Shown piece by piece: positions 1 to 64,000 of a DNA stretch of 64,000 nt. Numbering within the stretch: position 1 is the stretch's first letter; each line of letters starts with the position of its first letter. Both the position numbers and the translations under genes were made by a program. The notes beneath the pieces were generated by a model. That model was not told where the DNA came from. It searched no databases and saw only the letters and a list, made by a program, of their open reading frames with translations. Origin of the DNA: Paracoccaceae bacterium (lineage in GTDB: Bacteria > Pseudomonadota > Alphaproteobacteria > Rhodobacterales > Rhodobacteraceae); NCBI GenBank assembly GCA_035324325.1, contig DAOLBY010000001.1, positions 4,453 to 68,452 of the forward strand, written 5' to 3'.

Positions 1-4433
<4,433 letters not shown>

Positions 4434-4684
4434 GGCGCCTCCGGCGGCACGGCACCGGACATGGCGCGCCCGCCGACCGGCCACAGGACGGCGCGCGTGG
4501 CACGGAACGGATCCGGCACGTCCTGCCTGCGGTGGAACTCGGTCACGGCACCAGCCTTTCTTCCAACCCGGGAGCGCCGTCCATCCGATGCCGACAAAGA
4601 CGGCATTAATTCAACGAAAGAACGGCTTTTCTGTCCCGGAATCCCTGCTGCCATCCTGCCGCCGGAATTCCGGCGATGCACCCC

Positions 4685-5569
4685 CTATTTTCCCCCCTGC
4701 CGCATGCCCCGGGCGGCCAGCGCCAGCCCCGGCAGCGCCGCCAGGCAGGCGGCGTAGCGCGCCGCGAGGCGGCGGGGGTCGGTGGCCATCCGCCACAGCC
4801 ATTCCAGCGCCAGCCGCCGCACCCAGCGCGGCGCGCGGCGCTGGTGGCCGGCGATGAAGTCGAGCCCGGCGCCGATCGAGACGAAGCCCATCCCGGGATG
4901 GCGCGCCAGACCGCGCGCGGCCAGGCGTTCCTGCTTGGGCGCGCCGAGGGCGAGGAACACCAGCCGCGCCCCGGCCGCGGCCAGCCGGTCGAGCGCGGCA
5001 TCGGCCTCCGGTCCCTCGGGGTCGAAGCCCATCGGCGGCGCGACCGCGGCGGCGATGCGCAGCCCCGGGTGATCGGCGGCGAGCCGCGCCCCGGCGGCGG
5101 CGAGCACCGCCTCGCGCGAGCCGAGGAAGGCCACCGGCGCTGCCGCCGCGGCCGCCAGCGCCGCCAGCGGCGCGATCAGTTCCGAGCCCGGCACCAGCGC
5201 CACCGGCCGGCCGGCCAGCCGGCGCAGCCAGACCACCGGATGGCCGTCGGCCACGACATGGCTCTGCGCGCGATAGGCCGCGGCGAAGGCGGGATCGCGG
5301 CCGAGCTTGACGATGTGGTCGAGGTTGAGCGTGGCGACGGCGAAGCCCCGCCCCGCCGCCAGGCAGTCCGCCAGCGCCGCCAGCAGCGCCGCGCGGTCGG
5401 GCACCGAGACCAGCGCCAGCGCCTCGGCCCCGCCCAGCCCCGCCGTCCTGCCTGCCGCGCCCTGCACCGATCCGCCCTGCCCCGATCCGCCCTGCACCGA
5501 TCCGTCCCGGCCGCGTCGTCCGGCCCGGCCGCGTCCGAAGTGATGGTGCAGCCCGGCGGATTTGTCCAT
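4685..5569 (-). CDS. WecB/TagA/CpsF-family (GT26) glycosyltransferase
   Basis: Last 294 codons of ORF 4685..6718(-), starting at ATG 5569..5567. Family-like blocks are ATLNLDHIV, VADGHPVVW, FLALGAPKQE, SIGAGLDFIAG and LEWLWRM. The N-terminal ~45 aa is a Gly/Ser/Gln repeat, so the true start may lie further in. Confidence 0.8.
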   Translation of the reverse strand: MDKSAGLHHHFGRGRAGRRGRDGSVQGGSGQGGSVQGAAGRTAGLGGAEALALVSVPDRAALLAALADCLAAGRGFAVATLNLDHIVKLGRDPAFAAAYRAQSHVVADGHPVVWLRRLAGRPVALVPGSELIAPLAALAAAAAAPVAFLGSREAVLAAAGARLAADHPGLRIAAAVAPPMGFDPEGPEADAALDRLAAAGARLVFLALGAPKQERLAARGLARHPGMGFVSIGAGLDFIAGHQRRAPRWVRRLALEWLWRMATDPRRLAARYAACLAALPGLALAARGMRQGGK

Positions 5570-5602
5570 GTTGCAGGCGAAGACCGCCCGGAACCCGCCG
5601 CC

Positions 5603-6442
5603 ATGCACACCCCCCCCGCCCTCTCGATCCTGATCCCGGCCCATGACGAGGAGGCCCTGATCGGGCGCTGCCTCGGCGCGCTGCTCGAGCAGGACGGCAC
5701 GGCGCCGGCGCTGCAGGTGGTGGTGGTGCCGAACGGCTGCCGCGACGGCACGGCGGCGGCGGCGCGTGCCCTTGCCCCGCGCTTCGCCGCCCGCGGCTGG
5801 TCGCTCGAGGTCGTCGAGATCCCCGGTGGCGGCAAGACCGGGGCGCTGAACGCGGGCGAGGCGGCGGCGCGGCACGGCGCGCGGGCCTATCTCGACGCCG
5901 ATGTCACCCTCGACCCCGGCCTGACCGGCCAGATCGCCCGGGCGCTCGACACCGCCGCGCCGCGCTATGCCACCGGACGGCTGGCGGTGGCCCCGGCGCG
6001 CACCTGGGTGACGCGGGCCTATGCGCGGGCCTGGACGCGGCTGCCCTTCGTGACCGGCGGCACCGTCGGCGCGGGGTTCTTCGCGCTCAACGCCGCCGGG
6101 CGCGCCCGCTGGGGCGCCTGGCCCGCGATCATCTCCGACGACACCTTCGCCCGGCTGCAGTTCGCCCCCGGCGAACGCATCGAGGTGCCCGCCCGCTATC
6201 ACTGGCCGATGGTCGAGGGGCTGGGCAACCTGGTGCGGGTGCGCCGGCGGCAGGATGCCGGCGTGGCCGAGCTGCGCCGGCTGCATCCCGCGCTGGACCG
6301 CAACGCGGGCAAGGCGCCGCTGACCCCCGGCGCGCTGCTGCGCCTCGCCGCCGCCGCGCCGCTCGGCCTTGCGGTCTATCTCGCCGTCCATCTCGCGGTG
6401 CGCCTGCGCCCGGCCGGGCCGGACTGGACCCGCGGCCGCTGA
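5603..6442 (+). CDS. Family 2 glycosyltransferase
   Basis: ATG at 5603 (MHTPPALSILIPAHDEEALI...). GT-A features are SILIPAHDE, VPNGCRDGT and YLDADV (DxD). Divergent from the GT26 gene, 33 bp away. Confidence 0.8.
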   Translation: MHTPPALSILIPAHDEEALIGRCLGALLEQDGTAPALQVVVVPNGCRDGTAAAARALAPRFAARGWSLEVVEIPGGGKTGALNAGEAAARHGARAYLDADVTLDPGLTGQIARALDTAAPRYATGRLAVAPARTWVTRAYARAWTRLPFVTGGTVGAGFFALNAAGRARWGAWPAIISDDTFARLQFAPGERIEVPARYHWPMVEGLGNLVRVRRRQDAGVAELRRLHPALDRNAGKAPLTPGALLRLAAAAPLGLAVYLAVHLAVRLRPAGPDWTRGR

Positions 6443-6645
6443 GGCGGGCCTGCGGCCGGAATCCCTGACCATCCGCTCTGCTGTGGCCCCCCGCGGGACG
6501 GATGCGGGCCTGTTTCCTGCCCGTGTCCTGCCCTGTTCCGGGCCGGTGCACGCCTTCGCCGCCCATGGCTGTCCCGGTGGCCTCCGGCCGGGGATCGGGC
6601 AGGGGCGCGACCGGACCGCGGCCCCGGACGGCCCCTGGAGGATGC

Positions 6646-8757
6646 TCAGAATCCGAAAAGCCGCATGTCGCCGACGGCCTTCCGCGCGAAACCTCCGGCA
6701 TCGGCTTCCGGGGCCCATCCCAGGACGCGCTTGGCGCGATCGTTGCGGAAGGGCGAGAGATGCGCGCGCGAATACCAGTCGGCGCGCGAGGGGGCCGTCA
6801 GCCCCCGACGCCGCAGGGCATATCGCTTGAGCAGGTACTTGAGGCGATCCGCGAGATAGAAGGAGGCCAGATACCCCGGAACGACGCGGATGCGGGTGCC
6901 GGTGACAGCGTGGATTGCGTCGAAGTAGTCGCGGGCGGTCATCAGGGGTTCGCCGACGAGGTTGAAGGACTGCCCCTCGATTGCCGGCGTTGCGGACATG
7001 CGCAGGAGCGCATCGGCGACATCCTCGTTGAGGACGAACGGCAGGATGTTGTGGCCGCTACCCCAGATGCGGACGGCGCCGGCACCGTGCCAACGTCCGA
7101 TCCCCCAGTGCTGGAGCGGGCCACCCGCGCCGACGACGATCCCCGGGCGGGCGATGACGAGCGGCAGGCCGCGCTGCCGGTGCAGCTCCAGCAGGCGTTC
7201 CTCGCACAGCGCCTTGGAGCGGGCGTAGAGATTGCGGGCATCCATCGGTCCGAAGGGCGTGTCCTCAGTGATCTGGCGGCCCGGGTCGGAGGCGTCGTAG
7301 GACGCGATCGTGCCGGTGTAGATCAGCCGGCGGACCCCCGCCTCCAGGACGGCTCCGGCGATCCGTTCGGTCACCGCGACGTCATTGCGCAGGTAGTCCT
7401 CCCATGTCGCCTCGGTGGCCTTGGCGAGGTGATAGACGGTTTCGATGCCTGCCATGGCGACGGCAAGCCCGGCCTGATCCGTTAGCCGGACCGGCACGAT
7501 CTCGACCCGGTTGCCGAGATCGGCAAAGGGGTTCGACAGCCCGCGGCTGGCAACGCGAACCCTGCGGCCGCCTTCCGCCAGGCACCGGACCAGGGCGCGG
7601 CCGATGAAGCCGGTTCCGCCGATGACCAAGACATCGGACGGCGGTGATGCGGCCCGGCGCTCCGGGGTCGCCGCAACGGGCATCGCCCCCGCAGCCGGCA
7701 GGAGGGCGATCGTCTCCTCGATGGCGCCGATCACTCGGGCCGCCGTCGCCCCTGCAAACCGCGGGGCGATCGCCCGGCCTTCCCCCACCGCCGCATGGAA
7801 TTCGGTCAGCATGCCGCGGAACCCGAGGGCATAGGGCGACTTGCGGTTAAGCGACGCGGCCTGCCGCGCGCCGTTGCGCAGGCCCTCGACCAGATGCTGG
7901 CCGGCCAGCGCCAACTGGGCCCGGAGCGGATTGAGCACGATGTCGGATGCGTTCGGCCGCTCGACGATCAGGGTATCCGCCCCGAAGTCGAGGCGCGCTG
8001 CCGCGGCAACGCCGCGCAGCGAGACAGACCGGTCCTCGACCGCCTCGACCAGCGACAGCGACAATGTGATATCGGTCACGCCGGCCCGGCCGAGGATCGT
8101 CCAGACCTGCGGAAGCCTGCCGCCCCCGGGAATGTCGATGGGCTTGCTCAGATGGAGCGTGACATCCCGCATGGGGCCGAAGAGATCCTCGGCGAAGGCA
8201 TAGAGATGCGGGCCGAGTTCCATCAGAAGGTTCTGCGGCTGGCGCAGCATCCAGAGCCCGAACGGCCCCGAACGCAGGGGCGCGAGCGGAAAATGCCAAC
8301 GGACGTCGGCCCGATCGACGCGGCCGATGTCTCCCGCCTCGAGCAGCCGTCGAAGCCGCCGGTACGACGGCAGGGCGAGGAAGTTGTGGTTCACCGCCAC
8401 GATCCGGCCGGCATTCTCTGCGGCCCGCACGATCTCGTCGGCCTCGGCGCGCGAAAGGGCGAAGGGCTTCTCGAGCAGCACATGCGCGCCCGCCTGCAGC
8501 GCTGCGAGGGCATGGTCGCGATGCAGATGCGGTGGCGTCAGAACATGCACGGCGTCAAGCCGCTCGACGGCGAGCATCCGCTCCAGCCCAGCGTAACTGG
8601 CGGCACCATGCGCGGCGGCGAGGACGGCGGCGGCCTCGGGCTGGGTGTCGCAGACCGCAACCAGCCGGGTGCCCGGAACGGATGCGAGCGCTTCCGCGTG
8701 CCAAGGCGCGATATAGCCCGCACCGACGAATCCCGTCCTGATCTCCCGCCCGCGCAT
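6646..8757 (-). CDS. Two-domain fusion: Gfo/Idh/MocA oxidoreductase (N) plus NAD-dependent epimerase/dehydratase (C)
   Basis: 703-aa ORF. The N-terminus has IRTGFVGAGYIAPWHAEAL (a Rossmann motif of Gfo/Idh/MocA type). A second Rossmann motif, VLVIGGTGFIGRALVRCL, sits at about aa 375 and is followed by an SDR-epimerase-like region. Last gene of a minus-strand operon with 4-nt or short gaps. Confidence 0.8.
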   Translation of the reverse strand: MRGREIRTGFVGAGYIAPWHAEALASVPGTRLVAVCDTQPEAAAVLAAAHGAASYAGLERMLAVERLDAVHVLTPPHLHRDHALAALQAGAHVLLEKPFALSRAEADEIVRAAENAGRIVAVNHNFLALPSYRRLRRLLEAGDIGRVDRADVRWHFPLAPLRSGPFGLWMLRQPQNLLMELGPHLYAFAEDLFGPMRDVTLHLSKPIDIPGGGRLPQVWTILGRAGVTDITLSLSLVEAVEDRSVSLRGVAAAARLDFGADTLIVERPNASDIVLNPLRAQLALAGQHLVEGLRNGARQAASLNRKSPYALGFRGMLTEFHAAVGEGRAIAPRFAGATAARVIGAIEETIALLPAAGAMPVAATPERRAASPPSDVLVIGGTGFIGRALVRCLAEGGRRVRVASRGLSNPFADLGNRVEIVPVRLTDQAGLAVAMAGIETVYHLAKATEATWEDYLRNDVAVTERIAGAVLEAGVRRLIYTGTIASYDASDPGRQITEDTPFGPMDARNLYARSKALCEERLLELHRQRGLPLVIARPGIVVGAGGPLQHWGIGRWHGAGAVRIWGSGHNILPFVLNEDVADALLRMSATPAIEGQSFNLVGEPLMTARDYFDAIHAVTGTRIRVVPGYLASFYLADRLKYLLKRYALRRRGLTAPSRADWYSRAHLSPFRNDRAKRVLGWAPEADAGGFARKAVGDMRLFGF

Positions 8758-8764
8758 TCCGGCC

Positions 8765-9781
8765 TCACTTGTATTCGATGATCGTCACGGCATCGTTTCG
8801 CAGCCGCCGCATCCGGTATCTCGCTGCGCCCACGAGGTTGGGGAACTTCGACAGGGTGATGAGTCCAGCGCAAAGGATGGCCTCTCGCAGGCCCAGGCCC
8901 TTCCCGTGGAAGCGCCGGGCCACCCGCACAAGGGACGTGGCATAAAGCGCCGCCACGCCGAGCGCGAGCCAAGGTTGCCAGAACAGCCCGGCGATGGCGA
9001 CAACCGGCAGTACCAGGCCCCAGACCCACATGCGCCGCCTTGGCGCAACAAAATGTCCCGGATGAAGCCCGCCCACCTGTGCGAAACCATGCCCGGCCCG
9101 GACCGCCCTGCGCCACCACTGCGAAAGGCGGGTCATCGCGGCGTCATGGAGTGTCATCTCGGCATCGAGGCGCCAGACCTCCCAGCCGGCCGCAATCAGC
9201 CGCTGGCAGAACTCGTCATCTTCCGCCGCGATCACGTCATCGCGGTAGCCGCCCGCGGCCGCCACCGCCGCCGCGCGCATCAGCGCATCGCCGCCGCAGG
9301 CCTTGGCCTGTCCGACCGGCGTATCCCATTCCGCATCGCAAAGCCGGTTGTAGACCGAGGCCTCGGGAAAGCGCTCGCGGCGGCGGCCGCAGACCACCGC
9401 GGCGCGGGGATGGGCCAGCAGGAAGTCGCGCGCGGTCTCGATCCAGCCGGGCTGCAGCCTGCAGTCGCCGTCGATGAACTGCACGAGGTCGACCGGCCCC
9501 CCGGCCATCAGCGCCGCGAAGCCCGCGTTGCGGCCCCGGGCGGCGGTGAAGGGAAGCGCGGGGTCGAGCGCCACCACCACCGCCCCGGCCGCCTGCGCCG
9601 CCGCCGGGCTGCCGTCGGTCGAGCCCGAATCGACATAGACCACCCGCGCGACCGCGGCGGGGATCGAGGCCAGGCAGGCCACCAGCCGGGCGCCTTCGTT
9701 GCGGCCGATGACGACCGCGCCGATCACCGGGACGGCGGGATCCCGGCGGGCGGCCCCGTCTGCGCCCGGGGCGCCGCTCAT
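8765..9781 (-). CDS. Family 2 glycosyltransferase with C-terminal membrane segments
   Basis: ATG 9781..9779 (MSGAPGADG...). Motifs VIGAVVIGRNEG, YVDSGSTDGS, FIDGDC (DxD) and AAEDDEF. The ATGA overlaps the stop of the upstream acetyltransferase gene. Confidence 0.8.
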   Translation of the reverse strand: MSGAPGADGAARRDPAVPVIGAVVIGRNEGARLVACLASIPAAVARVVYVDSGSTDGSPAAAQAAGAVVVALDPALPFTAARGRNAGFAALMAGGPVDLVQFIDGDCRLQPGWIETARDFLLAHPRAAVVCGRRRERFPEASVYNRLCDAEWDTPVGQAKACGGDALMRAAAVAAAGGYRDDVIAAEDDEFCQRLIAAGWEVWRLDAEMTLHDAAMTRLSQWWRRAVRAGHGFAQVGGLHPGHFVAPRRRMWVWGLVLPVVAIAGLFWQPWLALGVAALYATSLVRVARRFHGKGLGLREAILCAGLITLSKFPNLVGAARYRMRRLRNDAVTIIEYK

Positions 9782-10413
9782 GGCGCCGGCCCCGGGGTTT
9801 GCGCCGCGCTGCCGGCAGGGTCGCCGATCTCGGCGGGGTCGCGCATGCGGATCAGCCGCGCCGGCACGCCGCCCACCACCGCATAGGGCGGCACGTCGCG
9901 CACCACCACCGCATTGGCGCCGATGACGGCGCCGCGGCCGACCGTGACGGCGCCGAGGATCACCGCGCCGGCGCCGACATCGACATGGTCGCCGATCACC
10001 GGCCGGGCCTCGAGGTCGCGCGGCGAGGCGATGCCCAGGGTCGTGTTCTGCCGCAGGACCACGTCCGAGCCGATGGCGCGGGCGACGAGGATCATGCCGC
10101 CGAAATGGTCGATCCGCACGCGCCGGCCCACCGGCATCGAATAGGGCAGGCTGATGCCGCCGGCCCATTGGCAGAGCTTGTACATCACCTTGTAGAGCAG
10201 GCTCAGCGGCATCCGCAGGGGGCGCGGCCGCACCGACATCCGCCAGTTGCCGAAACGGTGCCAGAACAGCGCCCAGAACCCCTGCGCGAAGGGGTCGGAA
10301 TCGTTGCTGCGGAAATCCTCGGCCACCAGCGCCCAGAAGCCGATGCCGGGCGGGTTGAGGTTGCGCCGGCCGTCATGGGGCAGGGGCGGATCGCGGCGGG
10401 CGGCGGCACTCAT
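9778..10413 (-). CDS. Hexapeptide-repeat O-acetyltransferase (serine acetyltransferase/CysE-like)
   Basis: 211-aa ORF. Left-handed beta-helix repeats VIGDHVDVGAGAVILGAVTVGRGAVIGANAVVVRDVPPYAVVGGVPARL. Has 4-nt overlaps with both neighbouring genes. Confidence 0.8.
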   Translation of the reverse strand: MSAAARRDPPLPHDGRRNLNPPGIGFWALVAEDFRSNDSDPFAQGFWALFWHRFGNWRMSVRPRPLRMPLSLLYKVMYKLCQWAGGISLPYSMPVGRRVRIDHFGGMILVARAIGSDVVLRQNTTLGIASPRDLEARPVIGDHVDVGAGAVILGAVTVGRGAVIGANAVVVRDVPPYAVVGGVPARLIRMRDPAEIGDPAGSAAQTPGPAP

Positions 10414-11405
10414 CGCCGCTCCCCCCGCAGCAGCGGGCGCAGCGCCAGCCGCGCGAAATCGCCCGCAAAGCCCTGCGGATGGGCCGGCGGGCGCCCGCGC
10501 AGGCGGCTGAGCAGCAGATGCAGATGCGCCCCGGCGAGACAGGCCAGGCCGCAGGCCAGGGCCCCCGCCCGGCCGCGGGTGCGGGTGAAGTAGAGCCGCC
10601 AGCTGTCGAACCAGTAGGCCGGCAGCCGCCGCGGCCGCTCCTCGCCGCTGCGCAGCCCGGTTGCGGCGCCCGCGACATGCTCGACCCGCGCGGCGGGGTG
10701 GTACCAGATGCTCCAGCCGGCACGGCGCAGCCGGTGCATCAGCTCGACCTCCTCGAAATAGAGGAAGAAGCCCGGGTCGAAGCCGCCCGCCTCGGCCAGC
10801 GCGCGGCGGCGCAGCATCACCGCCGCCCCGGCCACCCAGCCGACCTGCCGCGTCGCCGGGCCGGGCGGCAGCGGCACCGCCCAGCGGGCGGTCAGCCGGT
10901 CGAGCGGGCCGAAGCGCGCCGCGCCGGCGAATTCCGACACCGGCGAGGGGAAGCGGAAGGCCGAGGTGACCGCCGGCCCGCCGCCGGGGGCGTCGATCCC
11001 CGCGCCGACCGCCGCGGCCCCGGGATGGGCCTCGAGAAAGGCGGCCAGTTCGGCGATGGCCTCGGTCTTGAGGCAGGCATCGGGGTTGAGCAGGAAGACC
11101 AGTTCGGGCGCCGCCCCGCGCGCCGCCAGCGCCGCCAGGACGAGGTTGTTGGCCCGCCCGAAGCCGTGGTTCACGGTCTCGGGATAGAGCGTGACGCGGT
11201 CGCCCCAGCCGGCGGCGGCATGGGCCGCGGCCAGCCGCGCGGCATCGCCGCCGGGCGAGGCGTTGTCGACCAGATGCACCTCGACCCGGCGCCCGCCATG
11301 CCCGCGCGCCAGCACGCTGCCGACCGCGCGCAGGGCAAGGTCGGCGGTGCCGTAGTTGACCACGATCACCGCGACATCGGCCGGGGGCATGCGGGGCGTC
11401 GTCAT
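10410..11405 (-). CDS. Family 2 glycosyltransferase (rhamnosyltransferase-like)
   Basis: ATG 11405..11403 (MTTPRMPPADVAVIVVNYGTADL...). Motifs VDNASPGG, NHGFGRANN, LNPDA and FFLYFEEVEL. First gene of the minus-strand operon 11405->6646. Confidence 0.8.
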   Translation of the reverse strand: MTTPRMPPADVAVIVVNYGTADLALRAVGSVLARGHGGRRVEVHLVDNASPGGDAARLAAAHAAAGWGDRVTLYPETVNHGFGRANNLVLAALAARGAAPELVFLLNPDACLKTEAIAELAAFLEAHPGAAAVGAGIDAPGGGPAVTSAFRFPSPVSEFAGAARFGPLDRLTARWAVPLPPGPATRQVGWVAGAAVMLRRRALAEAGGFDPGFFLYFEEVELMHRLRRAGWSIWYHPAARVEHVAGAATGLRSGEERPRRLPAYWFDSWRLYFTRTRGRAGALACGLACLAGAHLHLLLSRLRGRPPAHPQGFAGDFARLALRPLLRGERR

Positions 11406-11719
11406 CGGACGGCGACCTCGAAGGGGGGCGGGGCTGGGACCGGAACCATCACGGCGGGCTTCAAAGCACGGATTTGCCGGCAGTCCTAGGGGAAGCATGT
11501 GGCCCGTCCGTGAAATCCCCGGGGCTTGACCGGGGCGCGGCGGCGACGGGGGCGCCCCGGCCGCAGGCGGCGCGCGCCCTGCCCACCCTTTCATCGGGCC
11601 GCAAACCGCCCGCATGCCCCGCCGGCATCCGTCGCCTTCGCGCCGCGGCGGCGCAGGACGATTTCCCTCTGCGGCCGGACAGTCTAGAAAGGGGCCGGAT
11701 CCGTGCCTGCCAGGACTGC

Positions 11720-13207
11720 ATGCCCAATACCTTCGCCTATGTGATGCTCTTCGCCTGGCCGCTGGTGGCGCTGGTGCTGTTCCAGCGGCTGCCGCTGCCC
11801 AAGGCGCTGATCTGGACGATCCTCGGGGGCTTCCTCATCCTGCCCTCGAACATGGGCATCAAGCTGCCGATGATCCCCGAGATCAACAAGGCGCTGGTCC
11901 CGAGCCTCAGCGCGGCGGTCCTGTGCCTGATCTATGCGCCGCGCCAGGCACCGACGGCCTCGCCGTCCCCGGGCGGGCGCATGCTGATCCTCGGCCTTCT
12001 CGTGCTGCTCGTCCTTTCGCCCGTCCTGACGGTGCTGCAGAACGCCGAGCCGATCCCCTTCGGCCCCCGGATCCTCCCCGGGCTGCGGCTCTACGATGCC
12101 TTCTCGATGATCTCCGGCATGATCGTCATGATCCTGCCCTTCCTCCTCGGCTGGCGTCATCTGGCCACGGCCGAGGCGCAGCGCATGGTGCTGCAGGCCT
12201 TCGTGCTCGGCGCGCTGGCCTATTCGCTGCCGGCCCTCTTCGAGATCCGGATGAGCCCGCAGCTCAACAACTGGGTCTACGGCTATTTCCCGCATTCCTT
12301 CATCCAGCACATCCGCGCCGGCGGCTTCCGCCCGCTGGTCTTTCTCAACCACGGCCTGATGCTCGGCACCTTCCTCGCCATGGCGATCCTCGCCGCCCTG
12401 GCGCTGTGGCGCCAGGCCAGGCGCGAGGGCGGCGCGGCGGGCCGCTGGCTGCTGGCCGCGGTCTGGCTGGCGATGACGCTGGTCCTGTCGAAGAACGTCG
12501 GGGCGCTGGTGATCACGCTGGCGCTGGCGCCGCTGGTCGCGCTGACCGGCGCGCGGCTGCAGCTGGCCGCCGCCGCGGTGATCGCCTGCATCGTGCTGTG
12601 CTATCCGGTGCTGCGCGGCGCCGGCCTCGTGCCGGTGGAGGATATCCACGAGATCGCCCTTTCCTTCAGCGAGGAGCGGGCGCAGTCGCTGAAGTTCCGC
12701 CTCGACAACGAGGATGCGCTCCTCGACCACGCCAACCGCAAGCCCTTCTCGGGCTGGGGCTCCTGGGGACGCAACATGCTCTTCGATCCCGAGACCGGAG
12801 GGGAACTGAGCGTGCTCGACGGCATGTGGGTGATCCTGATCGGGGTCTACGGATGGCCGGGCTATCTTGCGCATTTCGGCCTCCTGACGCTGCCCATCCT
12901 GATGATGGCACTGCGGCGGCGGCGCTTCGCGCAGACGCGCATCGTGCCGGGCCTGGCGCTGGTCCTGGGGGTGACGCTCATCGACCTTCTGCCCAATGCC
13001 GGACTGGTGGCCCATGTCTGGCTGATCGCCGGGGCGCTGGCCGGGCATGTCCTGCAGGCCCGGGACGAGGCCGCGGCGCCGCCTACCGCGACGCCCGCCC
13101 CGGGCCGGCGGCGCCCGCCGGCGGAGCCGAAGACCCTGCCGGCCGGGCCGCGGCGCCGGGCACCGCCGGCGGGTGCTGCCGCGCTTCCCCGCAGGCGCGG
13201 CCGGTGA
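11720..13207 (+). CDS. O-antigen ligase/polymerase-like (Wzy/ExoQ-type) polytopic membrane protein
   Basis: ATG 11720 (MPNTFAYVMLFAWPLVALVLF...). Has 10 or more hydrophobic segments and a central loop (SEERAQSLKFRLDNEDALLDHANRKPFSGWGSWG) typical of the O-antigen ligase/Wzy_C family. The upstream part of track ORF 11474..13207 is non-coding-like. Confidence 0.7.
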   Translation: MPNTFAYVMLFAWPLVALVLFQRLPLPKALIWTILGGFLILPSNMGIKLPMIPEINKALVPSLSAAVLCLIYAPRQAPTASPSPGGRMLILGLLVLLVLSPVLTVLQNAEPIPFGPRILPGLRLYDAFSMISGMIVMILPFLLGWRHLATAEAQRMVLQAFVLGALAYSLPALFEIRMSPQLNNWVYGYFPHSFIQHIRAGGFRPLVFLNHGLMLGTFLAMAILAALALWRQARREGGAAGRWLLAAVWLAMTLVLSKNVGALVITLALAPLVALTGARLQLAAAAVIACIVLCYPVLRGAGLVPVEDIHEIALSFSEERAQSLKFRLDNEDALLDHANRKPFSGWGSWGRNMLFDPETGGELSVLDGMWVILIGVYGWPGYLAHFGLLTLPILMMALRRRRFAQTRIVPGLALVLGVTLIDLLPNAGLVAHVWLIAGALAGHVLQARDEAAAPPTATPAPGRRRPPAEPKTLPAGPRRRAPPAGAAALPRRRGR

Positions 13208-14424
13208 CGGCCTCTCCCGTGACAGCAGCCCTGCGCATCGGCCTGGTGACGCCGGCCTGGCCGGGACACCGGACGGCCAACGGCATCGCCACCGTGGTCA
13301 CCCATATCGCCGCGGGTCTCGAGGCCTGCGGCCACGAGGTCACCATCATCGCGCTTGCGGCCGACGGGCCGCCGGGCGCGGCCCGTGTCGTCGCCGTGCC
13401 CGCCCCTGCGCCGGGCCTGCTCGACCGGCTGCGGCTGCGGCTGCGACCCGGTGACGGCAGCGTGCTGCACCGCCTCCACGGCCTGCGGATCGCCGCCGCC
13501 GTCACCGAGGCGGTCCGCCGCCACGGGATCGAGGTGGTGGTGATGGAGGAGACCTTCGGCTGGGCGGGAACCGTCCGCGACGCCGTGGCGATCCCGGTGG
13601 TGGCGACACTGCACGGCCCCTGGTGGCTGCACACCGCCGTCGAGGGTTCCGGCAACGCCCGGGAGGATGCCTGGCGCGAGGCCCGCGAGGCGGCTGCGCT
13701 GCGGCGGGTCGACGGCATCACGGCGCCGTCCCGGGACGTGCTGGAACGGACGCGGACCCTCTGGGGATTGCCCGACGTCCCGCAGGCCGTCATCCCCAAT
13801 CCGATGCCCGTCGGGCAGGCCGCGGCCGGACCGCCGCCCGGCCCGGCAGATCCGGAAAGGCTGCTCTTCGTCGGCCGCTTCGACCGGATCAAGGGCGGCG
13901 ATGTGGTGATCGAGGCCTTCGCGCGGCTGGCACCCCTGCACCCCGGCTGCCGGCTGACCTTCGTAGGCCCCGACCGGGGGATCGGCCTTCCCGGCGGCGG
14001 GCGCCTGTTCCTGCAGGAGGCGGTGGCGCGGCTGCCGGCGGCGGTGCGGGCGCGGATCGACATCCTCGGCCCGCGCAGCCGCGAGGAGGTCGCCGCGCTG
14101 CGCGGGGCGCATGGCATCGCCATCGTCGCCTCGCGCTACGAGACCTTCGGCGGCACCATGGCCGAGGCCATGGCGGCGGGATCGGCGCTGGTCTGCACCC
14201 GCGTCGGCGGCTGCCCGGAGATGCTGTCGGACGGCGAGACCGGCCTTCTGGTGCCACCCGAGGACCCCGGGGCCATCGCCGCGGCCTGCCTGCGGCTGCT
14301 GCAGGACCCGCCGCTGGCGGCGCGTCTCGGCGCGGCAGCGCGGCAGCACATCGCCGCGACCCTGGACCCGGCCGCGATCGGCCGGCAGATGGCGGCCTTC
14401 CTGGCCCCGATCTGCCGGCGCTGA
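13204..14424 (+). CDS. Family 4 (GT-B) glycosyltransferase
   Basis: In-frame GTG at 13204 forms a GTGA overlap with the Wzy-like stop. Motifs LRIGLVTPAWPG, LLFVGRFDRIKG, and the EX7E-type block SRYETFGGTMAEAMAAGSALVCTRVGGCPEM. Confidence 0.8.
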   Translation: MTASPVTAALRIGLVTPAWPGHRTANGIATVVTHIAAGLEACGHEVTIIALAADGPPGAARVVAVPAPAPGLLDRLRLRLRPGDGSVLHRLHGLRIAAAVTEAVRRHGIEVVVMEETFGWAGTVRDAVAIPVVATLHGPWWLHTAVEGSGNAREDAWREAREAAALRRVDGITAPSRDVLERTRTLWGLPDVPQAVIPNPMPVGQAAAGPPPGPADPERLLFVGRFDRIKGGDVVIEAFARLAPLHPGCRLTFVGPDRGIGLPGGGRLFLQEAVARLPAAVRARIDILGPRSREEVAALRGAHGIAIVASRYETFGGTMAEAMAAGSALVCTRVGGCPEMLSDGETGLLVPPEDPGAIAAACLRLLQDPPLAARLGAAARQHIAATLDPAAIGRQMAAFLAPICRR

Positions 14425-14428
14425 GGCG

Positions 14429-15268
14429 TCAGATCCCCATCCGGCGCAGCCGGTGGCCGATCCGCCGGTAGAGGGCGGGGGGCAGGATGTCCCGCAGCCG
14501 GGCGTGCCGGGCTTCCTGGCGGTCCGCCTGGTCGGCGGTGCCGGGGCGCGGCTTGAACAGCGTCGAATGCGCCTTGCGCGTCGAATCCCAGGTCGCGGTG
14601 TAGTAGTAGAGCGCGATCGACATCCGCGGCTCGCCGTCGGGATGGGCCACCGGCTGGGGATTGCCGTGCCAGGTGTCCGAGGCGGTGCTGAAGCAGACCA
14701 TGCGGTTGAAGATCGGCACGAAGCTTGCGACCTTCTCGGTCATGCCGGTGTTCCAGATCTCGAAGGACCCGCCCCACTCCTCCTTCCAGTCGGGGTTCAG
14801 ATAGATCAGCACGTTGAGCCGGCGCTCGAGGTTCAGCTTGCCGTGGTGGTTGAAGTCGGCGTGGATGTCGAGGTGGCCGCCGTTGGACACCACATGGATC
14901 CCGCCGCCGGAGTAGTAGGGGTCGGGGATCAGCCCGTCGATCCCGGTCATCTCCTCGAGGAAGGCCAGGAAGGCGCGCGAGTTCAGCGCATGGAAGACGC
15001 TGCGCGTGTAGGGCGGCAGCCGTTCGGGCATGTAGGCGGTCTTGAGCTTCTCCTGCGGGCGGTTGAAGAAGCTCTCCGCCTCGGGCAGTTCGCGCAGTTC
15101 GGCGCGCACGCGCTCGAGAATCTCGGGCGGCAGGAAATTGTCGAAGCAGCCGTGCGGATAGGGCTTGCGCGCGCGGTAGGCCTCGCCGGCCGCCCGCCCG
15201 ACCTCGCGTGCCGCCTCGATCGGGAAGACCAGGTTCCGGGGGTCGATCGTCATGACGGGGTCTGGCAT
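14429..15268 (-). CDS. 2OG-Fe(II) oxygenase superfamily protein (prolyl-4-hydroxylase-like fold)
   Basis: ATG 15268..15266 (MPDPVMTIDPRN...). Has an HxD...H iron triad context (GGHLDIHADFN ... SDTWHGNP) and GGSFEIW. No signal peptide. Confidence 0.75.
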   Translation of the reverse strand: MPDPVMTIDPRNLVFPIEAAREVGRAAGEAYRARKPYPHGCFDNFLPPEILERVRAELRELPEAESFFNRPQEKLKTAYMPERLPPYTRSVFHALNSRAFLAFLEEMTGIDGLIPDPYYSGGGIHVVSNGGHLDIHADFNHHGKLNLERRLNVLIYLNPDWKEEWGGSFEIWNTGMTEKVASFVPIFNRMVCFSTASDTWHGNPQPVAHPDGEPRMSIALYYYTATWDSTRKAHSTLFKPRPGTADQADRQEARHARLRDILPPALYRRIGHRLRRMGI

Positions 15269-15489
15269 CGGGTCCTCGTGAGGCGCGCGCGGGCGGTGGC
15301 GCGCGGTGGGGGATGGGGTCTGTTCACCGGCCTGCCCGCCGGTCCGCGGCAGGGAGCCGCCACGGCGGCGGATCAAACCGCCGGAAGGTGGAAATTTCAA
15401 GGCGGCGCGCTGTCGCCCCGGTGCCGCCGCCTGCGGGACACCGCGGGCCGGACCGCCCCTGCGGCGGGCCGGGCCTGGTCGAACCTTGC

Positions 15490-15680
15490 CGGCACGCTCC
15501 AGAGCACATGGCCGGAGGCCAGCTGGCGCTCCGTCGCCCCGGCCGCCCCGAGAAGGGTGCCGGCATCGGCCGGGCCCCCCACGGGGGGAAGGACGATCAG
15601 CCGCACGTCCAGGTCCCGGATCGCCGCCAGCAGATCCGCGTCCGGCGCGTCGGTGCCGCCCGAGCGGCTCGCGCCCCAGC
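15490..15680 (-). pseudogene. Relic 3' end of a second copy of the GT-C-like membrane protein gene
   Basis: Translates to ...DAPDADLLAAIRDLDVRLIVLPPVGGPADAGTLLGAAGATERQLASGHVLWSVP. The intact gene ends ...DVPGADLLAAIRDLDVRLIVLPASDGPADADDLLRGVGATRTETPPGYVLWKLP (16800-17000). DNA at ~15597-15649 is identical to ~16922-16974. Confidence 0.7.
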
Positions 15681-15776
15681 GGCCAGAAGCAGGCTTTCGA
15701 TCGCCGCCCATTCGATGGTGCCTGACACCGGATCGGTGAAGACGGCGGCAAGGGCCTTGCGGTGCTTGCTGTTCAT
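15672..15776 (-). pseudogene. Truncated HicA-family toxin gene (N-terminal ~35 codons only)
   Basis: ATG 15776..15774. MNSKHRKALAAVFTDPVSGTIEWAAIESLLLAAG matches the conserved HicA/YcfA N-terminus. The frame then runs into the relic above. No HicB partner is present. Confidence 0.6.
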
Positions 15777-15829
15777 CGGGGCAAGGCAGAGACTGCTAGC
15801 GAAAACTGCAAGCATGATGGCGGTGCAGC

Positions 15830-16075
15830 CTAAGATGACGCCAAGACAAGGAGCGTGGGCTGCACGCCATATTCGGCGACCAGCTCCGATACCGTGCGCT
15901 CGCCCTTCACGGCTTCCAGAGTCACGCGAGCCTTGAAGCCCGCGTCATGGTTCCTGCGTTTCTTCATGCTCTGATCTCCCCGGTCTTGGAGACCCGCAGA
16001 CGTCAGATCGTAGCTTCCGTCACCGTCCGACTTTCGGGGGTGGCTCACCCAGCCAGCCGGAGTTTGAAGACACAC
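15830..16075 (-). mobile_element. IS3-family insertion sequence fragment (5' end plus first ~38 codons of orfA)
   Basis: ATG 15967..15965. MKKRRNHDAGFKARVTLEAVKGERTVSELVAEYGVQPT is the typical IS3-family OrfA HTH N-terminus, then it breaks off. No orfB and no second end. GC is lower than the flanks. Confidence 0.65.
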
Positions 16076-16085
16076 GCCCGGCCCC

Positions 16086-16781
16086 TCATAGGTAGCAGTT
16101 CACGCCATAAATCAGATTGACGTCGGGCACGGGTATGCGGAGCGGCCACCACCGTTCCGAGCGATCAGGGAAATGATGCGCGATGATGCTGCGCAGATTG
16201 AAGATCGCATTCACATGCTCCACGGCCATGTAGTAGTCGTACGGCAGACCGGCTTTACGGGCAGTTCGGCGCGGACCCAGCATCCGGCCAAATCTCCAAG
16301 CCAGTCCAGGGTCGCACGGCAAGATCAACGACACGACGCCGCCGGGACGTACAACTCGCACCCATTCCTCGAGAACCGCAACGGGTGAGGGCAGATGCTC
16401 CAGGACATGGGTGGCGATAACGCGGTCTACGCTGTTGTCCGGAAAGGGCAGGCTGGAGCCGGTTAGGTGTTGAATGTCTATGCGCGCATCCCAGTTGCGC
16501 GCCTTGAGCCAATCAATGACCTTGGCGTCGTGGTCGCTCGCGATGTAGCGCGAGAAACCGTGGCGGACCGCGGAGAAATGCGCCATGGTGCCGACGCCAA
16601 GTTCAAGCACCGTATCATAATGCGCCGCCAGACGCGTGTCGGCTTCAATTATGCTGTGGGTGTTTTTCAGGATCCGCCCGCTCAGCGTTTTCCCATAGTT
16701 TGCAGCCTCGTAATTCTCGAGCCAGAGAGTCTCATATTGCGCCCATGAACCCGGCGTCTCGAATTTCTTCTGCTTCGTCAT
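16086..16781 (-). CDS. Class I SAM-dependent methyltransferase
   Basis: 231-aa ORF. Motif I is VLELGVGTM. Also DNSVDRVIATHVLEHL and VVRPGGVVSL. Its ATGA overlaps the stop of the upstream GT-C-like gene. GC is markedly lower (about mid-50s%) than the surrounding ~70%. Confidence 0.85.
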   Translation of the reverse strand: MTKQKKFETPGSWAQYETLWLENYEAANYGKTLSGRILKNTHSIIEADTRLAAHYDTVLELGVGTMAHFSAVRHGFSRYIASDHDAKVIDWLKARNWDARIDIQHLTGSSLPFPDNSVDRVIATHVLEHLPSPVAVLEEWVRVVRPGGVVSLILPCDPGLAWRFGRMLGPRRTARKAGLPYDYYMAVEHVNAIFNLRSIIAHHFPDRSERWWPLRIPVPDVNLIYGVNCYL

Positions 16782-18781
16782 GGCCCCTTTTCCTCGGAGT
16801 CGGCAGCTTCTTCAGGAAGCTTCCAGAGCACGTAGCCGGGTGGCGTCTCCGTCCGTGTGGCCCCAACCCCCCTGAGTAGATCATCGGCATCGGCCGGCCC
16901 GTCGCTGGCGGGCAGCACGATCAGCCGCACGTCCAGGTCCCGGATCGCCGCCAGCAGATCCGCGCCCGGCACATCGGCGGCCCCGGTCACCCACTCCGCC
17001 AGAAGCCGGCGGGGCGCGAGCCGCTCGGGCGGCACCAGCGCAGCGGCCTGATCGAGATACAGCGCCCGGCTGAACACCAGCGCCGGATGCCCCTCGCGCC
17101 CCGGGAGCCAGGCGGCAATCGCCTCGGGGGCAAGGACGGTCCCCGCCTCGGGCGCGACCGCCAGGATCTCCCGGACGATCGGTTCCGCCTGCGGCGGGAC
17201 CTTGTGGATCGACGGGCGCAGGGCGGTCTCTTCCATTCCGATCAGCCCCGAGGGCAGCAGCGACATCGCGGCAAGGCCCAGGGCCGCGACGGTTCCGCCG
17301 GTGCGCGGCCGGCCGCTGCGGACCGCGGCCCAGGTCAGGGCCGCCGCAAGGAATGTCGGCACGGGCAGCGCCCACCAGATGCGGAAGTTCAGCCCGCCGG
17401 TCACGTACCGGTCATAGGCCGCCCAGAGCAGGGGGTTGATCGCGACGATCATCAGCACGGCGAGATAGGCGGCGATCCACCGGCCCCCGGGTCCGGTCCT
17501 GCCCGCCAGCACCGCGGCGGCGATGGTGGCCAGAAGCAGGGCGAGCGTGGGCTTCTGGGCCGCCATGCTCCAGAAGCCGAGATCGGCCGAGACGGCTCCC
17601 CCGCCGCCATCGCTCGCGCTCAGCGGCCTGTCGAAGAGCAGGAGCGAGAGTCCCGCCGCCACCGGCACCGCCGCGGCCGCGAGCAGGACGACCCGCCGCC
17701 CTGCGCCGTCCGGCCAGGCGAGCTGCCCCGCCACGACCGCCGCAAGCAGCGCCAGCGGGGCAAGGTAGATCGCGTTGGCGGTCAGGCCGACCGCCGCCGT
17801 GCAGAGGCCGGACAGCGCCGCAAGCAGCGGCACGAGACCGCCGTGCCGGGCCGAACCCCGCGCCACCAGGAAGACCGTCAGCGGAACGAGGATCAGGATC
17901 AGCGGCGCCTTGCCGTGGAACATCCGCCCGATCCCGTGCACGCCCCAGGTCTGCAGATTCCCCGCCAGCGCCATCGGGGCGAGCACGGCGAGAAGCGCGA
18001 AGACGAGCCAGTGCCTGCCGAACATCCCGTGGCCCATCACCGCCAGGGCGCAGGCCCAGGCCCCGCACCAGACGACCGGCAGGAGCAGGTGGGCCACGGT
18101 GATGACCGGGAACCCCGTCAGCCAGGAAATCGCCGCCGTCAGGGTGGGCAGGGATTCGGCCCGGTAGTTCGAACCGAGAAGGGGCCAGTCCGCCGCGCCG
18201 TGCATCGTGTCGGCCGCCATCATGCAGCCCTGCCCGGACAGCAGGCCGATCGGCAGGTTGAGATAGAAGGCATCGTCCGAGTCGGGCCGCAGGACGAGGA
18301 TGTAGACCGCGACGATGCCGAGGCCGAGCAGGACGAGCCCGGCCCATGCCGCGCCGGGGCGGGACGCGGCTGCGGGCGGCCGGCAGGTCACGGGTTCGTT
18401 GCGCTCGGCCAGGGTGGCCAGCGCGAGCAGGACGGTGATGCCCCAGAGCGGCAGGGCATCGGAGGTCGGCACGAAGGCCAGCGCCGCAAGGGCAAAGGCC
18501 GCCAGGCCGCCTGCCCAGAGCCAGGCCCGGCTTCCGCGGGGCAGGCCGACCTGAAGGGGCAGTTTCGCCGGGGGCAGCAGGATCGGGGCCAGCGCCTTGC
18601 GGAGGGTCAGCAGCGCCCCCGCCGCCCCGAGCAGCCCGGACCCGAAGGCGAGCCAGAGCCATTCGACCCGCCCGCAGCCCAGGGTCAGCGGGATCGAGAC
18701 CAGCGACCAGCCCGCGAAGAAGCCCAGCCACAGCAGCAGCGCATCCAGCGCGGCCCGCAGGGCGCCGGGCACGCCGTTCAC
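16778..18781 (-). CDS. Large polytopic membrane protein, GT-C-fold glycosyltransferase-like (ArnT/GtrC functional analogue, tentative)
   Basis: GTG 18781..18779 forms a GTGA overlap with the upstream stop (VNGVPGALRAALDALLLWLGFF...). About 14 hydrophobic segments. An acidic first-loop motif RPDSDDAFYLN resembles the GT-C DxD/DDx loop. Soluble C-terminal domain. The upstream 106 codons of track ORF 16778..19099 overlap the EamA-like gene in another frame. Confidence 0.65.
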   Translation of the reverse strand: MNGVPGALRAALDALLLWLGFFAGWSLVSIPLTLGCGRVEWLWLAFGSGLLGAAGALLTLRKALAPILLPPAKLPLQVGLPRGSRAWLWAGGLAAFALAALAFVPTSDALPLWGITVLLALATLAERNEPVTCRPPAAASRPGAAWAGLVLLGLGIVAVYILVLRPDSDDAFYLNLPIGLLSGQGCMMAADTMHGAADWPLLGSNYRAESLPTLTAAISWLTGFPVITVAHLLLPVVWCGAWACALAVMGHGMFGRHWLVFALLAVLAPMALAGNLQTWGVHGIGRMFHGKAPLILILVPLTVFLVARGSARHGGLVPLLAALSGLCTAAVGLTANAIYLAPLALLAAVVAGQLAWPDGAGRRVVLLAAAAVPVAAGLSLLLFDRPLSASDGGGGAVSADLGFWSMAAQKPTLALLLATIAAAVLAGRTGPGGRWIAAYLAVLMIVAINPLLWAAYDRYVTGGLNFRIWWALPVPTFLAAALTWAAVRSGRPRTGGTVAALGLAAMSLLPSGLIGMEETALRPSIHKVPPQAEPIVREILAVAPEAGTVLAPEAIAAWLPGREGHPALVFSRALYLDQAAALVPPERLAPRRLLAEWVTGAADVPGADLLAAIRDLDVRLIVLPASDGPADADDLLRGVGATRTETPPGYVLWKLPEEAADSEEKGP

Positions 18782-19134
18782 TGGCGCGCCCCGAGGATGA
18801 TCACCAGACCGCAGATGATGAAGGCCGATCCCAGGAGGTAGGTCGCCGAAAGCCGCTCGCCGAACAGCACGACGGCCGCGACCGGCACCAGCACGAAGGA
18901 GAGCGACGTGAACATGTAGGCATAGGCGAGCGACAGGTCCCGCAGGGCCAGCACCCACAGCGCGGTGGCGGCGGCATAGATGCCGAGCGCAGTCCCGAAG
19001 ATCGCGATGGTCCGCCAGTCGCCGAGGAGGGCGGCGACCGGCAGGCCCTGGATGCGGTCCGCCGTCATCTTGAAGAGAATCTGGCCGGCGGCGATGCACA
19101 GCACGGCAAGCAGCACCAGAAGGAGGGGCGGCAT
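18778..19134 (-). CDS. Small 4-TM EamA/SMR-like membrane protein (ArnE/ArnF- or GtrA-like flippase candidate)
   Basis: ATG 19134..19132. 118 aa, MPPLLLVLLAVLCIAAGQILFKM...FIICGLVIILGARQ. Size and hydrophobicity fit the small polyprenyl-P-sugar flippase subunits. Confidence 0.7.
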   Translation of the reverse strand: MPPLLLVLLAVLCIAAGQILFKMTADRIQGLPVAALLGDWRTIAIFGTALGIYAAATALWVLALRDLSLAYAYMFTSLSFVLVPVAAVVLFGERLSATYLLGSAFIICGLVIILGARQ

Positions 19135-19136
19135 GA

Positions 19137-20192
19137 TCAGGGGTCTCCGCCGCCGGCGGCCGTCGCGTGGCGCCGCTCCGGACCCGGGCGCAGGTCGGGC
19201 CCGAGCGCGGGAAGATGGACGCGCTGCTGCAGCGGACGCTTCGGCTCCGAGGCGATGTCGCTGCTGAAGAAGAAGAGCAGCATCTGCAGCCCGGCGATGA
19301 TCGGCATCGCCGCGAGCATGACGGTGCCCGTCGTCGCCGGCACCCCGCTGCGCAGCGAGACCCACCATTCCACCGCCCCGAACAGGGTTCCGAAGACGAA
19401 CAGTGCCAGTCCGATCACCAGGTTGAGCGATGCGAAACTGAAGTCCCGCAGGAAATACTGGTAGACGATCCGGCGCAGGACCGCCTTGAGGTGCTTCCCG
19501 AGGAACTCGCCCAGGATCTGCCTGATCTTCAGTCCGCTCACCTCGTCGCCATAGACCGCGCGCATCGGCACGTCGACGACCACCGCCCGGACCTCGCCCA
19601 GCCGGATCAGCATGTCGGTCTCGAAGAAGTACCGCTCCGACAGGGTGGAGAGGTCGAGCGCCGCCAGCGCCCGGCAATGGACCGCGGTATAGCCGTTGGT
19701 GGGATCGAACACGCTCCAGTAGCCGCTGGACAGCTTGGTCAGGAAACTGAGCACGGCATTGCCGAACAGCCGCACGCGGGGCATCCCGCGCACCGCCGTG
19801 ACCGAGAAGAACCGGTTGCCCTTGGCATAATCGGCCTCGCCCGCCGCGACCGGGGCCGCGAAACGGGGAATGAGCGCGGGATCCATCTGCCCGTCCCCGT
19901 CGACCTTCACGACGATGTCGAGACCTTCCTCGATGGCAGCCCGGTAGCCGGTGACCACGGCACCGCCGACGCCCTTGTTGCGCTCGTGGCGCAGCACGCG
20001 CACCCGCGGATCGGTCACGTTCCGCTCGATGAAGTCCCCCGACCCCTCCGGGCAGCAGTCGTCCACGGCGAATATGCGCGACACTTCCGGCCCGATGCCG
20101 GCCAGGACGGCAAGCACATGCCTGGTGACACGGTAGCAGGGCACCACGACCGCAATGCGCACCGGGCGCGGCATCGGGGCCCTGTCCGTCAT
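19137..20192 (-). CDS. GT2 polyprenyl-phosphate glycosyltransferase (ArnC/GtrB/DPM1-like)
   Basis: ATG 20192..20190 (MTDRAPMPRPVRIAVVVPCYRV...). Motifs AVDDCCPEGSG, NKGVGGAV and VKVDGDGQMD. Two C-terminal TM helices, as in GtrB/ArnC. Confidence 0.8.
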   Translation of the reverse strand: MTDRAPMPRPVRIAVVVPCYRVTRHVLAVLAGIGPEVSRIFAVDDCCPEGSGDFIERNVTDPRVRVLRHERNKGVGGAVVTGYRAAIEEGLDIVVKVDGDGQMDPALIPRFAAPVAAGEADYAKGNRFFSVTAVRGMPRVRLFGNAVLSFLTKLSSGYWSVFDPTNGYTAVHCRALAALDLSTLSERYFFETDMLIRLGEVRAVVVDVPMRAVYGDEVSGLKIRQILGEFLGKHLKAVLRRIVYQYFLRDFSFASLNLVIGLALFVFGTLFGAVEWWVSLRSGVPATTGTVMLAAMPIIAGLQMLLFFFSSDIASEPKRPLQQRVHLPALGPDLRPGPERRHATAAGGGDP

Positions 20193-20582
20193 GCCGTGAA
20201 CCCCGGGCGGACGGGCGGGCCCCCGGTCAGCGCCGCCACCCGACCCGCGACAGCCCCGCAGGCGTCCGGTGTCCGGGGAAGGTTGCGGGTTCCGGGCGCG
20301 GTCAAGGCCATCACCTGCCTGCGGGCAGCCCTTGCGGGGATCGCCCTGCGGTCCCGAAGCGCCGACCGCACCCGCGTGAACGGCCGGCACGGCGCGATGG
20401 CTGGAACGGGACGGACAAGGTCATCCTCGCAGGAATAGGACTCTGGAATCGCTGTGAGTTCCAAGCCTGCCGTGTCTAGCGCATCGACGGTGCAAATGCC
20501 ACCGGAACCGCGCGGAGCGGCCGCTCCGGCCGGGCCTCTCATCGGCGGCACGGGACCGGCGGCCCGCGGCGAGGTCAGGGCC

Positions 20583-22388
<1,806 letters not shown>

Positions 22389-22477
22389 GCGGACAGATCC
22401 TCAGCATCCGGCCCGGCGGCCGGCCCGGGCCGGGCCAGCACTAGGCAGCGGCGGCGGCGGCGTCAACCGCAGATGCC

Positions 22478-25400
22478 TCAGAGATCCCAGACCTCGACCG
22501 TGACCGTCGCCCGGGTATAGTTGCCCATGTCGTCGGCAGCCCAGTAGTGGAAGCTGTCGGTGCCGGTGAAGCCGTGGTTCGGCCGGTAGAGCAGCGTCCC
22601 GTCCGCCTGCTGGAAGACATCGCCGTTGCCCGGATCGGTGAAACCGTCCACGGCCAGGTGGCGGTTCTCGGGATCGCGGTCGTTGGCCAGCACGTCGATC
22701 AGCACGTCGAGCCCCGCGACGGTGGCGGCGAAGTCGTTCTGGACGACGGGCGCGGCATTGCCCGGATCATAGCGCCCGTTGTGGGGGACGCCCCAGCTGT
22801 TCAGGTCCCCGTCGGAGATGTTGAGCGTGACCAGGTAGCTGAATTTCAGGAGTTCGCCCGTCGCCCGGTCGGCGACGAGATCGGGGATCAGCGCCACCTT
22901 CCGGCCATCGGCCAGCGTGTAATAGCCCGTCGACCGCAGGAGATCGGGCACCTCCCAGCGATAGATCGTCTGCGGTTCCCATGCCATCTGCCTGGAGGTA
23001 CTCCCGAGCGAGTCGGTCTTGGTGCCGGAGAGCACGAGATCCTGATGGACTGCGAGGGTGACGCTGCCCTGGACGAAGCCCAGCCTGCCCTCGACCAGGT
23101 CGTCCGAACTCATGATCTGGTGGCGGGCGGCGTTGAACCCCTGATAGGCGGTGCCGACACCGGTCATCTCGACATCGATGAGGACGATGCCGAACTGGTT
23201 GTCGGGCACGAAGAAGGTCGGCTGGCGGGAAACGTCGACGCCGGTCCGGAAGCCGTCGATGCTCAGACCGTTCATCACCATGCCGAAGGCATTGCTGCCC
23301 AGGACGAGACCGGCCTGCGCCTCGAACCAGCCGCCGCTGCGGGTGCCGATCAGGTCGAAGTCGAGCATCGTGTAGTGCCCGGTATAGCTGATGTCGGTGC
23401 CCTGGCGGGTCTCCCAGTTCAGGAACCCGTCGAGGACCGTGCGGACGTCGTGGTATTGCGCCGCCACCCCCTTGATGACGATCAGCCCGATCTCGGTTCC
23501 GAAGGCCTCGTTGTCGCGGAAGCCCTGGATCGGCGCCTGGTTGACGGTCACCGTACTTCCGCCATAGCCGATCTCGGGATGGTCGAGGTTCGCCGTCAGC
23601 GGATTGGTCGGGGCCGAGCGGTGCATCCAGACATAGCCATGCGTGGTGTTGACGGCGACGTTCTCGGCCGCCTCGACCAGGCGTCCGGCGAAGAAGAAGC
23701 CGTCGCCGGTGCGGCCGTTGTCGTGGCGTGGCAGGTCATTGGCATGCTTGACCTCCCATTCCCCCCAGCCGATCCCTTCCGAACGGATCGCCATGTTGCG
23801 CAGCCAGATGCCGGTCTCGTCGCCGTCCTCGGCGGCGAAGGCGGCGCCGAAGACGTCGAAGGCCACGTTCTCGATGAAGTCGGCATGGCTCGAATGGTGC
23901 ACGAAGCCCCAGCCGGGCGCGCCCGAGACCGTGTTGCCGAGCGCGATCGCCGGGTTCTCCTGGTCGAGCGTGCCGGTCTTGTGGAAGTGGAAGGAATAGC
24001 GGCCCTTGATGTTGCTGTCGGCCGAGACCGACGAGAGCGCGCCGAGATCGAAGGCCGGGCGTGACTTGTCGGTGCGGCCGAGATCGTCGAAGGCGGCATA
24101 GCGCACGTCGACATCGTCGCTGTGCATGAACATCACGTGGCCGCGGTGATGCACCGCGGTGTCGGCGCCGTTCTCGCTCGCGAAGGTGATGTTGCGCGTC
24201 ATGTTGGCGACATAGGCGAAGAGGTCGTCGCGCGGCGTGTCGTGGTTGTGGACCAGCGCGCGGTCGAGCGTCACCGTGCCGCCGTTGATGGCGACGATCC
24301 GCACCTCCTCGTCCTGGCTCTCGTGATGGACGACCCGGCGCAGCGTGTTGTCCCAGGCCCAGCCGGTCTTGTGCGTGCCGCTGACCACCAGCGTGTCGCC
24401 GACCTGCCAGCCGGTGGGCACCTCGGCCAGCGTGATCGTGGTGTCGCCGCGCATCGGGGCCTCGGCGACCTTGAGGAAGGCGGTCTTCTCGGCACCGTGG
24501 ATCTCCACCGCGCCATGCGAGACCAGCCCGCGCGAGACCAGCATCGGATCCCAGGCGACGTTGATGTTGCCGTTGTCGGCGAACAGGATCTGGACGTCGA
24601 CCCCGGCCTCGATCGGGCGGGCGGCGGTGCCGATCTCGAGCCGGCCGCTGGGCGCCACCACCATCGTGTCGATCACCAGCCGCGTGTCGCGGTCGGTGGC
24701 GAAGGACAGTTCGCCGTCGACCCGCAGGGTGAAGAGCGCGGCATCGCTCTCGCCGTCATAGGTCACCGAGATGCCCTCGGGGATCAGCGCCCGTGCGCCC
24801 TCGCCGGGGATCCGGCCCTGCCACCAGGTCGCCGGATCGAACCAGTCGCCGTCGGCGACGGCGACATGCGTGGCCTCCGCCCGCGGCACCAGCGACAGCA
24901 CCCGGATGTGTTCGTTGGCCATCGCCGCATTGTCGCCATGGGCATGGGTCTCGGGCTGCGCCATCACCGCGGCCACGAAGGCATCGGCCTCGGCCGGATC
25001 CATCGGCGGCGTCGGGCCGTGGTCGTGGCCGCCCCCCGTATCGCCCCCCGTATCGCCCCCCGTATCGCCGCCGCTGCCGCCGCTGCCGCCGTCGCCGGGC
25101 AGCGGGTCGGGGTCGTGGTCATGCCCGTCGCCGGGCAGCGGGTCGGGATCGCTGCCGCAGCCGCAGAGGCAGAGGCAGACGTTGCCGCCATCCTCCGGGC
25201 AGGGCCCCACCTCGCCGGCGTCGATCGGCCCGGCATGGCTGAGGCTCGGGACGCCGACCACGGCGCGCAGCCCGTCGCTGTCGGGCCCCTGCCATTCGAA
25301 GCGCAGGCTCTGGACGCCGAAGTTCTCGAAATAGCGGACCTCGACCTGGTGGGCGCCGGCCTCGAGATCGAGCGTGACCGCGCGTTCGACCGTGGCATGG

Positions 25401-26767
25401 GCGCCGTCGTTGTCGATCACCTGCCGGCCGTTGACGAAGAGCACCGCGCCGTCGTCCGAGGTCAGGAAGAAGGTGTAGCGGCCGGCATTGACCACGTTCA
25501 GGTCGCCGGCGAAGCGTGCGGCGAAGAGGTCGCCGGGGCCGCCCTGCCAGAAGGCCGCCTCGGACTGCAGCCAGTTCAGCGAGGCCACCGTGCCGACGGC
25601 AGCCGGCGTGGCGGTGAAGTCGATCTCGGCCAGGCGCGCCACCGGGGCAGCGAGGGCGAAATACTCGGCATAGAGCCCGGGCCGCAGGGCATCGCCGCTG
25701 CTGCCGTCCTGGTGGCTGAGGCTGCCCTGCGAGATCAGCGCGCGGGCGCCGAAGCTGTCGGGGCCGCGCCATTCCAGCCGCAGGCTCTGGACGCCCCAGT
25801 TCTCGAAGTAGCGGACCTCGATCTGATGGGCGCCGGAGGCGAGGTCGAGCGTGACCATGCGCTCGACCGTGGCATGGGCGCCGTCGTTGTCGATCACCTG
25901 CTGGCCGTTGATGTAGAGCGCCGAGCCGTCGTCCGAGGTCAGGAAGAAGGTGTAGCTGCCGCCGCGCTCGACGTTGAGCTGGCCGGAATAGCGCGCGGCG
26001 AAGAGGTTGATGGGCCCGTCCTGCCAGAACGGCGCGTCGGAGCGCATCCAGTCGAGCCGGTCGACGATGCCGGTGGCCGCGGGCGTGGCGGTGAAGTCGA
26101 TCTGGGCGAGGCTTGCCACCTCGGCGGACAGCCGGAAATAGCTGGCCTGGAGACCGATCTTGCCCGGTTCGGGTTCGGGCTGGGGTTCCGGATCGGGCTC
26201 GGGGGTCGGACCGGGCTCGGGGGTCGGACCGGGCTCGGGCACCGGATCGGGAACCGGATCCGGATTGACCGGAATGGGCTTCATGCTGACCGCCGAGCCG
26301 TCGAGCATCACGCGCTGGTCGCCGGTGTCGGCGCCCTTCCATTCCAGCCGCAGGCTGTGCCGCCCGGTCTGGTCGAAATAGACGACCTCGATGTCATGCA
26401 CCCCGGCCTCGAGCCGGAGGGTCACCCTGCTCTTTTCGATCGTGTCCGAGGACAGGTCGCTGGCGACCAGGAGCACCTCCTGGCCGTTGATGCGCAGCGC
26501 CGCCACATTGTCGGTGCGCAGGAAGAAGGTGTACCTGCCACCGGTGGTGATCGTGAGATCGCCGCTGAAGCGGGCGGCGAAATGATTGACCGCCCCGCCT
26601 TCCCAGAGCGAGGTCTTCATGAGCCCCCAGTGGACCGCGTCGAAGGTATCGACCGCGACCGGGGTCGAGAAGTCGATCTCGTCGAGGCGCTTGATGCTCG
26701 CCGGGATGGTGAAGAACTCGGCCAGGAAGCCGCGCAGGGCCCCGGTTCCCACGGTCTGTATGCTCAT
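22478..26767 (-). CDS. Giant secreted-type protein: 3x PA14, Pro-rich and Cys/His/Asp-rich linkers, G8 domain, parallel beta-helix region, C-terminal cadherin-like domain
   Basis: 1429-aa ORF. PA14-like modules at aa ~10-160, 205-345 and 362-505 (YTFFL.SDDG...L.INGQ.V...LEW.G). G8-like block GDWFDPATWWQGRIPGEGARALIPEG...LRVDGELSF...LEIG at aa ~636-760. C-terminus has VLANDRDPE...GTDSFHYWAADDMGN. No N-terminal signal peptide (MSIQTVGTGALRGFLAEFF). Confidence 0.85.
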   Translation of the reverse strand: MSIQTVGTGALRGFLAEFFTIPASIKRLDEIDFSTPVAVDTFDAVHWGLMKTSLWEGGAVNHFAARFSGDLTITTGGRYTFFLRTDNVAALRINGQEVLLVASDLSSDTIEKSRVTLRLEAGVHDIEVVYFDQTGRHSLRLEWKGADTGDQRVMLDGSAVSMKPIPVNPDPVPDPVPEPGPTPEPGPTPEPDPEPQPEPEPGKIGLQASYFRLSAEVASLAQIDFTATPAATGIVDRLDWMRSDAPFWQDGPINLFAARYSGQLNVERGGSYTFFLTSDDGSALYINGQQVIDNDGAHATVERMVTLDLASGAHQIEVRYFENWGVQSLRLEWRGPDSFGARALISQGSLSHQDGSSGDALRPGLYAEYFALAAPVARLAEIDFTATPAAVGTVASLNWLQSEAAFWQGGPGDLFAARFAGDLNVVNAGRYTFFLTSDDGAVLFVNGRQVIDNDGAHATVERAVTLDLEAGAHQVEVRYFENFGVQSLRFEWQGPDSDGLRAVVGVPSLSHAGPIDAGEVGPCPEDGGNVCLCLCGCGSDPDPLPGDGHDHDPDPLPGDGGSGGSGGDTGGDTGGDTGGGHDHGPTPPMDPAEADAFVAAVMAQPETHAHGDNAAMANEHIRVLSLVPRAEATHVAVADGDWFDPATWWQGRIPGEGARALIPEGISVTYDGESDAALFTLRVDGELSFATDRDTRLVIDTMVVAPSGRLEIGTAARPIEAGVDVQILFADNGNINVAWDPMLVSRGLVSHGAVEIHGAEKTAFLKVAEAPMRGDTTITLAEVPTGWQVGDTLVVSGTHKTGWAWDNTLRRVVHHESQDEEVRIVAINGGTVTLDRALVHNHDTPRDDLFAYVANMTRNITFASENGADTAVHHRGHVMFMHSDDVDVRYAAFDDLGRTDKSRPAFDLGALSSVSADSNIKGRYSFHFHKTGTLDQENPAIALGNTVSGAPGWGFVHHSSHADFIENVAFDVFGAAFAAEDGDETGIWLRNMAIRSEGIGWGEWEVKHANDLPRHDNGRTGDGFFFAGRLVEAAENVAVNTTHGYVWMHRSAPTNPLTANLDHPEIGYGGSTVTVNQAPIQGFRDNEAFGTEIGLIVIKGVAAQYHDVRTVLDGFLNWETRQGTDISYTGHYTMLDFDLIGTRSGGWFEAQAGLVLGSNAFGMVMNGLSIDGFRTGVDVSRQPTFFVPDNQFGIVLIDVEMTGVGTAYQGFNAARHQIMSSDDLVEGRLGFVQGSVTLAVHQDLVLSGTKTDSLGSTSRQMAWEPQTIYRWEVPDLLRSTGYYTLADGRKVALIPDLVADRATGELLKFSYLVTLNISDGDLNSWGVPHNGRYDPGNAAPVVQNDFAATVAGLDVLIDVLANDRDPENRHLAVDGFTDPGNGDVFQQADGTLLYRPNHGFTGTDSFHYWAADDMGNYTRATVTVEVWDL

Positions 26768-27413
26768 CTTGCCTGCATCCCCAGTTGCATCCGTTCCGCC
26801 TCTGCCGTCGGGCCTTCGCCGGACCTGTCCGGCCCTCCTGCACGTTGCGCGGGCGCTTCACCCTGTTGATTCGCCAAGGCGCTTCAAAGGCTGGACTGTG
26901 GCGAAAACCGGATCAGCCGGCCCCCTGCATCGTTTCCGAAAACACTGGTAATCCAGACCCTTGGAACGGCCTGGCACGCTCGGGCAGGCCCCCCCGCGGG
27001 CGGTGGCTGCGACAAGGCGACCGCGCCCCCCGAAAGGGGGCCGGACCGAACCGCAACTTCACGCGAAAATGCCTTGCCCTCGGGCTTCTGCGGGCCCTTA
27101 TTCGTTAACCTTGAATCGGGAAGCGGGCGATCTCAACCCGGGATCTGCCGCGACTCGCGGCCTGCGGCGGTTTCCTGCCCATGCCCCCGGCGCCTGCGCC
27201 GTCTTTCCGCTCATCCCCGCCACTGTCGCCATGCGGGAAACGGTGCCCGGCCGAATCATGGCGGCAATGCGGCCGAATCGCGGGCCTGGCGGAAACAACG
27301 TGCCGTCGCGGCGGGGTGTGATGCTTAAACCTTCCGGCAAAATCCGGGCAACCGGTGCAACCCGGAGGGGGTGCGGGCGGATCCCTGCGGCTTGCCTGCC
27401 GGCGCCGCCGGCC

Positions 27414-28970
27414 TCACAGCCCCGGCACGAAGCGCGGCAGGGGGCGCAGGACCTCGGCCATGGCCTGCTGCAGGCGGGCCTCGGCCTCGGCCGCGCCGCC
27501 GGCGCCGATCGGCACGATCAGGCGCACCAGCGCGCTGTCGCTGCGCCCGTTGGTCAGCTTGCCGGCGAGCAGCTGCAGCTTGGCGGTCAGGCCCGAGGCG
27601 GTGCGCCGGCCCTGCTGCTCGAACCAGTAGTAGACCAGCATCCGCTCGGTGCCCTTCTGGATCACCGCGCGGTTGAGGCTGAAGGCGCCCTCGACGGGAT
27701 GCTGCGCCTCGATCCGGCGCAGTTCGGCGATCTCCCAGCCGCCGCCGGGCAGGCAGACCTCGGGCGAATGCACGCCGCCCTGCAGGTCGTCGCGGTACCA
27801 GGCGAGGAAGAGGTCGACCGGCGCCCCGCCCGCCCGGGCGAGCAGCACCGAATGGTAGTCGTCGGCGGCCAGGATGCGCTCGACATCGGGTTCGAGCATG
27901 CGGTGCGGGCCGGCCTGCCAGTCGCCCAACTGCGCCGGGAACAGCGCGAAGGGATCGCGCGTCACCGTCACCGGCGGGCGCCCCGCCGCGGCCAGCGCCC
28001 GCGACGGCTCGATCAGCCGCAGCCGCAGCGCCTGGGTGCCGAGCCCCGCGGTGTCGAGGTCGAGCGCCTCGGCCAGGCCCGGCCGGTCGCGGCGCAGCCG
28101 CAGCATCACCCAGGCCAGCGCGAACAGCAGCAGCACGCAGGACAGGAAGATCACCCAGCCCTCGAAGAAATGGCTGAAGCCCTCGACATGCTCCATCCCC
28201 CAGCGGTCCACGATCACCCCGGCCAGCGCGATCCGCACCGAGTTCATCAGCACCGTGATCGGCGCCGCCGAGACGAGCAGCACCGCCTTGTGCCACATCG
28301 GCCCGCGGTAGAGCACCGCGAAGATGTAGCTGAAGGACAGGATCGGAAACAGGTAGCGCAGCCCCGAGCAGGCCTCGGCCACATGCAGCTTGTAGACCCC
28401 GAGGTCGATGATGTTGCCCTCGAGGAAGACCGGCACGCGCAGCAACTGCAGGAACCACACGCCAAGCTCGGAGGAGATGCCCTGCAGCCAGGTCGAGACC
28501 CCGTAGTAGAGCGCCCCGGGCAGCGGCAGCATGTAGACGAGATGCAGCACCGGCGGCCAGAACCCCCGCCCCTGCCGCCAGCCGAACGCGATCAGCAGGA
28601 TCGCCCCGGCCCAGAGGATCAGCCCGTAGGCGACGATGTCGCCGATGCCGAGCAGCTGCCCCGCCGCGCCGAGCGCCAGCGCCAGGACGAGCAGTGCCAG
28701 CCCCGGGCCGCGGTCGGTCACCGGGCCGGGGATCACCGGCTCGCCCTTCAGCTGGCGCAGGAACAGCAGCAGCGACAGCAGCGGGATCAGCGGCCCGTGG
28801 CTGTATTCCGGCAGCGCCCAGGCCCGCAGCAGTTCGGCCAGCCCGTCGCGGAAGAACAGCCCCGCCCCGGCGACGGCCAGCAGCAGCCAGCCCACACCGG
28901 GGGTGACAAGCCCGCCGAGACGGCGCGGCGCGCGGCGGGAGGGGGCCGGGGAGGGGCCGGTCACGGACAT
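27414..28970 (-). CDS. xrtD: Exosortase fused to an EpsI-family domain (XrtD-like, VPLPA-CTERM-specific by context)
   Basis: ATG 28970..28968; an alternative ATG lies 20 codons upstream at 29030. Exosortase hallmarks are PEYSHGPLIP, catalytic Cys in HVAEACSGLRYL, Arg in VLMNSVRIAL and His in FSHFFEGW. The C-terminal ~200 aa has the EpsI signature HSPEVCLPGGGWEI...YYWFEQQGR. The symbol is assigned from the adjacent VPLPA-type cargo, not from an alignment. Confidence 0.85.
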   Translation of the reverse strand: MSVTGPSPAPSRRAPRRLGGLVTPGVGWLLLAVAGAGLFFRDGLAELLRAWALPEYSHGPLIPLLSLLLFLRQLKGEPVIPGPVTDRGPGLALLVLALALGAAGQLLGIGDIVAYGLILWAGAILLIAFGWRQGRGFWPPVLHLVYMLPLPGALYYGVSTWLQGISSELGVWFLQLLRVPVFLEGNIIDLGVYKLHVAEACSGLRYLFPILSFSYIFAVLYRGPMWHKAVLLVSAAPITVLMNSVRIALAGVIVDRWGMEHVEGFSHFFEGWVIFLSCVLLLFALAWVMLRLRRDRPGLAEALDLDTAGLGTQALRLRLIEPSRALAAAGRPPVTVTRDPFALFPAQLGDWQAGPHRMLEPDVERILAADDYHSVLLARAGGAPVDLFLAWYRDDLQGGVHSPEVCLPGGGWEIAELRRIEAQHPVEGAFSLNRAVIQKGTERMLVYYWFEQQGRRTASGLTAKLQLLAGKLTNGRSDSALVRLIVPIGAGGAAEAEARLQQAMAEVLRPLPRFVPGL

Positions 28971-29216
28971 CGTCGGTCTTTCGCTCGGCGCGCCCGGATG
29001 CGGCGCGGGTTCGGGGGCGGGCGGCATCATAGACGGGGGATCGCGGCAAAACCATGCCCGCCCGGCCCCGCCGCGGCGGGGCCGGGCCGCCGGTTGCGCA
29101 TTCACGAACGATCGGACCCGGATCGCCACAATTCTGCCCGGAATGGGCGCAAATCTCGGCGCCGGGGCGGGGTGGCGCCGGGACGGCGCCGGACAGGACC
29201 GGGAGAGGACGACAGG

Positions 29217-29420
29217 ATGGGCCTTGCAATCGTCGGCACGATCTCCGGCCTCCTCGCCGCGGCGGCGGCGCTGCTGGCCGGACAGCCCTGGTGGATGGCG
29301 CTCGCCCTGCATGCCGGAGCCGGCGCGCTGGCGCTTCTGGCGGCGGCGGCCGTGGTGGCCGCCCGGCGGCCCGGAACCGCGGCCGCACCCGCCGCCGCGC
29401 TTGAATCCACGCCGGGCTGA
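29217..29420 (+). CDS. Possible small 2-TM membrane protein (67 aa)
   Basis: ATG 29217 is preceded by GGGAGAGGACGACAGG. Translation MGLAIVGTISGLLAAAAALLAGQPWWMALALHAGAGALALLAAAAVVAARRPG.... High GC3. It is the tail of the spurious track ORF 26961..29420. No family recognised. Confidence 0.35.
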   Translation: MGLAIVGTISGLLAAAAALLAGQPWWMALALHAGAGALALLAAAAVVAARRPGTAAAPAAALESTPG

Positions 29421-29697
29421 GCCCCGCGGGGCCGCAGATTCGCCCCGCCTTCGCCCCGCGGCCTCCCGGGCAGCGCGGACCGTCCCCGCCGGATCGACAA
29501 TGGCCCGGCCAGGCCGCGACCGTGGAGCCGGCGGCAACCGGCCCCGGCCCGCCGCACAACCCCGGGATGTATCTTCGGCCCGGGCCCCGATGGCCCTTGG
29601 AGTGCGCCGCGGTTTGTGACACATCTCGGGGATGGGGGTGCCTGCGGTATTCGCCGCAGAATTCGTCAATGGTCATTGCGCCTGGGAGCGTTTTCAC

Positions 29698-30351
29698 ATG
29701 TTCGCGCTGAATGGGATCAAGGCACTGGCCGCGGCCCTCGTCCTGTCGGGGGGCCTGGCCGGCCAGGCCGGGGCGGTCACCTACCATTTCGACAACATCA
29801 CCGGCAACAACGCCGAACATGCCGCGGCCGGCGCCGCGCAGCTGTTCCTCGATGTCGACCTGGTGGACGACGCGGTGCATTTCGTGTTCCGCAACGCCGG
29901 ACCGCTGCAGATGACGGTCGCCAACCTCTACATCGACCACGGCACCACCGCGCTCATCCAGAACGCCTCGGTCGGCGCGGCGTCGGAGGGGGTGGAGTTC
30001 GCGGGCGGCGGCACGCCCGTCAACGTGCCCCGCGGCAACACCGTCGGCTTCTACGCCGACGACACCTTCTACACCACCCGGCCCCGGGTGCATTACGGGA
30101 TCAACGTGCTCGAGTTCCAGACGATCGTCTACGAACTCGTCGCCGGGACGACCTTCTCCGACCTGATCGCGGCGCTCGATGCGGGCAACCTGCGGGCCGG
30201 CCTGCATGTGATCAACTTCATCGGCGGCGGCCGGGAAAGCTTCGTCAGCGGGGCGCAGGTCGTCCCCATCCCGCTGCCGGCCACGGGCCTGCTGCTGGTC
30301 GGCGCGCTCGGCGGGCTGGTGCTGCTGCGCCGCCGCCGTCCGGCGGCCTGA
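29698..30351 (+). CDS. VPLPA-CTERM sorting-domain protein, paralogue 1
   Basis: ATG 29698 (SD GGGAGCG). Signal peptide MFALNGIKALAAALVLSGGLAGQAGA. C-terminus VPIPLPATGLLLVGALGGLVLLRRRRPAA, i.e. motif, TM helix and Arg cluster. Confidence 0.85.
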   Translation: MFALNGIKALAAALVLSGGLAGQAGAVTYHFDNITGNNAEHAAAGAAQLFLDVDLVDDAVHFVFRNAGPLQMTVANLYIDHGTTALIQNASVGAASEGVEFAGGGTPVNVPRGNTVGFYADDTFYTTRPRVHYGINVLEFQTIVYELVAGTTFSDLIAALDAGNLRAGLHVINFIGGGRESFVSGAQVVPIPLPATGLLLVGALGGLVLLRRRRPAA

Positions 30352-30404
30352 GGGCGCGCGGGGGGCTTCGCCCCGCGGCCCGCACGACCTTCGCAAGGCA
30401 GAGC

Positions 30405-30430
30405 AGGCGGTCCCCCGGGGCCGCCTTTCG
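30405..30430 (+). terminator. Hairpin downstream of VPLPA paralogue 1 (weak intrinsic-terminator candidate)
   Basis: AGGCGGTCCCC-CGGGG-CCGCCT followed by TTCGCGTT. An equivalent hairpin follows paralogue 2. Confidence 0.35.
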
Positions 30431-30783
30431 CGTTCCGGGCCGCGCGGGCCGGGGCGCGGGCGGCTCCGCCCGCCTGAATCCCCGGCCCGAAACCCCGGCC
30501 TGAATCCCCGGCCCGAAACCCCCGCCGATTCGCCCTTTCCCGCGCGCCGCGGCCTCCTGCGCGCCGCAAACCGCCGCGAACCGTTGCCGCCCGGTCGACA
30601 ATCGGCCGGAACCGGCGGAACCCTGGCCCGGATGGCGAAGGGATCCGGCTCGCCGCGCAACCCGGGGATGTATCTTCGGCCCGGGGCGCCCCGGCGCTTG
30701 GACCGTCGCACGGATTGTGGCAATACTGCGGCAGGGTCTGTGCAACACCCTGTACCGTCTATTGCGCCCGAAGGAGATTTCGC

Positions 30784-31437
30784 ATGTTCGCGCTGGATCG
30801 GATCAAGACATTGGCCGCCGTGGCGGCACTCGTGCTTTCGGGGGGCCTGGCGGAGCGGGCCGAGGCGGTCACCTACAACTTCGAGAACATCACCAACAAC
30901 AACGCCGCGGATGCCGCGGCCGGCGAGGCGCAGCTGTTCCTCGACGTGAATCTGGTCGGCGGCGCGGCGCATTTCGTGTTCAGCAACCTCGGCCCGCTGC
31001 AGATGACGATCGCCAACATCTACTTCGATTTCGGCCTCACCAGCCTGCTCGGCGGCGGATCGGTCGGCGCGGCCTCGCCGGGGGTAACCTTCGTGGCGGG
31101 CGGCGCGCCCCCCGACGTGCCTGGCGGCGCGCCCATCGGCTTCACGTCCGATGACCGCTATTCCGCGACCAACCCCGCACCGCACAACGGGGTCAACGTT
31201 CCCGAGTTCCAGACCATCGTCTACGAACTCCTGGCCGGGACGACCTTCGCCGACCTGATCGCGGCGCTCGATGCGGGCAGCCTGCGCACCGCCATCCATG
31301 TGATCAACTACGCAAGCGGCGGCAGCGAGAGCTTCGTGAACGCCCCGACCCCGATCCCGCTGCCGGCCACGGGCCTGCTGCTGATCGGCGCGCTCGGCGG
31401 GCTGGTGCTGGTGCGGCGGCGCCGCCCGGCGGCCTGA
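30784..31437 (+). CDS. VPLPA-CTERM sorting-domain protein, paralogue 2
   Basis: ATG 30784 (SD GAAGGAG). Signal peptide MFALDRIKTLAAVAALVLSGGLAERAEA. C-terminus TPIPLPATGLLLIGALGGLVLVRRRRPAA. Collinear similarity to paralogue 1 along its whole length. Confidence 0.85.
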   Translation: MFALDRIKTLAAVAALVLSGGLAERAEAVTYNFENITNNNAADAAAGEAQLFLDVNLVGGAAHFVFSNLGPLQMTIANIYFDFGLTSLLGGGSVGAASPGVTFVAGGAPPDVPGGAPIGFTSDDRYSATNPAPHNGVNVPEFQTIVYELLAGTTFADLIAALDAGSLRTAIHVINYASGGSESFVNAPTPIPLPATGLLLIGALGGLVLVRRRRPAA

Positions 31438-31491
31438 GGGCGCGCGGGGGGTCCCCGCGGCCCGACCCGGCAACACAACCAGGATACGGCG

Positions 31492-31515
31492 CAGGCGGCC
31501 CCCCAGGGCCGCCTG
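31492..31515 (+). terminator. Hairpin downstream of VPLPA paralogue 2
   Basis: Perfect 9-bp stem CAGGCGGCC / GGCCGCCTG with a 6-nt loop. The T-tract is poor (TCGCGTTCC). Confidence 0.4.
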
Positions 31516-31551
31516 TCGCGTTCCGGGGGGACGGGGTTCGGGAAGCCGGCG

Positions 31552-31647
31552 TCAGCAGCAGGGCGGGCGCGGGCCGTCGAAGCCGCGCAGCAGCATCGCC
31601 GCGCAGAGGCAAAGGCCGAGGCCGATCAGGACAGCGCCGGTCAGCAT
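31552..31647 (-). CDS. Possible 31-aa hydrophobic peptide (below ORF-track size cutoff)
   Basis: ATG 31647..31645 is preceded by GAAGGGGAGGCGGGCGA (strong SD). Translation MLTGAVLIGLGLCLCAAMLLRGFDGPRPPCC then stop. No family recognised. Confidence 0.3.
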   Translation of the reverse strand: MLTGAVLIGLGLCLCAAMLLRGFDGPRPPCC

Positions 31648-32013
31648 TCGCCCGCCTCCCCTTCGCGACGCGCCTGCCACCGCGGCAGACGGAACCGGAT
31701 CCAGCCAAGCGCCGAATCATGGCGGAACCCGGGCGCCGCCGTGGCCTTGCCGTGGCCTTGCCCGCGAACCGCCGGCACGTTGACGCCGCGGCAACAGATA
31801 CACCCCTTGCGTGAAACTGTCGCCGCACCGGCCGTGCCCGCACAACCCCTGCCTGAAAAGCGCCCGCCCGGAAAGGTTTCGCTTTCTCCGCGCGGGGCGA
31901 TCGGCCATTCTCTGCCCGAGGTCGCGTCCGTTCGGGCGGGCCTTTGCCACAAGCCGATAGCGTGACCCATAGCGCGACCCGATGTGCGACAACCTGATTT
32001 CGGAGTGCAAGGA

Positions 32014-32742
32014 ATGAATGTGACCAGTACCCTGCGCGGCGGCATTCTGGCGCTCGCGCTCGCCTTCGGGGCCGGAACGGCCGGGGCCACGCCCATCCAG
32101 GTCGAACAGCAGGTGACCGGCGGCTGGAACGCGGTCTTCGGCGGCAACGGCTATGCCAATGCGACGATCAGCGGCCCGGCGCTGGCCGGCGGATCCTCGG
32201 TCACCGTCGCCGCGGGCGGCTTCGCGCTGACCGCCGAGGGGCTCGGCGATTTCGTGGCCTTCTGCCTCGACATCAACACCTGGCTCTCGCTGCCCTCGTA
32301 TTATGCCGTCACCGAAACGCCCTTCTCGGGCGGGCCGGCGCTGCTGACCACCACGCAGCGCAACAACATCCAGGCGCTGTTCAACACCGGATACGCGGGG
32401 CTGAACCTCGGGTCGAACACCGATTCCGCGGCCTTCCAGATCGCGCTCTGGGAAGTGCTCTACGACAGTTCCGGCAGCCTCAACCTCGGCGCGGGCAATT
32501 TCATCGTGTCGAGCACGACGGCGGTGATCAACCGCGCCGCGGGCCTCCTGGCCGGGCTCGCCGGTCCGGCGACCGGCGTCTACGAACTGACCTGGCTGCA
32601 GTCGCTCGACGGCCCGGATGCCAACAGCTACCGCGACAGCCAGAACCTCGTCACCGCCACGCCGATCCCGCTGCCGGCAGGCGGGCTTCTCCTGGTCTCG
32701 GCGCTCGGCCTGATGTTCCTGCGCCGGCGCCGGACCGCCTGA
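32014..32742 (+). CDS. VPLPA-CTERM sorting-domain protein 3 with thioester-domain-like Cys and Gln motifs
   Basis: ATG 32014 (AAGGA just upstream). Signal peptide MNVTSTLRGGILALALAFGAGTAGA. C-terminus TPIPLPAGGLLLVSALGLMFLRRRRTA. Internal DFVAFCLDINTW and DSAAFQIALWEVLYD. Confidence 0.8.
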   Translation: MNVTSTLRGGILALALAFGAGTAGATPIQVEQQVTGGWNAVFGGNGYANATISGPALAGGSSVTVAAGGFALTAEGLGDFVAFCLDINTWLSLPSYYAVTETPFSGGPALLTTTQRNNIQALFNTGYAGLNLGSNTDSAAFQIALWEVLYDSSGSLNLGAGNFIVSSTTAVINRAAGLLAGLAGPATGVYELTWLQSLDGPDANSYRDSQNLVTATPIPLPAGGLLLVSALGLMFLRRRRTA

Positions 32743-32776
32743 GCCGCCATCGGCGGACAGGGCTGGGGGACACCAC

Positions 32777-32800
32777 GGGGGCGCCTTCGGGCGCCCTTTT
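32777..32800 (+). terminator. Rho-independent terminator after the third VPLPA-CTERM gene
   Basis: GGGGGCGCC-TTCG-GGCGCCC followed by TTTT. Lies between convergent genes. Confidence 0.6.
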
Positions 32801-32833
32801 CCGTTCCGCCGCCCCCCGTCCCCGTCCCCGCCC

Positions 32834-33442
32834 TCAGGGCCCGCCTCGCCGCCGCCGCAGCAGCACCAGCGCCGTCGCCGCGATCAGGACGGGCCCCGTC
32901 CATTCCAGCAGCGTGTTGGCGCGCAGCCCCAGGACCGTCCCCGGCACCGTCCCCGGCACCGGCAGGCCGAGCATCGCGTCGAAGCCGTGGAAGCCGACGG
33001 CGCGCATCATCACGAAGCCGGTGACGAAGACCAGCCCCGCGACCGGCAGGGCCGAGCGCGCCCAGGTGCCGCGCAGCACCGCCAGCAGCACCGCCAGCAG
33101 CACGAGCCCCAGGCCGGCGATGGCGATCAGGAAGGCCGCCTGCACCGGGCGGCGGCCCTCGTACCAGCCCTGCGCCAGCGCCGTGCAGCGCCCCGCCGCG
33201 GTCAGCGCCGACTGCAGGTCGAGCTGCTTGTTGACCGCCAGCGCCGCCATCAGCACCGCCACCAGCCCCCAGAAGGCGCGCTCGCGCCCGCGGCTGGCGC
33301 GGGGGAAGGGCGCGGCGCGGGCCAGCGCCAGCGCCAGCAGCGCCGTCGCCGCATAGACCGCGACCGTCGTCCAGCCCTGCCAGCCGGGGTCGCCGATCAC
33401 CGGGCGCCAGGTCTCGAGGGTGCAGGCCAGGATGCCGCGCAT
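32834..33442 (-). CDS. Hypothetical polytopic membrane protein
   Basis: ATG 33442..33440 (MRGILACTLETWRPVIGDPGWQGWTTVAVYAATALL...). 5-6 hydrophobic segments. The upstream part of track ORF 32834..33841 is in the repA 3' region. No family recognised. Confidence 0.55.
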   Translation of the reverse strand: MRGILACTLETWRPVIGDPGWQGWTTVAVYAATALLALALARAAPFPRASRGRERAFWGLVAVLMAALAVNKQLDLQSALTAAGRCTALAQGWYEGRRPVQAAFLIAIAGLGLVLLAVLLAVLRGTWARSALPVAGLVFVTGFVMMRAVGFHGFDAMLGLPVPGTVPGTVLGLRANTLLEWTGPVLIAATALVLLRRRRGGP

Positions 33443-33465
33443 GCCCCCTGCCCCGCCCGGGCCGC

Positions 33466-34437
33466 TCAGCCGCCGGCCCGGGTGGCGCGCAGCCAGCCCA
33501 GGAAGGCGCGGTCGGGGCTGCGCAGCCGCGGCCGGCCCGACCCGTCCCAGAAGCCGCGCCAGGCGGCGGCGAGGGCATGGACATCGGCGCCGGGGGCCAG
33601 CGCGCGGGCGGCATCCAGCGTCTCGGGCGCCAGATGCGGCCCCTCGCCGGGCAGCAGCACCGGCGCGCGCGGCGCCACGCGCAGGATGTCGCCGGGCATC
33701 TCCTCCAGCCGGTAGTCGGGCAGGCGGTCCTCGCGGATGATCTCGCGCAGCATGGCGCGGAAGACGCGCAGCGGGCTGGCCGAGCCCGACTTCTTGGCCA
33801 GCGTGGCGACCGAGACGCGCCATTCGGGCTGCCGGCCGCAATGCTTGCGCGACAGTTCGTAGATGCGCCGCTCCAGCGGCTTGCGCAGGCCGAAGTAGTC
33901 GCGGCTGAGCGTCAGCACCGAGCGCGACAGCACCGCCTGGAACAGCCAGTCCGACAGCGTGACCGAGACCGAGACCATGCGCCCGGCGCGGGTGCGGCGC
34001 ACGATCTCCCAGGCCTCGATCAGGCCGAAGCCGCTGGTGATCTCGGCCTCGCCGGTGACGATGTTGGTGGTGATGCGCGTGCCCACCAGCCGCTCGAAGG
34101 CCTCGCGCAGCCGGGCATAGCCGTCGCCCGAGGTCTCGCGGTGGGTGGCGGTCAGCAGGTCGTGCGCGGTCAGCGTCAGCCGGCGCGAGACGGCGCGGCC
34201 GGCGTTCAGCGCCGCCATCAGCTGGCTGATGCAGAAGATCAGGATGTCGGCATCGAAGATCGTCGCCCGGCCGCGCACCGAGGGGGTGACGGTGATCGAG
34301 CAGCCGTTGTGCTCGTAGCTGAGCACGCGGCGGTCGGGCCGGGTCGAGAGCGAGAAGAGCGGATGCTCCATCGAGGCGAGGTCGTGCTTGGGCACCGCCG
34401 CGAAGAGGTCGCAGACGAAGAAGTCCTGCGTCACCAC
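33466..34437 (-). CDS. repA: Plasmid replication initiator RepA (replication initiator protein A family)
   Basis: Family blocks FVCDLFAAVPKHDLASMEHPLFSLSTRPD..LSYEHNGCSITVTPSVRGRATIFDADILIFCISQL. The GTG at 34437 is preferred because the 69 codons up to the ATG at 34644 have clearly lower GC3 (about 83% versus about 97%) and are Arg/Gly-rich. The longer ORF 33466..34644 remains possible. Confidence 0.8.
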   Translation of the reverse strand: MVTQDFFVCDLFAAVPKHDLASMEHPLFSLSTRPDRRVLSYEHNGCSITVTPSVRGRATIFDADILIFCISQLMAALNAGRAVSRRLTLTAHDLLTATHRETSGDGYARLREAFERLVGTRITTNIVTGEAEITSGFGLIEAWEIVRRTRAGRMVSVSVTLSDWLFQAVLSRSVLTLSRDYFGLRKPLERRIYELSRKHCGRQPEWRVSVATLAKKSGSASPLRVFRAMLREIIREDRLPDYRLEEMPGDILRVAPRAPVLLPGEGPHLAPETLDAARALAPGADVHALAAAWRGFWDGSGRPRLRSPDRAFLGWLRATRAGG

Positions 34438-34659
34438 CGCCGGTGCCCGGCCGGCCGCCCGGCCCTCGGCGGTGCCCCCCGCCCGTGCGCTGCCCGTTGC
34501 GGAGGTGGATGCCACCCGCCCTGCCCCTTCCTGCCCCGGGGGCCGCCTCCGGCCCGTTTCCCCGCTCGCCTCCCGCAGCCGCGTGTGCGCGCGCGCGCCC
34601 CGGGGTTCCCCCCTTCGCCGGCCCGGCGGGATTCGTCGTTTCATTGACGCCCAGAGTAG

Positions 34660-34668
34660 TTATCCACA
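34660..34668 (+). promoter_or_regulatory. Consensus DnaA box TTATCCACA in the oriV region
   Basis: Exact 9-mer read at 34660-34668, upstream of repA. Confidence 0.7.
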
Positions 34669-34732
34669 GGCGCAGCGTCCAGCCTCGCGACCATCCGGGG
34701 CGGCGGCGGGGGGCCGGACCGGCGCCCCGATC

Positions 34733-34792
34733 GGGGGATCGGAGTCGCCTCGACGGGGGATCGGAGTCGCGTCATCGTGGGATCGGAATCGC
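34733..34792 (+). repeat. Three direct iteron-like repeats (oriV)
   Basis: GGGGGATCGGAGTCGC at 34733-34748 and 34755-34770, and GGGATCGGAATCGC at 34779-34792. Spacing is 22 and 24 bp. Each contains GATC and a GANTC site. Followed by an AT-rich patch GTAACAGACTAGATAACGCAGATCTAACGG at 34858-34887. Confidence 0.7.
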
Positions 34793-35001
34793 CCTGGCCC
34801 GGAACACCCCCGGAAAACCCTTGGCACTCAGGGAGATGACGGCAGGGCACGGCACCCGTAACAGACTAGATAACGCAGATCTAACGGCATGCAGGCGCCC
34901 GGGGGCTGCCGCTGCCCCCGGGCGGGGCGGCAGCGCGGCGGGCCAGGGCGGCAAGACTGCCGAGAAAAGCGGCACGGACCCCGGCCATGTCCGCTTTTTC
35001 C

Positions 35002-35051
35002 TTCCATGTATCGCGTTTTCCGGTATCTTGCCGGAAACGCGATACATGGAA
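35002..35051. promoter_or_regulatory. 21-bp inverted repeat upstream of parA (operator or centromere-like candidate)
   Basis: TTCCATGTATCGCGTTTTCCGG - TATCTTG - CCGGAAACGCGATACATGGAA. One extra T in the left arm. Ends 68 bp before the parA ATG. Confidence 0.55.
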
Positions 35052-35118
35052 GGAGATCGCGCATGGGGCGGCAGGCAGGAACGGGCAGGCGGGGCCTTGC
35101 GGCCGGGCGGCGGCGGCC

Positions 35119-36501
35119 ATGAGCATCGAGGCGCTTCCCCCCTATTTCAACATCGTGCCCGACCGGGCGCTGGCCGGGCTGGGGCCGCCGGCGGGCACCA
35201 CCGATCTGGCCGCCATCGCCGCCGCCTGCCGCCAGGGCCGCGAGGACCTGGCGGCGCGCGGGCTCGACGAGGCCGGGGCGCGGCGGCTGCGGCAGTTCTC
35301 GACCTGGGAGATCACCAAATACCTCATCCCGGTGGCGCCGGCGCATTTCCGTCGGGTGCTGCGGCTCAACCCCGACCTGCCGCAGGGCCGCAGCGAGACC
35401 GAGGGCGGCATGCGCTGGTTCACCCTCGACGAGGTGCTGCGGCTGCGGGCGCATTTCGGCGCCGAGGGGTCGAAGGCCAAGGAATACCTGCCCTACCGGC
35501 CGCGCGGCCTGCCGGCCAAGATCGTCGCCGTGGCCAATTTCAAGGGCGGCGTCGGCAAGACCTCGACGGCGGCGCATCTGGCGATGTCGGCCGCGCTCGA
35601 CGGCTACCGGGTGCTGGTCGTCGACCTCGACAGCCAGGGCTCGATGTCCTCGATCTTCGGCGCCCGGGTGGCCGACGAATGGGGCACGGTGTTTCCGCTG
35701 ATCGCGCGCCACTACGCCGAGGCGCTGCGCGCCGAGAACCAGCGCCGCATCGACCGGGGCGAGGCGCCGCAGCCGCTCGACGACACGCTGGCCGAGGCGC
35801 TGAAGCTCGGGGTCGGGGATGTCATCCGCCCCACCCACTGGCCCAACATCGACCTCATCGGGGCGCAGCTCAACCTCTACTGGGCCGAGTTCCAGATCCC
35901 CGTCTGGCGCATGGCCTCGCGCGGCTGGAAGCTGTGGGACGCGCTGACCGAGATGCTGGCCGCCGGCGGGGTGCTCGACCGCTACGACCTCGTCTTCCTC
36001 GATACCCCGCCGGCGCTCGGCTACCTGACGATCAACGGGCTGGCGGCGGCCGACATCCTGCTCGTGCCCTTCGGCGCCTCCTTCCTGGAGTTCGATTCCA
36101 CCGGGCGCTTCTTCGACATGCTGCATGCCACCTTCGCCTCGATCGAGGAGGGCGAGAACATCGCCGCCCGCGCCCTCGGCCGGCCCGAGCTGCGCTTCGA
36201 ATGGGACGCGGTGCGCGCCGTGATCACCCGCTACGACGCCAGCCAGCAGGCCGAGATGGCGGGGCTGATCCAGGCCTGGATGGGGCGCATCCTGTCGCCG
36301 CACCGGCAGGACTTCACTGCCCTGATCGGCCAGGCCGGCGAGCAGGTGCACGGCATCTACGAGGCCGACTACCGCGACTTCAACCGCGAGACCTATGCCC
36401 GCGGGCGCGAGACCTTCGACCAGACCTATGCCGCCTTCAAGACGCTGCTCCTGGGCATCTGGCGGCGCGAGGAACTGGCGGCCGGACGGGCGGCGGAATG
36501 A
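35119..36501 (+). CDS. parA: ParA-family partition ATPase with N-terminal extension
   Basis: ATG 35119 (MSIEALPPYFN...). Deviant Walker A VANFKGGVGKTSTAAHL, plus VVDLDSQGS and LVFLDTPPALG. Confidence 0.9.
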   Translation: MSIEALPPYFNIVPDRALAGLGPPAGTTDLAAIAAACRQGREDLAARGLDEAGARRLRQFSTWEITKYLIPVAPAHFRRVLRLNPDLPQGRSETEGGMRWFTLDEVLRLRAHFGAEGSKAKEYLPYRPRGLPAKIVAVANFKGGVGKTSTAAHLAMSAALDGYRVLVVDLDSQGSMSSIFGARVADEWGTVFPLIARHYAEALRAENQRRIDRGEAPQPLDDTLAEALKLGVGDVIRPTHWPNIDLIGAQLNLYWAEFQIPVWRMASRGWKLWDALTEMLAAGGVLDRYDLVFLDTPPALGYLTINGLAAADILLVPFGASFLEFDSTGRFFDMLHATFASIEEGENIAARALGRPELRFEWDAVRAVITRYDASQQAEMAGLIQAWMGRILSPHRQDFTALIGQAGEQVHGIYEADYRDFNRETYARGRETFDQTYAAFKTLLLGIWRREELAAGRAAE

Positions 36502-36520
36502 GCCGCCCGGCGGCGCCCCC

Positions 36521-36536
36521 GTTTCGCGCGCGAAAC
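36521..36536. promoter_or_regulatory. 16-bp perfect palindrome GTTTCGCGCGCGAAAC, copy 1 (parS-like)
   Basis: Read directly. Lies 20 bp after the parA stop and upstream of parB. Confidence 0.6.
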
Positions 36537-36694
36537 ATGCGCCGTCCCCTGCCCCGCGTCCTGCTGCCCGTCCTGCCGCGCCTCCCGGGCCGGCCGCCGT
36601 CTTCGCCCGATCTTCACCTCCGGCCCCGCAGTCTCGGCGCCCGACCCGCCGCAGGAGACCGCAGATGCGCCGCAACCGGAAAGGCCGAACCGCC

Positions 36695-37771
36695 ATGGCC
36701 CGCCGCCGCCTGACCCCCGCCCGCACCGATCTTGCCCTGCCCGAGGCCCGGCCCCCCGCGCCGGCCGCCGCCGCGGCGCTGATCGGCGCGCCGATCGCGC
36801 GCGTCGCCGGCGAGGCCGCGGCCACCGCGGCGCTGCACGAGGTCTCGGCCGAACTGGCCGCGGCGCGGTCCGAGGGGCGGCTGGTGCTGCGCCTGCCGCT
36901 CGCGGCGGTCGAGACCGGCTGGCTGATGCGCGACCGCGCCGGCATCGACGAGGAGGACCTGGCGCCGCTGCTCGCCTCGCTGGCCGCGCATGGCCAGCGC
37001 ACCCCGGTCGAGGTGGCCGAGATCGGCCCCGGGCGCTACGGGCTGATCTCGGGCTGGCGGCGGATGACGGCGCTGGCGCGGCTGCGGGCCGAGACCGGCG
37101 AGGCGCGCTTCGGCGAGGTGCTGGCGCTGCTGCGCCGGCCCGAGGGCGCCGGCGCGGCCTATGTCGCCATGGTCGAGGAGAACGAGATCCGGCTGGGGCT
37201 GAGCCATTACGAGCGCGCCCGCATCGTCGCCCGGGCCGCCGAGGGCGGCGTCTTCGAGACCGACCGCGCGGCGCTGCAGGCGCTCTTTGCCGCCGCCAGC
37301 CGGGCCCGGCGCTCCAAGATCGGCTCGTTCCTGGCCATCGTGCGGGCGCTCGACCCGGTGCTGCGCTTCCCCGCCGCGATCCCCGAACGCCTGGGCCTGG
37401 CGCTGGCGCGCTGGATCGAGACCGCGCCGGCGGCGGCGGCGCGGCTGGCCGCCGAGCTGGCCGCCGATCCCGCCCCCGATGCCGCCGCCGAACTGGCGCG
37501 GCTGGCGGCGGCGCTGCGCCCCGGTGCCGCCGCGGGTCCCTCTCCCGGCCCCTCCCCCGGGGCGGCGGCCGGGCCGGGGACGGAGGACGGGACGGCGCCG
37601 GGGGGCGGGACCGGTGACGAAGCCCGCACCGAGGGGGCGGTGGAACTGCGCCCCGGGCTCTGGCTGCGCGCCGAGGGCGGCTTCCTGCGGCCGCGGCTGA
37701 CGCTCTGGGGGCCGGCGCTCGACCCGGGGCTGCGCGAGCGGCTGGAACACTGGCTGCGCGATGGCGGCTGA
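36695..37771 (+). CDS. parB: ParB-family partition protein
   Basis: ATG 36695 is preceded by GGAAAGG; an alternative ATG is at 36665. ParB N-domain features RTPVEVAEIGPGRYGLISGWRRMTALARL and ENEIRLGLSHYERA. Confidence 0.85.
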   Translation: MARRRLTPARTDLALPEARPPAPAAAAALIGAPIARVAGEAAATAALHEVSAELAAARSEGRLVLRLPLAAVETGWLMRDRAGIDEEDLAPLLASLAAHGQRTPVEVAEIGPGRYGLISGWRRMTALARLRAETGEARFGEVLALLRRPEGAGAAYVAMVEENEIRLGLSHYERARIVARAAEGGVFETDRAALQALFAAASRARRSKIGSFLAIVRALDPVLRFPAAIPERLGLALARWIETAPAAAARLAAELAADPAPDAAAELARLAAALRPGAAAGPSPGPSPGAAAGPGTEDGTAPGGGTGDEARTEGAVELRPGLWLRAEGGFLRPRLTLWGPALDPGLRERLEHWLRDGG

Positions 37772-37785
37772 GCGGGGCCGGCGAT

Positions 37786-37801
37786 GTTTCGCGCGCGAAA
37801 C
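37786..37801. promoter_or_regulatory. 16-bp perfect palindrome GTTTCGCGCGCGAAAC, copy 2 (parS-like)
   Basis: Read directly. Lies 15 bp after the parB stop. Confidence 0.6.
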
Positions 37802-37960
37802 GCGGCCCGCGCGGGATCCGGCGCCCCGATCGCCGCTTTCGGCGAACAATCGCCCGGGTTTCGTCAGGATTTGTTTCCACCCCCGTGATAGATCCTGCCA
37901 CCTGCGATATGACTGCTGCTGCGCCACCCGTCCCGTTCTCCAGCCGATGACATCCCGCCG

Positions 37961-39718
37961 ATGACCAGAACCTCCCCCGCCGCCCAGGGGCCGGGCCCTG
38001 CCCCCGGACCGGAGGAGCTGCGCGCCGCGCGCGGCAGCGGCCGGGTGCTGATCTTCTGGGCCTTCGTCTTCTCGGTCTTCGTCAACCTGCTGATGCTGAC
38101 CGGCCCGCTCTACATGCTGCAGGTCTACGACCGGGTGCTCGCGTCGCGCTCGGTGGCGACGCTGGTGGCGCTGTCGATCCTGGCGGCGATGCTCTACGCG
38201 CTGATGGCGGTGCTCGACTTCGCCCGCGGCCGCGTCATGGGCCGGGTGGGCGCGCGGTTCCAGAGCGCGCTCGACGCCCGCGTCTTCGAGGCCTCGCTGC
38301 GCCGCGGGCAGCAGCCGCGCGACCGGGCGGCCGCGGCGGCCGCGGGGCGCGACCTCGACGCGGTGCAGACCTTCCTGACCTCGCCAGTGCTGCTGGCGGT
38401 GATGGACATGCCCTGGACCCCGGTCTTCATCGCCGCGATCTTCCTGTTCCACCCGATGCTCGGCTGGCTGGCGGTGGCCGGCGGGGTGGTGCTGGTGGCG
38501 CTGACCCTGATCGGCCAGGTCGCCGGGGCGGGCCGCGTGCGCCAGGCGCAGATGGCGACCCAGGCCTCGCATGCCTTCGCCGACGAGGCGCGCGCCGGGT
38601 CCGAACTGCTGCTGACCCAGGGCCTGCGCCGCAGCATGACGCGCCGCTGGGTCGACCGCCGCGCCGATGCCCTGGCGCGCAGCATGGCCTCGGCGGATCT
38701 GACCGGGGGCCTGACCTCGCTGACCAAGTCCTTCCGGCTGTTCCTGCAGTCGGCGATGCTGGGCCTCGGCGCCTTCTACGTGCTGCGGGGCGAGATGACG
38801 CCGGGTTCGATGATCGCCGGCTCGATCCTGATGGGCCGGGCGATGGCGCCGATCGAGCAGGCGATGGGGCAATGGCCGGTGCTGCAGCGCGCCCGCGCCG
38901 GCTGGGACGCGCTCGGCCGCTTCCTGGCGCAGGTGCCGCCGCCGGCGCTGCGCACCGAACTGCCGGTGCCGCGGGCGCATCTGGCGGTCTCGGGCCTCGT
39001 GGTGGTGCCGCCGGGCACCCGCACCCCGGTGCTGCGCAACGTCACCTTCCAGGTCCAGCCGGGCCAGGCGCTCGGGGTCATCGGGCGGTCGGGCTCGGGC
39101 AAGTCGACGCTGGCGCGGGCGCTGCTCGGCTACTGGCCGGCGGCCTCGGGCGAGATCCGGCTGGACGGCGCCACGCTCGACCAGTACGACCCCGAGCGGC
39201 TGGGCCAGCACATCGGCTACCTGCCGCAGACGGTGACGCTGTTCTCGGGCACGGTGGCCGAGAACATCGCCCGGATGGCGGCGCGCCCCGATCCCGAGGC
39301 GGTGATCGCCGCCGCCCAGGCCGCCAATGCCCACGAGATGATCCCCCGCCTGCCCGAGGGCTACGACACGATGCTGACCGGGCAGGAAAGCCAGCTTTCG
39401 GGCGGCCAGCGCCAGCGCATCGCCCTGGCGCGGGCGCTCTACGGCGATCCGGTGCTGCTGATCCTCGACGAGCCCAATTCGGCGCTCGACGCCGAGGGAT
39501 CCGAGGCGCTGAACCGCGCGGTGCGCCGCTTCAAGTCGGCGGGCAAGGCGGTCATCATCATGACGCACCGGCCGATGGCGATCGCCGAATGCGACCAGCT
39601 CATGGTGGTCGAGAACGGCGCGGTGGCCGCCCTCGGGCCGCGCGACGAGGTGATGGACCGGATGCTGGCCAATGCCGGCCCCGTGCAGCAGACGCTGCGC
39701 TCGCGCGAGGTGATCTGA
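37961..39718 (+). CDS. Type I secretion system ABC permease/ATPase (PrtD/AprD type, no C39 domain)
   Basis: 585-aa ORF. Motifs LMLTGPLYMLQVYDRVL, Walker A GRSGSGKST, LSGGQRQR, LLILDEPNSALD. Confidence 0.9.
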   Translation: MTRTSPAAQGPGPAPGPEELRAARGSGRVLIFWAFVFSVFVNLLMLTGPLYMLQVYDRVLASRSVATLVALSILAAMLYALMAVLDFARGRVMGRVGARFQSALDARVFEASLRRGQQPRDRAAAAAAGRDLDAVQTFLTSPVLLAVMDMPWTPVFIAAIFLFHPMLGWLAVAGGVVLVALTLIGQVAGAGRVRQAQMATQASHAFADEARAGSELLLTQGLRRSMTRRWVDRRADALARSMASADLTGGLTSLTKSFRLFLQSAMLGLGAFYVLRGEMTPGSMIAGSILMGRAMAPIEQAMGQWPVLQRARAGWDALGRFLAQVPPPALRTELPVPRAHLAVSGLVVVPPGTRTPVLRNVTFQVQPGQALGVIGRSGSGKSTLARALLGYWPAASGEIRLDGATLDQYDPERLGQHIGYLPQTVTLFSGTVAENIARMAARPDPEAVIAAAQAANAHEMIPRLPEGYDTMLTGQESQLSGGQRQRIALARALYGDPVLLILDEPNSALDAEGSEALNRAVRRFKSAGKAVIIMTHRPMAIAECDQLMVVENGAVAALGPRDEVMDRMLANAGPVQQTLRSREVI

Positions 39719-39719
39719 G

Positions 39720-41531
39720 ATGACGCAGCCCCCCGATCCCCGGGCCGGATCCGCCGCGGCGGTGCCGCCACGGCCGTCCGCCGGCACCCTGCCCGACCGC
39801 GCCCTGCCCGACCGCGCTCCGGGGCCGGCCCCGTCACCGGCCGCGTCCCGCGGCGACCACCCGCCCCTGCCCCGCACCGTCCCGCAGGCGCCGGCCCGGC
39901 CCGGCCCCCCGGGCCAGCCCGCCGCAGCGGGGGCCGCGGCGAAACCCGGACCCGCCGCCGCGCCGGCGCCGCCGCCGCCCTCCCCCGCGGTCTCCGGCTC
40001 CGCCCCGGCGGGCCAGGCGGCGCGGATGCAGACACGGATGCAGACACGGATGCAGACGGGCACCCCGGCCTCGCGCCTGCCGCCCGCCGCCCCGCCGCCC
40101 GGCCCCCCCGGCGGTTCGGGCGGCCCCGGCGGTCCGGGGCAGGGCGGTCCGGGGCAGGGCGGCTCCGGCTCCGGCGGTTCCGGCCCGGGCGACACCGCCG
40201 AGGCCCCGCTGCGGATGCCGCCGCCGATGGCCACCGCGATCCCGCCGCCGGCGGAATGGAGCGCGCGCGGCGCGCTCTCGTCGGGCATCGCGGCGCTGGT
40301 GCTGCTGGTCGGCGGGCTCGGCTTCTGGGGCAGCCAGGCCGAGATCTCGGGCGCGGTGCTGGCCTCGGGGATGATCCAGGTCGAATCCAACCGCCAGGTG
40401 ATCCAGCATCCCGACGGCGGCGTGGTCGCCGCCATCCTCGTCAAGGAGGGCGACACGGTGGCGCCGGGCGACGTGCTGATCCGGCTCGACGGGTCGCGGA
40501 TCCAGTCCGAACTGGCGATCGTCGAGGGCCAGCTGCGCGAGATCGCGGCCCGCCAGGCGCGGCTCGAGGCCGAGCGCGACGCCGCCGGCGAGATCGTCTT
40601 TCCCGCCGAACTGCTGGCCACCGCCACCCCCGAGATGCGCCGCCAGGTCGAGGGCGAGCAGGCGCTGTTCGCCGCCCGCAACGAGGCGCTGGCCCAGCAG
40701 GAGGCGCTGCTGGCCGAGCAGAACGCCCAGATCGGCAACCGCATCGCCGGCACCGAGGCGCAGATCGAGGCGCTGCGCACCCAGGGCGGGCTGATCGGGC
40801 GCGAGCTCGAGGACCAGCAGCGGCTCTACGACCAGCGCCTGGCCCCGGCCGGCCGGCTGCTCGAACTGCAGCGCGAGGAGGCCGGGATCCGCGGCCAGAT
40901 CGGCCGGCTCGAGGCCGAGATCGCCGAATTGCGCGGCCAGTCCGCCGCCAACGGCATCCAGCTCGTGCAGCTCAAGACGCAGCGCCGCGAGGAGGCGGTG
41001 GCGACGCTGCGTGACCTGCAGTTCCGCGAGGTCGAACTGGCCGAGCGCCGGCTGGTGCTGACCGAGACGCTGTCGCGGCTCGAGGTGCGCGCGCCGGTCG
41101 GCGGCATCGTCTACAACAGCCAGATCTTCGCGCTGCAATCGGTGGTGCAGCCGGCGCAGGCGATCATGTTCATCGTGCCGCAGGACCAGCCGATGGTGAT
41201 CCAGGCCCGGATCGAGGCGATCAGCATCGACGAGGTGCGGCCGGGGCAGGAGGCCTCGCTGCGCTTTGCCGCCTTCGACCAGCGCCGGGTGCCCGAACTC
41301 TTCGGCGCGGTGACGCGGATCGCCGCCGATGTCTCGCAGGACGAGGCGACGGGGATGCACTACTACGCCGTCGAGGTCGCGCCCTGGCCCGAGGAACTCG
41401 ACAAGCTCGGCGACCATGTGCTGCTGCCGGGCATGCCGGTCGAGATCTTCCTCAAGACCGGCGACCGCACGGCGCTGGCCTACCTGGTGCAGCCGCTTAC
41501 CGCCTTCTTCGACCGCGCCTTCCGCGAATAG
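39720..41531 (+). CDS. HlyD-family T1SS periplasmic adaptor with ~190-aa Pro/Ala/Gly-rich N-terminal extension
   Basis: ATG 39720 is 1 nt after the ABC stop (TGAGATG). The core is from ALVLLVGGLGFWGSQAEISGAVLASGMIQVE... with coiled-coil and beta-barrel regions, ending in LVQPLTAFFDRAFRE. The extension has high GC3, so it is probably translated. Confidence 0.9.
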   Translation: MTQPPDPRAGSAAAVPPRPSAGTLPDRALPDRAPGPAPSPAASRGDHPPLPRTVPQAPARPGPPGQPAAAGAAAKPGPAAAPAPPPPSPAVSGSAPAGQAARMQTRMQTRMQTGTPASRLPPAAPPPGPPGGSGGPGGPGQGGPGQGGSGSGGSGPGDTAEAPLRMPPPMATAIPPPAEWSARGALSSGIAALVLLVGGLGFWGSQAEISGAVLASGMIQVESNRQVIQHPDGGVVAAILVKEGDTVAPGDVLIRLDGSRIQSELAIVEGQLREIAARQARLEAERDAAGEIVFPAELLATATPEMRRQVEGEQALFAARNEALAQQEALLAEQNAQIGNRIAGTEAQIEALRTQGGLIGRELEDQQRLYDQRLAPAGRLLELQREEAGIRGQIGRLEAEIAELRGQSAANGIQLVQLKTQRREEAVATLRDLQFREVELAERRLVLTETLSRLEVRAPVGGIVYNSQIFALQSVVQPAQAIMFIVPQDQPMVIQARIEAISIDEVRPGQEASLRFAAFDQRRVPELFGAVTRIAADVSQDEATGMHYYAVEVAPWPEELDKLGDHVLLPGMPVEIFLKTGDRTALAYLVQPLTAFFDRAFRE

Positions 41532-41745
41532 CCGCGCCGCCCTCGCCCCCCCGGGCCGCGGCGGGACGCGGCGGGGGGAGCGCGGCGGGCGCGGTGGCGC
41601 AGCCGGGCAACACCCGGCGCGGAATCGCGCCCGCCGCGGCCCGGGGGCCGCAGGCTCTGCTAGACTTCGCGCCGGGCCGCCCGGGACGGGGGAAAACCTC
41701 CGCGCGGATGGCGGCCCGAGGCGTTGGAAGAGCAGGACAGGCCGC

Positions 41746-43203
41746 ATGCGATCGAAGGTCCGGGGGGGCGCCCGCGCCCCCGTTTCGCCCGTGGCGCCGC
41801 CCGGGATGCCCCCGGGGGTGCAGGCCGCGCCGCGGCTGCGGTCCTGGGCCTTCTGCGCCGTGCTGGTGCTGGCCGCCTGCACCCCGGGCATGCCCTACCA
41901 GCGCCCCGAGCAGCGGCTGCCCGACCGCTACGGCCTGCTCGTGCCGGTGGCCGCGCCGGCGGCGGAGGACCGGCACTGGTGGCGCGCCTTCGGCGACCCG
42001 GTGCTCGACGGGCTGGTGACGGCCGCGCTCGAGGGCAATCTCTCGCTGGCCGAGGCGCGGGCGCGGCTGGCCGAGGCCGAGGCCCAGGCGATGCGCGCCG
42101 GGGCGGCGCGCATCGGCGGCGACGGCCGGCTGGAACTGCGCCGCGCCAACCCGGACGGCGAGCAGACCGCCGAGGCCGGGGTCAGTGTCGCGCTCGACCT
42201 CTCGGGCGGGCGGGGCGCGGAATGGCGCGCGGCGCTGGCCCGGCTCGAGGCGGCGCGCGCCGCCGAGGCCGATGCGCGGCGGCTGCTGGTCGCCGACCTG
42301 GCCGCGACCTATGTCGACCTGCGCTTCTTCCAGGCCCGCCAGCAGCAGCGCCAGGAGGACCACCGCTCGCGCCAGCGCACGCTGAACGACATCTCGGCCC
42401 AGGTCGAGGCCGGCGCCGCGACCGAGCTCGACCGCATCCGCGCCCGCGCGCTCTTGGCCGAGACGCGGGCCGAACTGCCGCGGCTCGACGCCGCCGTGCT
42501 GCGCCAGCGCAACCGGATCTCGACGCTGCTCGGCCGGCCGGCGGGCGATCTCGGCCTGTCGCTGGCCTATGGCGGGCGCCAGCCGCTGCCGCGCGGGCTG
42601 CCGCGGCTCGGCGTGCCGGCGGATCTGCTGCGCAACCGGCCCGACATCGCCCGGGCCGAGCGGCTCTATGCCGCCGCGGTCTCCGCCATCGATACCGCCG
42701 AGGCGGCGCGCTACCCCTCGCTCAGCCTCTCGGGGCTGATCCGGGCGCCGCTGGCGGGCGGCGGCACCGGCAACACCCTGGCCGCGGCGGTCACGCTGCC
42801 GCTGCTGTCGCAGCCGGCGCTGGCGGCCGGTGCGCAGGCGGCGCGGGCGCGCGCGGCGGCGGCGCTGGCGCAGTGGCGCCGGGCGGTGATCACCGCCGTC
42901 GAGGAGGTCGAGAACGCGCTGGCGGCGCTGCAGGGCGCGCATCGGGCGGCGCAGGCGGCGGGGCAGGCGGTGGCGCTGAACGCCGAGGCGCTGACGCTGA
43001 CGCGGCGGGTGATCGAGGAGCGCGGCAACGTCACCACGCTCGACCTGCTCGACCGCGAGCGTGCGGTCTCCGAGGCGCGCGGCCTGCTGGCCCAGACCCG
43101 GCGCGAGGTCGGGCTCGAATATGTCGCGCTGCGCACCGCGCTCGGCCTCGGCTTCGCCTGGGAGACGCTGGAGGGCGGCACGCCGGCGGCGACGGCGCCC
43201 TAG
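41746..43203 (+). CDS. Outer membrane factor lipoprotein (NodT/TolC family)
   Basis: ATG 41746 (MRSKVRGG...). Lipobox VLVLAAC. Two OEP-type repeats (WWRAFGDPVLDGLV, LLRNRPDIARAE). Confidence 0.85.
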   Translation: MRSKVRGGARAPVSPVAPPGMPPGVQAAPRLRSWAFCAVLVLAACTPGMPYQRPEQRLPDRYGLLVPVAAPAAEDRHWWRAFGDPVLDGLVTAALEGNLSLAEARARLAEAEAQAMRAGAARIGGDGRLELRRANPDGEQTAEAGVSVALDLSGGRGAEWRAALARLEAARAAEADARRLLVADLAATYVDLRFFQARQQQRQEDHRSRQRTLNDISAQVEAGAATELDRIRARALLAETRAELPRLDAAVLRQRNRISTLLGRPAGDLGLSLAYGGRQPLPRGLPRLGVPADLLRNRPDIARAERLYAAAVSAIDTAEAARYPSLSLSGLIRAPLAGGGTGNTLAAAVTLPLLSQPALAAGAQAARARAAAALAQWRRAVITAVEEVENALAALQGAHRAAQAAGQAVALNAEALTLTRRVIEERGNVTTLDLLDRERAVSEARGLLAQTRREVGLEYVALRTALGLGFAWETLEGGTPAATAP

Positions 43204-43808
43204 CCGCGCAGGCGGTGCATCAGGAGCGGGGCCGCGGCGAGGCCGCCGAGGGCGCCGCCGAGATGGGTCTGCCAGGCGATGCCGCCGGCCAGCGTCCAGT
43301 CCATGGCGAGATTGAGCGCCGCCCCCCCCGCCGCCGCCGCGGCCAGGAGCGCCGCCGCCGCCCCCCGCCGCCCGGCCCGCCAGCGCGCCCCCGCCGCCGC
43401 CAGGGCCGCCAGCACGGCCAGCCCGAAGAGCACCCCCGAGGCGCCCACCATCGGCCGGTCGACCGGGCCGAGCGCGGCAAAGCCGAGGCCCCCGGCGGCC
43501 AGCAGCCACAGATGCAGCGCGGCGAACCGCGCCGCCCCGAGGCCCCGCGCCAGCGGCCCGCCGAGCGCCAGGAAGGCCATCATGTTGGCCAGCAGGTGCA
43601 GCAGTCCCGCATGCAGGAAGCCATGGGTGAGGAACATCGTCCAGGGCTGGGCCGGCCAGTTGGGCCGCCAGTCGCGCAGCAGCCCGGTCCAGAAGCCGCC
43701 GTTCTGGTAGGCCAGCGGGCGCCAGCGCGCCGAGCCCCAGAGCCCGAGGTCGGCGCCCTGCAGCGCCAGTTCGGGCAGGATGCAGGCCAGCGCCAGCGCC
43801 AGCAGCAC
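43200..43808 (-). CDS. Rhomboid-family intramembrane serine protease
   Basis: 202-aa ORF. Motifs HGFLHAGLLHLLANM, catalytic GASGVLFGL and distal HLGGAL. Its stop overlaps the OMF stop (shared CTAG at 43200-43203). Confidence 0.8.
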   Translation of the reverse strand: MLLALALACILPELALQGADLGLWGSARWRPLAYQNGGFWTGLLRDWRPNWPAQPWTMFLTHGFLHAGLLHLLANMMAFLALGGPLARGLGAARFAALHLWLLAAGGLGFAALGPVDRPMVGASGVLFGLAVLAALAAAGARWRAGRRGAAAALLAAAAAGGAALNLAMDWTLAGGIAWQTHLGGALGGLAAAPLLMHRLRG

Positions 43809-43909
43809 CGCCGGCGGACGGCCGGGCAGGGCAGGGGCGGGCAGGGCTGGGGCGGGCGGGGCAGGGGGGGCGCGCGCGCCGTTCCCGGCCTCGCCTCCGG
43901 GCGGGGCGC

Positions 43910-45340
43910 TCAGGGCCGGAACTCGAACTGTCGGCCGATGGTCAGGAAGACCGAGGGCGCCCTGGCGCGCGGCTGGCCGGTCTCACGCAGGGTCTGGTAG
44001 CGGGCGCCCGCGGTCAGGCCCCAGTCCTCGGTCAGCGACCGGCGCCAGGTGGCGGTGAGGCCGCTGCGCTCGATGCGCGGGTCGGTGGCGGTGGCCTCGG
44101 TCACGGCAAGGCTGAGGCCGAGGCCGAAGCCCGAGACGGCGTTGATCTCGCGGCTGTAGTCGAGCGCCAGGACGGTGGCGACGCGGGTCTCGTCGGTGCT
44201 GGTGACGCCGACCGAACGGTCGAGCCGCAGCGCGATGCTGCCGTCGGGCAGGTCCTGGCGCCAGTCGAGCCCGCCCACCAGCGCGGCCTCGGCGCCCTCG
44301 GGCCAGGTCACCCCCAGCCGGGCCGAGAGGGCGCCGCGCGCCAGCTCGAGGCTGCGGCCGAAGGTCAGCGTGCGCCGCGCCGCGCCCTCGGTGTCGAGCG
44401 TGGCGTCGAGATCGACGCTGGCGGTGCCGTTGGCGAGGTCGGCCACCAGCCCCGCCCGCCCGGTGAGGCCGCGCGTCACGACGGTCAGCCCGGCCTCGGT
44501 GGTGCGGATCTCGCTCTGCCCGAGCGCCAGGTCGAGCCGCAGCGCCGGCGAGATCTCCTGCGCCAGCCCGGCCTCGACCAGGCTGGTGCGCCGCCGTGTC
44601 GCCACCGCGTCCTCGGCCGCGTAGCCGTCGCGGCGCAGCGTCAGCCGGCCGGTCGTCAGCGGGCCGAAGGCCAGCCGCGCGGTGGCGCCGAGCGTGTCGC
44701 GGCGCAGGTCGAAGAGGCCAGGGTCGCTGGTGCCGGAATAGCCGGTGCCGCTTCGCCCGGCGTTCAGCACCAGCCCGAACGGCAGGTCGCGGCCCAGTTC
44801 GAGCCGCGCCGAAAGCGCGTGGTCGCTGCGCTGGCCGGTGCCGGTCAGCAGTTCGAGATCCTCGCCGGTGCCGCGCAGGAAGGCGACATCGCGCTGCGTG
44901 TAGCTGCCGGCGAGGTTGAGCGCCGCGCGCGCCCCCTCGCGGTTGTAGGAAAAGCGCAGTTCGGGCTCGACGAGGCCGGTGCTGCCGGCATCGCCCGGCG
45001 CGCGCCCCAGCCGCAGCGCGGCGCCGCCGTCGATCTGCAGGCGCTGGTCGCGGGTGCCGCTGTCGAGGCCGAAGCTCAGCCGCGTGACGGCCAGCACGGT
45101 GGTGCCCTCGGGCGGCGTCTCGAGCGCCAGGTTGCGGCCGTATTCGAACCCCTGCTCGACGCCGAAGGTCAGCCGCAGCCCCCCCGGCCAGTCCTGCGCC
45201 CGCACCGCCTGGCCGCCGGCCAGGCCGCCGAGGACGAGGCCGAGCACCGCCGCCGCCGCCGTCGCGCGCCGCCGGTTCGGGGCCGCGAACGCGGCGGCGG
45301 TCGCGGCCCGGGTCATGTCGCGGGTCGCGGCGCGGTTCAT
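43910..45340 (-). CDS. Putative outer-membrane beta-barrel protein of the EPS locus
   Basis: ATG 45340; the GTG at 45352 is also possible. Signal-like ATAAAAVLGLVLGGLAGGQAVRA. Alternating amphipathic strands throughout and a terminal ...FLTIGRQFEFRP. The family call rests on context only (EpsL-like position). Confidence 0.6.
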   Translation of the reverse strand: MNRAATRDMTRAATAAAFAAPNRRRATAAAAVLGLVLGGLAGGQAVRAQDWPGGLRLTFGVEQGFEYGRNLALETPPEGTTVLAVTRLSFGLDSGTRDQRLQIDGGAALRLGRAPGDAGSTGLVEPELRFSYNREGARAALNLAGSYTQRDVAFLRGTGEDLELLTGTGQRSDHALSARLELGRDLPFGLVLNAGRSGTGYSGTSDPGLFDLRRDTLGATARLAFGPLTTGRLTLRRDGYAAEDAVATRRRTSLVEAGLAQEISPALRLDLALGQSEIRTTEAGLTVVTRGLTGRAGLVADLANGTASVDLDATLDTEGAARRTLTFGRSLELARGALSARLGVTWPEGAEAALVGGLDWRQDLPDGSIALRLDRSVGVTSTDETRVATVLALDYSREINAVSGFGLGLSLAVTEATATDPRIERSGLTATWRRSLTEDWGLTAGARYQTLRETGQPRARAPSVFLTIGRQFEFRP

Positions 45341-45365
45341 GAGGGCCCCCACCCGCGGCCCCGGC

Positions 45366-46007
45366 CTATTCGAAGAGCCGGCGCTGCGGGATCACGATCA
45401 CGTCCCCGGGGGAGAGCTGCGTCGCCCCGCCGCCGGCGCTGCCGCGCGTCATGGCGTCGTAGTCGAAGGTATAGACCTGCTCGACCCCCGAGCGGTCCAC
45501 CCGGCGCAGCTGCACCCGCTTGGTCGCGGCGAAACGCGAGAAGCCGCCGGCCTGGGCCATCAGCTGCAGCAGCGTGGTGCCGGGGCGCACCTCGAAGCGG
45601 CCGGGATTGGCGGCCTCGCCCATGACATAGACATTGATCACCCGCGGGCTGGCGGGCTGCCGCTCGCCGAGCTGGCTCAGCGACACGAAGACCGTCGGCG
45701 CGGCGGCGAAGCTGGGCGCCAGGCGGGCCGCCAGATCGGTCTGGATCTGCTCGAGCGTGCGGCCGGCGACGCGCACCGGGCCGGCCAGCGGCACGGTGAT
45801 GCGGCCGTCGGGCAGCACCAGGACATCGCGGTTGACGCTGGCATCCTCGAGCACCTCGACGCGCACGACATCGCCCGCGCGCACCCGGTAGCCGCCATCC
45901 TGGGCCAGGACCGCCGGGGCGGGCAGGGCCAGCGCCGCCGCCAGCAGGCCTTTCGCCAGCAGGCCCTTCGCGCGGAACCCTTTCGGCAGGGCTTTCAGAA
46001 TCTTCAT
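45366..46007 (-). CDS. Polysaccharide export protein (Wza/EpsA-like: Poly_export plus SLBB)
   Basis: ATG 46007..46005 (SD GAGGAAAGAGAG). Signal peptide. Motifs YRVRAGDVVRVEV, LPDGRITVPLAGPVRVAGRTLEQIQ, VYVMGEAANPGRF, LSPGDVIVIP. Confidence 0.85.
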   Translation of the reverse strand: MKILKALPKGFRAKGLLAKGLLAAALALPAPAVLAQDGGYRVRAGDVVRVEVLEDASVNRDVLVLPDGRITVPLAGPVRVAGRTLEQIQTDLAARLAPSFAAAPTVFVSLSQLGERQPASPRVINVYVMGEAANPGRFEVRPGTTLLQLMAQAGGFSRFAATKRVQLRRVDRSGVEQVYTFDYDAMTRGSAGGGATQLSPGDVIVIPQRRLFE

Positions 46008-46258
46008 CGCCGTCTCTCTTTCCTCTGCAGTGCCCGCCGTCCGCCCGGTCGCCCCGCGTCTGGTCGCGTCGCGCCCGGCCGCCCGGGCCGGGGTCGCGCC
46101 CCCGTTCCTGCCCCCGGTTCCAGTCGGCAGCCAGTCTAGGGCGATGCGGCCGGGACCGAAAGAAAAACCCGCCGCCGCCCCCGTGCCGCCGCGGTGATCG
46201 TGCCGGCGCGGCCACAAGCGCCGTGGCGCGGCGGCCGGCAGGGCGGGGGGGAGGGCGG

Positions 46259-48685
46259 TCACTCGCCGCCCAGGCGCTCCAGCACGGCGCGGGCCTCGGC
46301 GAACTGGGGCAGCGGGCTGTCGCCTGCGATCTCGACCGCGCGCTCCAGCGTGGCGCGGGCCTCGGCCTCGCGTTCCAGCGCCAGGTAGGTCATGCCGAGG
46401 TGGAACTGCACCAGCGCATTGTCGGGCAGGCCCCGCGCGGCCGGCTCGAGATGGGCCAGCGCCTCGCGCAGGTCGCCGCGGCGATAGGCGATCCAGCCGT
46501 AGGTGTCCTGGAAGGCGGGCACCTCCAGGCCGCGCAGCCGCCGGGCGATGGCATGGGCGCGCTCGAGGCTCCCGGCATCGGCGCGATGCGTGCTGATCAG
46601 GCTGGCCAGGTTGTTGGCGACGACCGGATTGGCGCTGTCGGTGGCATAGAGCGCCTCGTAGACCGCGATCGCCGCCTCGACATCGCCCAGCCGTTCCAGC
46701 CGGCCGGCCTGCATCAGCCGCGGCATCACCGCCGCCGGCGCCGCCGCCGCCACGCTGTCGAGCAGCGCCCCCGCCTCGGCGTCGCGGCCCTGCGTCACCA
46801 GCAGCCCGTAGAGCGCCCGGAGCGGCGGCTCGGCGGCGGGGGTCTCGTCGAGGATGGCGCGGTAGATCGCCTCGGCCTCGGCGCCCTCGCCCTCGATCAG
46901 GTGCAGCCCGGCGCGCAGGAAGCGCAGCACCGCATCCCCGGGCGCCGCCGCCAGCTGCGTCTCGACAAGGCTGCGGGCCTCCGCGATGCGGCCGTCGCGG
47001 ACCTGGATCTGCACCATCCGCGCCACCGCCGCGGTGCCGGCATCGCCGCGTTCGACGAGGCCCTGGAGGAAGCCGAGCGTGTCCTCGACCCGCTCCTGGC
47101 GGATCAGCCGCTCGGCCTCGATGGCATCGGCGGCGGCGCGGGCCGGGGCGCTGTCGAGCGCGCGCAGCTGCCAGACCAGCCGCGTCACCCGGTCCCAGTC
47201 GCGCTTCTGCAGCTGCACCTCGGCCATCGTCGCCAGCAGCTCGACATTGCCGCCGGCCAGCCGCAGCGCATCGGCCAGCACCGCCTCGGCCGCATCGCGC
47301 CGGCCCTCGGCCAGCAGGAAGCGCGCATAGCGCAGCGATTCCCGCGGCGCCCGGCCCGAGACCTCGACCGCCAGCGCATAGCGCTCGCCGGCGAGCTCGC
47401 GGCTGCCCTCGCGCTCGTGCGCCTGGCCGAGCAGCGTCATGATGTCGGCGTCGCGCGGCGCCTGGGCCAGCGCGGCGCGCAGCGTCACCACCGCGTCCGA
47501 GGGCCGGTCCTCCCCGATCTGGCGCTGGGCGCGCAGCTTCAGCGCCTCGACATGGCCGGCGTCCTCGGCCAGCACCGTCTCGACCAGCGCCCGTGCCCCC
47601 ACCGGATTGCCGGTGGTCTCGAGCATGCGCGCCAGCGCCACCTGCATGTCGCGCGTCTGTTCCGAGGGGACGGCGTCGCGCAGCATCTCCTCCATCTCGG
47701 CGATCGCCGCCGCCTGCCGGCCGTCGTCGAAGACCAGCGCCGCGCGCATGGTGCGGTAGAGCCGCCGGTCCGCCTCGGCCACCGGCGCGGCGATCAGCCG
47801 GTCGAGCTCGGCCTCGGCGGCCCCGGTGCCGCGCATCTGGCGCAGGAAGGCCACCACCGCCAGCTGCGCCCCGCTGTCCCCCTCCTCGGCCGCCAGCCGG
47901 CGCAGGAAGGTCTCGGCGCCGTCGAGGTCGCCCTGGTCGAGGAACCAGGCGATCAGCATCTGGCGCGCCTGGAGATCCGCGGGGAAGCGCGCGGCCATGG
48001 CCTGCAGCGCCGGCCCGAGGGCGGCGGTCTCGCCCAGACCGGCGAGGATGCGCAGCCGCATCAGGTGGAACTCCTGCCGGTCGGGCAGGGCGGCCAGCGC
48101 CGCCTCGGCCTCGGGCAGGGCGCCGCGCAGGTCGCCCGCCGCCACCATGCTGTCGAGCACCAGCCGCCAGGCCAGCGCCGCGGCGGGGTCGCGGGCGAGA
48201 TGGTCGCGCGCCGCCGCCGCCGCCGCCGCCACGCCCGCCGCGTCCCGCGCCAGCGCCGCGGTGCGGTAGTCGAGCGCGGCATTGACGAGCCGCACCGCCG
48301 GATCCCCGGGGGCGAGGTCGCGCGCGGCGCGGCCGTGGCGCTCGGCCACCTCCCAGCTGCCGGCCTCGACCGCCATCTCGGCCACGGCGAGCTGCGCCTC
48401 GGTCATCGCGGGGTCGAACTCGGCCAGCGAGAGATACTGGGCATAGGCATCGCCGACGGCGCCGCGCTGGCGCTGGATGCGGGCATAGCTCAGCCGCGCC
48501 TCGTGGTGCAGCGGGTCGAGCTTCAGCACGTTGCGCAGTTCGACCAGGGCGCGGTCGGCATCGCCGGTCTCGAGCAGCGCCAGCGCCGAGCGGTAATGGC
48601 GCTCGGCGCGTTCCGCGCCGCTTTCGCAGCCGGCGAGCAGGAGGGTGGCGGCCAGCAGGGCGGGCAGGAACAGGACCGGGCGCAT
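46259..48685 (-). CDS. prsT: TPR-repeat lipoprotein (PEP-CTERM system PrsT-like)
   Basis: ATG 48685..48683. Lipobox LLLAGC. About 800 aa of TPR-like repeats. The symbol is assigned by architecture and context, without alignment. Confidence 0.75.
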   Translation of the reverse strand: MRPVLFLPALLAATLLLAGCESGAERAERHYRSALALLETGDADRALVELRNVLKLDPLHHEARLSYARIQRQRGAVGDAYAQYLSLAEFDPAMTEAQLAVAEMAVEAGSWEVAERHGRAARDLAPGDPAVRLVNAALDYRTAALARDAAGVAAAAAAARDHLARDPAAALAWRLVLDSMVAAGDLRGALPEAEAALAALPDRQEFHLMRLRILAGLGETAALGPALQAMAARFPADLQARQMLIAWFLDQGDLDGAETFLRRLAAEEGDSGAQLAVVAFLRQMRGTGAAEAELDRLIAAPVAEADRRLYRTMRAALVFDDGRQAAAIAEMEEMLRDAVPSEQTRDMQVALARMLETTGNPVGARALVETVLAEDAGHVEALKLRAQRQIGEDRPSDAVVTLRAALAQAPRDADIMTLLGQAHEREGSRELAGERYALAVEVSGRAPRESLRYARFLLAEGRRDAAEAVLADALRLAGGNVELLATMAEVQLQKRDWDRVTRLVWQLRALDSAPARAAADAIEAERLIRQERVEDTLGFLQGLVERGDAGTAAVARMVQIQVRDGRIAEARSLVETQLAAAPGDAVLRFLRAGLHLIEGEGAEAEAIYRAILDETPAAEPPLRALYGLLVTQGRDAEAGALLDSVAAAAPAAVMPRLMQAGRLERLGDVEAAIAVYEALYATDSANPVVANNLASLISTHRADAGSLERAHAIARRLRGLEVPAFQDTYGWIAYRRGDLREALAHLEPAARGLPDNALVQFHLGMTYLALEREAEARATLERAVEIAGDSPLPQFAEARAVLERLGGE

Positions 48686-48986
48686 CGTGACTTCCGTGGC
48701 AGGAGGAGGGGGCGGCGGCGGTGCCGCGGATCTGGCACCCGATCTAGCCGATTTTGCGGCGCCCTGCCATCGCAGCGGCATTCCGCCCGGCCGCCGCGGG
48801 CGTCAAAGCGCCCCGTGCCGCTTGTGCCGGGGCCGGGCCGACGCCACATTGACACCTGAATTCCGCCCCGACCCGGCGCGAATGGCCGGCTAGACCCTGC
48901 CCGACCCCGGCGGGACATCCGGAGCCGGACACCGGGCGGGGCCGGCGCAGCAAGGGCCCGGACAGGGCCCGGGACGGGGAAGGACG

Positions 48987-50264
48987 ATGACCGATCTCAG
49001 CCGCGGCATCCCGATGACGCCCGCCGCGCCGCCGGGGAGCGGCCTGGCGGGCGAGCCTGCGAGATTCTTCCGCTCGGTCCATTCGGGACGTGCCGCAGGG
49101 GACGAATCGGTCTATGTGCAGCCGGATGCGGCGCGCCCGGCCCCTTCCGATCCCGTGCCTTCCCCTGCCTCCGGCACCGGATCGCCGCCCCGCGGCCCGG
49201 CGCCGTCCCGCGATGCGCCCGAGCGAGTGATGGTTGCCGCCCTGGATCTCTACAACGAGCATTTCGGCCTGCGCGAGCGGCCCTTCTCGCTGGTTCCCGA
49301 TCCCGACTTCCTGTTCTGGTCGCCGGCGCACCGCCATGCCTACACGATGCTCGAATACGGCATCCTGACGCGGGCGCCGATCACGCTGATCACCGGCGAG
49401 GTGGGGGCGGGCAAGACCACGCTCGTGCATCACCTGCTGCGCAGCCTCGATGACGGGGTCCGGGTGGGGCTGATCTCGAACGCGCATGGCTCGCGGGGCG
49501 AACTCCTGCGCTGGGTGCTGATGGCGCTCGGCCAGCCGGCGCCGCAGGGCGCGACCTATGTCGATCTCTTCGCCGCCTTCCAGACCTACCTGATCGCGGA
49601 ATACGCCGCCGGCAACCGGGTGATCCTGATCTTCGACGAGGCGCAGAACCTCAGCCGCGAGAGCCTCGAGGAACTGCGCATGTTCACCAACATCAACGCC
49701 AACAAGGACGAGCTGCTGCAGCTGATCCTCGTCGGCCAGCCCGAGCTCGGCGAGATCGTGCGCCGGCCCGACATGCGCCAGTTCGCGCAGCGCGTGGCGG
49801 CGAACTTCCACCTGCAGGCGATGGATGCCGTGACGATGCGGGCCTATATCGGCCACCGGCTGCGCATCGCCGGGGCCGAGCGCAACGTCTTCAGCCAGGC
49901 CGCGAGCCTCCTGATCCACGAGGTCACCGGCGGGGTGCCGCGGCTGGTCAACCAGCTGTGCGACCTGGCGCTGGTCTATGCCTTCACCCAGGACCGCAAG
50001 ACGGTGATGCGCGGCACCGTGCAGCAGGTGATCGACGACGGCGCCTTCTTCGCCGCCGGGCGCAGCCTCGAGCCCGCGCCGCCGGCCCCTGCCGTGGTGA
50101 CCCCCGCCGCGCCGACCCCTGCCGTGGCGGCCCCCCCCCCTGCCGCGCCGCCGCCCTGGCGCGGCACGCCCCTCGACCCCGCCACCCCCCGCACCGTTCC
50201 GCCCCGCACCATCCCGCCCGGCACCGTCCCGCCCGGCGCCGTCCGGCCGGAGGAGCCGCGATGA
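48987..50264 (+). CDS. ExeA-like AAA ATPase (PEP-CTERM/exosortase-system-associated type)
   Basis: ATG 48987 (SD GAAGGA). Motifs YNEHFGLRERPFSLVPDPDFLF, Walker A GEVGAGKTT, Walker B ILIFDEAQNL. Pro-rich C-terminal tail. Confidence 0.8.
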   Translation: MTDLSRGIPMTPAAPPGSGLAGEPARFFRSVHSGRAAGDESVYVQPDAARPAPSDPVPSPASGTGSPPRGPAPSRDAPERVMVAALDLYNEHFGLRERPFSLVPDPDFLFWSPAHRHAYTMLEYGILTRAPITLITGEVGAGKTTLVHHLLRSLDDGVRVGLISNAHGSRGELLRWVLMALGQPAPQGATYVDLFAAFQTYLIAEYAAGNRVILIFDEAQNLSRESLEELRMFTNINANKDELLQLILVGQPELGEIVRRPDMRQFAQRVAANFHLQAMDAVTMRAYIGHRLRIAGAERNVFSQAASLLIHEVTGGVPRLVNQLCDLALVYAFTQDRKTVMRGTVQQVIDDGAFFAAGRSLEPAPPAPAVVTPAAPTPAVAAPPPAAPPPWRGTPLDPATPRTVPPRTIPPGTVPPGAVRPEEPR

Positions 50265-51850
50265 CCGCCGCGCCCGCCGCCGGTCCGGCGCTGCCCGACC
50301 TGCGCTTCTACGCCGCGCGCTTCCTGCGCCGGCTGCACTATTTCCTGCTGGTGGTGATCGCGGTCGCGGGCAGCGCGGTGGTGCTGGCCTACACGCTGCC
50401 GCCGGTCTACCGCGCGCAGGCGCGGCTGCTGGTCGAGGCGCCGCAGATCCCCGGCGACCTGGCCGCCTCGACGGTGCGCGGCACCGCCGGCGAGGTGCTG
50501 GCGGTGATCCAGCAGCGGCTGATGACGCGCGCCAACCTGCTCGAGATATCGCGCCGCTACGGCATCCATGCCGAGGGTCCGGTGCTGTCGCCCGACCGGA
50601 TCGTCGCCGACATGCAGCAGCGCATCACGCTGCTCCTGCCCTCGTCGCGCGAGAGCACGGGGGTGGTGCTGGTCTCCTTCGACGCGCCCACGGGCGCGCT
50701 TTCGGCGCAGGTGGCCAACGAACTCGTGACCCAGATCCTGCAGCAGAACATCGAGCTGCGCACCGCCGTGGCGGGCCAGACGCTCGACTTCTTCGAGCAG
50801 GAGGTGCAGCGGCTGAACGAGGAGATGGCCGACCAGGGCGCCCGGATCCTGGCCTTCAAGCTCGAGAACCAGGACGCGCTGCCCGAGAGCCTCGCCTTCC
50901 GCCAGGCCCGCCAGGCGGCCCAGCAGGAACGCGCGCTGCAGATCGAGCGCGAGCTTTCGGCGCTGCGCGAGCGCCGCTCGCGGCTGCTGGCGATCTACGA
51001 GCGCACCGGGCGCATCGACGCCGCCGCCGCGGCGCTGAGCCCGCAGCAGCGCCAGCTGCAGGAGCTCAAGGACCAGCTGGCCTCGGCCATGGTGATCTAT
51101 TCGCCGCAGAACCCGCGGGTGCGCACGCTGCAGGCGCAGGTCGCGGCCCTCGAGGAGGCGCTGGCGGCCGAGGGCGGCGAGGGCGAGGTCGGCGGGGCGA
51201 TGACCGCCTTCGACCTGCAGGTCGCCGACATCGACACCCAGATCGCCTTTCTCGCCGACCAGAAGGAGATCATCGAGGCCGAGCTGCAGGTGCTGGCCGC
51301 CTCGATCGAGGCGACGCCGGGCAACTCGATCGCCCTCGGCACGCTCGAGCGCGACTACGAGAACACCCGCACCCAGTACAACACCGCCGTGGCGCGGATG
51401 GCCGAGGCCAGCGTCGGCGACCGCATCGAGGCCACCGCCAAGGGCCAGCGCATCACCGTGATCGAGCAGGCGGTGGTGCCCGAAGCCCCCGCCGCGCCCA
51501 AGCGCCGGCGCCTCGCCGCGATGGGGGTGCTGGCCGGCATCGGGCTGGGGCTGGGGCTGGTGCTCGCGCTCGAGATGATGAACCGCGCGGTGCGCCGGCC
51601 GGTCGAACTGACCGCAAGGCTCGGCATCACGCCCTTCGGCACCGTGCCCTTCATCCGCACCCGGCGCGAGATCCTGTGGCGGCGGGTGCGGATCGGCGGG
51701 GCGCTGGCGCTGGTCGGCATCGCGCTGCCGGCGGGGCTCTACCTGCTGCATCTCCACTACCTGCCGATGGATCTGCTGCTGGCCCAGGTGATGGAGAAGG
51801 CGGGTCTCGCGGGGTTCTGGGGGCAGTTGCGCCAGGGCATGGGCGGTTGA
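50261..51850 (+). CDS. Polysaccharide chain-length determinant (Wzz/GumC-like, PCP family)
   Basis: ATG 50261 forms an ATGA overlap with the ATPase stop. N-terminal TM helix, long coiled-coil periplasmic region, C-terminal TM helices. Confidence 0.85.
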   Translation: MTAAPAAGPALPDLRFYAARFLRRLHYFLLVVIAVAGSAVVLAYTLPPVYRAQARLLVEAPQIPGDLAASTVRGTAGEVLAVIQQRLMTRANLLEISRRYGIHAEGPVLSPDRIVADMQQRITLLLPSSRESTGVVLVSFDAPTGALSAQVANELVTQILQQNIELRTAVAGQTLDFFEQEVQRLNEEMADQGARILAFKLENQDALPESLAFRQARQAAQQERALQIERELSALRERRSRLLAIYERTGRIDAAAAALSPQQRQLQELKDQLASAMVIYSPQNPRVRTLQAQVAALEEALAAEGGEGEVGGAMTAFDLQVADIDTQIAFLADQKEIIEAELQVLAASIEATPGNSIALGTLERDYENTRTQYNTAVARMAEASVGDRIEATAKGQRITVIEQAVVPEAPAAPKRRRLAAMGVLAGIGLGLGLVLALEMMNRAVRRPVELTARLGITPFGTVPFIRTRREILWRRVRIGGALALVGIALPAGLYLLHLHYLPMDLLLAQVMEKAGLAGFWGQLRQGMGG

Positions 51851-51914
51851 GGATCGGGGCCGGGAAGGGCGGCGGCGCAGGCCCTTGCGGGCCGGGGCGC
51901 CGGAAGCGAGAGCA

Positions 51915-52868
51915 ATGAGTATGGATCGTATCCAGTCGGCCATCGAGAAGGCGCGCAGGGCGCGCAGCCAGCGGCTGGCGGCGGAGGACCCGCCCGCGCC
52001 GGCCACCGGCGTGCCGGTGGAGGCGCCGGGGCAGGGTGGATCAGGGCAGGGCGGGCCGGCCCCGGCCGCACCGGCCCCGGTCGTGCTGCCGGCCGCGGCC
52101 GCTGCGGCGCAGCCCGCCCCGGAGCCGCAGCCGCCGCCGCCCGCCGATGCCGCCGCGCTGGCCGCGGCCTGGCAGGCGATCACCGCCGTCACCCCCGACC
52201 GCCGCGCGCTCGAACGCGGCCGCATCGTCGCCGCCGCGGGCGGCCCGGCGGCCATCGCCTTCGACGTCATGCGCACCCGGCTCCTGCAGCAGCTGCGCGG
52301 CCAGGGCTGGCGCCGCGTCGCGGTGACCTCGCCGGGGGCGGGCTGCGGCAAGACGATGACCTGCCTCAACCTCGCCTTCAGCCTGGCCCGCCAGGCCGAC
52401 CTGCGGGTGCTGGTGGTCGAGCTCGACCTGCGCCGCCCGGCGATCCTCGCCACGCTGGGGCTGCGCGCCCGGCCGCAGTTCGCCGCCGCGCTCGAGGGCC
52501 GCGAGCCGCCCGAGGCGCATCTGCTGCGGCTGGGGCCCAATCTGGCGCTGGCGGCCAGCCATGCCCCGGCGCGGCTGCCGGCCGAACTGCTGCAGGGGCA
52601 GAAGGCGGCGGCGGTGCTCGATGCGCTCGAGGCCCGGCTGGCCCCCGACGTGGTGCTCTTCGACACCCCGCCGATGCTCGTCTCGGACGACACGCTGGGG
52701 CTTCTGGACCTCGTCGACGGCGCGCTCCTGGTGGCGGCGGCGGAGCGCTCGACGATCGAGGAGATCGACCGCTGCGAGCAGGAGCTTTCCGCCCGCACCG
52801 GCGTGCTCGGCGTGGTGCTGAACAAGTGCCGCTACATGGGCCGCGAGGAGAACTACGGCTATTACTGA
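51915..52868 (+). CDS. Bacterial tyrosine autokinase-like P-loop protein (BY-kinase)
   Basis: ATG 51915. Walker A SPGAGCGKTMT, Walker A' VVELDLRRP, Walker B VVLFDTPP. C-terminal Tyr cluster ENYGYY. Confidence 0.8.
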   Translation: MSMDRIQSAIEKARRARSQRLAAEDPPAPATGVPVEAPGQGGSGQGGPAPAAPAPVVLPAAAAAAQPAPEPQPPPPADAAALAAAWQAITAVTPDRRALERGRIVAAAGGPAAIAFDVMRTRLLQQLRGQGWRRVAVTSPGAGCGKTMTCLNLAFSLARQADLRVLVVELDLRRPAILATLGLRARPQFAAALEGREPPEAHLLRLGPNLALAASHAPARLPAELLQGQKAAAVLDALEARLAPDVVLFDTPPMLVSDDTLGLLDLVDGALLVAAAERSTIEEIDRCEQELSARTGVLGVVLNKCRYMGREENYGYY

Positions 52869-52892
52869 GGCCGGCGGCCCGCCGCCCCCGCC

Positions 52893-53648
52893 TCACTCCG
52901 CCGCCGCCTCCAGCAGCGCCGCGCGGCCCTGGGGCCGGATGCGGTAGCCGAGGGGTTCGGGCCCCGCCGGGCCGAGCCGGCGGCCCTCGGCGTCGAAGCG
53001 CTCGCTGCGGCCGTCGGCATGGTCGCGCCGCCAGCCGCCCGCGGCATCGAAGCGGTCGGTCCAGGGCGCCGACCAGTGCAGCCAGGGGTCATAGGCCGCG
53101 CCGCGCCCCTCGGCGTCGTAGTCGATGCTGACGAGGCGGACCCCGTCCGCCTCTGCCGCCCCGTCCGGGGCGGGGCCGTAGCGGCGGATCTCGTGGTCCG
53201 GGAAGCTGACCGAGACGAAGGCGGGGGCGCTGTCATGGGTGCCGTTCCAGGCGAAGACGCCGATGTCGACCCGGCTGCCGCGGCGCGGCGCCCCGGCGTG
53301 CGGCGGCCCGGGCAGGGGGAAGGGGTCGTGCCAGGCGATCTCGATGCGGGCGCGGCGCCCCGCAGGGTCGAGCGGGGTGATGCGCACCCGCGCCGGGTCG
53401 CCGCGCAGGAGCACCCAGCCGAAGCGCAGCGCATGGCCGTTGGGGTCGCGCGTGGCGGCGGCGCTGACCAGCATGGCGCGGCGGAAGCCCGGGCCGCGCC
53501 AGATCCGCGCGATTGCCGCGGGCGTGTCGAAGAGCCGCTCGGAGCGGCCGGCGAGCCCCGCCGCGGCGGCGAAATCCTCCTGCTCGACGGCCAGCCGGAC
53601 CAGCGGCGGGATGGTCCCGGGCGCCATGGCCGCGGCCATCGCCACCAT
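52893..53648 (-). CDS. Hypothetical protein (possibly the C-terminal half of a gene interrupted by an in-frame TAG)
   Basis: 251-aa ORF. Same reading frame as 53706..54473. The 57 nt between them have coding-like GC3. No family recognised. Confidence 0.5.
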   Translation of the reverse strand: MVAMAAAMAPGTIPPLVRLAVEQEDFAAAAGLAGRSERLFDTPAAIARIWRGPGFRRAMLVSAAATRDPNGHALRFGWVLLRGDPARVRITPLDPAGRRARIEIAWHDPFPLPGPPHAGAPRRGSRVDIGVFAWNGTHDSAPAFVSVSFPDHEIRRYGPAPDGAAEADGVRLVSIDYDAEGRGAAYDPWLHWSAPWTDRFDAAGGWRRDHADGRSERFDAEGRRLGPAGPEPLGYRIRPQGRAALLEAAAE

Positions 53649-53705
53649 CCGCTCGGGGGCGAGGTCGGCGGCGGCGAAGCCGGTGGGATGCGCCGCCCGC
53701 CCGCG

Positions 53706-54473
53706 CTAGGCGGCGCGGCGGCGCACCGTCACGAGGCGGCGGCGCCGGGTCATCTGCACCGCGGGCGCCACCAGCCCCTCGCGCGCCAGCCGCGCCCGGG
53801 TCTCGGGCGGGAAGGCCGCCAGCGTCAGCGCGATCGCCCGCAGGAAGGGCTGGTCGGAGCCCGAGGACCCCTGGCTCAGCACCATGTAGGGCCAGTTGGC
53901 CGGGAAGAGGTCGGCCGCGTCATGGTCGAGATGGGCGGGATAGACATCGATGCGGTTGCCGGCATGGGCGGCGAAGGCGCGCGCCGGCCCGGATGCGGTG
54001 GTCATGGCGAGCCGGCCGAGGCTGCGCGGCGCATCGCCCCCGGTGACCGCGGTCGAGGAATTGCCGAAGGTGATGGCGCGCGGCAGGAGGATCGCCCCGG
54101 CGAGCCCGTAGTCGAGCCCGGCCGCGCGCAGCGCCGCGTCGTAGCGCAGCCGGGCCAGGCCGGGCAGGGTGGCCGCGGGCAGGTCGGAATGGCCGCGGTC
54201 GCGGTTGTCGTAGACCAGCCCCGCCGCCCCCGCCGCGCGCCCCGCGGCGGCGAGCCGGCGCAGGAGCACCGCCGCCGCATCGGTCGCTGCGGGGTCCACC
54301 GCGGGCAGGCCCGGCGCGGGGTCGGGCGGCACGAGCCGCGCCGCGGCGAGGCCGGGCAGCCCGGCCGGCGCCAGGTCCCCGGCCGAGAGCAGGAGGTCGC
54401 CCGCCGCGGCGGGCCGCGGCGGCGCGGCGGCGGCGGCGAGCAGGAGCAGGAGGGCAGAGAGGGCGCGGCGCAT
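53706..54473 (-). CDS. Hypothetical secreted protein (possibly the N-terminal half of an interrupted gene)
   Basis: ATG 54473..54471. Signal peptide MRRALSALLLLLAAAAAPPRPAAAG. No family recognised. Confidence 0.55.
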   Translation of the reverse strand: MRRALSALLLLLAAAAAPPRPAAAGDLLLSAGDLAPAGLPGLAAARLVPPDPAPGLPAVDPAATDAAAVLLRRLAAAGRAAGAAGLVYDNRDRGHSDLPAATLPGLARLRYDAALRAAGLDYGLAGAILLPRAITFGNSSTAVTGGDAPRSLGRLAMTTASGPARAFAAHAGNRIDVYPAHLDHDAADLFPANWPYMVLSQGSSGSDQPFLRAIALTLAAFPPETRARLAREGLVAPAVQMTRRRRLVTVRRRAA

Positions 54474-54535
54474 GGCGCCAGTCTGGCGCAGGAGCCGGCC
54501 CGCGGCCAGTGCGGGCGGCGCGGCCGGCATGCAGG

Positions 54536-55052
54536 CTACCGGATCCGGGGCTGCACGCGCGCCGGGACGCCGGTGGCGACATGCCGCGCCGGCACGTCCT
54601 GCAGCACGACCGCATTGGCACCGATCACCGCATGATCGCCGATGGTGACGTCGCCCAGGACGCGCGCGCCCGCCCCGATATCGACATGGCCCCCGATCCG
54701 CGGCACGCCGCCCCGGCCCGAGGTACCGATGGTGACCTGCTGGAAGATCAGGCAGTTCGGGCCGATCCGGACGGCCGGATGGATGACGATCCCGTTGGGA
54801 TGCGGCAGCAGGAGACCGCCGCCGATCTCGGAGTTTGGATCGATCTCCGCCTGCGTCACGACCGACCAGAACCGGTGCTGCAGCGCGCGGAAGCGCCGCA
54901 GGAGACCCGCCCAGGGCGCCCGGCTGTCGCGCGCCGCCTGGTAGCCCCGGATCGCCCGCAGCAGTCGCCGCGACGGATCCCACCAGCCGCGCGGCCGTTC
55001 CCGCGACCAGTCGGGTTCGCTGGCCGAAGGCTCGTCGGGGGGGCTCTGGCAT
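54536..55052 (-). pseudogene. Hexapeptide O-acetyltransferase (CysE-like), apparently frameshifted at a C7 tract just after the start codon
   Basis: Track ORF 54536..54859 (GTG start) carries GGGLLLPHPNGIVIHP, IGPNCLIFQQVTIG and hexapeptide repeats. The same frame stays open and family-like for 60+ codons upstream (WSRERPRGWWDPSRRLLRAIRGYQAARDSRAPWAGLLRRFRALQHRFWSV) but contains no ATG or GTG. The ATG at 55052..55050 is 1 nt out of frame across the G7/C7 run at 55037-55043. Confidence 0.55.
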
Positions 55053-55235
55053 GTGGCGGGGGCTCGGGTCGGGCGGCGGGGGCATCACGGTCATGTCGGC
55101 GCCCGCTGTGTCCGTTTCGCCGGCGGGCAGGCCTACATTCCCGGTTTCCGCGGGCATGGCAACGGCGCATCGGTGCCGCGAGGGGCGGTCACATAATGAA
55201 GATTATGTAAAAGGACCGGACGCCGGGAGCCCCGT

Positions 55236-55592
55236 TCAGGCCCCTGCGGGGCTGCCGTGGAAGAGGAAGATGTCGCCGAGGAAGACATCGGCGCGAAGGG
55301 CCGGGCGCTGCGGCGGGCCGTCGCCGCGGCTGTCCGGCGGGTCGGGTGCGACGGGTGCCGGGACGGCCGCCGGAAGGGCCGTGAGGGCGGTCTGGGCGGT
55401 CCGGGGGGCGCTGGCCGGCCCGGACAGGCTGCGGTTGCGCGGGCCCTCGGGCGTCGGGGTGGCGGCCTGCTGGCGCAGGAGCTGGAACAGGCCCGCGCGC
55501 GTGCCCTGCAGATGCGCCGGCAGCGCCGGCGGCACCGGCACCGCCAGGACGGGATCGGCAAGGACGGGATCGGCGGGCACGAGGATCGTCAC
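55236..55592 (-). CDS. Possible Pro/Ala-rich hypothetical protein
   Basis: GTG 55592 is preceded by GGAG. 118 aa, VTILVPADPVLADPVLAVPVPPALPAHLQG...RADVFLGDIFLFHGSPAGA. GC3 is about 90%, higher than the opposite-strand ORF 55257..55637. No family recognised. Confidence 0.3.
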   Translation of the reverse strand: MTILVPADPVLADPVLAVPVPPALPAHLQGTRAGLFQLLRQQAATPTPEGPRNRSLSGPASAPRTAQTALTALPAAVPAPVAPDPPDSRGDGPPQRPALRADVFLGDIFLFHGSPAGA

Positions 55593-55795
55593 GGCAGGCT
55601 CCGGCGCGGCCCGGGCGGGGCATCCGCCCCGGAATAATCGCGTAAAACTTGTCGAAATCATGGCATCCGCCCCCGACTGTTGCCGCCATCCGGGGCGCAG
55701 GGGAAAAGTCTTGAAGCGGCCGGGGAAACTTGCTTCCGTCAGGGATGTTCCGCGGCCCGGCCGCCGGCCGCGGCGTTTCGCGAAGGCATTGCGTC

Positions 55796-56908
55796 ATGGA
55801 CCGTCCTTCCCCGATCTTCGTGACCCGCCCGGTCCTGCCGCCGCTCGACGATCTCCTGCCGCTGCTGGACGAGATCTGGCAGAGCCGCATCCTGACCAAC
55901 CGCGGCCCGATGGTGGAGCGGCTGGAGGCGGCGCTCGGCGCCCATCTCGGGGTGGAGCATGTCTCGCTGGTGGCCAATGCCTCGCTGGGTCTGGTGCTGG
56001 CGCTGCGCCATCTGGGCATCACCGGCGAGGTCGTCACCACCCCCTTCTCCTTCGCCGCCAGCGGCCATGCCATCCGCTGGGCCGGGGCGGAGCCGGTCTT
56101 TGCCGACATCGACCCGGCGACGCTGGGGCTCGATCCGGCGGCGGCGGCGGCGCGCATCACGCCGCGCACCCGGGCGATCCTGGCGGTGCATTGCTACGGC
56201 ATCCCCTGCGATACCGCCGGGCTTGCCGCGCTGGCCGCCGCGCATGGCATCCCGGTGATCTACGACGCCGCCCATGCCTTCGGCATCACCACGCCTGCGG
56301 GTCCGCTCTGCGCCGCGGGCGAGCTGTCGGTGCTCAGCCTGCATGCCACCAAGGTCTTCAACACCTTCGAGGGCGGCGCGGTGATCGCCCGCGACCGCGC
56401 CGCCAAGGAGGCGATCGACCGGCTGGCGAATTTCGGCATCCTCGACGAGACCTCCATCCCCGACACCGGCCTCAACGGCAAGATGAGCGAGCTGCATGCC
56501 GCCGTCGGCCTGGCGCTCCTGCCCCATATCGGGGCGGCGATCGCGGCGCGGGCCGAGCGCGCGCGCGCCTATGACGCCGCGCTGCGGGGGATCGCGGGGC
56601 TGCGCCCGCTGAAGGTGCCGGCCGGGATCCTCTACAACCACTATGCCTATCCCGTCTTCGTCGGCCCGGACTACCCGCTCGACCGCGACGGGCTCTGGGC
56701 GCGGCTGAGAGGTGCCGGCATCCTCGCGCGGCGCTATTTCCATCCGCTGCTCTCGGATCTGCCGATGTACCGCGGCCTGCCCTCGGCGGCGCCCGGGGGC
56801 CTGCCGGCGGCCCGTGCGGCGGCGGCCGCGGTGCTCTGCCTGCCGCTCTATCCCGATCTTGCCCCCGAGGAGCAGGCGCGCATCACCGCGATCCTGCAGG
56901 ACCCGTGA
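55796..56908 (+). CDS. DegT/DnrJ/EryC1/StrS-family sugar aminotransferase
   Basis: ATG 55796. Motifs FVTRPVLPPLDDLLPLLDEIWQSRILTN and TTPFSFAASGHAI. PLP-Lys context SLHATKVFNTFEGG. Confidence 0.9.
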   Translation: MDRPSPIFVTRPVLPPLDDLLPLLDEIWQSRILTNRGPMVERLEAALGAHLGVEHVSLVANASLGLVLALRHLGITGEVVTTPFSFAASGHAIRWAGAEPVFADIDPATLGLDPAAAAARITPRTRAILAVHCYGIPCDTAGLAALAAAHGIPVIYDAAHAFGITTPAGPLCAAGELSVLSLHATKVFNTFEGGAVIARDRAAKEAIDRLANFGILDETSIPDTGLNGKMSELHAAVGLALLPHIGAAIAARAERARAYDAALRGIAGLRPLKVPAGILYNHYAYPVFVGPDYPLDRDGLWARLRGAGILARRYFHPLLSDLPMYRGLPSAAPGGLPAARAAAAAVLCLPLYPDLAPEEQARITAILQDP

Positions 56909-57960
56909 CGCTCAACCGCCCCCTCTTGCGGCGGCTCTTGCACCGGGTGCTGGCCCGGGGCCATGTGGATCTGCCGCGCCTGGCCAGTCGCGAATGGGTG
57001 CTCTGCCCGGCCGAGACGGCGCGGACGGCGCCGGCCCTGCATCCCGCCGGCGCGCTCGACCGCGTCACCGCCATCTCGCCCTGGGAGGACCGGGCGCGGG
57101 TGGAGGCCGCCGTCCGGGGCGGCCCCGGCGACCATGCGGCCACGCGGGCCTTCGAGATCGAGGCGGTCGAGCTGGCCGGGGCCTGGCTCTACAAGGGGCC
57201 GGCCAAGGACCTGCGCGGCCAGGGCCCGGCGCGGCTCTTCGACCCCTCGCTCGGCCCCCGCCGCGATGTCGGGACGGCGCATCTGGTGTCCTGCTTCGCC
57301 GGCAGCCATTATTTCGGCAATTTCATCAGCGATGCGCTGACGCTCGAACTGCTGCCCGAGGCGCCGCAGGAGCGCGTGGTGATGCGCACCAAGGCCTATG
57401 TCCACGAACCGGGCTACCGCGCGCTGCTCGGCCTGCCGCGGCCGCGGCAGCTCGACCATGCGCGCATCGGCCGGCTGACGCTCTACGAGGATTTCGCGCA
57501 GAATTCCTCCAAGGCGCGGCGCTACCGCGCGCTGCGGGCGCGGCTGCGCGCGGCGCTCGGCGACGGCCCCGCGGCGGGTCCGCTCGTCTATCTCAAGCGC
57601 GGCGCCACCGGCGAGCCGCGGCGCGTCCTCAACGAGGCGGCGCTCGAGGCGATGCTGGCCGGGATGGGCTTCGTCACCGTCGAGCCGGCCGCGCTGGAGC
57701 CCGACGAGATCGCCCGGCGCAGCCTCGGGGCGCGGCTGGTGGTCAGCGTCGAGGGCAGCCATATCTCGCATGTGCTCTATTCCCTCGCCGACGACGGCGC
57801 GCTTCTGGTGCTGCAGCCGCCCGACCGGATGGCGATGCACTACAAGGCGCTGACCGATTGCCTCGGGCAGCGCTTCGGCTTCGTGGTCGGCCTGCCCGGC
57901 GCGGGCGGCTTCACGGTGGACCTGCCCGAACTGGCGGCGATGGTGGAGCGGATGGCATGA
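56905..57960 (+). CDS. Glycosyltransferase family 61 / DUF563-like protein (tentative)
   Basis: GTG 56905 forms a GTGA overlap with the DegT stop. 351 aa. A late block, LVVSVEGSHISHVLYS, resembles the GT61 G.HGA.L.N region. Assignment is motif-level only. Confidence 0.5.
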   Translation: MTLNRPLLRRLLHRVLARGHVDLPRLASREWVLCPAETARTAPALHPAGALDRVTAISPWEDRARVEAAVRGGPGDHAATRAFEIEAVELAGAWLYKGPAKDLRGQGPARLFDPSLGPRRDVGTAHLVSCFAGSHYFGNFISDALTLELLPEAPQERVVMRTKAYVHEPGYRALLGLPRPRQLDHARIGRLTLYEDFAQNSSKARRYRALRARLRAALGDGPAAGPLVYLKRGATGEPRRVLNEAALEAMLAGMGFVTVEPAALEPDEIARRSLGARLVVSVEGSHISHVLYSLADDGALLVLQPPDRMAMHYKALTDCLGQRFGFVVGLPGAGGFTVDLPELAAMVERMA

Positions 57961-58008
57961 CGGGGACGGAAGCATCGTGATCCCGGGGTGATGGGGAGGG
58001 AGTTTCGG

Positions 58009-59226
58009 ATGGCGCAGACGGGAAGGCACCCGGCACCGGCCGCACGACATCTGGCCCTGCTCAACTATTCGGGCGATTATCGGGAGGCCTATCTCAGGCT
58101 GTCGGCGGGTGGCCCGGAAACCTATTTCGCGCAACGCTATTCGGTCGAGGCGGTCGCCCGGCAGCTGCAGGCTTTCGAGACGGTCGCCAGCATCATCTGC
58201 CGGTCGCACGACATCCATGACGAAACACTGCCGAACGGCGTGCGCTCGATCGGCCTTGGCCTGTCCGAGCCGATGCGGAGCCGTGACATCATCCGGGCGA
58301 TCCGGAAGGTGCGTCCCACGCATCTCGTCCTCGGGCATCTGAAGCCTGCCCTTCTCCTCTGGGCGGTCTGGTACGGCGTGCCGGTCTGCGTCATCTCGCC
58401 GACGTCGATCGCCCGGGGAACGGGGCTCAAGGCGCGGCTCAGGGCTGGGCTCACCGCGCTCCTGCTGAACTCCGGGCGCGTCAGGTGGGTTGCCGCCTAT
58501 GGCCGCGCCGCGGCGCGCTCCTTCCAGGAGATCGGGGTCGATCCCGCCAAGATCGTCCCGTGGGATTTCCTGATCCGGACCGGGGCCCCGGATCATCCGC
58601 CCCTCCGCCTCCGGCAGGGAAAACCCTGGCGCCTCGTCTATGTGGGACAGATGATCGCATCGAAAGGCATTCCCGACGCGATCCGCGCCATCAGGCTGCT
58701 GCGCGAGCAGGGGCATGACAGCGACCTCACGCTCGTGGGCCTCGACGCGGAGGGGGCCATGGCGCGGGTCGTGGCCGCGGAGGGCATGGCCGGCCACGTC
58801 CATTTCGCCGGTGCCGTGGGCAATGCCGATCTGGAGCCGTTCATCCGCCGCTTCGATGCGATCATCGTGCCGTCGCGACCCGATTACCCCGAGGGCTTTC
58901 CGCTTGTCCTGGCGCATGCCATGCGGGCGCGCCTGCCGATCGTCGCCTCGGACCACCCGATGTTCACGGAGACCCTGCGCAACGGGGAAAACGCCATGAT
59001 CTTTCCCGCCGGCGATCACGGAGCCCTTGCCGGCGCTGTCCGCAGGCTGCTCGAGGACGACGCGCTCTATGCGCATCTGTCGGACGGATCCCTCGAGGTG
59101 CTCGACGGGCTTCGCCTGCCGGTCCGCTACGACGATGTCCTGCGGAATGCCTTCGAGGAGGCCGGCCCGGGCCGGGACTTCATGTCCGCCCAGAGCCTTG
59201 CGGCGACCCGCCGGCCGGCATCCTGA
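58009..59226 (+). CDS. Family 4 (GT-B) glycosyltransferase
   Basis: ATG 58009 is preceded by GGGAGGGAG; track ORF starts at GTG 57988. Motifs LVYVGQMIASKGIPDAI and PSRPDYPEGFPLVLAHAMRARLPIVASDHPMF (EX7E-like). GC is somewhat lower than the neighbours. Confidence 0.8.
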   Translation: MAQTGRHPAPAARHLALLNYSGDYREAYLRLSAGGPETYFAQRYSVEAVARQLQAFETVASIICRSHDIHDETLPNGVRSIGLGLSEPMRSRDIIRAIRKVRPTHLVLGHLKPALLLWAVWYGVPVCVISPTSIARGTGLKARLRAGLTALLLNSGRVRWVAAYGRAAARSFQEIGVDPAKIVPWDFLIRTGAPDHPPLRLRQGKPWRLVYVGQMIASKGIPDAIRAIRLLREQGHDSDLTLVGLDAEGAMARVVAAEGMAGHVHFAGAVGNADLEPFIRRFDAIIVPSRPDYPEGFPLVLAHAMRARLPIVASDHPMFTETLRNGENAMIFPAGDHGALAGAVRRLLEDDALYAHLSDGSLEVLDGLRLPVRYDDVLRNAFEEAGPGRDFMSAQSLAATRRPAS

Positions 59227-59278
59227 CCGGTTCCGGGCCCGCTAGTCCCTGGTGTCCTGCCGCCCGCCGCGCCGCGGA

Positions 59279-60106
59279 TCAGTCCCTGAGGCGGCAGAAG
59301 GCGAGCCAGCCGTCGGGGAGCGATCCGGGGAGCGATCCGGGGCGGGGGGATGTTTCGCGCGCGAAACCGGCGCCCTCGAGCAGCCGCGCCGAGGCGCGGT
59401 TCGCGGGATGGACCCGGGCCCAGAGCCGGGCGAGGCGGGGGTGATGGGCGAAGGCCGCCGGCACCGCCGCGGCCAGCATCGCCCGGCCGATCCCCTGCCC
59501 CCAGTGGTCCCGGCCCAGCCAGTAGCTGATCTCGGCCGAGGCCGGTGGTGCGCCCGGATCGCCGGGGGGGCCGGCGGGCGGATCCCAGACCAGCCGCACC
59601 TGGCCCACCGGCCGGCCCTGCCGGAGCACCGCGCGCACCGCGTGATGCGTCTCGACCTGCGCCATGGCGATCAGATCGGCCGCCAGCGCCGCGTCCAGCG
59701 GCCCGGGATAGGGTTCGGGCAGCCAGCGCCAGACCTCGGGGTCGTCGAGGAGCGCCCGGAAGGCGGGCAGATCCGCCGCCTCCCAGGGCCGGAAGGTCAG
59801 CCCGGCGGCCTCGCCCCGCGCCTCTGTCCGGGCCGCGGCCGGGCGGCTGGCGGGGCGATCCTCCGCCCCGGTCGGGTCGGCCTCGCCGGGGTCGGCCTCG
59901 CCCCGGTCGGGAGCGGCGGCAGGGTCCTCCGGGCCGGCCAGGGCGACCCAGCCCTGCAGCACGGGATCGAAGCCCAGGGGGATGCCCCGGGCGCGGGCCG
60001 AGCGCCGCCCTTCGGCCGAGAGCGGCCCCGGCAGGGGCGGCGGCGCGGCGCGGCGCGGCGCGGGCCCGGCAGGGTGCAGGGCGACATCGAGGCGGGGCAG
60101 GTGCAT
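59279..60106 (-). CDS. GNAT-family N-acetyltransferase with ~100-aa N-terminal extension
   Basis: ATG 60106..60104. GNAT core LTFRPWEAADLPAFRALLDDPEVWRWL ... YWLGRDHWGQGIGRAML ... LWARVHPANRASARLLEGAGF. Confidence 0.75.
   Translation of the reverse strand: MHLPRLDVALHPAGPAPRRAAPPPLPGPLSAEGRRSARARGIPLGFDPVLQGWVALAGPEDPAAAPDRGEADPGEADPTGAEDRPASRPAAARTEARGEAAGLTFRPWEAADLPAFRALLDDPEVWRWLPEPYPGPLDAALAADLIAMAQVETHHAVRAVLRQGRPVGQVRLVWDPPAGPPGDPGAPPASAEISYWLGRDHWGQGIGRAMLAAAVPAAFAHHPRLARLWARVHPANRASARLLEGAGFARETSPRPGSLPGSLPDGWLAFCRLRD
59352..59367. promoter_or_regulatory. 16-bp perfect palindrome GTTTCGCGCGCGAAAC, copy 3, inside the GNAT gene 3' end
   Basis: Read directly. Encodes ...GFARET... of the GNAT protein. 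About 21.5 kb from copies 1 and 2. Confidence 0.5.
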
Positions 60107-60324
60107 GCGGCGTCTCCGGTCGCGGGGCGCCCCTCGGGGCGCCGGTTCTCCTTCAATGGTTAACGCGGGGACCCTAACCCGAATCACCCCGGTCCCGAAG
60201 CGAAACCGGCCTGCGGGGGCGGCGGTTCCCGTGGCGGCGCGCCGGACAATCGGGCGCGGGGGGGGGCGATTGTTTCGCGTCCCGCCCCAGGTCCCCGGCC
60301 CGTCCGTCCCCGGCGCTGCGCCGG

Positions 60325-61317
60325 TCAGCCGGGCGGCACGCCGGTCCGGGGCAGGCGGCGCACCACGTCCCAGACCACCTCCTGCATCAGCTGCGCCGCC
60401 TCGGGCGAGGGCGCGCCGGCCGTGCCGTCGCCGCCCCGGCCCGCCAGCGCCAGCCGCGCCGGCAGGCCGCGGGGGTCGCGCTGGTAGAGCACCGCGTAAT
60501 GGGTGAGCGCGACCAGATAGGCGCCGGCCTCGCTCATGTGGATGGTGTCCTGGGTGCCCTCGGCGGTGCGGGCGAAGAGATCCTCGCGCCGCGCCAGCCC
60601 CGGCACCGCCCCGCCGCCCTCGATCCGGCGCACCAGCGCCGCCATCACCTGCCCCGCCGGGATCAGGTGGATCGGCCGCCGCGCCGGGTCGCGCGCCAGC
60701 GCCCCGAAGAGCAGCTCCCCCTCCCACAGCGCCGGCAGGTCGGCGTCGAGCCGTTCGAGCCAGCCCGCCGGATCGTCGAGCGGATGCCAGGTCTCGTAGA
60801 GATAGATGCGGATGTCGGGACGCGCCGCGCGCGCCCGCGCCGCCCAGCGTGCGAGATACGCGGGGCTGTCGTGCCAGCGCAGCGCGGCCCTGAGCTCGAC
60901 CATCTCGGTCAGCACCAGCGCGTCGTGGCCGCCGGCGTCGATCGCCGGGCCGGCATGGGCGAAGCGCGGCGCGAGGCCCGCCGTCTCGAACCCCGGCAGC
61001 GGCGGGTCGGGGTGCTGCCAGTGGGCGCGCAGCGTGGTGCCCCAGCCGATCTGGGCGGCATGGGAATGGCCGGGCGGGGCGAGCGCCTCGAGCATCGCCG
61101 GCATGTCGGGGCCGACCAGGCTGTGGCCGAGGTGAAAGACCGCGAGCGGACCCGCCGGCGGCGGCAGGGGCGCGGCATAGAGCGCGCCCGCCGCGGCGCG
61201 GTCGAGCGGGCGCGGCGGCAGGCGCCACCACCACAGGGCCGCGGCGGCGGCGGCCAGCGCGCCGAGGCCGAGCGCGAGCCGGCGCAGCAGGCGCGAGCGG
61301 TCCGTGACGCGGTTCAT
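60325..61317 (-). CDS. Hypothetical membrane-anchored protein (weak SGNH-hydrolase-like motifs)
   Basis: 330-aa ORF. Its ATGA overlaps the PPTase stop. N-terminal TM helix LALGLGALAAAAAALWWW. FHLGHSLVG and DTIHMSEAG loosely resemble SGNH blocks I and V. Speculative. Confidence 0.55.
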   Translation of the reverse strand: MNRVTDRSRLLRRLALGLGALAAAAAALWWWRLPPRPLDRAAAGALYAAPLPPPAGPLAVFHLGHSLVGPDMPAMLEALAPPGHSHAAQIGWGTTLRAHWQHPDPPLPGFETAGLAPRFAHAGPAIDAGGHDALVLTEMVELRAALRWHDSPAYLARWAARARAARPDIRIYLYETWHPLDDPAGWLERLDADLPALWEGELLFGALARDPARRPIHLIPAGQVMAALVRRIEGGGAVPGLARREDLFARTAEGTQDTIHMSEAGAYLVALTHYAVLYQRDPRGLPARLALAGRGGDGTAGAPSPEAAQLMQEVVWDVVRRLPRTGVPPG

Positions 61318-61967
61318 CGGCAGTCCTCCCCCTGTCCCCCCTGCCCTGCCCCGCCGGGCAGCAGCACCGCCGCCAGCATCAGCCCGCCGCCCCGGGTGAA
61401 GGCGACGCGGATCGCGGTTCCGGCGGCGACGGGGCCGAAATCCTGCCGCAGCCGCAGCCGCGCCGTGCCCTCGGCGGGGGGCGGCTCCAGCAGTTCGGCG
61501 GCCTCGAACCCGGCCCAGAGGCCGCAGCGCGGGAACAGCGCCTTGAAGGCGGCCTCCTTGGCGCAGAAGGCGCGGCGCGCGGCGCGGCCGGGGTCGGCGG
61601 CGCGACCGAGGCGGGCGCGCTCGGCCGCGTCCAGCACCAGCGGCACGAGATCGGCCTCCAGCGCGGCGTCGGGTTCGGCATCGAGGCCGATCCCGGCGAA
61701 TGATGCCCCCGCCCCCGCCCCGGCCCCCGCCCCGGTCCGGACCGCCGCCGCCAGCGCCAGGCCCCCGGCATGGGTGATGCTGCCGGCGATGCCGGCGGGA
61801 AAGAGCCCCGCCTCTGCCCCCCGCTCCACCGGCCGCGCCGCCAGCGCGACCGCGGCGGGCAGCATCGCGCGCAGCGCCGCCAGGGCGGCGGCGGCGCGCG
61901 CCTCCTGCGGCGGCCCCGCGGGGGGCCGGGCGTGACGGGGGGCGGGGCGCGCCGTCGTCGCCGCCAT
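61314..61967 (-). CDS. 4'-phosphopantetheinyl transferase (Sfp/EntD type)
   Basis: ATG 61967..61965, 4 nt after the NRPS stop. Motifs GSITHAGGLALAA, GIGLDAEP, FCAKEAAFKA. Confidence 0.8.
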   Translation of the reverse strand: MAATTARPAPRHARPPAGPPQEARAAAALAALRAMLPAAVALAARPVERGAEAGLFPAGIAGSITHAGGLALAAAVRTGAGAGAGAGASFAGIGLDAEPDAALEADLVPLVLDAAERARLGRAADPGRAARRAFCAKEAAFKALFPRCGLWAGFEAAELLEPPPAEGTARLRLRQDFGPVAAGTAIRVAFTRGGGLMLAAVLLPGGAGQGGQGEDCR

Positions 61968-61971
61968 CGCC

Positions 61972-64000
61972 TCAGGTCCCGCGCCCGGCGCGCAGCGCCC
62001 GGCGTTTCGACATCGCCTCGGCCCGCGCCGCCGCCTGCGCCGCGCCGGCATCGGCGCCCGTCCCGGCGCCCGTCCCGGCGGCAGGCCCGGCGGCAGGCCC
62101 GGCGGGCGGTCCCGCCGCCGCCGCGCCCGGCCCCTCGCCCAGATGCGCGGCCAGCGCGGCGAGCGTCGGGTGGCGGAAGATGTCGGTGATCGACAGCCGG
62201 TCGGTGCCGAGCTCGGCGCGCAGTTCGCGATGCGCCTGCACCGCCAGCAGCGAATGCCCGCCGAGGGCGAAGAAGTTGTCGCGCAGCCCCACCCGCGGCA
62301 CCCCGAGCACCCGCGCCCAGACCCGGGCGATCACCGCCTGCACGCCCTCGGCCGGGGCGGCATAGGCGGTCTCGGGCGCCGCCGCGGCGGCGGCGGCCGG
62401 GGCGGGCAGCGCCTTGCGGTCGATCTTGCGGTTGGGGGTCAGCGGGAAGGCCGGCATCACCACGACATGGGCGGGCACCATGTGGGCGGGCAGCCGCGCC
62501 GCCAGCGCCTCGCGCAGCGCCGCCGGCACCAGCCAGCTGTCGCCGGTGACATAGAGCACCAGCCGCGGGTCGCCGGGGCTGTCCTCGCGCAGCAGCGCCA
62601 CCGCCTGGCGGACGCCGGCGAAGCCCTCGGCCGCGGCCTCGATCTCGCCCGGCTCGATGCGGTAGCCGCGCAGCTTGACCTGGGCATCGGCGCGGCCGGC
62701 GAAGTCCAGCAGCCCGTCGGCGCGCCAGCGCGCCCGGTCGCCGGTGCGGTAGATCCGGCCCGTCCCGCCGGCGTCGAAGGGGTCGGGGCGGTAGCGTTCG
62801 GCGGTCAGGTCGGGGCGCTGCCAGTAGCCGCGCGTCACCCCCGCCCCGCCGATCCACAGCTCGCCCTCCGCCCCCACCGGCAGCGGCTGCAGGGCGGCAT
62901 CGAGCACATGCACCCGGGTGTTGGCGATCGGCCGGCCGATCGGGCAGACCGGCGCCCCGGGCTCGGCCGGCGCGGTGGTGGACCAGACCGTGGTCTCGGT
63001 CGGGCCGTACATGTTCTCGACCTGCGCCGCCGGGGCGGCGCGCGCCAGTTCGGCGGCCAGCGCGCCGGGCAGCGGCTCGCCGCCGATCATCAGCTGGCGC
63101 AGCCGCCCCAGGGCGCGGCGCGCCTCGTCGTTCATCAGGATCATCCGCGCCATCGAGGGGGTGCATTGCAGATGCGTCACCCCGTGGCGCAGGATCTGCG
63201 CGGCGATCGAATGGTCGCCCTCGGCCGCCCCTTCCCCGGCATTGGCCCGCGCCAGCACCTCGGCCAGCGGGCGCAGCCCCTCGAGCACCTGCGCCCGCGG
63301 GATGCCGTAGTCGATCAGGCAGGCGATCTCGTCCACGCCGATCCGCTTGAGGTCCTCGACCCGGGCCAGCGCGTCCTCGACCGTGCCGAACAGGCCCGAC
63401 TCCTCGAAATAGCGCGCGAAGGCGAAATCGAGGATCGCCTCGGTCTCCTCGGTGCTCAGCGACCGCAGGTCGATGTCGATGGGCCTGCTCACCCCCTGCG
63501 GCCGCTTGAAGGCGGGGAAGGCCCAGGCATATTGCTGGATCAGCGCCGCGGCGGCGCGCAGGTAGTCCTTCATCGGCCCGCGCGCCACCTGCCGCGCGGT
63601 CTCGCGGTCGGCGGCGAGATAGCTGTGCAGCATCAGCGTCACCTTGTGCCGCGCCGGGTCGTGGCCGGCCTCGCGCAGCGCCGCGTGATAGAGCGCGATC
63701 TTCTCGCCGACCTCGGCGATCGACTGGCCCAGCAGATGGGTCAGCACATTGGCGCCGATGCGCCCGGCCTCCTTCCAGGTCTCGGGATTGCCGGCGGTGG
63801 TGACCCAGACCGGCAGTTCGGCCGAGACCGGCCGCGGCAGGGTGGTGACCGGCTGCATCTTCCCGCCGGCGGCGGGGAAGGCCACCGCCTCGCCGCGCCA
63901 CAGCCGCCGCACCTGGTCGATCGCCGCCAGCAGCGCGTCGCGGTTGGCCGGCGGCGCGTTCTCGGGGCGCAGCACGAAATCGTCGGGATGCCAGCCCGAG
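61972..64000 (-). CDS. NRPS, C-terminal part: luciferase-like monooxygenase domain, adenylation core A5-A10, PCP; continues beyond window end
   Basis: ORF 61972..63975(-) stays open to the window edge. The LLM-like region is PVWVTTAGNPETWKEAGRIGANVLTHLLGQS...YFEESGLFGTVEDALARV. A-domain motifs are NMYGPTETT, GELWIGGAGVTRGYW, YRTGDRARW, GRADAQVKLRGYRIEPGEIE, LPAHMVP and NRKIDRKAL. PCP motif is FFALGGHSLLAV. Confidence 0.9.
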   Translation of the reverse strand, partial: SGWHPDDFVLRPENAPPANRDALLAAIDQVRRLWRGEAVAFPAAGGKMQPVTTLPRPVSAELPVWVTTAGNPETWKEAGRIGANVLTHLLGQSIAEVGEKIALYHAALREAGHDPARHKVTLMLHSYLAADRETARQVARGPMKDYLRAAAALIQQYAWAFPAFKRPQGVSRPIDIDLRSLSTEETEAILDFAFARYFEESGLFGTVEDALARVEDLKRIGVDEIACLIDYGIPRAQVLEGLRPLAEVLARANAGEGAAEGDHSIAAQILRHGVTHLQCTPSMARMILMNDEARRALGRLRQLMIGGEPLPGALAAELARAAPAAQVENMYGPTETTVWSTTAPAEPGAPVCPIGRPIANTRVHVLDAALQPLPVGAEGELWIGGAGVTRGYWQRPDLTAERYRPDPFDAGGTGRIYRTGDRARWRADGLLDFAGRADAQVKLRGYRIEPGEIEAAAEGFAGVRQAVALLREDSPGDPRLVLYVTGDSWLVPAALREALAARLPAHMVPAHVVVMPAFPLTPNRKIDRKALPAPAAAAAAAPETAYAAPAEGVQAVIARVWARVLGVPRVGLRDNFFALGGHSLLAVQAHRELRAELGTDRLSITDIFRHPTLAALAAHLGEGPGAAAAGPPAGPAAGPAAGTGAGTGADAGAAQAAARAEAMSKRRALRAGRGT

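Follow-up and report, generated by a model that had tools for sequence, protein, structure and literature searches.

Evidence for an XrtD/VPLPA-CTERM sorting system with a thioester-domain-like cargo beside the RepA-ParAB module of an exopolysaccharide replicon in a Paracoccaceae bacterium

Introduction

The XrtA (EpsH)/PEP-CTERM exopolysaccharide loci (Haft et al. 2006, PMC1569441) are among the closest known systems to the locus studied here, and two groups of Rhodobacterales replicons come close to it in gene content. RefSeq annotates xrtD, the VPLPA-CTERM-specific exosortase gene, on Rhodobacterales plasmids of cultured strains, and 24 plasmids in PLSDB carry xrtD, 23 of them with the gene annotated. 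On pRLO149_63 of Roseobacter litoralis Och 149 (NC_015729), parA, parB, two VPLPA-CTERM genes, manC and xrtD follow one another in a row. The second group comprises the RepA-I 'biofilm plasmids' of roseobacters (Michael et al. 2016, PMC5030684), in the description of which neither exosortases nor CTERM proteins are mentioned. In the literature that we searched, VPLPA-CTERM was mentioned in one paper, and there only in passing, and we found no experimental study of an XrtD-type exosortase.

Here we analyzed a 64-kb stretch of DNA (the window) from a Paracoccaceae bacterium, which is a marine-type alphaproteobacterium. We are confident that the window carries an XrtD/VPLPA-CTERM system with three substrates beside the RepA-ParAB module of an extrachromosomal replicon devoted to exopolysaccharide, that one of the substrates is thioester-domain-like, and that a gap in xrtD is a probable assembly error.

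Results

The exosortase is an ordinary XrtD

The xrtD reading frame (27414..28970, minus strand) starts with ATG (MSVTGPS...) and encodes 518 aa, probably 533 aa in reality. The product scored 597.7 bits on the curated NCBIfam XrtD model TIGR04152 (cutoff 400) with positions 1-486 of 486 covered, and by this model it is assigned to XrtD. The multi-pass membrane catalytic domain of exosortase (EpsH) type lies at residues 34-288 (28107..28871, minus strand; PF09721, 215.6 bits), with the TIGR04178 exosortase/archaeosortase signature at residues 196-289, and is followed by an EpsI-type (DUF3485) C-terminal domain at residues 326-514 (27429..27995, minus strand; PF11984, 171.4 bits; TIGR02914, 134.7 bits). 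The first-pass annotation had proposed an exosortase from the contexts AEACSGL, NSVRI and HFFEGW, together with a fused EpsI domain, and all of this was borne out: these motifs and HSPEVCLPGGGWEI are present, and Cys201, Arg246 and His267, as well as His401 and Cys406 of the EpsI domain, are invariant in 81/81 aligned XrtD sequences. In GTDB genomes, we found 227 relatives at species level, of which 80 were kept for comparison (nearly all Rhodobacterales or unclassified MAGs; 57-72% identity).

The system is not new but an ordinary member of the already catalogued XrtD sorting system. Compared with the plasmids pRLO149_63, pRSMBB of Rhodovulum sp. MB263 and that of Jannaschia sp. CCS1, its XrtD belongs to the same subfamily (57-67% identity), the same length class and has the same EpsI fusion; xrtD also lies beside RepA/ParAB and among polysaccharide genes on such plasmids, and pRLO149_63 likewise has two VPLPA-CTERM genes between parB and xrtD. 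However, the adjacent cargo genes of these plasmids belong to other families, and profiles of the three cargos found nothing in the two plasmid xrtD stretches examined. Unlike the Rhodobacterales xrtD plasmids, the window lacks a rhamnose (rfb) operon, encodes sub-threshold XrtA-like accessory genes and a type I secretion system, and shows a 45-nt gap in xrtD.

The surroundings also resemble XrtA loci. Both have the exosortase Cys/Arg/His set, an EpsI partner and substrate tails made of a motif, a TM helix and an Arg-rich end, and around both lie genes for Poly_export, a chain-length determinant with P-loop kinase, a large TPR protein, an ExeA-like ATPase and AMP-ligase/ACP. However, the window XrtD reached only 137 bits on the XrtA model (cutoff 208), and its accessory proteins also stayed under the XrtA-system cutoffs (105.8 vs 180, 190 vs 312 and 262.6 vs 324.5 bits), the last two scores being those of a PrsT-like TPR protein and a pepcterm_ATPase-like protein; furthermore, the sorting signal is PLPA rather than PEP, and EpsI is fused rather than separate. 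A PrsK/PrsR regulator and a sigma-54 promoter signal, looked for in this comparison, were not found. With glycosyltransferases of the GT2, GT4, GT61 and WecG types, a Wzy-like protein, an ABC exporter and Wzz/GNVR in addition, the window as a whole is a single locus for exopolysaccharide, in which the relatives of accessory genes of the XrtA system are sub-threshold. Like the RepA-I biofilm plasmids, it combines a Rhodobacterales RepA-type replicon with about two dozen genes for the synthesis and export of polysaccharide, whereas the rhamnose operon and group-F capsule ABC exporter that define those plasmids were not found in the window.

Cargo 3 resembles the thioester domains of Gram-positive adhesins

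Three cargo reading frames lie on the strand opposite to xrtD, with likely starts at 29698, 30784 and 32014 and stops at 30351, 31437 and 32742. Cargo 1 (29698..30351, plus strand) and cargo 2 (30784..31437, plus strand) are secreted 217-aa paralogues with 68% amino acid identity that arose from a 1.09-kb tandem duplication, in which the upstream and terminator-like sequences were included. They are duplicated members of the 'GGSESF' family, a widespread, uncharacterised cargo family with at least 554 proteins carrying PEP-CTERM or VPLPA tails. Their fold is probably a beta-sandwich, according to a low-confidence model of cargo 1.

It had been claimed that no function is known for any of the cargo folds, which does not hold for cargo 3 (32014..32742, plus strand), a secreted protein of 242 aa. 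It has the motifs FCLD, FQxALW and SQNLV, and both their order and their secondary-structure surroundings match the definition of thioester domains (Walden et al. 2015, PMC4450167). Mature cargo 3 contains a single cysteine, Cys84 (codon 32263-32265, plus strand), which does not vary in two alignments of the family (A2 and A3) and is nearly invariant in the 136-sequence alignment A4. Gln142 of the helical FQIALW motif (32437-32439, plus strand) is invariant in the family, and Gln210, the predicted thioester residue (32641-32643, plus strand), is nearly invariant.

Searches against 24,736 Pfam families, 350,542 PDB chains (fold) and 177,635 PDB sequences pointed in the same direction, each below threshold on its own measure. 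Pfam TED scored 17.5 bits (threshold 22) and was the sole recurrent body-domain match in the family, with 14/20 members at E ≤ 1 and 17/136 at E ≤ 0.01. The AF2 model (pLDDT 83) found 5dcq_D and 5dcq_E (FNE) and 2xid (Cpa) as the top three Foldseek matches (TM 0.36-0.42), and the PDB profile search placed 5a0l (SfbI-TED, E 0.019) and 4c0z (Cpa-TED) first, with both reactive motifs of SfbI, YQAYCFNL and YQNLLSAEYVP, aligned. Cargo 3 is thus a minimal thioester-domain-like protein. It belongs to a large unnamed family in which the three motifs known from the thioester domains of Gram-positive adhesins occur. Another protein with this domain, a 3220-aa Pirellulaceae protein with DUF11 repeats, contains three copies of it in an adhesin-like architecture.

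The adhesins SfbI (5a0l), Cpa/Spy0125 (2xid, 4c0z) and FNE (5dcq), which led the structural and the PDB sequence searches, share with cargo 3 an N-terminal signal peptide and a C-terminal sorting signal for a membrane Cys transpeptidase, its cleavage being predicted for cargo 3. In contrast to these proteins, cargo 3 is encoded by a Gram-negative alphaproteobacterium, would be anchored through VPLPA-CTERM/exosortase rather than LPXTG/sortase, has no stalk or isopeptide domains, with the sorting motif about 7 residues after the domain, and stays under the Pfam TED threshold with a predicted thioester. To our knowledge, covalent "thioester harpoon" adhesins have been described so far in Gram-positive bacteria only. 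The thioester-like cargo 3 is the one real surprise of the locus and a lead worth pursuing.

The likeness could nevertheless be superficial, with the Cys and Gln having a different role, for instance in holding a metal or ligand, in a non-covalent matrix or binding protein that forms no thioester. The sub-threshold values above (Pfam, TM-score and PDB E alike) and the small share of members with Pfam TED at E ≤ 0.01 agree with such a protein. However, three independent methods all rank thioester domains first, the alignments cover both reactive motifs of SfbI, the cysteine is the only one in the mature protein and is conserved as described, and the triple-domain Pirellulaceae protein is adhesin-like. 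We favor a thioester domain and consider a protein without thioester a less likely alternative.

The missing TM helix in xrtD is most likely an assembly error

Compared with sister assemblies and homologues, xrtD lacks 45 nt at the junction 27980..27981, that is, 15 codons (FVSAGLAAAWAAVPE) from the core of TM helix 9, which links the two domains. The encoded protein is short by 15 residues at residue ~330, reading 'SRALAAAG-RPPVTV', and the segment is present in 80/80 homologues, where the hydrophobic stretch is about 15-17 residues longer. The Kyte-Doolittle maximum of the linker is 0.58 as encoded and 1.81 when restored. A real loss of this helix would leave the EpsI domain at the wrong face of the membrane.

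The gap is most likely an assembly mis-join rather than biology because four sister assemblies break at the same nucleotide: contigs L082, L083 and L092 terminate at 27980/27981, and L081 has an N-gap and foreign sequence there. Such a shared break is the signature of assembler trouble in a stretch of ~90% GC. Alternatively, this xrtD copy may be decaying or inactive after a true in-frame loss of the helix, with the EpsI domain cytoplasmic and the tailed proteins processed by another exosortase elsewhere or left anchored in the inner membrane. The absence of a stretch common to all 80 homologues, the linker without hydrophobic peak and the preserved reading frame, as in a natural deletion allele, would suit this explanation. 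Against it stand the identical breakpoint in four assemblies of the same population, three of which continue for a few codons of the helix that is absent here (GFVSA...), and the rest of the gene, which is intact with every catalytic residue. An inactive xrtD is thus improbable.

The tails of the cargos are probably sorting signals

All three cargos end in PIPLPA, a TM helix and RRRR (VVPIPLPATGLLLVGALGGLVLLRRRRPAA, TPIPLPATGLLLIGALGGLVLVRRRRPAA and TPIPLPAGGLLLVSALGLMFLRRRRTA), and a six-frame scan of the 64 kb found this architecture in these three ORFs only; therefore, their clustering is not a composition artefact. The first-pass annotation had called all three tails VPLPA-CTERM. On TIGR03370 (cutoff 25.35), this was right for cargo 2 (tail 31351-31434; 28.8 bits whole protein, 32.8 bits) and, by the tail alone, for cargo 1 (30265-30348; 24.6 bits whole protein, 28.7 bits tail), while the tail of cargo 3 (32662-32739) remained below the cutoff with 10.3 bits. 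Nearly all of the nearest 144 representatives of the cargo 3 family carry xPVPLPA-type tails, and we class the cargo 3 tail as a putative divergent VPLPA-type signal by its tripartite architecture and the tails of its family.

The cargo genes had also been described as divergent from and immediately adjacent to xrtD; they are adjacent but do not abut it, since a 727-bp spacer lies between xrtD and cargo 1. A tailed ORF occurred within 8 kb of xrtD in 21/80 loci, a relative of cargo 3 near xrtD in 2/80 and a relative of cargo 1/2 in none, and thus the adjacency is not a general rule. The label 'dedicated', which the cargos had been given, goes beyond what 64 kb of sequence supports. That the tails are plain membrane anchors of three periplasm-facing inner-membrane proteins lying near xrtD by coincidence is very improbable. 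In favor of this view, the cargo 3 tail misses the VPLPA-CTERM model, many sorting-signal models (including LPXTG_anchor and MYXO-CTERM) weakly match generic TM-plus-basic tails, and the majority of xrtD loci are without a tailed gene close by. Against it, two of the tails exceed the curated cutoff, and a Pro-rich motif with constant spacing to the helix is conserved in the three proteins and in hundreds of family members. Moreover, the body stays the same in both cargo families while the tail alternates between the VPLPA and PEP-CTERM types, as expected of exosortase substrates, and the paralogue tails of cargos 1 and 2 are 94% identical in DNA against 78% in the body.

We therefore propose a sorting route in which the steps after export follow related systems. 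The cargos would be made with a Sec signal peptide, read off the sequence by eye as ending in AGA|V, AEA|V or AGA|T, together with the tripartite tail (V/T)PIPLPA, hydrophobic helix and RRRR; after export, the tail would hold them in the inner membrane, as family knowledge suggests. If XrtD, a polytopic membrane enzyme whose Cys/Arg/His set is invariant, acts as sortase and archaeosortase A do, it may then form an acyl-enzyme at its Cys in cleaving the PLPA motif, and hand the new C-terminus to an acceptor or release it, so that the cargo would reach the cell surface or exopolysaccharide matrix. The fused EpsI-type domain, periplasmic by virtue of TM helix 9, may help in substrate or acceptor handling, and the predicted Cys84-Gln210 thioester of cargo 3 could react with an amine and so attach the protein covalently to a target surface or a polymer of the matrix. 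Cleavage site, acceptor and final location are inferred in this scheme.

The locus adjoins a replication module

A RepA/ParA/ParB module lies directly beside the cargo cluster. It consists of repA (33466..34644, minus strand; replication initiator of the RPA family, PF10134, 328.4 bits), parA (35119-36501, plus strand; Pfam CbiA/AAA_31) and parB (36665-37771, plus strand; Pfam ParB_N), with sub-threshold NCBIfam RepA/RepB partition matches in the parA/parB region. Together, the repA and ParA-type ATPase genes share about 81% DNA identity with Rhodovulum and Cereibacter plasmid counterparts. A putative origin/centromere region (34732..35061) was assigned only from its position between repA and parA; it has three iteron-like direct repeats of 22 nt at 34732-34797 and an inverted repeat of 27 nt at 34992-35061. 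The replication module is therefore alongside the sorting genes as previously noted, but the distance given, ~4.5 kb from the origin, needs revision, for the distance from the iterons is about 2 kb to cargo 3 and about 5.8 kb to the start of xrtD. A RepA initiator was found within 8 kb of xrtD in about 22/80 genomes (species).

The idea that the set is mobile as a unit found no support. No transfer genes were seen among the examined genes of the window, and 22 of the 25 PLSDB plasmid records matching XrtD are typed non-mobilizable; one of the 25, an unannotated Bacillus velezensis record, matches only in part. The extrachromosomal replicon, represented by an unclosed sister contig of 137 kb, may be either a plasmid or a chromid.

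Other neighbors recur at xrtD loci to varying degrees. The spacer between xrtD and cargo 1 contains a 67-aa ORF of uncertain status (29217..29420, plus strand; two predicted TM helices), called in four assemblies, for which a family search gave no match and which is weakly similar to small xrtD-adjacent ORFs of loci L047, L055, L067 and L071. A 202-aa multi-pass membrane protein (32834..33442, minus strand) without a match in Pfam or NCBIfam has homologues right beside xrtD in L002, L006 and L010; in L015, the homologue lies no more than about 4 kb away. Immediately downstream of xrtD lies the gene for a 1429-aa protein with three PA14 domains, G8, a CEMIP-like beta-helix and cadherin-like regions (22478..26767, minus strand; Pfam), which has no sorting tail and whose homologues occur within 8 kb of xrtD in 9/80 genomes.

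XrtD identity and conservation

The first-pass annotation had read the frame at 27414-28970 on the minus strand (xrtD) as a 518-aa exosortase with a fused EpsI domain, to be checked with the exosortase models. Translation returned the motifs AEACSGL, NSVRI, HFFEGW and HSPEVCLPGGGWEI, and in NCBIfam the whole protein matched the XrtD model TIGR04152 with 597.7 bits (cutoff 400) over model positions 1-486 of 486. The exosortase/archaeosortase signature TIGR04178 scored 71.7 bits (cutoff 23) and the EpsI domain was found by both TIGR02914 (134.7 bits) and PF11984 (171.4 bits), which confirms that reading. Other exosortase subfamilies stayed below their cutoffs, with 207.7 bits for XrtW (cutoff 425) and 137.2 bits for XrtA (cutoff 208).

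With each GTDB species represented by a single genome, a scan gave 227 relatives, 80 of which were kept (57-72% identity; nearly all from Rhodobacterales or unclassified MAGs, one labelled Labrys). Cys201 (AEACSGL), Arg246 (NSVRI) and His267 (HFFEGW) were invariant in 81/81 sequences, that is, the 80 homologues and the window protein, as were His401 and Cys406 of the EpsI domain in the same alignment. Judged by sequence, membership in XrtD can be regarded as firm because of the TIGR04152 score, the EpsI domain, the relatives and the invariant residues. A literature search found no experimental study of XrtD, VPLPA-CTERM is named in a single paper only in the searchable literature, and exact look-up returned no database record for the 518-aa XrtD, the 240-aa form of cargo 3 or a 425-aa ATPase of the window. 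The XrtD subsystem is annotated but unstudied.

A probable assembly error in the xrtD frame

The alignment showed that the window XrtD is without about 15-17 residues near position ~330, where 80/80 homologues have a hydrophobic helix. The segment absent is the core of the ninth transmembrane segment (TM9, 15 aa), which is expected to carry the EpsI domain across the membrane, and it is partly present in sister assemblies of the same population. On the coding strand the 45 missing nucleotides read …GCCGCGGGGTTCGTCTCGGCGGGGCTGGCGGCGGCCTGGGCGGCGGTGCCCGAGCGCCCG…, and with the 15 residues restored the best 19-residue hydropathy value of the linker rises from 0.58 as encoded to 1.81. The sister assembly L081 has 242 additional bases at the gap, among them ten Ns and about 150 nt that look coding but are unrelated (TRFHFPSEGEWTIIHGG...), and its flanks on both sides read ...ALAAAGFVSAGLAAAWAAVPERPPVTV...; contigs of three others (L082, L083 and L092) end exactly at window positions 27978-27980, two of them reaching a few codons into the missing helix.

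At 27980/27981, five independent assemblies disagree, showing three contig ends, one N-gap and one join with 45 nt missing. Assemblies thus break systematically at this position, where G+C content is very high, and the simplest reading, which we consider likely, is a mis-join by the assembler. A real in-frame deletion allele would also leave an open frame such as that of the window, and we hold it to be quite improbable. The practical warning is that the xrtD frame hides a probable assembly error removing a transmembrane helix.

Three neighbouring, predicted secreted proteins carry tails of sorting-signal architecture

Three genes on the strand opposite to xrtD (+), cargo 1 (29698-30351), cargo 2 (30784-31437) and cargo 3 (32014-32742), encode proteins with an N-terminal signal peptide ending in AxA, as judged by eye, and a C-terminal tail of (V/T)PIPLPA, 16-18 hydrophobic residues and RRRR, as checked by hydropathy. 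A six-frame scan of the whole window found this architecture in these three ORFs only. All three tails had been called VPLPA-CTERM in the first-pass annotation; the architecture held throughout, while the VPLPA-CTERM model TIGR03370 (cutoff 25.35) recognised cargo 2 (28.8 bits for the whole protein, 32.8 for the tail alone), was borderline for cargo 1 (24.6 and 28.7 bits) and failed for cargo 3 (no match for the whole protein, 10.3 bits for the tail alone). The tail of cargo 3 differs from the other two by a hydrophobic segment one residue shorter and by PAGG instead of PATG. In the window, VPLPA-CTERM proteins therefore co-occur with XrtD, as two neighbours reach TIGR03370 and the third has a divergent tail of like architecture. 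Ruegeria relatives of cargo 3 carry the NCBI name 'VPLPA-CTERM sorting domain-containing protein', and xP(V/L/I)P(L/A/V)-type tails were present in all but about 10 of the 144 closest cluster representatives of the cargo 3 family.

Cargo 1 and cargo 2 arose as a 1.09-kb tandem duplication (29452-30439 and 30543-31527) that includes about 150 nt of upstream sequence. Between the two copies, identity is 94% over the 102 nt coding for the tail and 78% over the gene body, and this higher identity would fit selection, or gene conversion, acting on the sorting signal. The duplication also takes in a conserved 37-nt GC hairpin, seen only as a repeat, downstream of each gene (30403-30439 and 31491-31527). 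In the cargo 1-cargo 2 spacer, at 30469-30520, a 13-nt unit (CCGGCCTGAATCC / CCGGCCCGAAACC) is repeated about four times in tandem.

For cargo 1/2, a five-sequence profile of the mature domain retrieved no fewer than 554 proteins, each about 210 aa long. They come from Albidovulum, Defluviimonas, Myxococcales and Gammaproteobacteria, have a tail of either the PEP-CTERM or the VPLPA type, and show at the end a conserved ...G(I/V)HV.GF..GGSESF... motif. The impression of a rare family given by a single-sequence search (6 proteins) was rejected as a sensitivity artefact. The body of cargo 1/2 fell into no family of Pfam or NCBIfam and had no relative in the PDB, profile searches giving tail-driven or chance matches only. 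An AF2 model of cargo 1 reached a pLDDT of 59 from a shallow alignment of 6 sequences, and Foldseek returned generic beta-sandwiches only, which suggests a beta-sandwich fold and nothing more.

Regulatory signals were sought around these genes. No upstream motif common to all three cargo genes was found; cargo 1 and 2 share their ~150 nt by duplication, and cargo 3 is without it. A promoter and terminator scan of 28.9-33.5 kb gave nothing above chance, and a search of the whole window at the Rfam gathering thresholds gave no match, the long intergenic regions being without a known riboswitch or sRNA. PEP-CTERM genes are RpoN-dependent in floc formers. Sigma-54 promoters (TGGCAC-N5-TTGCW, at most 2 mismatches) were rejected as candidates here, with 19 sites observed against 18 expected and none upstream of the cargo genes.

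The locus lies beside a RepA replication module, on a probable plasmid, among polysaccharide genes

To the right of the cargo genes the window holds an RPA-family RepA initiator (PF10134, 328.4 bits) followed by the called genes parA and parB. Between repA and parA lie three 22-nt iteron-like direct repeats (34732-34797) and a relatively A+T-rich 27-nt inverted repeat (34992-35061), which are candidates for the origin and for a centromere or operator. Since the order is cargo 3, a membrane protein, RepA and the iteron-like repeats, some 2 kb separate cargo 3 from the putative origin, and the start of xrtD is about 5.8 kb away from it. When the DNA of 27.0-37.8 kb was compared with plasmids, only repA-parA matched (~81%), and the xrtD-cargo part had no close DNA relative.

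At the protein level, tblastn of XrtD against PLSDB matched 24 Rhodobacterales plasmids and, partially, an unannotated Bacillus velezensis record. Sizes of 52-90 kb are frequent among the plasmids, 23 of the 24 are annotated 'xrtD: VPLPA-CTERM-specific exosortase XrtD', and 22 of the 25 records were typed non-mobilizable. In R. litoralis, plasmid pRLO149_63 combines parA, parB, two VPLPA-CTERM genes, manC and xrtD with an rfb operon, and Rhodovulum pRSMBB carries parB, parA, repA, EPS (exopolysaccharide) genes, xrtD and a beta-helix protein. When the 80 homologue loci (L001-L080) were compared with 33466-36501 of the window, a RepA homologue was found less than 8 kb from xrtD in about 22 and the cognate ParA in about 17. 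The tie of xrtD to a RepA-type replication module is unusually tight and recurrent. Over the same distance a tailed ORF was present in only 21/80 loci, a relative of cargo 3 in 2/80 and a relative of cargo 1/2 in 0/80. Because of the PLSDB annotations and of the few or absent cargo relatives near the 80 xrtD genes, the XrtD system and its plasmid location are already catalogued and the particular cargo trio is local. The window is one more XrtD locus, probably plasmid-borne, beside two dozen annotated ones on plasmids and in this respect changes little; what the first-pass annotation had correctly read is a typical representative of a system that is known but uncharacterised, with one probable sequence error.

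The core genes of the RepA-I biofilm plasmid of roseobacters are a dTDP-rhamnose operon (rmlABCD) and a capsule-type ABC exporter (Michael et al. 2016, PMC5030684); that paper does not mention exosortases, RepA linkage or XrtA-like EPS loci. The window likewise has an RPA-family RepA with adjacent ParAB, whereas rml genes were not found among the Pfam-annotated genes of its 64 kb.

Outside the replication and sorting genes, the window (G+C ~73%) is one polysaccharide locus. Proteins with exact matches assign it to a Paracoccaceae metagenome-assembled genome, and a near-identical sister assembly (GCA_035324855.1) has it on the 137-kb contig DAOLAW010000001.1. A type I PKS (KS-AT-KR-DH..., 1-4433, -; 2251 aa in the sister contig) occupies the left edge and a luciferase-like/fatty-acyl-AMP ligase/ACP fusion (FAAL-ACP, 61972-63975, -) the right, and the two may make a lipid or acyl moiety for polysaccharide or protein anchoring. 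At least eight glycosyltransferase genes (GT2, GT4, GT61, WecG) are accompanied by a PglK/MsbA-like ABC exporter, an acetyltransferase, an oxidoreductase-epimerase fusion, a Wzy-like protein, a methyltransferase, a 2OG oxygenase and DUF6077. Past the replication module come genes for type I secretion and for a rhomboid protease, farther right a Poly_export protein, a PrsT-like TPR protein and a pepcterm_ATPase-like protein, and at the right end Wzz/GNVR with a P-loop kinase, DegT and FAAL-ACP. The rhomboid-family protease (43200-43808, -) adjoins a TolC-like gene and scored 45.5 bits with the rhombosortase model TIGR03902, below its cutoff of 84.

XrtD sits inside complete EPS loci mirroring the XrtA system. 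The window locus works like the XrtA/EpsH EPS loci (Haft et al. 2006, PMC1569441) but is not a member of that system, because its accessory proteins are all sub-threshold relatives (105.8 against 180, 190 against 312 and 262.6 against 324.5 bits). These scores suggest a distinct, uncurated 'XrtD-system' version of the XrtA/PEP-CTERM accessory families. The stretches 43910-50264 and 49958-52868 encode an export protein, a PrsT-like TPR protein, an ExeA-like ATPase, a chain-length determinant and a P-loop kinase.

Cargo 3 resembles thioester domains

Thioester domains (TEDs, Pfam PF08341), exclusive to Gram-positive bacteria in Walden et al. 2015 (PMC4450167), are marked there by [YFL]C-phi-zeta on a strand, TQxx-phi-W on the central helix and phi-Q-zeta-phi-phi, with the thioester Gln, on a late strand. 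Cargo 3 carries F-C84-L-D, F-Q142-IAL-W146 and S-Q210-NLV in this order, the helical motif starting with F and not T, and the mature protein has one Cys. In its AF2 model (pLDDT 83.3, pTM 0.79) the C84 motif ends strand 78-84, the Q142 motif lies in helix 135-150 and the Q210 motif is at strand 212-217. The Cys, helical and Gln motifs were present in 140, 142 and 124, respectively, of 144 family representatives, and among the 26 relatives of the first search the Cys was invariant in FxAFCLD and the Gln and Trp in SAxFQxALWE.

The TED was the sole Pfam body-domain match of cargo 3, covering profile positions 1-74 of 102 with 17.5 bits, below the gathering threshold of 22 (E 0.006). Sub-threshold TED matches were also found in 14/20 close relatives (E<=1) and 17/136 wider relatives (E<=0.01), the best with E 0.00024, and no other Pfam body domain matched more than one family member. 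When the model was compared by Foldseek with 350,542 PDB chains, FNE of S. equi ranked first (5dcq_D, probability 0.98), followed by 5dcq_E and Cpa/Spy0125 (2xid_B), after which the probability dropped to 0.02. The TM-scores to FNE and Cpa were modest (0.36-0.42), and the signal peptide and tail in the query may lower the query-normalised value. The TED fold consists of a beta-barrel and a three-helix subdomain. A 136-sequence family profile searched against all PDB sequences placed SfbI-TED (5a0l) first (E 0.019) and Cpa-TED (4c0z) second, with aligned stretches at two motifs, that of the Cys (YQAYCFNL) and that of the thioester Gln (YQNLLSAEYVP against sQnLVtaspVP).

When 1.84 billion cluster representatives were searched exhaustively with a profile, 4,912 proteins matched at E<=1e-3, 191 of them at E<=1e-30, from Rhodobacterales and many uncultured bacteria, with VPLPA or PEP-CTERM tails; nearly all of the 150 matches listed are 160-330 aa long. 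A Pirellulaceae protein of 3,220 aa with DUF11 repeats (P0071) contains three copies of the domain. None of the names given to family members in the annotation sources includes 'thioester', and a literature search found no paper tying thioester domains to PEP-CTERM signals, nor did a less strict one find any that tie them to Proteobacteria.

Taken with the motifs, homology of cargo 3 to thioester domains is very probable, and the odds that a thioester actually forms in it are even or slightly better. The proposal that a genuine Cys-Gln thioester forms inside cargo 3 and the other family members, which would then be the first Gram-negative thioester 'harpoon' proteins, is evenly balanced. This large unnamed family of predicted exosortase substrates with the hallmarks of thioester adhesins is a good lead that the first-pass annotation did not contain. 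If the proposal is true, its members would be minimal one-domain harpoons delivered by exosortases and not by sortases, providing covalent chemistry for the cohesion of marine biofilms or flocs and, for the XrtD system, a first way into its function. Formation of the bond would open a cheap and decisive biochemical assay (-17 Da, amine reactivity) and give the first mechanistic clue to the exosortase-displayed surface of abundant marine surface colonisers.

Proposed route from export to covalent capture

A working model can be built on the observed family membership, conserved catalytic residues, tail architecture, linkage of xrtD with RepA and EPS genes, and TED-like features of cargo 3. By analogy with sortases, archaeosortase A and exosortases, the cargo would be exported by Sec and then retained by its tail, XrtD would cleave it in a Cys-dependent manner at the PLPA motif, and the cleaved protein would be handed to an acceptor and reach the surface or matrix. 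For exosortases, the analogy follows the work of Haft in 2006 and in 2012 (J Bacteriol). More speculatively, cargo 3 would covalently capture an amine-bearing target by its predicted Cys84-Gln210 thioester. It could in this way lock the cell covalently to a surface or, given the DegT aminotransferase gene of the locus, cross-link protein to an EPS that contains amino sugars.

Further genes beside xrtD and the cargo trio

Adjoining xrtD is a 1429-aa protein (22478-26767, -) with three PA14 domains, a Pro-rich linker, G8, a CEMIP-like beta-helix and a C-terminal cadherin-like/Big_9 domain, which has no sorting tail and may be a polysaccharide-processing enzyme or be secreted by the type I system nearby. 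Homologues of it occur within 8 kb of xrtD in 9/80 genomes, and the beta-helix protein of Rhodovulum pRSMBB holds a similar nearby position, one gene past xrtD.

Between cargo 3 and RepA, a 202-aa multi-pass membrane protein without family assignment (32834-33442, -) may represent an XrtD-system accessory gene that has so far escaped recognition. Its homologues (31-50% identity) directly adjoin xrtD in the loci L002, L006 and L010 and lie within ~4 kb of it in L015. The 727-bp spacer between xrtD and cargo 1 contains a 67-aa ORF with two transmembrane segments (29217-29420, +), called in four assemblies and preceded by a plausible ribosome-binding site. Small ORFs flanking xrtD in L047, L055, L067 and L071 are weakly similar to it (E 2e-7 to 3e-3, low-complexity).

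Follow-up and report, generated by a model that had tools for sequence, protein, structure and literature searches.

Tandem duplication of a VPLPA-CTERM cargo gene at an XrtD exosortase locus, with a candidate control site retained upstream of both copies

The window analysed here, a 64,000-nucleotide stretch of a Paracoccaceae bacterium genome, carries an exosortase gene that adjoins a pair of cargo genes. The exosortase gene (27414–28970, minus strand; the start codon is uncertain and lies at either 28970 or 29030) encodes XrtD with a fused EpsI domain, as assigned by TIGR04152 (595 bits, relative to a cut-off of 400) and by the Pfam domains Exosortase_EpsH and DUF3485. XrtD is the enzyme that sorts this cargo. 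The genome has only three cargo genes, all of which are found at the XrtD locus on a plasmid-like replicon.

Cargo genes 1 (29698–30351) and 2 (30784–31437), both on the plus strand, encode VPLPA-CTERM proteins of 217 residues that are 69% identical. N-terminal signal peptides can be read directly from the translations (MFAL..LSGGLAGQAGA and ..LAERAEA, each followed by VTY), and at the C-terminus the (V/I)PLPA motif is followed first by a hydrophobic helix and then by a tail rich in Arg, as described by TIGR03370. By hmmscan, copy 1 scores 24.8 bits, just below the 25.35-bit cut-off of this model, and copy 2 scores 29.0 bits; in the genome search, both copies are above the cut-off (33.3 and 29.0 bits). 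Both products are assigned a beta-sandwich fold, which is confident in the AlphaFold2 model of copy 2 (pLDDT 89, with an N-terminal helix at residues 3–21). A PDB fold search with the cargo model returned no significant match (best E = 0.008, TM ≤ 0.36). The pair has a dN of 0.22 and a dS of 0.29, and derived residue changes number 24 in copy 1 vs 10 in copy 2, marking copy 1 as the faster-evolving gene and copy 2 as the more conservative one.

Pairwise alignment and repeat families bear out the sequence-only reading of this locus as a tandem duplication of about 1.09 kb, which comprises the VPLPA-CTERM gene plus its flanks and places the two start codons 1086 bp apart. Similarity spans from ~29430/30521 to ~30465/31550, and ten repeat families (D1–D10) recur at a spacing of 1086–1101 bp across the two units. 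Each unit is composed of ~270 bp of upstream DNA, the gene and two downstream hairpins. Unit 1 spans 29430–30520 and unit 2 spans 30521–31550, both on the plus strand; in each, an upstream control region is followed by the respective cargo gene (1 or 2) and two hairpins, and unit 1 additionally contains a junction repeat. The direct repeat noticed earlier at 30473–30521 holds up, although a run of four 13-nt units, CCSGCCYGAAWCC (30469–30520, plus strand; family D6), at the junction between the duplication units describes it better than a 24–25-bp sequence does. The duplication as such lies far outside what chance would produce.

The hairpins are equivalent in the two units, as had been proposed. 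The first (30352–30381, plus strand; identified by folding) directly follows the stop codon of gene 1 and has its partner at 31438–31463. The second is a GC-rich, terminator-like hairpin, located at 30403–30427 in gene 1, where a T-poor tail follows it, and at 31491–31516 in gene 2, where a change from U-G to C-G makes the stem stronger; both are on the plus strand and are 92% identical. The segment 31438–31530, which contains the terminator-like hairpin of gene 2, has a folding z-score of -2.7. The hairpins were not called by a consensus terminator scan because their T tracts are weak.

Lineage-specific expansions of PEP-CTERM/VPLPA-CTERM paralogues are known in other systems, and here too the copies adjoin their exosortase. 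In contrast to such expansions, only three cargo genes are present, they reside on a plasmid-like replicon, and the cargo family is rare. VPLPA-CTERM was found in 152 of 401 same-family genomes, and pairs ~0.85–1.1 kb apart occur in at least six of those family genomes (G133, G012, G336, G370, G173 and G152); the N-terminal sequences of two such pairs were examined and look paralogous. The cargo family itself is represented in 4 of 400 family genomes. Relatives retrieved by a genome scan were distant only, the 400-genome family search yielded four distant homologues, and a metagenome scan yielded 80 loci with 37–52% identity. A second protein search added no member to the cargo clade, which so far comprises four loci.

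Similarity between the two units reaches into the upstream non-coding DNA, as the alignment confirmed. It includes a 41-nt block (29544–29584 in copy 1 and 30645–30685 in copy 2, plus strand), the copies of which are identical at 38 of 41 positions and share the exact 21-mer GGGATGTATCTTCGGCCCGGG (29564–29584 and 30665–30685). Even when up to 3 mismatches are allowed, neither the rest of the window nor the rest of the 3.56-Mb genome contains a further copy of this 21-mer, and shuffled sequences contain none. The near-identical block of ~28 nt that had been singled out here is genuine, but its distance from the genes had been given as 115–130 nt; relative to the ATG codons, it extends from 141 to 113 nt upstream in copy 1 and from 126 to 98 nt upstream in copy 2. 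A second, distal conserved block, GGATCGACAATGGCCCGG (29491–29508, plus strand; partner GGTCGACAATCGGCCGG at 30593–30609), was not found in the orthologues, save for a reversed match, GACAATGG, in one of them (L012).

Comparison with the three closest orthologues (L012, L015 and L014) narrows the conserved part of the block to its left half. The left 15 nt, CAAYCC-N3-GRTGYA, recur in two of the three (13/15 matches in L012 and 12/15 in L015), whereas the best match among 84 control upstream regions is 11/15, and matches of this quality arise in shuffled sequences at frequencies of ~5e-4 and 4e-3. The expectation that a functional motif should be conserved at orthologous loci holds for these 15 nt in those two; the right half of the block, including its CCCGGG arm, is not conserved. 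The site begins at -141 and -126 from the start codons of copies 1 and 2, and at -134 and -120 in L012 and L015, respectively; these are four independent sequences in all, two of which are the paralogues themselves. In the window, it corresponds to CAACCCCGGGATGTA (29557–29571, plus strand), conserved in L012 and L015, in copy 1 and to CAACCCGGGGATGTA (30658–30672, plus strand), supported by the orthologues and by a position weight matrix (PWM), in copy 2. Both copies have a PWM score of 23.8, the next best score in the window being 14.5. The 15-mer is an imperfect palindrome (CAACCC / GGGATG) and, to our knowledge, is unlike CRP/FNR, LuxR or CtrA boxes.

A promoter-like element pair lies at a fixed distance from the site. 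In an anchored alignment of the five upstream regions, the site lies 40, 40, 41 and 40 nt upstream of a conserved TTG. The aligned -35-like hexamers of copy 1, copy 2 and the three orthologues, with L014 last, are TTGGAG, TTGGAC, TTGCAA, TTGCAG and TTGCAC, followed after 17 nt by the -10-like hexamers CACATC, CAATAC, CAAAAC, CATAAA and CATAAT. The 17 ± 1 nt spacing expected of -35 and -10 elements is thus conserved in the orthologues. The pattern TTG[CG]A-N18-CA.A matches four of the five sequences vs 1 of the 84 controls and 0.3–0.4% of shuffles; copy 2 does not match, its hexamer being CAATAC. The -10 hexamers are weak (CAWAAN, with TGn in front), and a scan of the region for consensus sigma-70 promoters called none. 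Predicted sigma-70-type promoters span 29597–29625 in copy 1 (TTGGAG, 17 nt, CACATC, preceded by TGn) and 30698–30726 in copy 2 (TTGGAC, 17 nt, CAATAC), on the plus strand, with predicted starts at an A near 29632 and near 30733. The site is centred at about -68 from the predicted start of copy 1. L014, the orthologue without the site, has the most consensus-like promoter of the set (TTGCAC-17-CATAAT with TGn), which fits a site that may be needed only where the -10 element is weak.

The reading we favour, with reasonable though far from full confidence, is that the block contains the binding site of an activator, that this site has its centre near -68 relative to a sigma-70-type promoter, and that both copies have kept it. 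A complete single-gene XrtD cargo unit (control site, promoter, 5' UTR, coding sequence and two hairpins) would have been duplicated in tandem. The functional core of the block would be the left 15 nt, CAAYCC-N3-GRTGYA, lying 40–41 nt before the -35-like TTG(C/G)A; a putative activator would bind this 15-mer in class-I geometry and switch on both paralogues together, with transcription from ~29632 and ~30733. If transcription starts at these predicted positions, the block acts in DNA-level control and lies outside the leader RNA. At class-I activator-dependent sigma-70 promoters, an activator dimer such as CRP binds near -61.5 or -71.5. The arrangement predicted here is similar: an imperfect palindrome at about -68 precedes a promoter whose -35 element can be recognised, whose -10 element is weak and which has a TGn extension. 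The duplication, the conservation of the site and of the promoter-like pair in orthologues, and the lack of an RNA-structure signal are direct observations; the sigma factor, the start sites and activation rather than repression are inferred.

A general motif of VPLPA/PEP-CTERM genes is not supported: a search of 19 further VPLPA-CTERM upstream regions in five related Rhodobacteraceae-type genomes did not turn up the site. It is also absent upstream of the third cargo gene in the window, and the composite site occurs in its own genome only at the two paralogues; looser genome matches fall in apparent coding frames (AAC-CCG-xxG-ATG codon-like strings). The PWM scan revealed no further good match upstream of any gene in the window, and no candidate regulator gene was found in the window.

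The favoured reading has a general precedent: PEP-CTERM genes typically form single-gene operons, in whose long upstream regions a conserved cis-regulatory site is found. In the "PEP-CTERM box" of Proteobacteria, motif 1 (the PrsR site, a 17-mer with TTTACA at its end) is separated by ~63 nt from a sigma-54 -24/-12 motif (Haft et al. 2006, BMC Biol 4:29, PMC1569441). On a rival view, the block could be an enhancer-binding-protein site of a sigma-54 promoter, i.e., a diverged PrsR box, of which copy 2 would have kept the -24/-12 elements and copy 1 would have lost them. A weak sigma-54-like string, TGGCAATACTGCGGC, does overlap the predicted promoter of copy 2 (30718–30732), and its GG-N10-GC pattern aligns in three of the five sequences, the others being L012 (AGGCAAAACTGGGGC) and L015 (TGGCATAAACGTGGC). 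Copy 1, in which GG and GC would have been lost, is the faster-evolving copy. Sigma-54 promoters are also enriched upstream of distant cargo homologues (21 of 72 on the forward strand, whereas the reverse strand has 4 and shuffles give 3.2); several of these homologues have a perfect TGGCAC-N5-TTGC, and two loci, L031 and L057, carry a TGTCGG...ACA 17-mer ~60 nt upstream that resembles motif 1 (PMC1569441). The genome encodes rpoN and several enhancer-binding proteins.

At the cargo pair itself, however, the match to sigma-54 elements is within chance. Copy 2 scores 7/10 at 30718 and copy 1 scores 8/10 at 29591, a position that does not align, and such matches are expected in GC-rich DNA (P = 0.44 for at least 7 and 0.09 for at least 8 of 10). 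At the aligned position, copy 1 and L014 lack GG and GC (copy 1 reads GA..GG), yet both keep TTGCA-17-CAnAAn; the -12 element would read GGCA rather than TGCA, and sigma-54 offers no account of why TTGCA, 17 nt upstream, is conserved. The block ends ~30 nt before the putative -24 element, which is under the 32–92 nt range of box spacers (Haft et al., PMC1569441). No TT[TA]ACA, TGTAAA or TGT-N10-12-ACA occurs in 29420–29700 or 30440–30786. Moreover, in this genome, which is 94% complete, the best PrsR candidate reaches 349 bits relative to a cut-off of 502.6, and the best PrsK candidate reaches 97 relative to 300 and matches in the kinase domain only. Sigma-54 control of the pair is considered unlikely.

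Conservation between the two copies could also be devoid of function, the block being either leftover identity or the product of gene conversion in a pair of young paralogues. Whether it exceeds neutral decay depends on the baseline chosen. Synonymous sites of the paralogues are 76% identical (pS 0.24), and with this rate taken as neutral, for the paralogues alone, a 38/41 window is not unusual (P = 0.23); at 76% identity, such a window or an exact run of 21 nt arises in about one-quarter of simulations. Gene conversion is hinted at by the 102 nt across the stop codon (30264–30365 vs 31350–31451), which are 94% identical. In contrast, the block stands out from the real non-coding background (P 0.002–0.008), which is 57–64% identical; outside the block, upstream identity is 63.5% when gaps are ignored and 56.5% when they are counted. 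Its left half, furthermore, recurs, with its offset from the promoter-like pair unchanged, in orthologues whose proteins share only 53–58% identity and whose DNA visibly differs in G+C content. Most of the upstream and flanking similarity is what neutral decay predicts and is residual shared ancestry, but for the block itself an absence of function seems quite improbable.

The sequence-only reading had left open whether the block is a promoter or operator or a leader RNA hairpin, and had spoken of a 5' leader; the first alternative is now favoured. The block probably is not transcribed, because it lies upstream of the conserved -35/-10-like pair. No other segment of the unit is as poorly conserved as the predicted 5' UTR, which has 54% identity and a 15-nt indel. 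A transcribed block is very improbable, be it a leader RNA hairpin in which CCCGGG arms flank AUGUAUCUUCGG and which serves as riboregulator, attenuator or sRNA target, or be it a short upstream ORF that encodes MYLRPG...: the arms are able to pair, but the leaders and blocks fold no better than shuffles (z-scores of -0.5, -0.2, +0.5 and -0.5; range -0.54 to +0.46), the covariation analysis that had been proposed for the leader gave no conserved structure (RNAalifold consensus of -4.4 kcal/mol and a covariation term of -0.06 over four leaders, a small sample), no Rfam 15 family matches either strand of 28800–32200 at E ≤ 5, and the orthologues do not retain the CCCGGG arms, the right one being unconserved in both L012 and L015. 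An ATG within the block does open a frame in both copies, but the peptide diverges directly past the block and the L015 frame ends right after the site (FNPKM*); the short ORF was rejected since the frame is not conserved.

With an activator site at a sigma-70-type promoter as the preferred reading, the locus can be set beside the classical box. Here, too, the cargo forms a single-gene unit with a non-coding upstream region of ~270 nt, a conserved site common to the cargo paralogues keeps a constant spacing to a promoter element, and distant homologues of this cargo family carry the classical box. Unlike the classical box, the site features no TTTACA or TGT-N11-ACA, the sigma-54 match is within chance, and the site is only 25 nt from the -35-like TTGCA; no PrsR or PrsK exceeds its cut-off here, and the sorting enzyme is XrtD rather than XrtA. 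We tentatively propose, as a possibility somewhat short of an even chance, that in this clade the classical PrsR/sigma-54 box, present upstream of homologues from other Proteobacteria, has been replaced by a distinct and previously undescribed module, in which a putative dedicated activator would recognise a 15-bp quasi-palindromic box located at -68 relative to a sigma-70-type promoter.

A tandem duplication that includes promoter and terminators is an ordinary kind of event, and cargo-gene duplication with common upstream sites is a pattern already expected for PEP-CTERM systems; the locus adds one modestly new detail. Full-text literature searches returned a single paper in which VPLPA-CTERM comes up in passing and nothing on XrtD, and the regulation of non-XrtA exosortase systems is essentially unstudied. 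The paralogue pair provides a small, clean example of asymmetric divergence following tandem duplication. If the proposed replacement is true, it would represent a regulatory rewiring of an exosortase cargo family, alongside a recent duplication in which one copy diverges faster in both protein and core promoter. Together with its predicted promoter, the 15-bp box offers a concrete handle for finding the regulator, and could help to ask when the plasmid-borne exopolysaccharide/XrtD locus deploys its cargo.

The VPLPA-CTERM genes reside in GC-rich, plasmid-like DNA, which carries RepA (RPA family), ParA and ParB/RepB-like genes (33466-37771) and a large exopolysaccharide cluster encoding glycosyltransferases and Wzy-like, Wzz/GNVR and Poly_export proteins, together with a PrsT-like TPR protein, a type I secretion set and a rhomboid-family gene. 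XrtD, the exosortase that sorts VPLPA-CTERM cargo, has a fused EpsI domain and is encoded on the minus strand (27414 to ~28970; TIGR04152, 595 bits). The 3.56-Mb genome features only three VPLPA-CTERM genes, all on the plus strand. Genes 1 (29698-30351) and 2 (30784-31437) each encode 217 residues and match VPLPA-CTERM; gene 3 (32014-32742) is unrelated to them, and its product has the C-terminus IPLPAGGLLL...RRRR. Protein 3 weakly matches the Pfam thioester domain (TED; E = 0.0063, below the cut-off). Between genes 2 and 3, a 31-codon hydrophobic ORF on the minus strand (31552-31647; MLTGAVLIGLGLCLCAAMLLRGFDGPRPPCC) has GGAGG 7-8 nt before its ATG. A possible 67-residue plus-strand protein (29218-29420) with two hydrophobic helices and without a Pfam match ends just ahead of the first duplication unit; its antisense frame stretches the apparent XrtD ORF to 29669.

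The AlphaFold2 model of the cargo protein is confident (pLDDT 89) and consists of a signal helix, a beta-sandwich with two short helices, and a C-terminal transmembrane helix. Foldseek returned no significant PDB relative, and no Pfam domain was found in the protein. The rhomboid-family gene (202-216 residues) adjoins the orthologous cargo gene in the metagenome loci L012 (1154-1804) and L014 (1252-1902) and lies 12 kb off in the window (43200-43808). It weakly resembles rhombosortase (25-45 bits versus a cut-off of 84) and may encode a protease with an accessory role at XrtD loci.

Alignment and a repeat finder confirmed the ~1.09-kb tandem duplication proposed in the sequence-only reading, and with it the equivalent downstream hairpins. 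In each of the two units (29430-30520 and 30521-31550), ~270 nt of upstream DNA precede the coding sequence, and two hairpins follow it, the first immediately past the stop codon and the second GC-rich and terminator-like. The 24-25-bp direct repeat reported for copy 2 is real, and is best described as four 13-nt tandem units at the unit junction (30469-30520). The 13-nt unit (CCGGCCCGAAACC), when reverse-complemented, resembles GGGGTTCGGGAAGCCGG, located just downstream of unit 2 (31533-31549); this likeness may show where the duplicated segment originally ended. Since the copies have diverged by ~20%, the duplication is not an assembly artefact. It is itself ordinary, as tandem VPLPA-CTERM pairs spaced by 0.85-1.1 kb are common in the same bacterial family.

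Proteins 1 and 2 share 69% identity (dN = 0.22, dS = 0.29, pS = 0.24), and neutral sites are therefore still ~76% identical. Copy 1 has accumulated 24 derived residue changes versus 10 in copy 2, and its core promoter strays furthest from the orthologue consensus; by these measures, copy 1 is the faster-diverging copy. One stretch (30264-30365 versus 31350-31451) takes in the CTERM sorting domain together with the stop codon and the bases that adjoin it; its 94% identity is well above the 76% at synonymous sites, which gene conversion or constraint at the nucleotide level could explain.

The near-identical upstream block noticed earlier contains an exact 21-mer (29564 and 30665) that occurs nowhere else in the genome. 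When extended (29544-29584 versus 30645-30685), the block is identical at 38/41 positions. Upstream DNA outside it is 63.5% identical ungapped (56.5% with gaps), and the predicted 5' UTRs are 54% identical with a 15-nt indel. A window this similar would seldom arise at the identity of the non-coding background (P = 0.002-0.008) but is unremarkable if the neutral rate is 76% (P = 0.23). Because the P value depends on the baseline, the paralogue pair alone leaves the question of block conservation unsettled.

Unlike the paralogue pair, the orthologues appear to settle whether this conservation exceeds shared ancestry. The cargo family is widespread and sparse, with 199 relatives in metagenome contigs; among 400 genomes from the bacterial family of the window, only 4 have it. 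Beyond the window, the close clade has only three members, 53-58% identical (L012/L013, L014 and L015). The 250 nt upstream of each gene were scanned with the left 15-mer of the block (CAAYCC-N3-GRTGYA), which lies at -141 in copy 1 and -126 in copy 2. It is present in L012 (13/15, CAACCCGGGGGTGCA, at -134) and in L015 (12/15, CAATCCCAAGATGTA, at -120); none of 84 control upstream regions exceeded 11/15, and shuffle frequencies were ~5e-4 and 4e-3. L014 is the sole orthologue of the close clade without a significant match in these 250 nt. Conservation in the orthologues does not extend to the right half of the block, which includes the second of the proposed self-complementary CCCGGG arms. Nor is the box a general VPLPA signal: 19 other VPLPA-CTERM upstream regions, from five related genomes, do not share it, and no other genes marked by it were found in this genome. 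L012 carries CAACCCCGCCGGATTG (305-320) ~146 nt before the ATG of a second, unrelated VPLPA-CTERM gene (451-1146); its half-sites resemble the box with a longer spacer, a likeness that is not statistically secure.

In both window copies, L012 and L015 (4/4), the start of the 15-mer precedes TTG(C/G)A by 40-41 nt. CACATC, CAATAC, CAAAAC or CATAAA lies 17 nt past this hexamer, mostly preceded by TGn. In L014, TTGCAC-17-CATAAT lies equally far from the ATG; this -10 element is the most consensus-like, and the promoter falls within the short intergenic stretch (117 nt) that follows a glycosyltransferase gene. The pattern TTG[CG]A-N18-CA.A matches copy 1 and each of the three close orthologues, compared with 1/84 among controls and 0.3-0.4% among shuffles. 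Predicted -35 elements map to 29597-29602 (copy 1) and 30698-30703 (copy 2), -10 elements to 29620-29625 and 30721-30726, and start sites (A) to 29632 and 30733. The 15-nt site is an imperfect palindrome (CAACCC / GGGATG). This conserved architecture would correspond to a sigma-70-type promoter and, upstream of it, a protein-binding site centred near -68. We consider it moderately probable, judging from sequence, that such a promoter and an activator site were kept in both copies, which supports and sharpens the earlier "promoter or operator" option. Given the site position and the weak -10 elements, class-I activation would fit better than repression. Copy 1 alone has a weaker, inverted version of the box (CATCCCCGAGATGTG, 29620-29634, minus strand), which by PWM score (13.3) ranks fifth in the window. 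This version overlaps both the -10 element and the start site predicted for copy 1, and could be due to chance or be a second, copy-1-specific binding site.

A sigma-54-dependent promoter at these genes is unlikely. The genome contains rpoN, and homologues in other lineages have upstream sigma-54 promoters (21/72 on the forward strand, 4 on the reverse, 3.2 in shuffles), several with a perfect TGGCAC-N5-TTGC. In distant homologues of the same cargo family at the metagenome loci L031 and L057, such a perfect match is preceded, at ~60 nt, by a TGTCGG...ACA 17-mer (TGTCGGCGGAACTTACA or TGTCGGACGCATTAACA), so that both motif 1 and motif 2 of Haft et al. (PMC1569441) are represented. However, sigma-54 matches upstream of the window copies are within chance, GG/GC is missing in 2 of 5 aligned sequences, no TTTACA-type motif was found upstream of the two genes, and neither PrsR nor PrsK was found in the genome. 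That the block is a neutral remnant or a product of gene conversion is somewhat less likely still: the identity expected at a 76% neutral rate would allow it, but the orthologue data speak against it. A transcribed block, acting as the suggested leader-RNA hairpin or as a uORF, is very improbable, as there is no Rfam match, excess folding stability, consensus structure or conserved reading frame.

Most PEP-CTERM genes form single-gene operons preceded by long upstream regions, and PEP-CTERM genes expand through lineage-specific paralogy; in Proteobacteria, they have a common PrsR/sigma-54 cis-regulatory region (Haft et al. 2006, PMC1569441). The window locus follows the same general pattern but departs from the PrsR/sigma-54 box in the features that define it. 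By analogy, the predicted box may act like a cargo-specific regulatory box outside the PrsR/sigma-54 class. The duplication would have carried the whole module, namely control site, promoter, gene and hairpins, so that both paralogues would stay under the same control.

Follow-up and report, generated by a model that had tools for sequence, protein, structure and literature searches.

A distant thioester-domain homologue with a putative exosortase sorting tail, encoded near XrtD on a plasmid-like replicon of an alphaproteobacterium

The window, that is, the whole stretch of 64,000 nucleotides that was analysed, corresponds to C100:4453-68452 of a 70,168-bp contig (C100) and carries a gene for a protein that resembles bacterial thioester domains (TEDs), together with a VPLPA-CTERM-specific exosortase and further exosortase cargo (Table 1). 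The TED-like open reading frame (ORF) has a GC3 of 0.88, in line with the coding sequence of the host genome, and GGAG and AAGGA occur 5' of its ATG. A promoter and terminator scan (sigma-70) of 31400-33000 found nothing. Residues 1 to 26 are predicted, by direct reading of the sequence, to be a Sec signal peptide, and residues 1 to 22 have low pLDDT values in the AF2 model of the full-length protein. C84 is the sole cysteine of the protein, which has no histidine. It belongs to AFCLDINTW (residues 82 to 90) and is located at the end of strand E78-84 of the model. The stretch AAFQIALWEVLYD (residues 139 to 151) contains FQIALWEVL, which lies within helix H135-150 and has Phe where known TEDs have Thr, and Q210 is found just ahead of strand E212-217. 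The first-pass annotation had singled out AFCLDINTW and the Gln motif of the helix; both are present, but Q142 lies 58 residues past C84 and not about 68. Among all 17,999 six-frame stop-to-stop ORFs of at least 100 aa in the 3.56-Mb genome, that two-motif pattern is unique to this ORF, as is the three-motif TED pattern, and the motif pair is confirmed to be real and no chance pattern.

Table 1. Positions in the window of the TED-like gene, its parts and its exosortase-related neighbours
Feature	Coordinates	Strand	Remarks
Gene for TED-like, putatively exosortase-sorted protein (P0001)	32014..32742	+	242 aa, stop codon within coordinates
Putative Sec signal peptide, residues 1-26 (MNVTSTLRGG-ILALALAFGAG-TAGA/T)	32014..32091	+	n-region basic, hydrophobic core, AxA-like site
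Mature TED-like domain, residues 27-217	32092..32664	+	Beta strands, three core helices, beta strands; AF2, Foldseek, Pfam TED
[YFL]CΦζ motif AFCLD, with C84 as predicted thioester cysteine (nt 32263-32265)	32257..32271	+	Conservation, alignment to SfbI-TED Cys109
Central-helix motif AAFQIALWEVL (Q142, W146), counterpart of TQxxΦWΦxζ	32428..32460	+	Supporting motif, not predicted as bond partner
ΦQζΦΦ-type motif SQNLV, with Q210 as predicted thioester glutamine	32638..32652	+	Conservation, alignment to SfbI-TED Gln261
C-terminal sorting signal PIPLPA, hydrophobic helix, RRRR	32662..32739	+	Degenerate VPLPA-CTERM; helix H222-241 in model
XrtD, VPLPA-CTERM-specific exosortase with fused EpsI domain	27414..28970	-	TIGR04152; start approximate, 28970 or 29030
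Two tandem paralogous VPLPA-CTERM cargo genes	29698-30351, 30787-31437	+	TIGR03370, 24.8 and 29.0 bits

The exosortase XrtD is encoded 2.3 kb upstream of the TED-like gene on the opposite strand. It scores 595 bits against TIGR04152 (cut-off, 400) and matches the Pfam families Exosortase_EpsH and DUF3485. Two tandem VPLPA-CTERM paralogues of 217 and 216 aa, which are 67% identical and contain neither a cysteine nor a Pfam domain, lie between XrtD and the TED-like gene. The idea that these neighbours are diverged TEDs was rejected (hhalign probability of 0.1%, no Cys), and the conserved 5' leader blocks of the two paralogues are not present upstream of the TED-like gene. The TED-like protein had been counted as the third VPLPA-CTERM protein of the cluster, and the neighbouring XrtD and the architecture of the tail agree with this, but the isolated tail scores 10.4 bits against TIGR03370, under the cut-off of 25.35. 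Because homologue tails pass that model (33.1 bits for P0023, 26.2 for P0003, and 34.2 for P0028), the tail is regarded as a degenerate VPLPA-type signal. The match to TIGR01167 (LPXTG-type) is weak and spans the transmembrane and arginine part only. Both a stalk of isopeptide or ester domains and an LPXTG sortase signal are absent from the protein, which consists of a single domain. The TED part ends about 6 residues ahead of the sorting motif, and this anatomy without a stalk is unusual.

Immediately downstream, the XrtD/TED-like region is flanked by a plasmid maintenance module that encodes RPA-type RepA, ParA, and ParB, and the RepA is 73 to 78% identical to plasmid RepA proteins of Rhodovulum, Roseobacter, and Cereibacter. 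The opening 54 nt of C100 recur 3 nt before its end, and the replicon therefore appears to be circular, with a size of about 70 kb. The G+C content of the contig is 74.1%, versus 70.5% for the genome. C100 likely represents a circular plasmid of that size in complete or nearly complete form. A tblastn search of the PLSDB plasmids with the TED-like protein gave no match. The surroundings of the cluster include a 1,429-aa PA14x3/G8/beta-helix/cadherin-like protein (22478-26767, minus strand), an ABC exporter (20583-22388, minus strand), an ABC and HlyD pair (37961-41531, plus strand), and glycosyltransferases. With these flanks, the exosortase cluster and the plasmid partition genes have the appearance of a surface and exopolysaccharide island carried on a plasmid. 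Between the TED-like gene and repA, a 335-aa ORF (32834-33841, minus strand) has no Pfam or NCBIfam match, is present in only 1 of 80 related loci, and resembles a multi-pass membrane protein in its C-terminal half.

The sole Pfam match of the TED-like protein is the TED family PF08341, with residues 81 to 153 aligned on profile positions 1 to 74 of 102 (17.5 bits; E = 0.0058), and this is also the sole TED match in a six-frame scan of the genome. Sub-threshold matches to the same family were obtained for 18 of 26 close homologues and 27 of 149 diverse homologues, the best E value among the 149 being 2.4e-4. When family profiles were compared with all PDB sequences, the SfbI-TED (5a0l) ranked first (E = 0.11 with profile A1 and 0.021 with A2) and the N-terminal TED of Cpa (4c0z) was also found (E = 1.5). 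No adhesin beyond the SfbI and Cpa TEDs and no enzyme was recovered in that search, and a PDB search with the single sequence returned noise only. All of these sequence-level matches lie under curated or conventional thresholds (17.5 versus a gathering threshold of 22 bits for Pfam; best PDB E value of 0.021). In the PDB alignments, F-A-x-C-L-D is paired with YQAYCFN and sQNLVt..VP with YQNLLSAEYVP of the SfbI-TED and Cpa-TED. C84 is thereby aligned on Cys109 of the SfbI-TED, and Q210 on Gln261 of SfbI (DYQNLLSA) and the equivalent QNLLSA of Cpa. The aligned residues in the 5a0l chain, C49 and Q201, are 152 apart, which is the spacing of the published pair Cys109/Gln261 (PMC4450167). The first VP of VPLPA is matched in these alignments by the VP that closes the SfbI and Cpa TED constructs.

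Structure prediction led to the same family. A Foldseek search of the PDB with the full-length AF2 model (pLDDT, 83.4) yielded four significant matches, all of them TEDs. The mature domain (residues 27 to 217) was modelled from a 78-sequence alignment cut out of genome loci (A3), with a pLDDT of 92.8 and a pTM of 0.91. The eight best PDB matches of this model are TEDs without exception, including Cpa 4c0z (E = 6.8e-6), CpTIE 5a0d, SfbI 5a0l (TMq, 0.51), FNE 5dcq, BaTIE 6fwv, and EfmTIE86 6fwy, and the next match has an E value of 0.4. Foldseek probabilities are 0.97 to 1.0 for the best five matches. With modest TM scores of 0.35 to 0.51 over all eight, the fold match is limited to topology, and the rmsd values are large (5.8 to 10 Å against class-I TEDs and about 18 to 19 Å against class-II TEDs). 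The order of elements in the model, six beta strands, three long helices, and a terminal beta hairpin, fits the published description of TEDs (PMC4450167). Given these TM scores and a sequence identity to solved TEDs of about 8 to 15%, the protein is a remote relative and not a regular member of the TED family. Since the Pfam, PDB-profile, and fold searches converge independently, we are highly confident that it is a distant TED homologue. The resemblance of the motif pair to TEDs, proposed in the first-pass annotation, is thus borne out at the level of homology and fold; of the checks proposed there, the profile search did match the TED family, but under its threshold, and the structure prediction returned TEDs as all of the best matches.

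The key residues of the three TED-type motifs are almost invariant in the family. Among 149 diverse representatives, in which column identity averages 17%, C84 is kept in 148, Q142 in 148, and W146 and Q210 in all 149, as are P219 and P221 of the sorting motif. D86, near C84, is also conserved, and the family alignment has no conserved His column. Two natural variants lack the cysteine. The homologue L075 of Actibacterium ureilyticum LS-811 (7794-8438) reads FLAWAIDPF and SGANLVSAT at the two sites, with Ala in place of both C84 and Q210, but its FQLALWE helix motif, which holds the counterpart of Q142, is intact and its VPVPA tail is kept. In the representative P0061, Arg replaces the Cys and Q210 is kept. 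The joint loss in L075 is supportive and not conclusive, since it is a single event and P0061 is a counter-case. The L075 protein offers a ready natural 'dead' control. Another homologue (L077, 7992-8603) ends after the third helix/strand region (KFLDATMMPVPTYRIW, then a stop), with the Gln motif and the sorting tail gone, and is probably a frameshifted pseudogene.

The glutamine that would bond with C84 is probably Q210 of SQNLV, judging from the alignments, and not Q142, which the first-pass annotation had proposed as the thioester partner, having overlooked SQNLV. Only two residues are fully conserved in characterized TEDs, namely, the [YFL]CΦζ Cys and the Gln that belongs to a weak ΦQζΦΦ motif on a beta strand (PMC4450167). 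The TQxxΦWΦxζ motif of the central helix occurs in most TEDs but not all, and its Gln and Trp are dispensable for thioester formation, as mutants of Cpa demonstrated (PMC4450167). Q142 is therefore assigned to the helix motif rather than to the bond. A C84-Q142 thioester could draw on the conservation of Q142, which is as strong as that of C84, and on TED crystal structures, in which the helix Gln is near enough to hydrogen-bond the Cys backbone (PMC4450167). We nevertheless consider this pairing hardly plausible, because the C-terminal ΦQζΦΦ Gln is the partner in every characterized TED, Cpa mutants in either the helix Gln or the Trp still form the thioester, the profile alignments match Gln261 of SfbI with Q210 and not with Q142, and L075 lost C84 and Q210 together and retained Q142. 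Solely from the alignment to the bonded residues of 5a0l, C84 and Q210 are predicted to be adjacent in the structure.

Our preferred reading is that the protein is a single-domain, stalk-less relative of class-I bacterial TEDs, in which C84 and Q210 form a thioester and which XrtD sorts to act as a covalent adhesin, and we assign this a probability of roughly 0.6. The most serious alternative, which we think unlikely although it deserves consideration, is a TED-derived fold with no reactive thioester, in which C84 and Q210 serve packing and the protein binds non-covalently or acts as a structural component of the matrix. Its similarity to proven TEDs is remote, and the absence of the Cys in L075 and P0061 implies that the fold tolerates the loss. 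On the other hand, near-absolute conservation of C84 and Q210 against a mean column identity of 17% is hard to attribute to packing, both residues were replaced together in L075, and all of the twelve diverse putative TEDs that have been tested experimentally formed the bond (PMC4450167). One invariant Cys in an exported protein, with the conserved D86 nearby, might also belong to a small secreted enzyme of the peptidase or transglutaminase type, as a catalytic or redox residue, or form intermolecular disulfides. This is highly improbable, as the significant structural matches are all TEDs with no enzyme fold among them and neither the protein nor any conserved column of the family supplies a His; a Cys-His enzyme was rejected because the protein has no His. 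A chance resemblance to TEDs in a non-homologous PEP-CTERM-type protein is barely conceivable. The motifs are short and the E values of all sequence matches to TEDs are weak, but only 1 of the 17,999 ORFs in the genome has the motifs, and three independent lines of evidence, from the Pfam HMM and from PDB searches by profile and by fold, point to TEDs alone.

Relatives of the protein are encoded at 225 or more loci in GTDB contigs (one genome per species), mostly in Rhodobacterales, including Roseovarius, Ruegeria, Sedimentitalea, Paracoccus, and Gemmobacter, with others in Roseibium/Labrenzia, Parvularcula, and one Burkholderiales MAG. Among representatives at 50% identity, 4,128 clusters match at an E value of ≤1e-10 and 509 at ≤1e-30, and the best 150 matching clusters are all single-domain proteins of 186 to 327 aa. 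The 10,295 matches at ≤1e-3 (about 31 bits) are inflated, because matches to the tail only reach 31 to 35 bits, and the family size is therefore taken as 4,128. In the public annotations, relatives are named 'VPLPA-CTERM sorting domain-containing protein' or 'hypothetical protein', and the passenger domain of these cargo proteins is modelled in neither NCBIfam nor Pfam. The first-pass annotation had called an exosortase-anchored TED in an alphaproteobacterium unusual, which is true of the published literature but not of genomes, given about 4,100 clusters and at least 225 loci. In the taxonomic family of the host, the gene was found in only 4 of 25 sampled genomes (25 genera), which indicates that it is accessory. 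XrtD lies within 8 kb at 15 of 80 related loci and is enriched in carriers (3 of 4 carriers versus 4 of 37 non-carriers among 41 related genomes; Fisher p = 0.012). However, one genome (G022, 99% complete, 2 contigs) encodes an intact homologue (L085, 190-855, minus strand; G022:C1 around 1145792-1146442) with AFCVD, FQVALWE, SQNLV, and a VPVPA tail, and has no detectable exosortase of any type (no match to PF09721 or TIGR04152). Either XrtD is not strictly needed or the assembly lacks a plasmid.

We infer signal-peptide cleavage, thioester formation, exosortase processing, and the nature of the target in the following scheme. The protein would be exported by Sec, and on folding the thiol of C84 would attack the side-chain amide of Q210 in the C-terminal beta strand, so that ammonia leaves and an internal thioester forms spontaneously. 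Q142 and W146 in the FQIALWE helix may pack on the Cys and hydrogen-bond its backbone, as in known TEDs. The IPLPA-helix-RRRR tail would at first anchor the protein in the inner membrane. Cleavage at the P-x-P motif by the neighbouring XrtD would then pass it on to the cell surface or the exopolysaccharide layer. To our knowledge, the chemistry and the acceptor are unproven for exosortases in general. At its destination, the thioester could react with a primary amine of a target, such as a protein lysine, a polyamine, or an amino sugar, to give a covalent amide, and this link would glue the cell or its matrix to the partner. Only about 6 residues separate the Gln strand from the motif at which the exosortase would cleave, and the thioester may for this reason not target foreign partners. 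A wider proposal, which we put forward as a doubtful one, is that the harpoon chemistry extends beyond Gram-positives, with thousands of single-domain TEDs being sorted by exosortases in environmental diderms and possibly tethering covalently to amine groups in the exopolysaccharide or matrix of their own cells.

If the bond forms, covalent and possibly pH-tunable adhesion would reach marine and freshwater alphaproteobacteria and the larger PEP-CTERM world, and a large class of exosortase cargo, mostly without known functions, would gain a biochemical role. A compact, stalk-free TED of 190 residues would also be usable in protein engineering. Tethering to the cells' own matrix, if true, would supply the long-missing anchoring or cross-linking chemistry of floc and biofilm systems of the PEP-CTERM/exosortase type. 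In the literature searched, TEDs are described as a feature of Gram-positive bacteria (Firmicutes and Actinobacteria), as late as October 2026 (PMC4450167, PMC13685950), no paper joins a thioester domain with PEP-CTERM or an exosortase, and the present family receives no mention.

Among known systems, the three-motif signature is shared with class-I TEDs (SfbI 5A0L, Cpa 4C0Z, CpTIE 5A0D/5A0G, and FNE 5DCQ; PF08341), as are the layout of beta strands, three helices, and beta strands and the N-terminal position of the domain after a secretion signal. The Cys-Gln spacing is 126 residues here, compared with 129 to 153 in solved TEDs. Unlike class-I TEDs, the protein has FQ for TQ and scores below the Pfam gathering threshold, is only about 12 to 15% identical to the solved TEDs, lacks isopeptide and ester domains as well as fibronectin-binding repeats, and ends in an exosortase-type tail rather than an LPXTG/sortase signal. 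It also differs in its setting, which is a diderm alphaproteobacterium, a plasmid-like replicon, and a neighbourhood of exopolysaccharide and surface-protein genes. The Foldseek matches to class-II TEDs (BaTIE 6FWV, SaTIE 6FX6, EfmTIE86 6FWY, and TIEpLS20) are weaker but specific. At 191 aa, the domain is too short to accommodate the additional beta-sandwich or slipknot insertion of that class, and the model contains none. As TIEpLS20 illustrates, TED proteins may be encoded on plasmids and lack a sortase signal (PMC8092201). With VPLPA-CTERM/XrtD cargo (TIGR03370/TIGR04152) and PEP-CTERM proteins, the protein shares the plan of the tail, namely, a P-x-P motif, a membrane helix, and an Arg cluster; XrtD adjoins and homologues are named VPLPA-CTERM by NCBI, whereas its own tail is under the cut-off. 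The same Cys-Gln thioester chemistry is known from complement and alpha-2-macroglobulin (A2M; GCGEQ), including the bacterial A2Ms of Gram-negatives, which, in the literature searched, are the only thioester proteins described so far in Gram-negatives. A2M-type proteins are large and multidomain, with a thioester that is activated by proteolysis. Their fold and motif are unrelated to those of the present protein, and their Cys and Gln are three residues apart (CGEQ).
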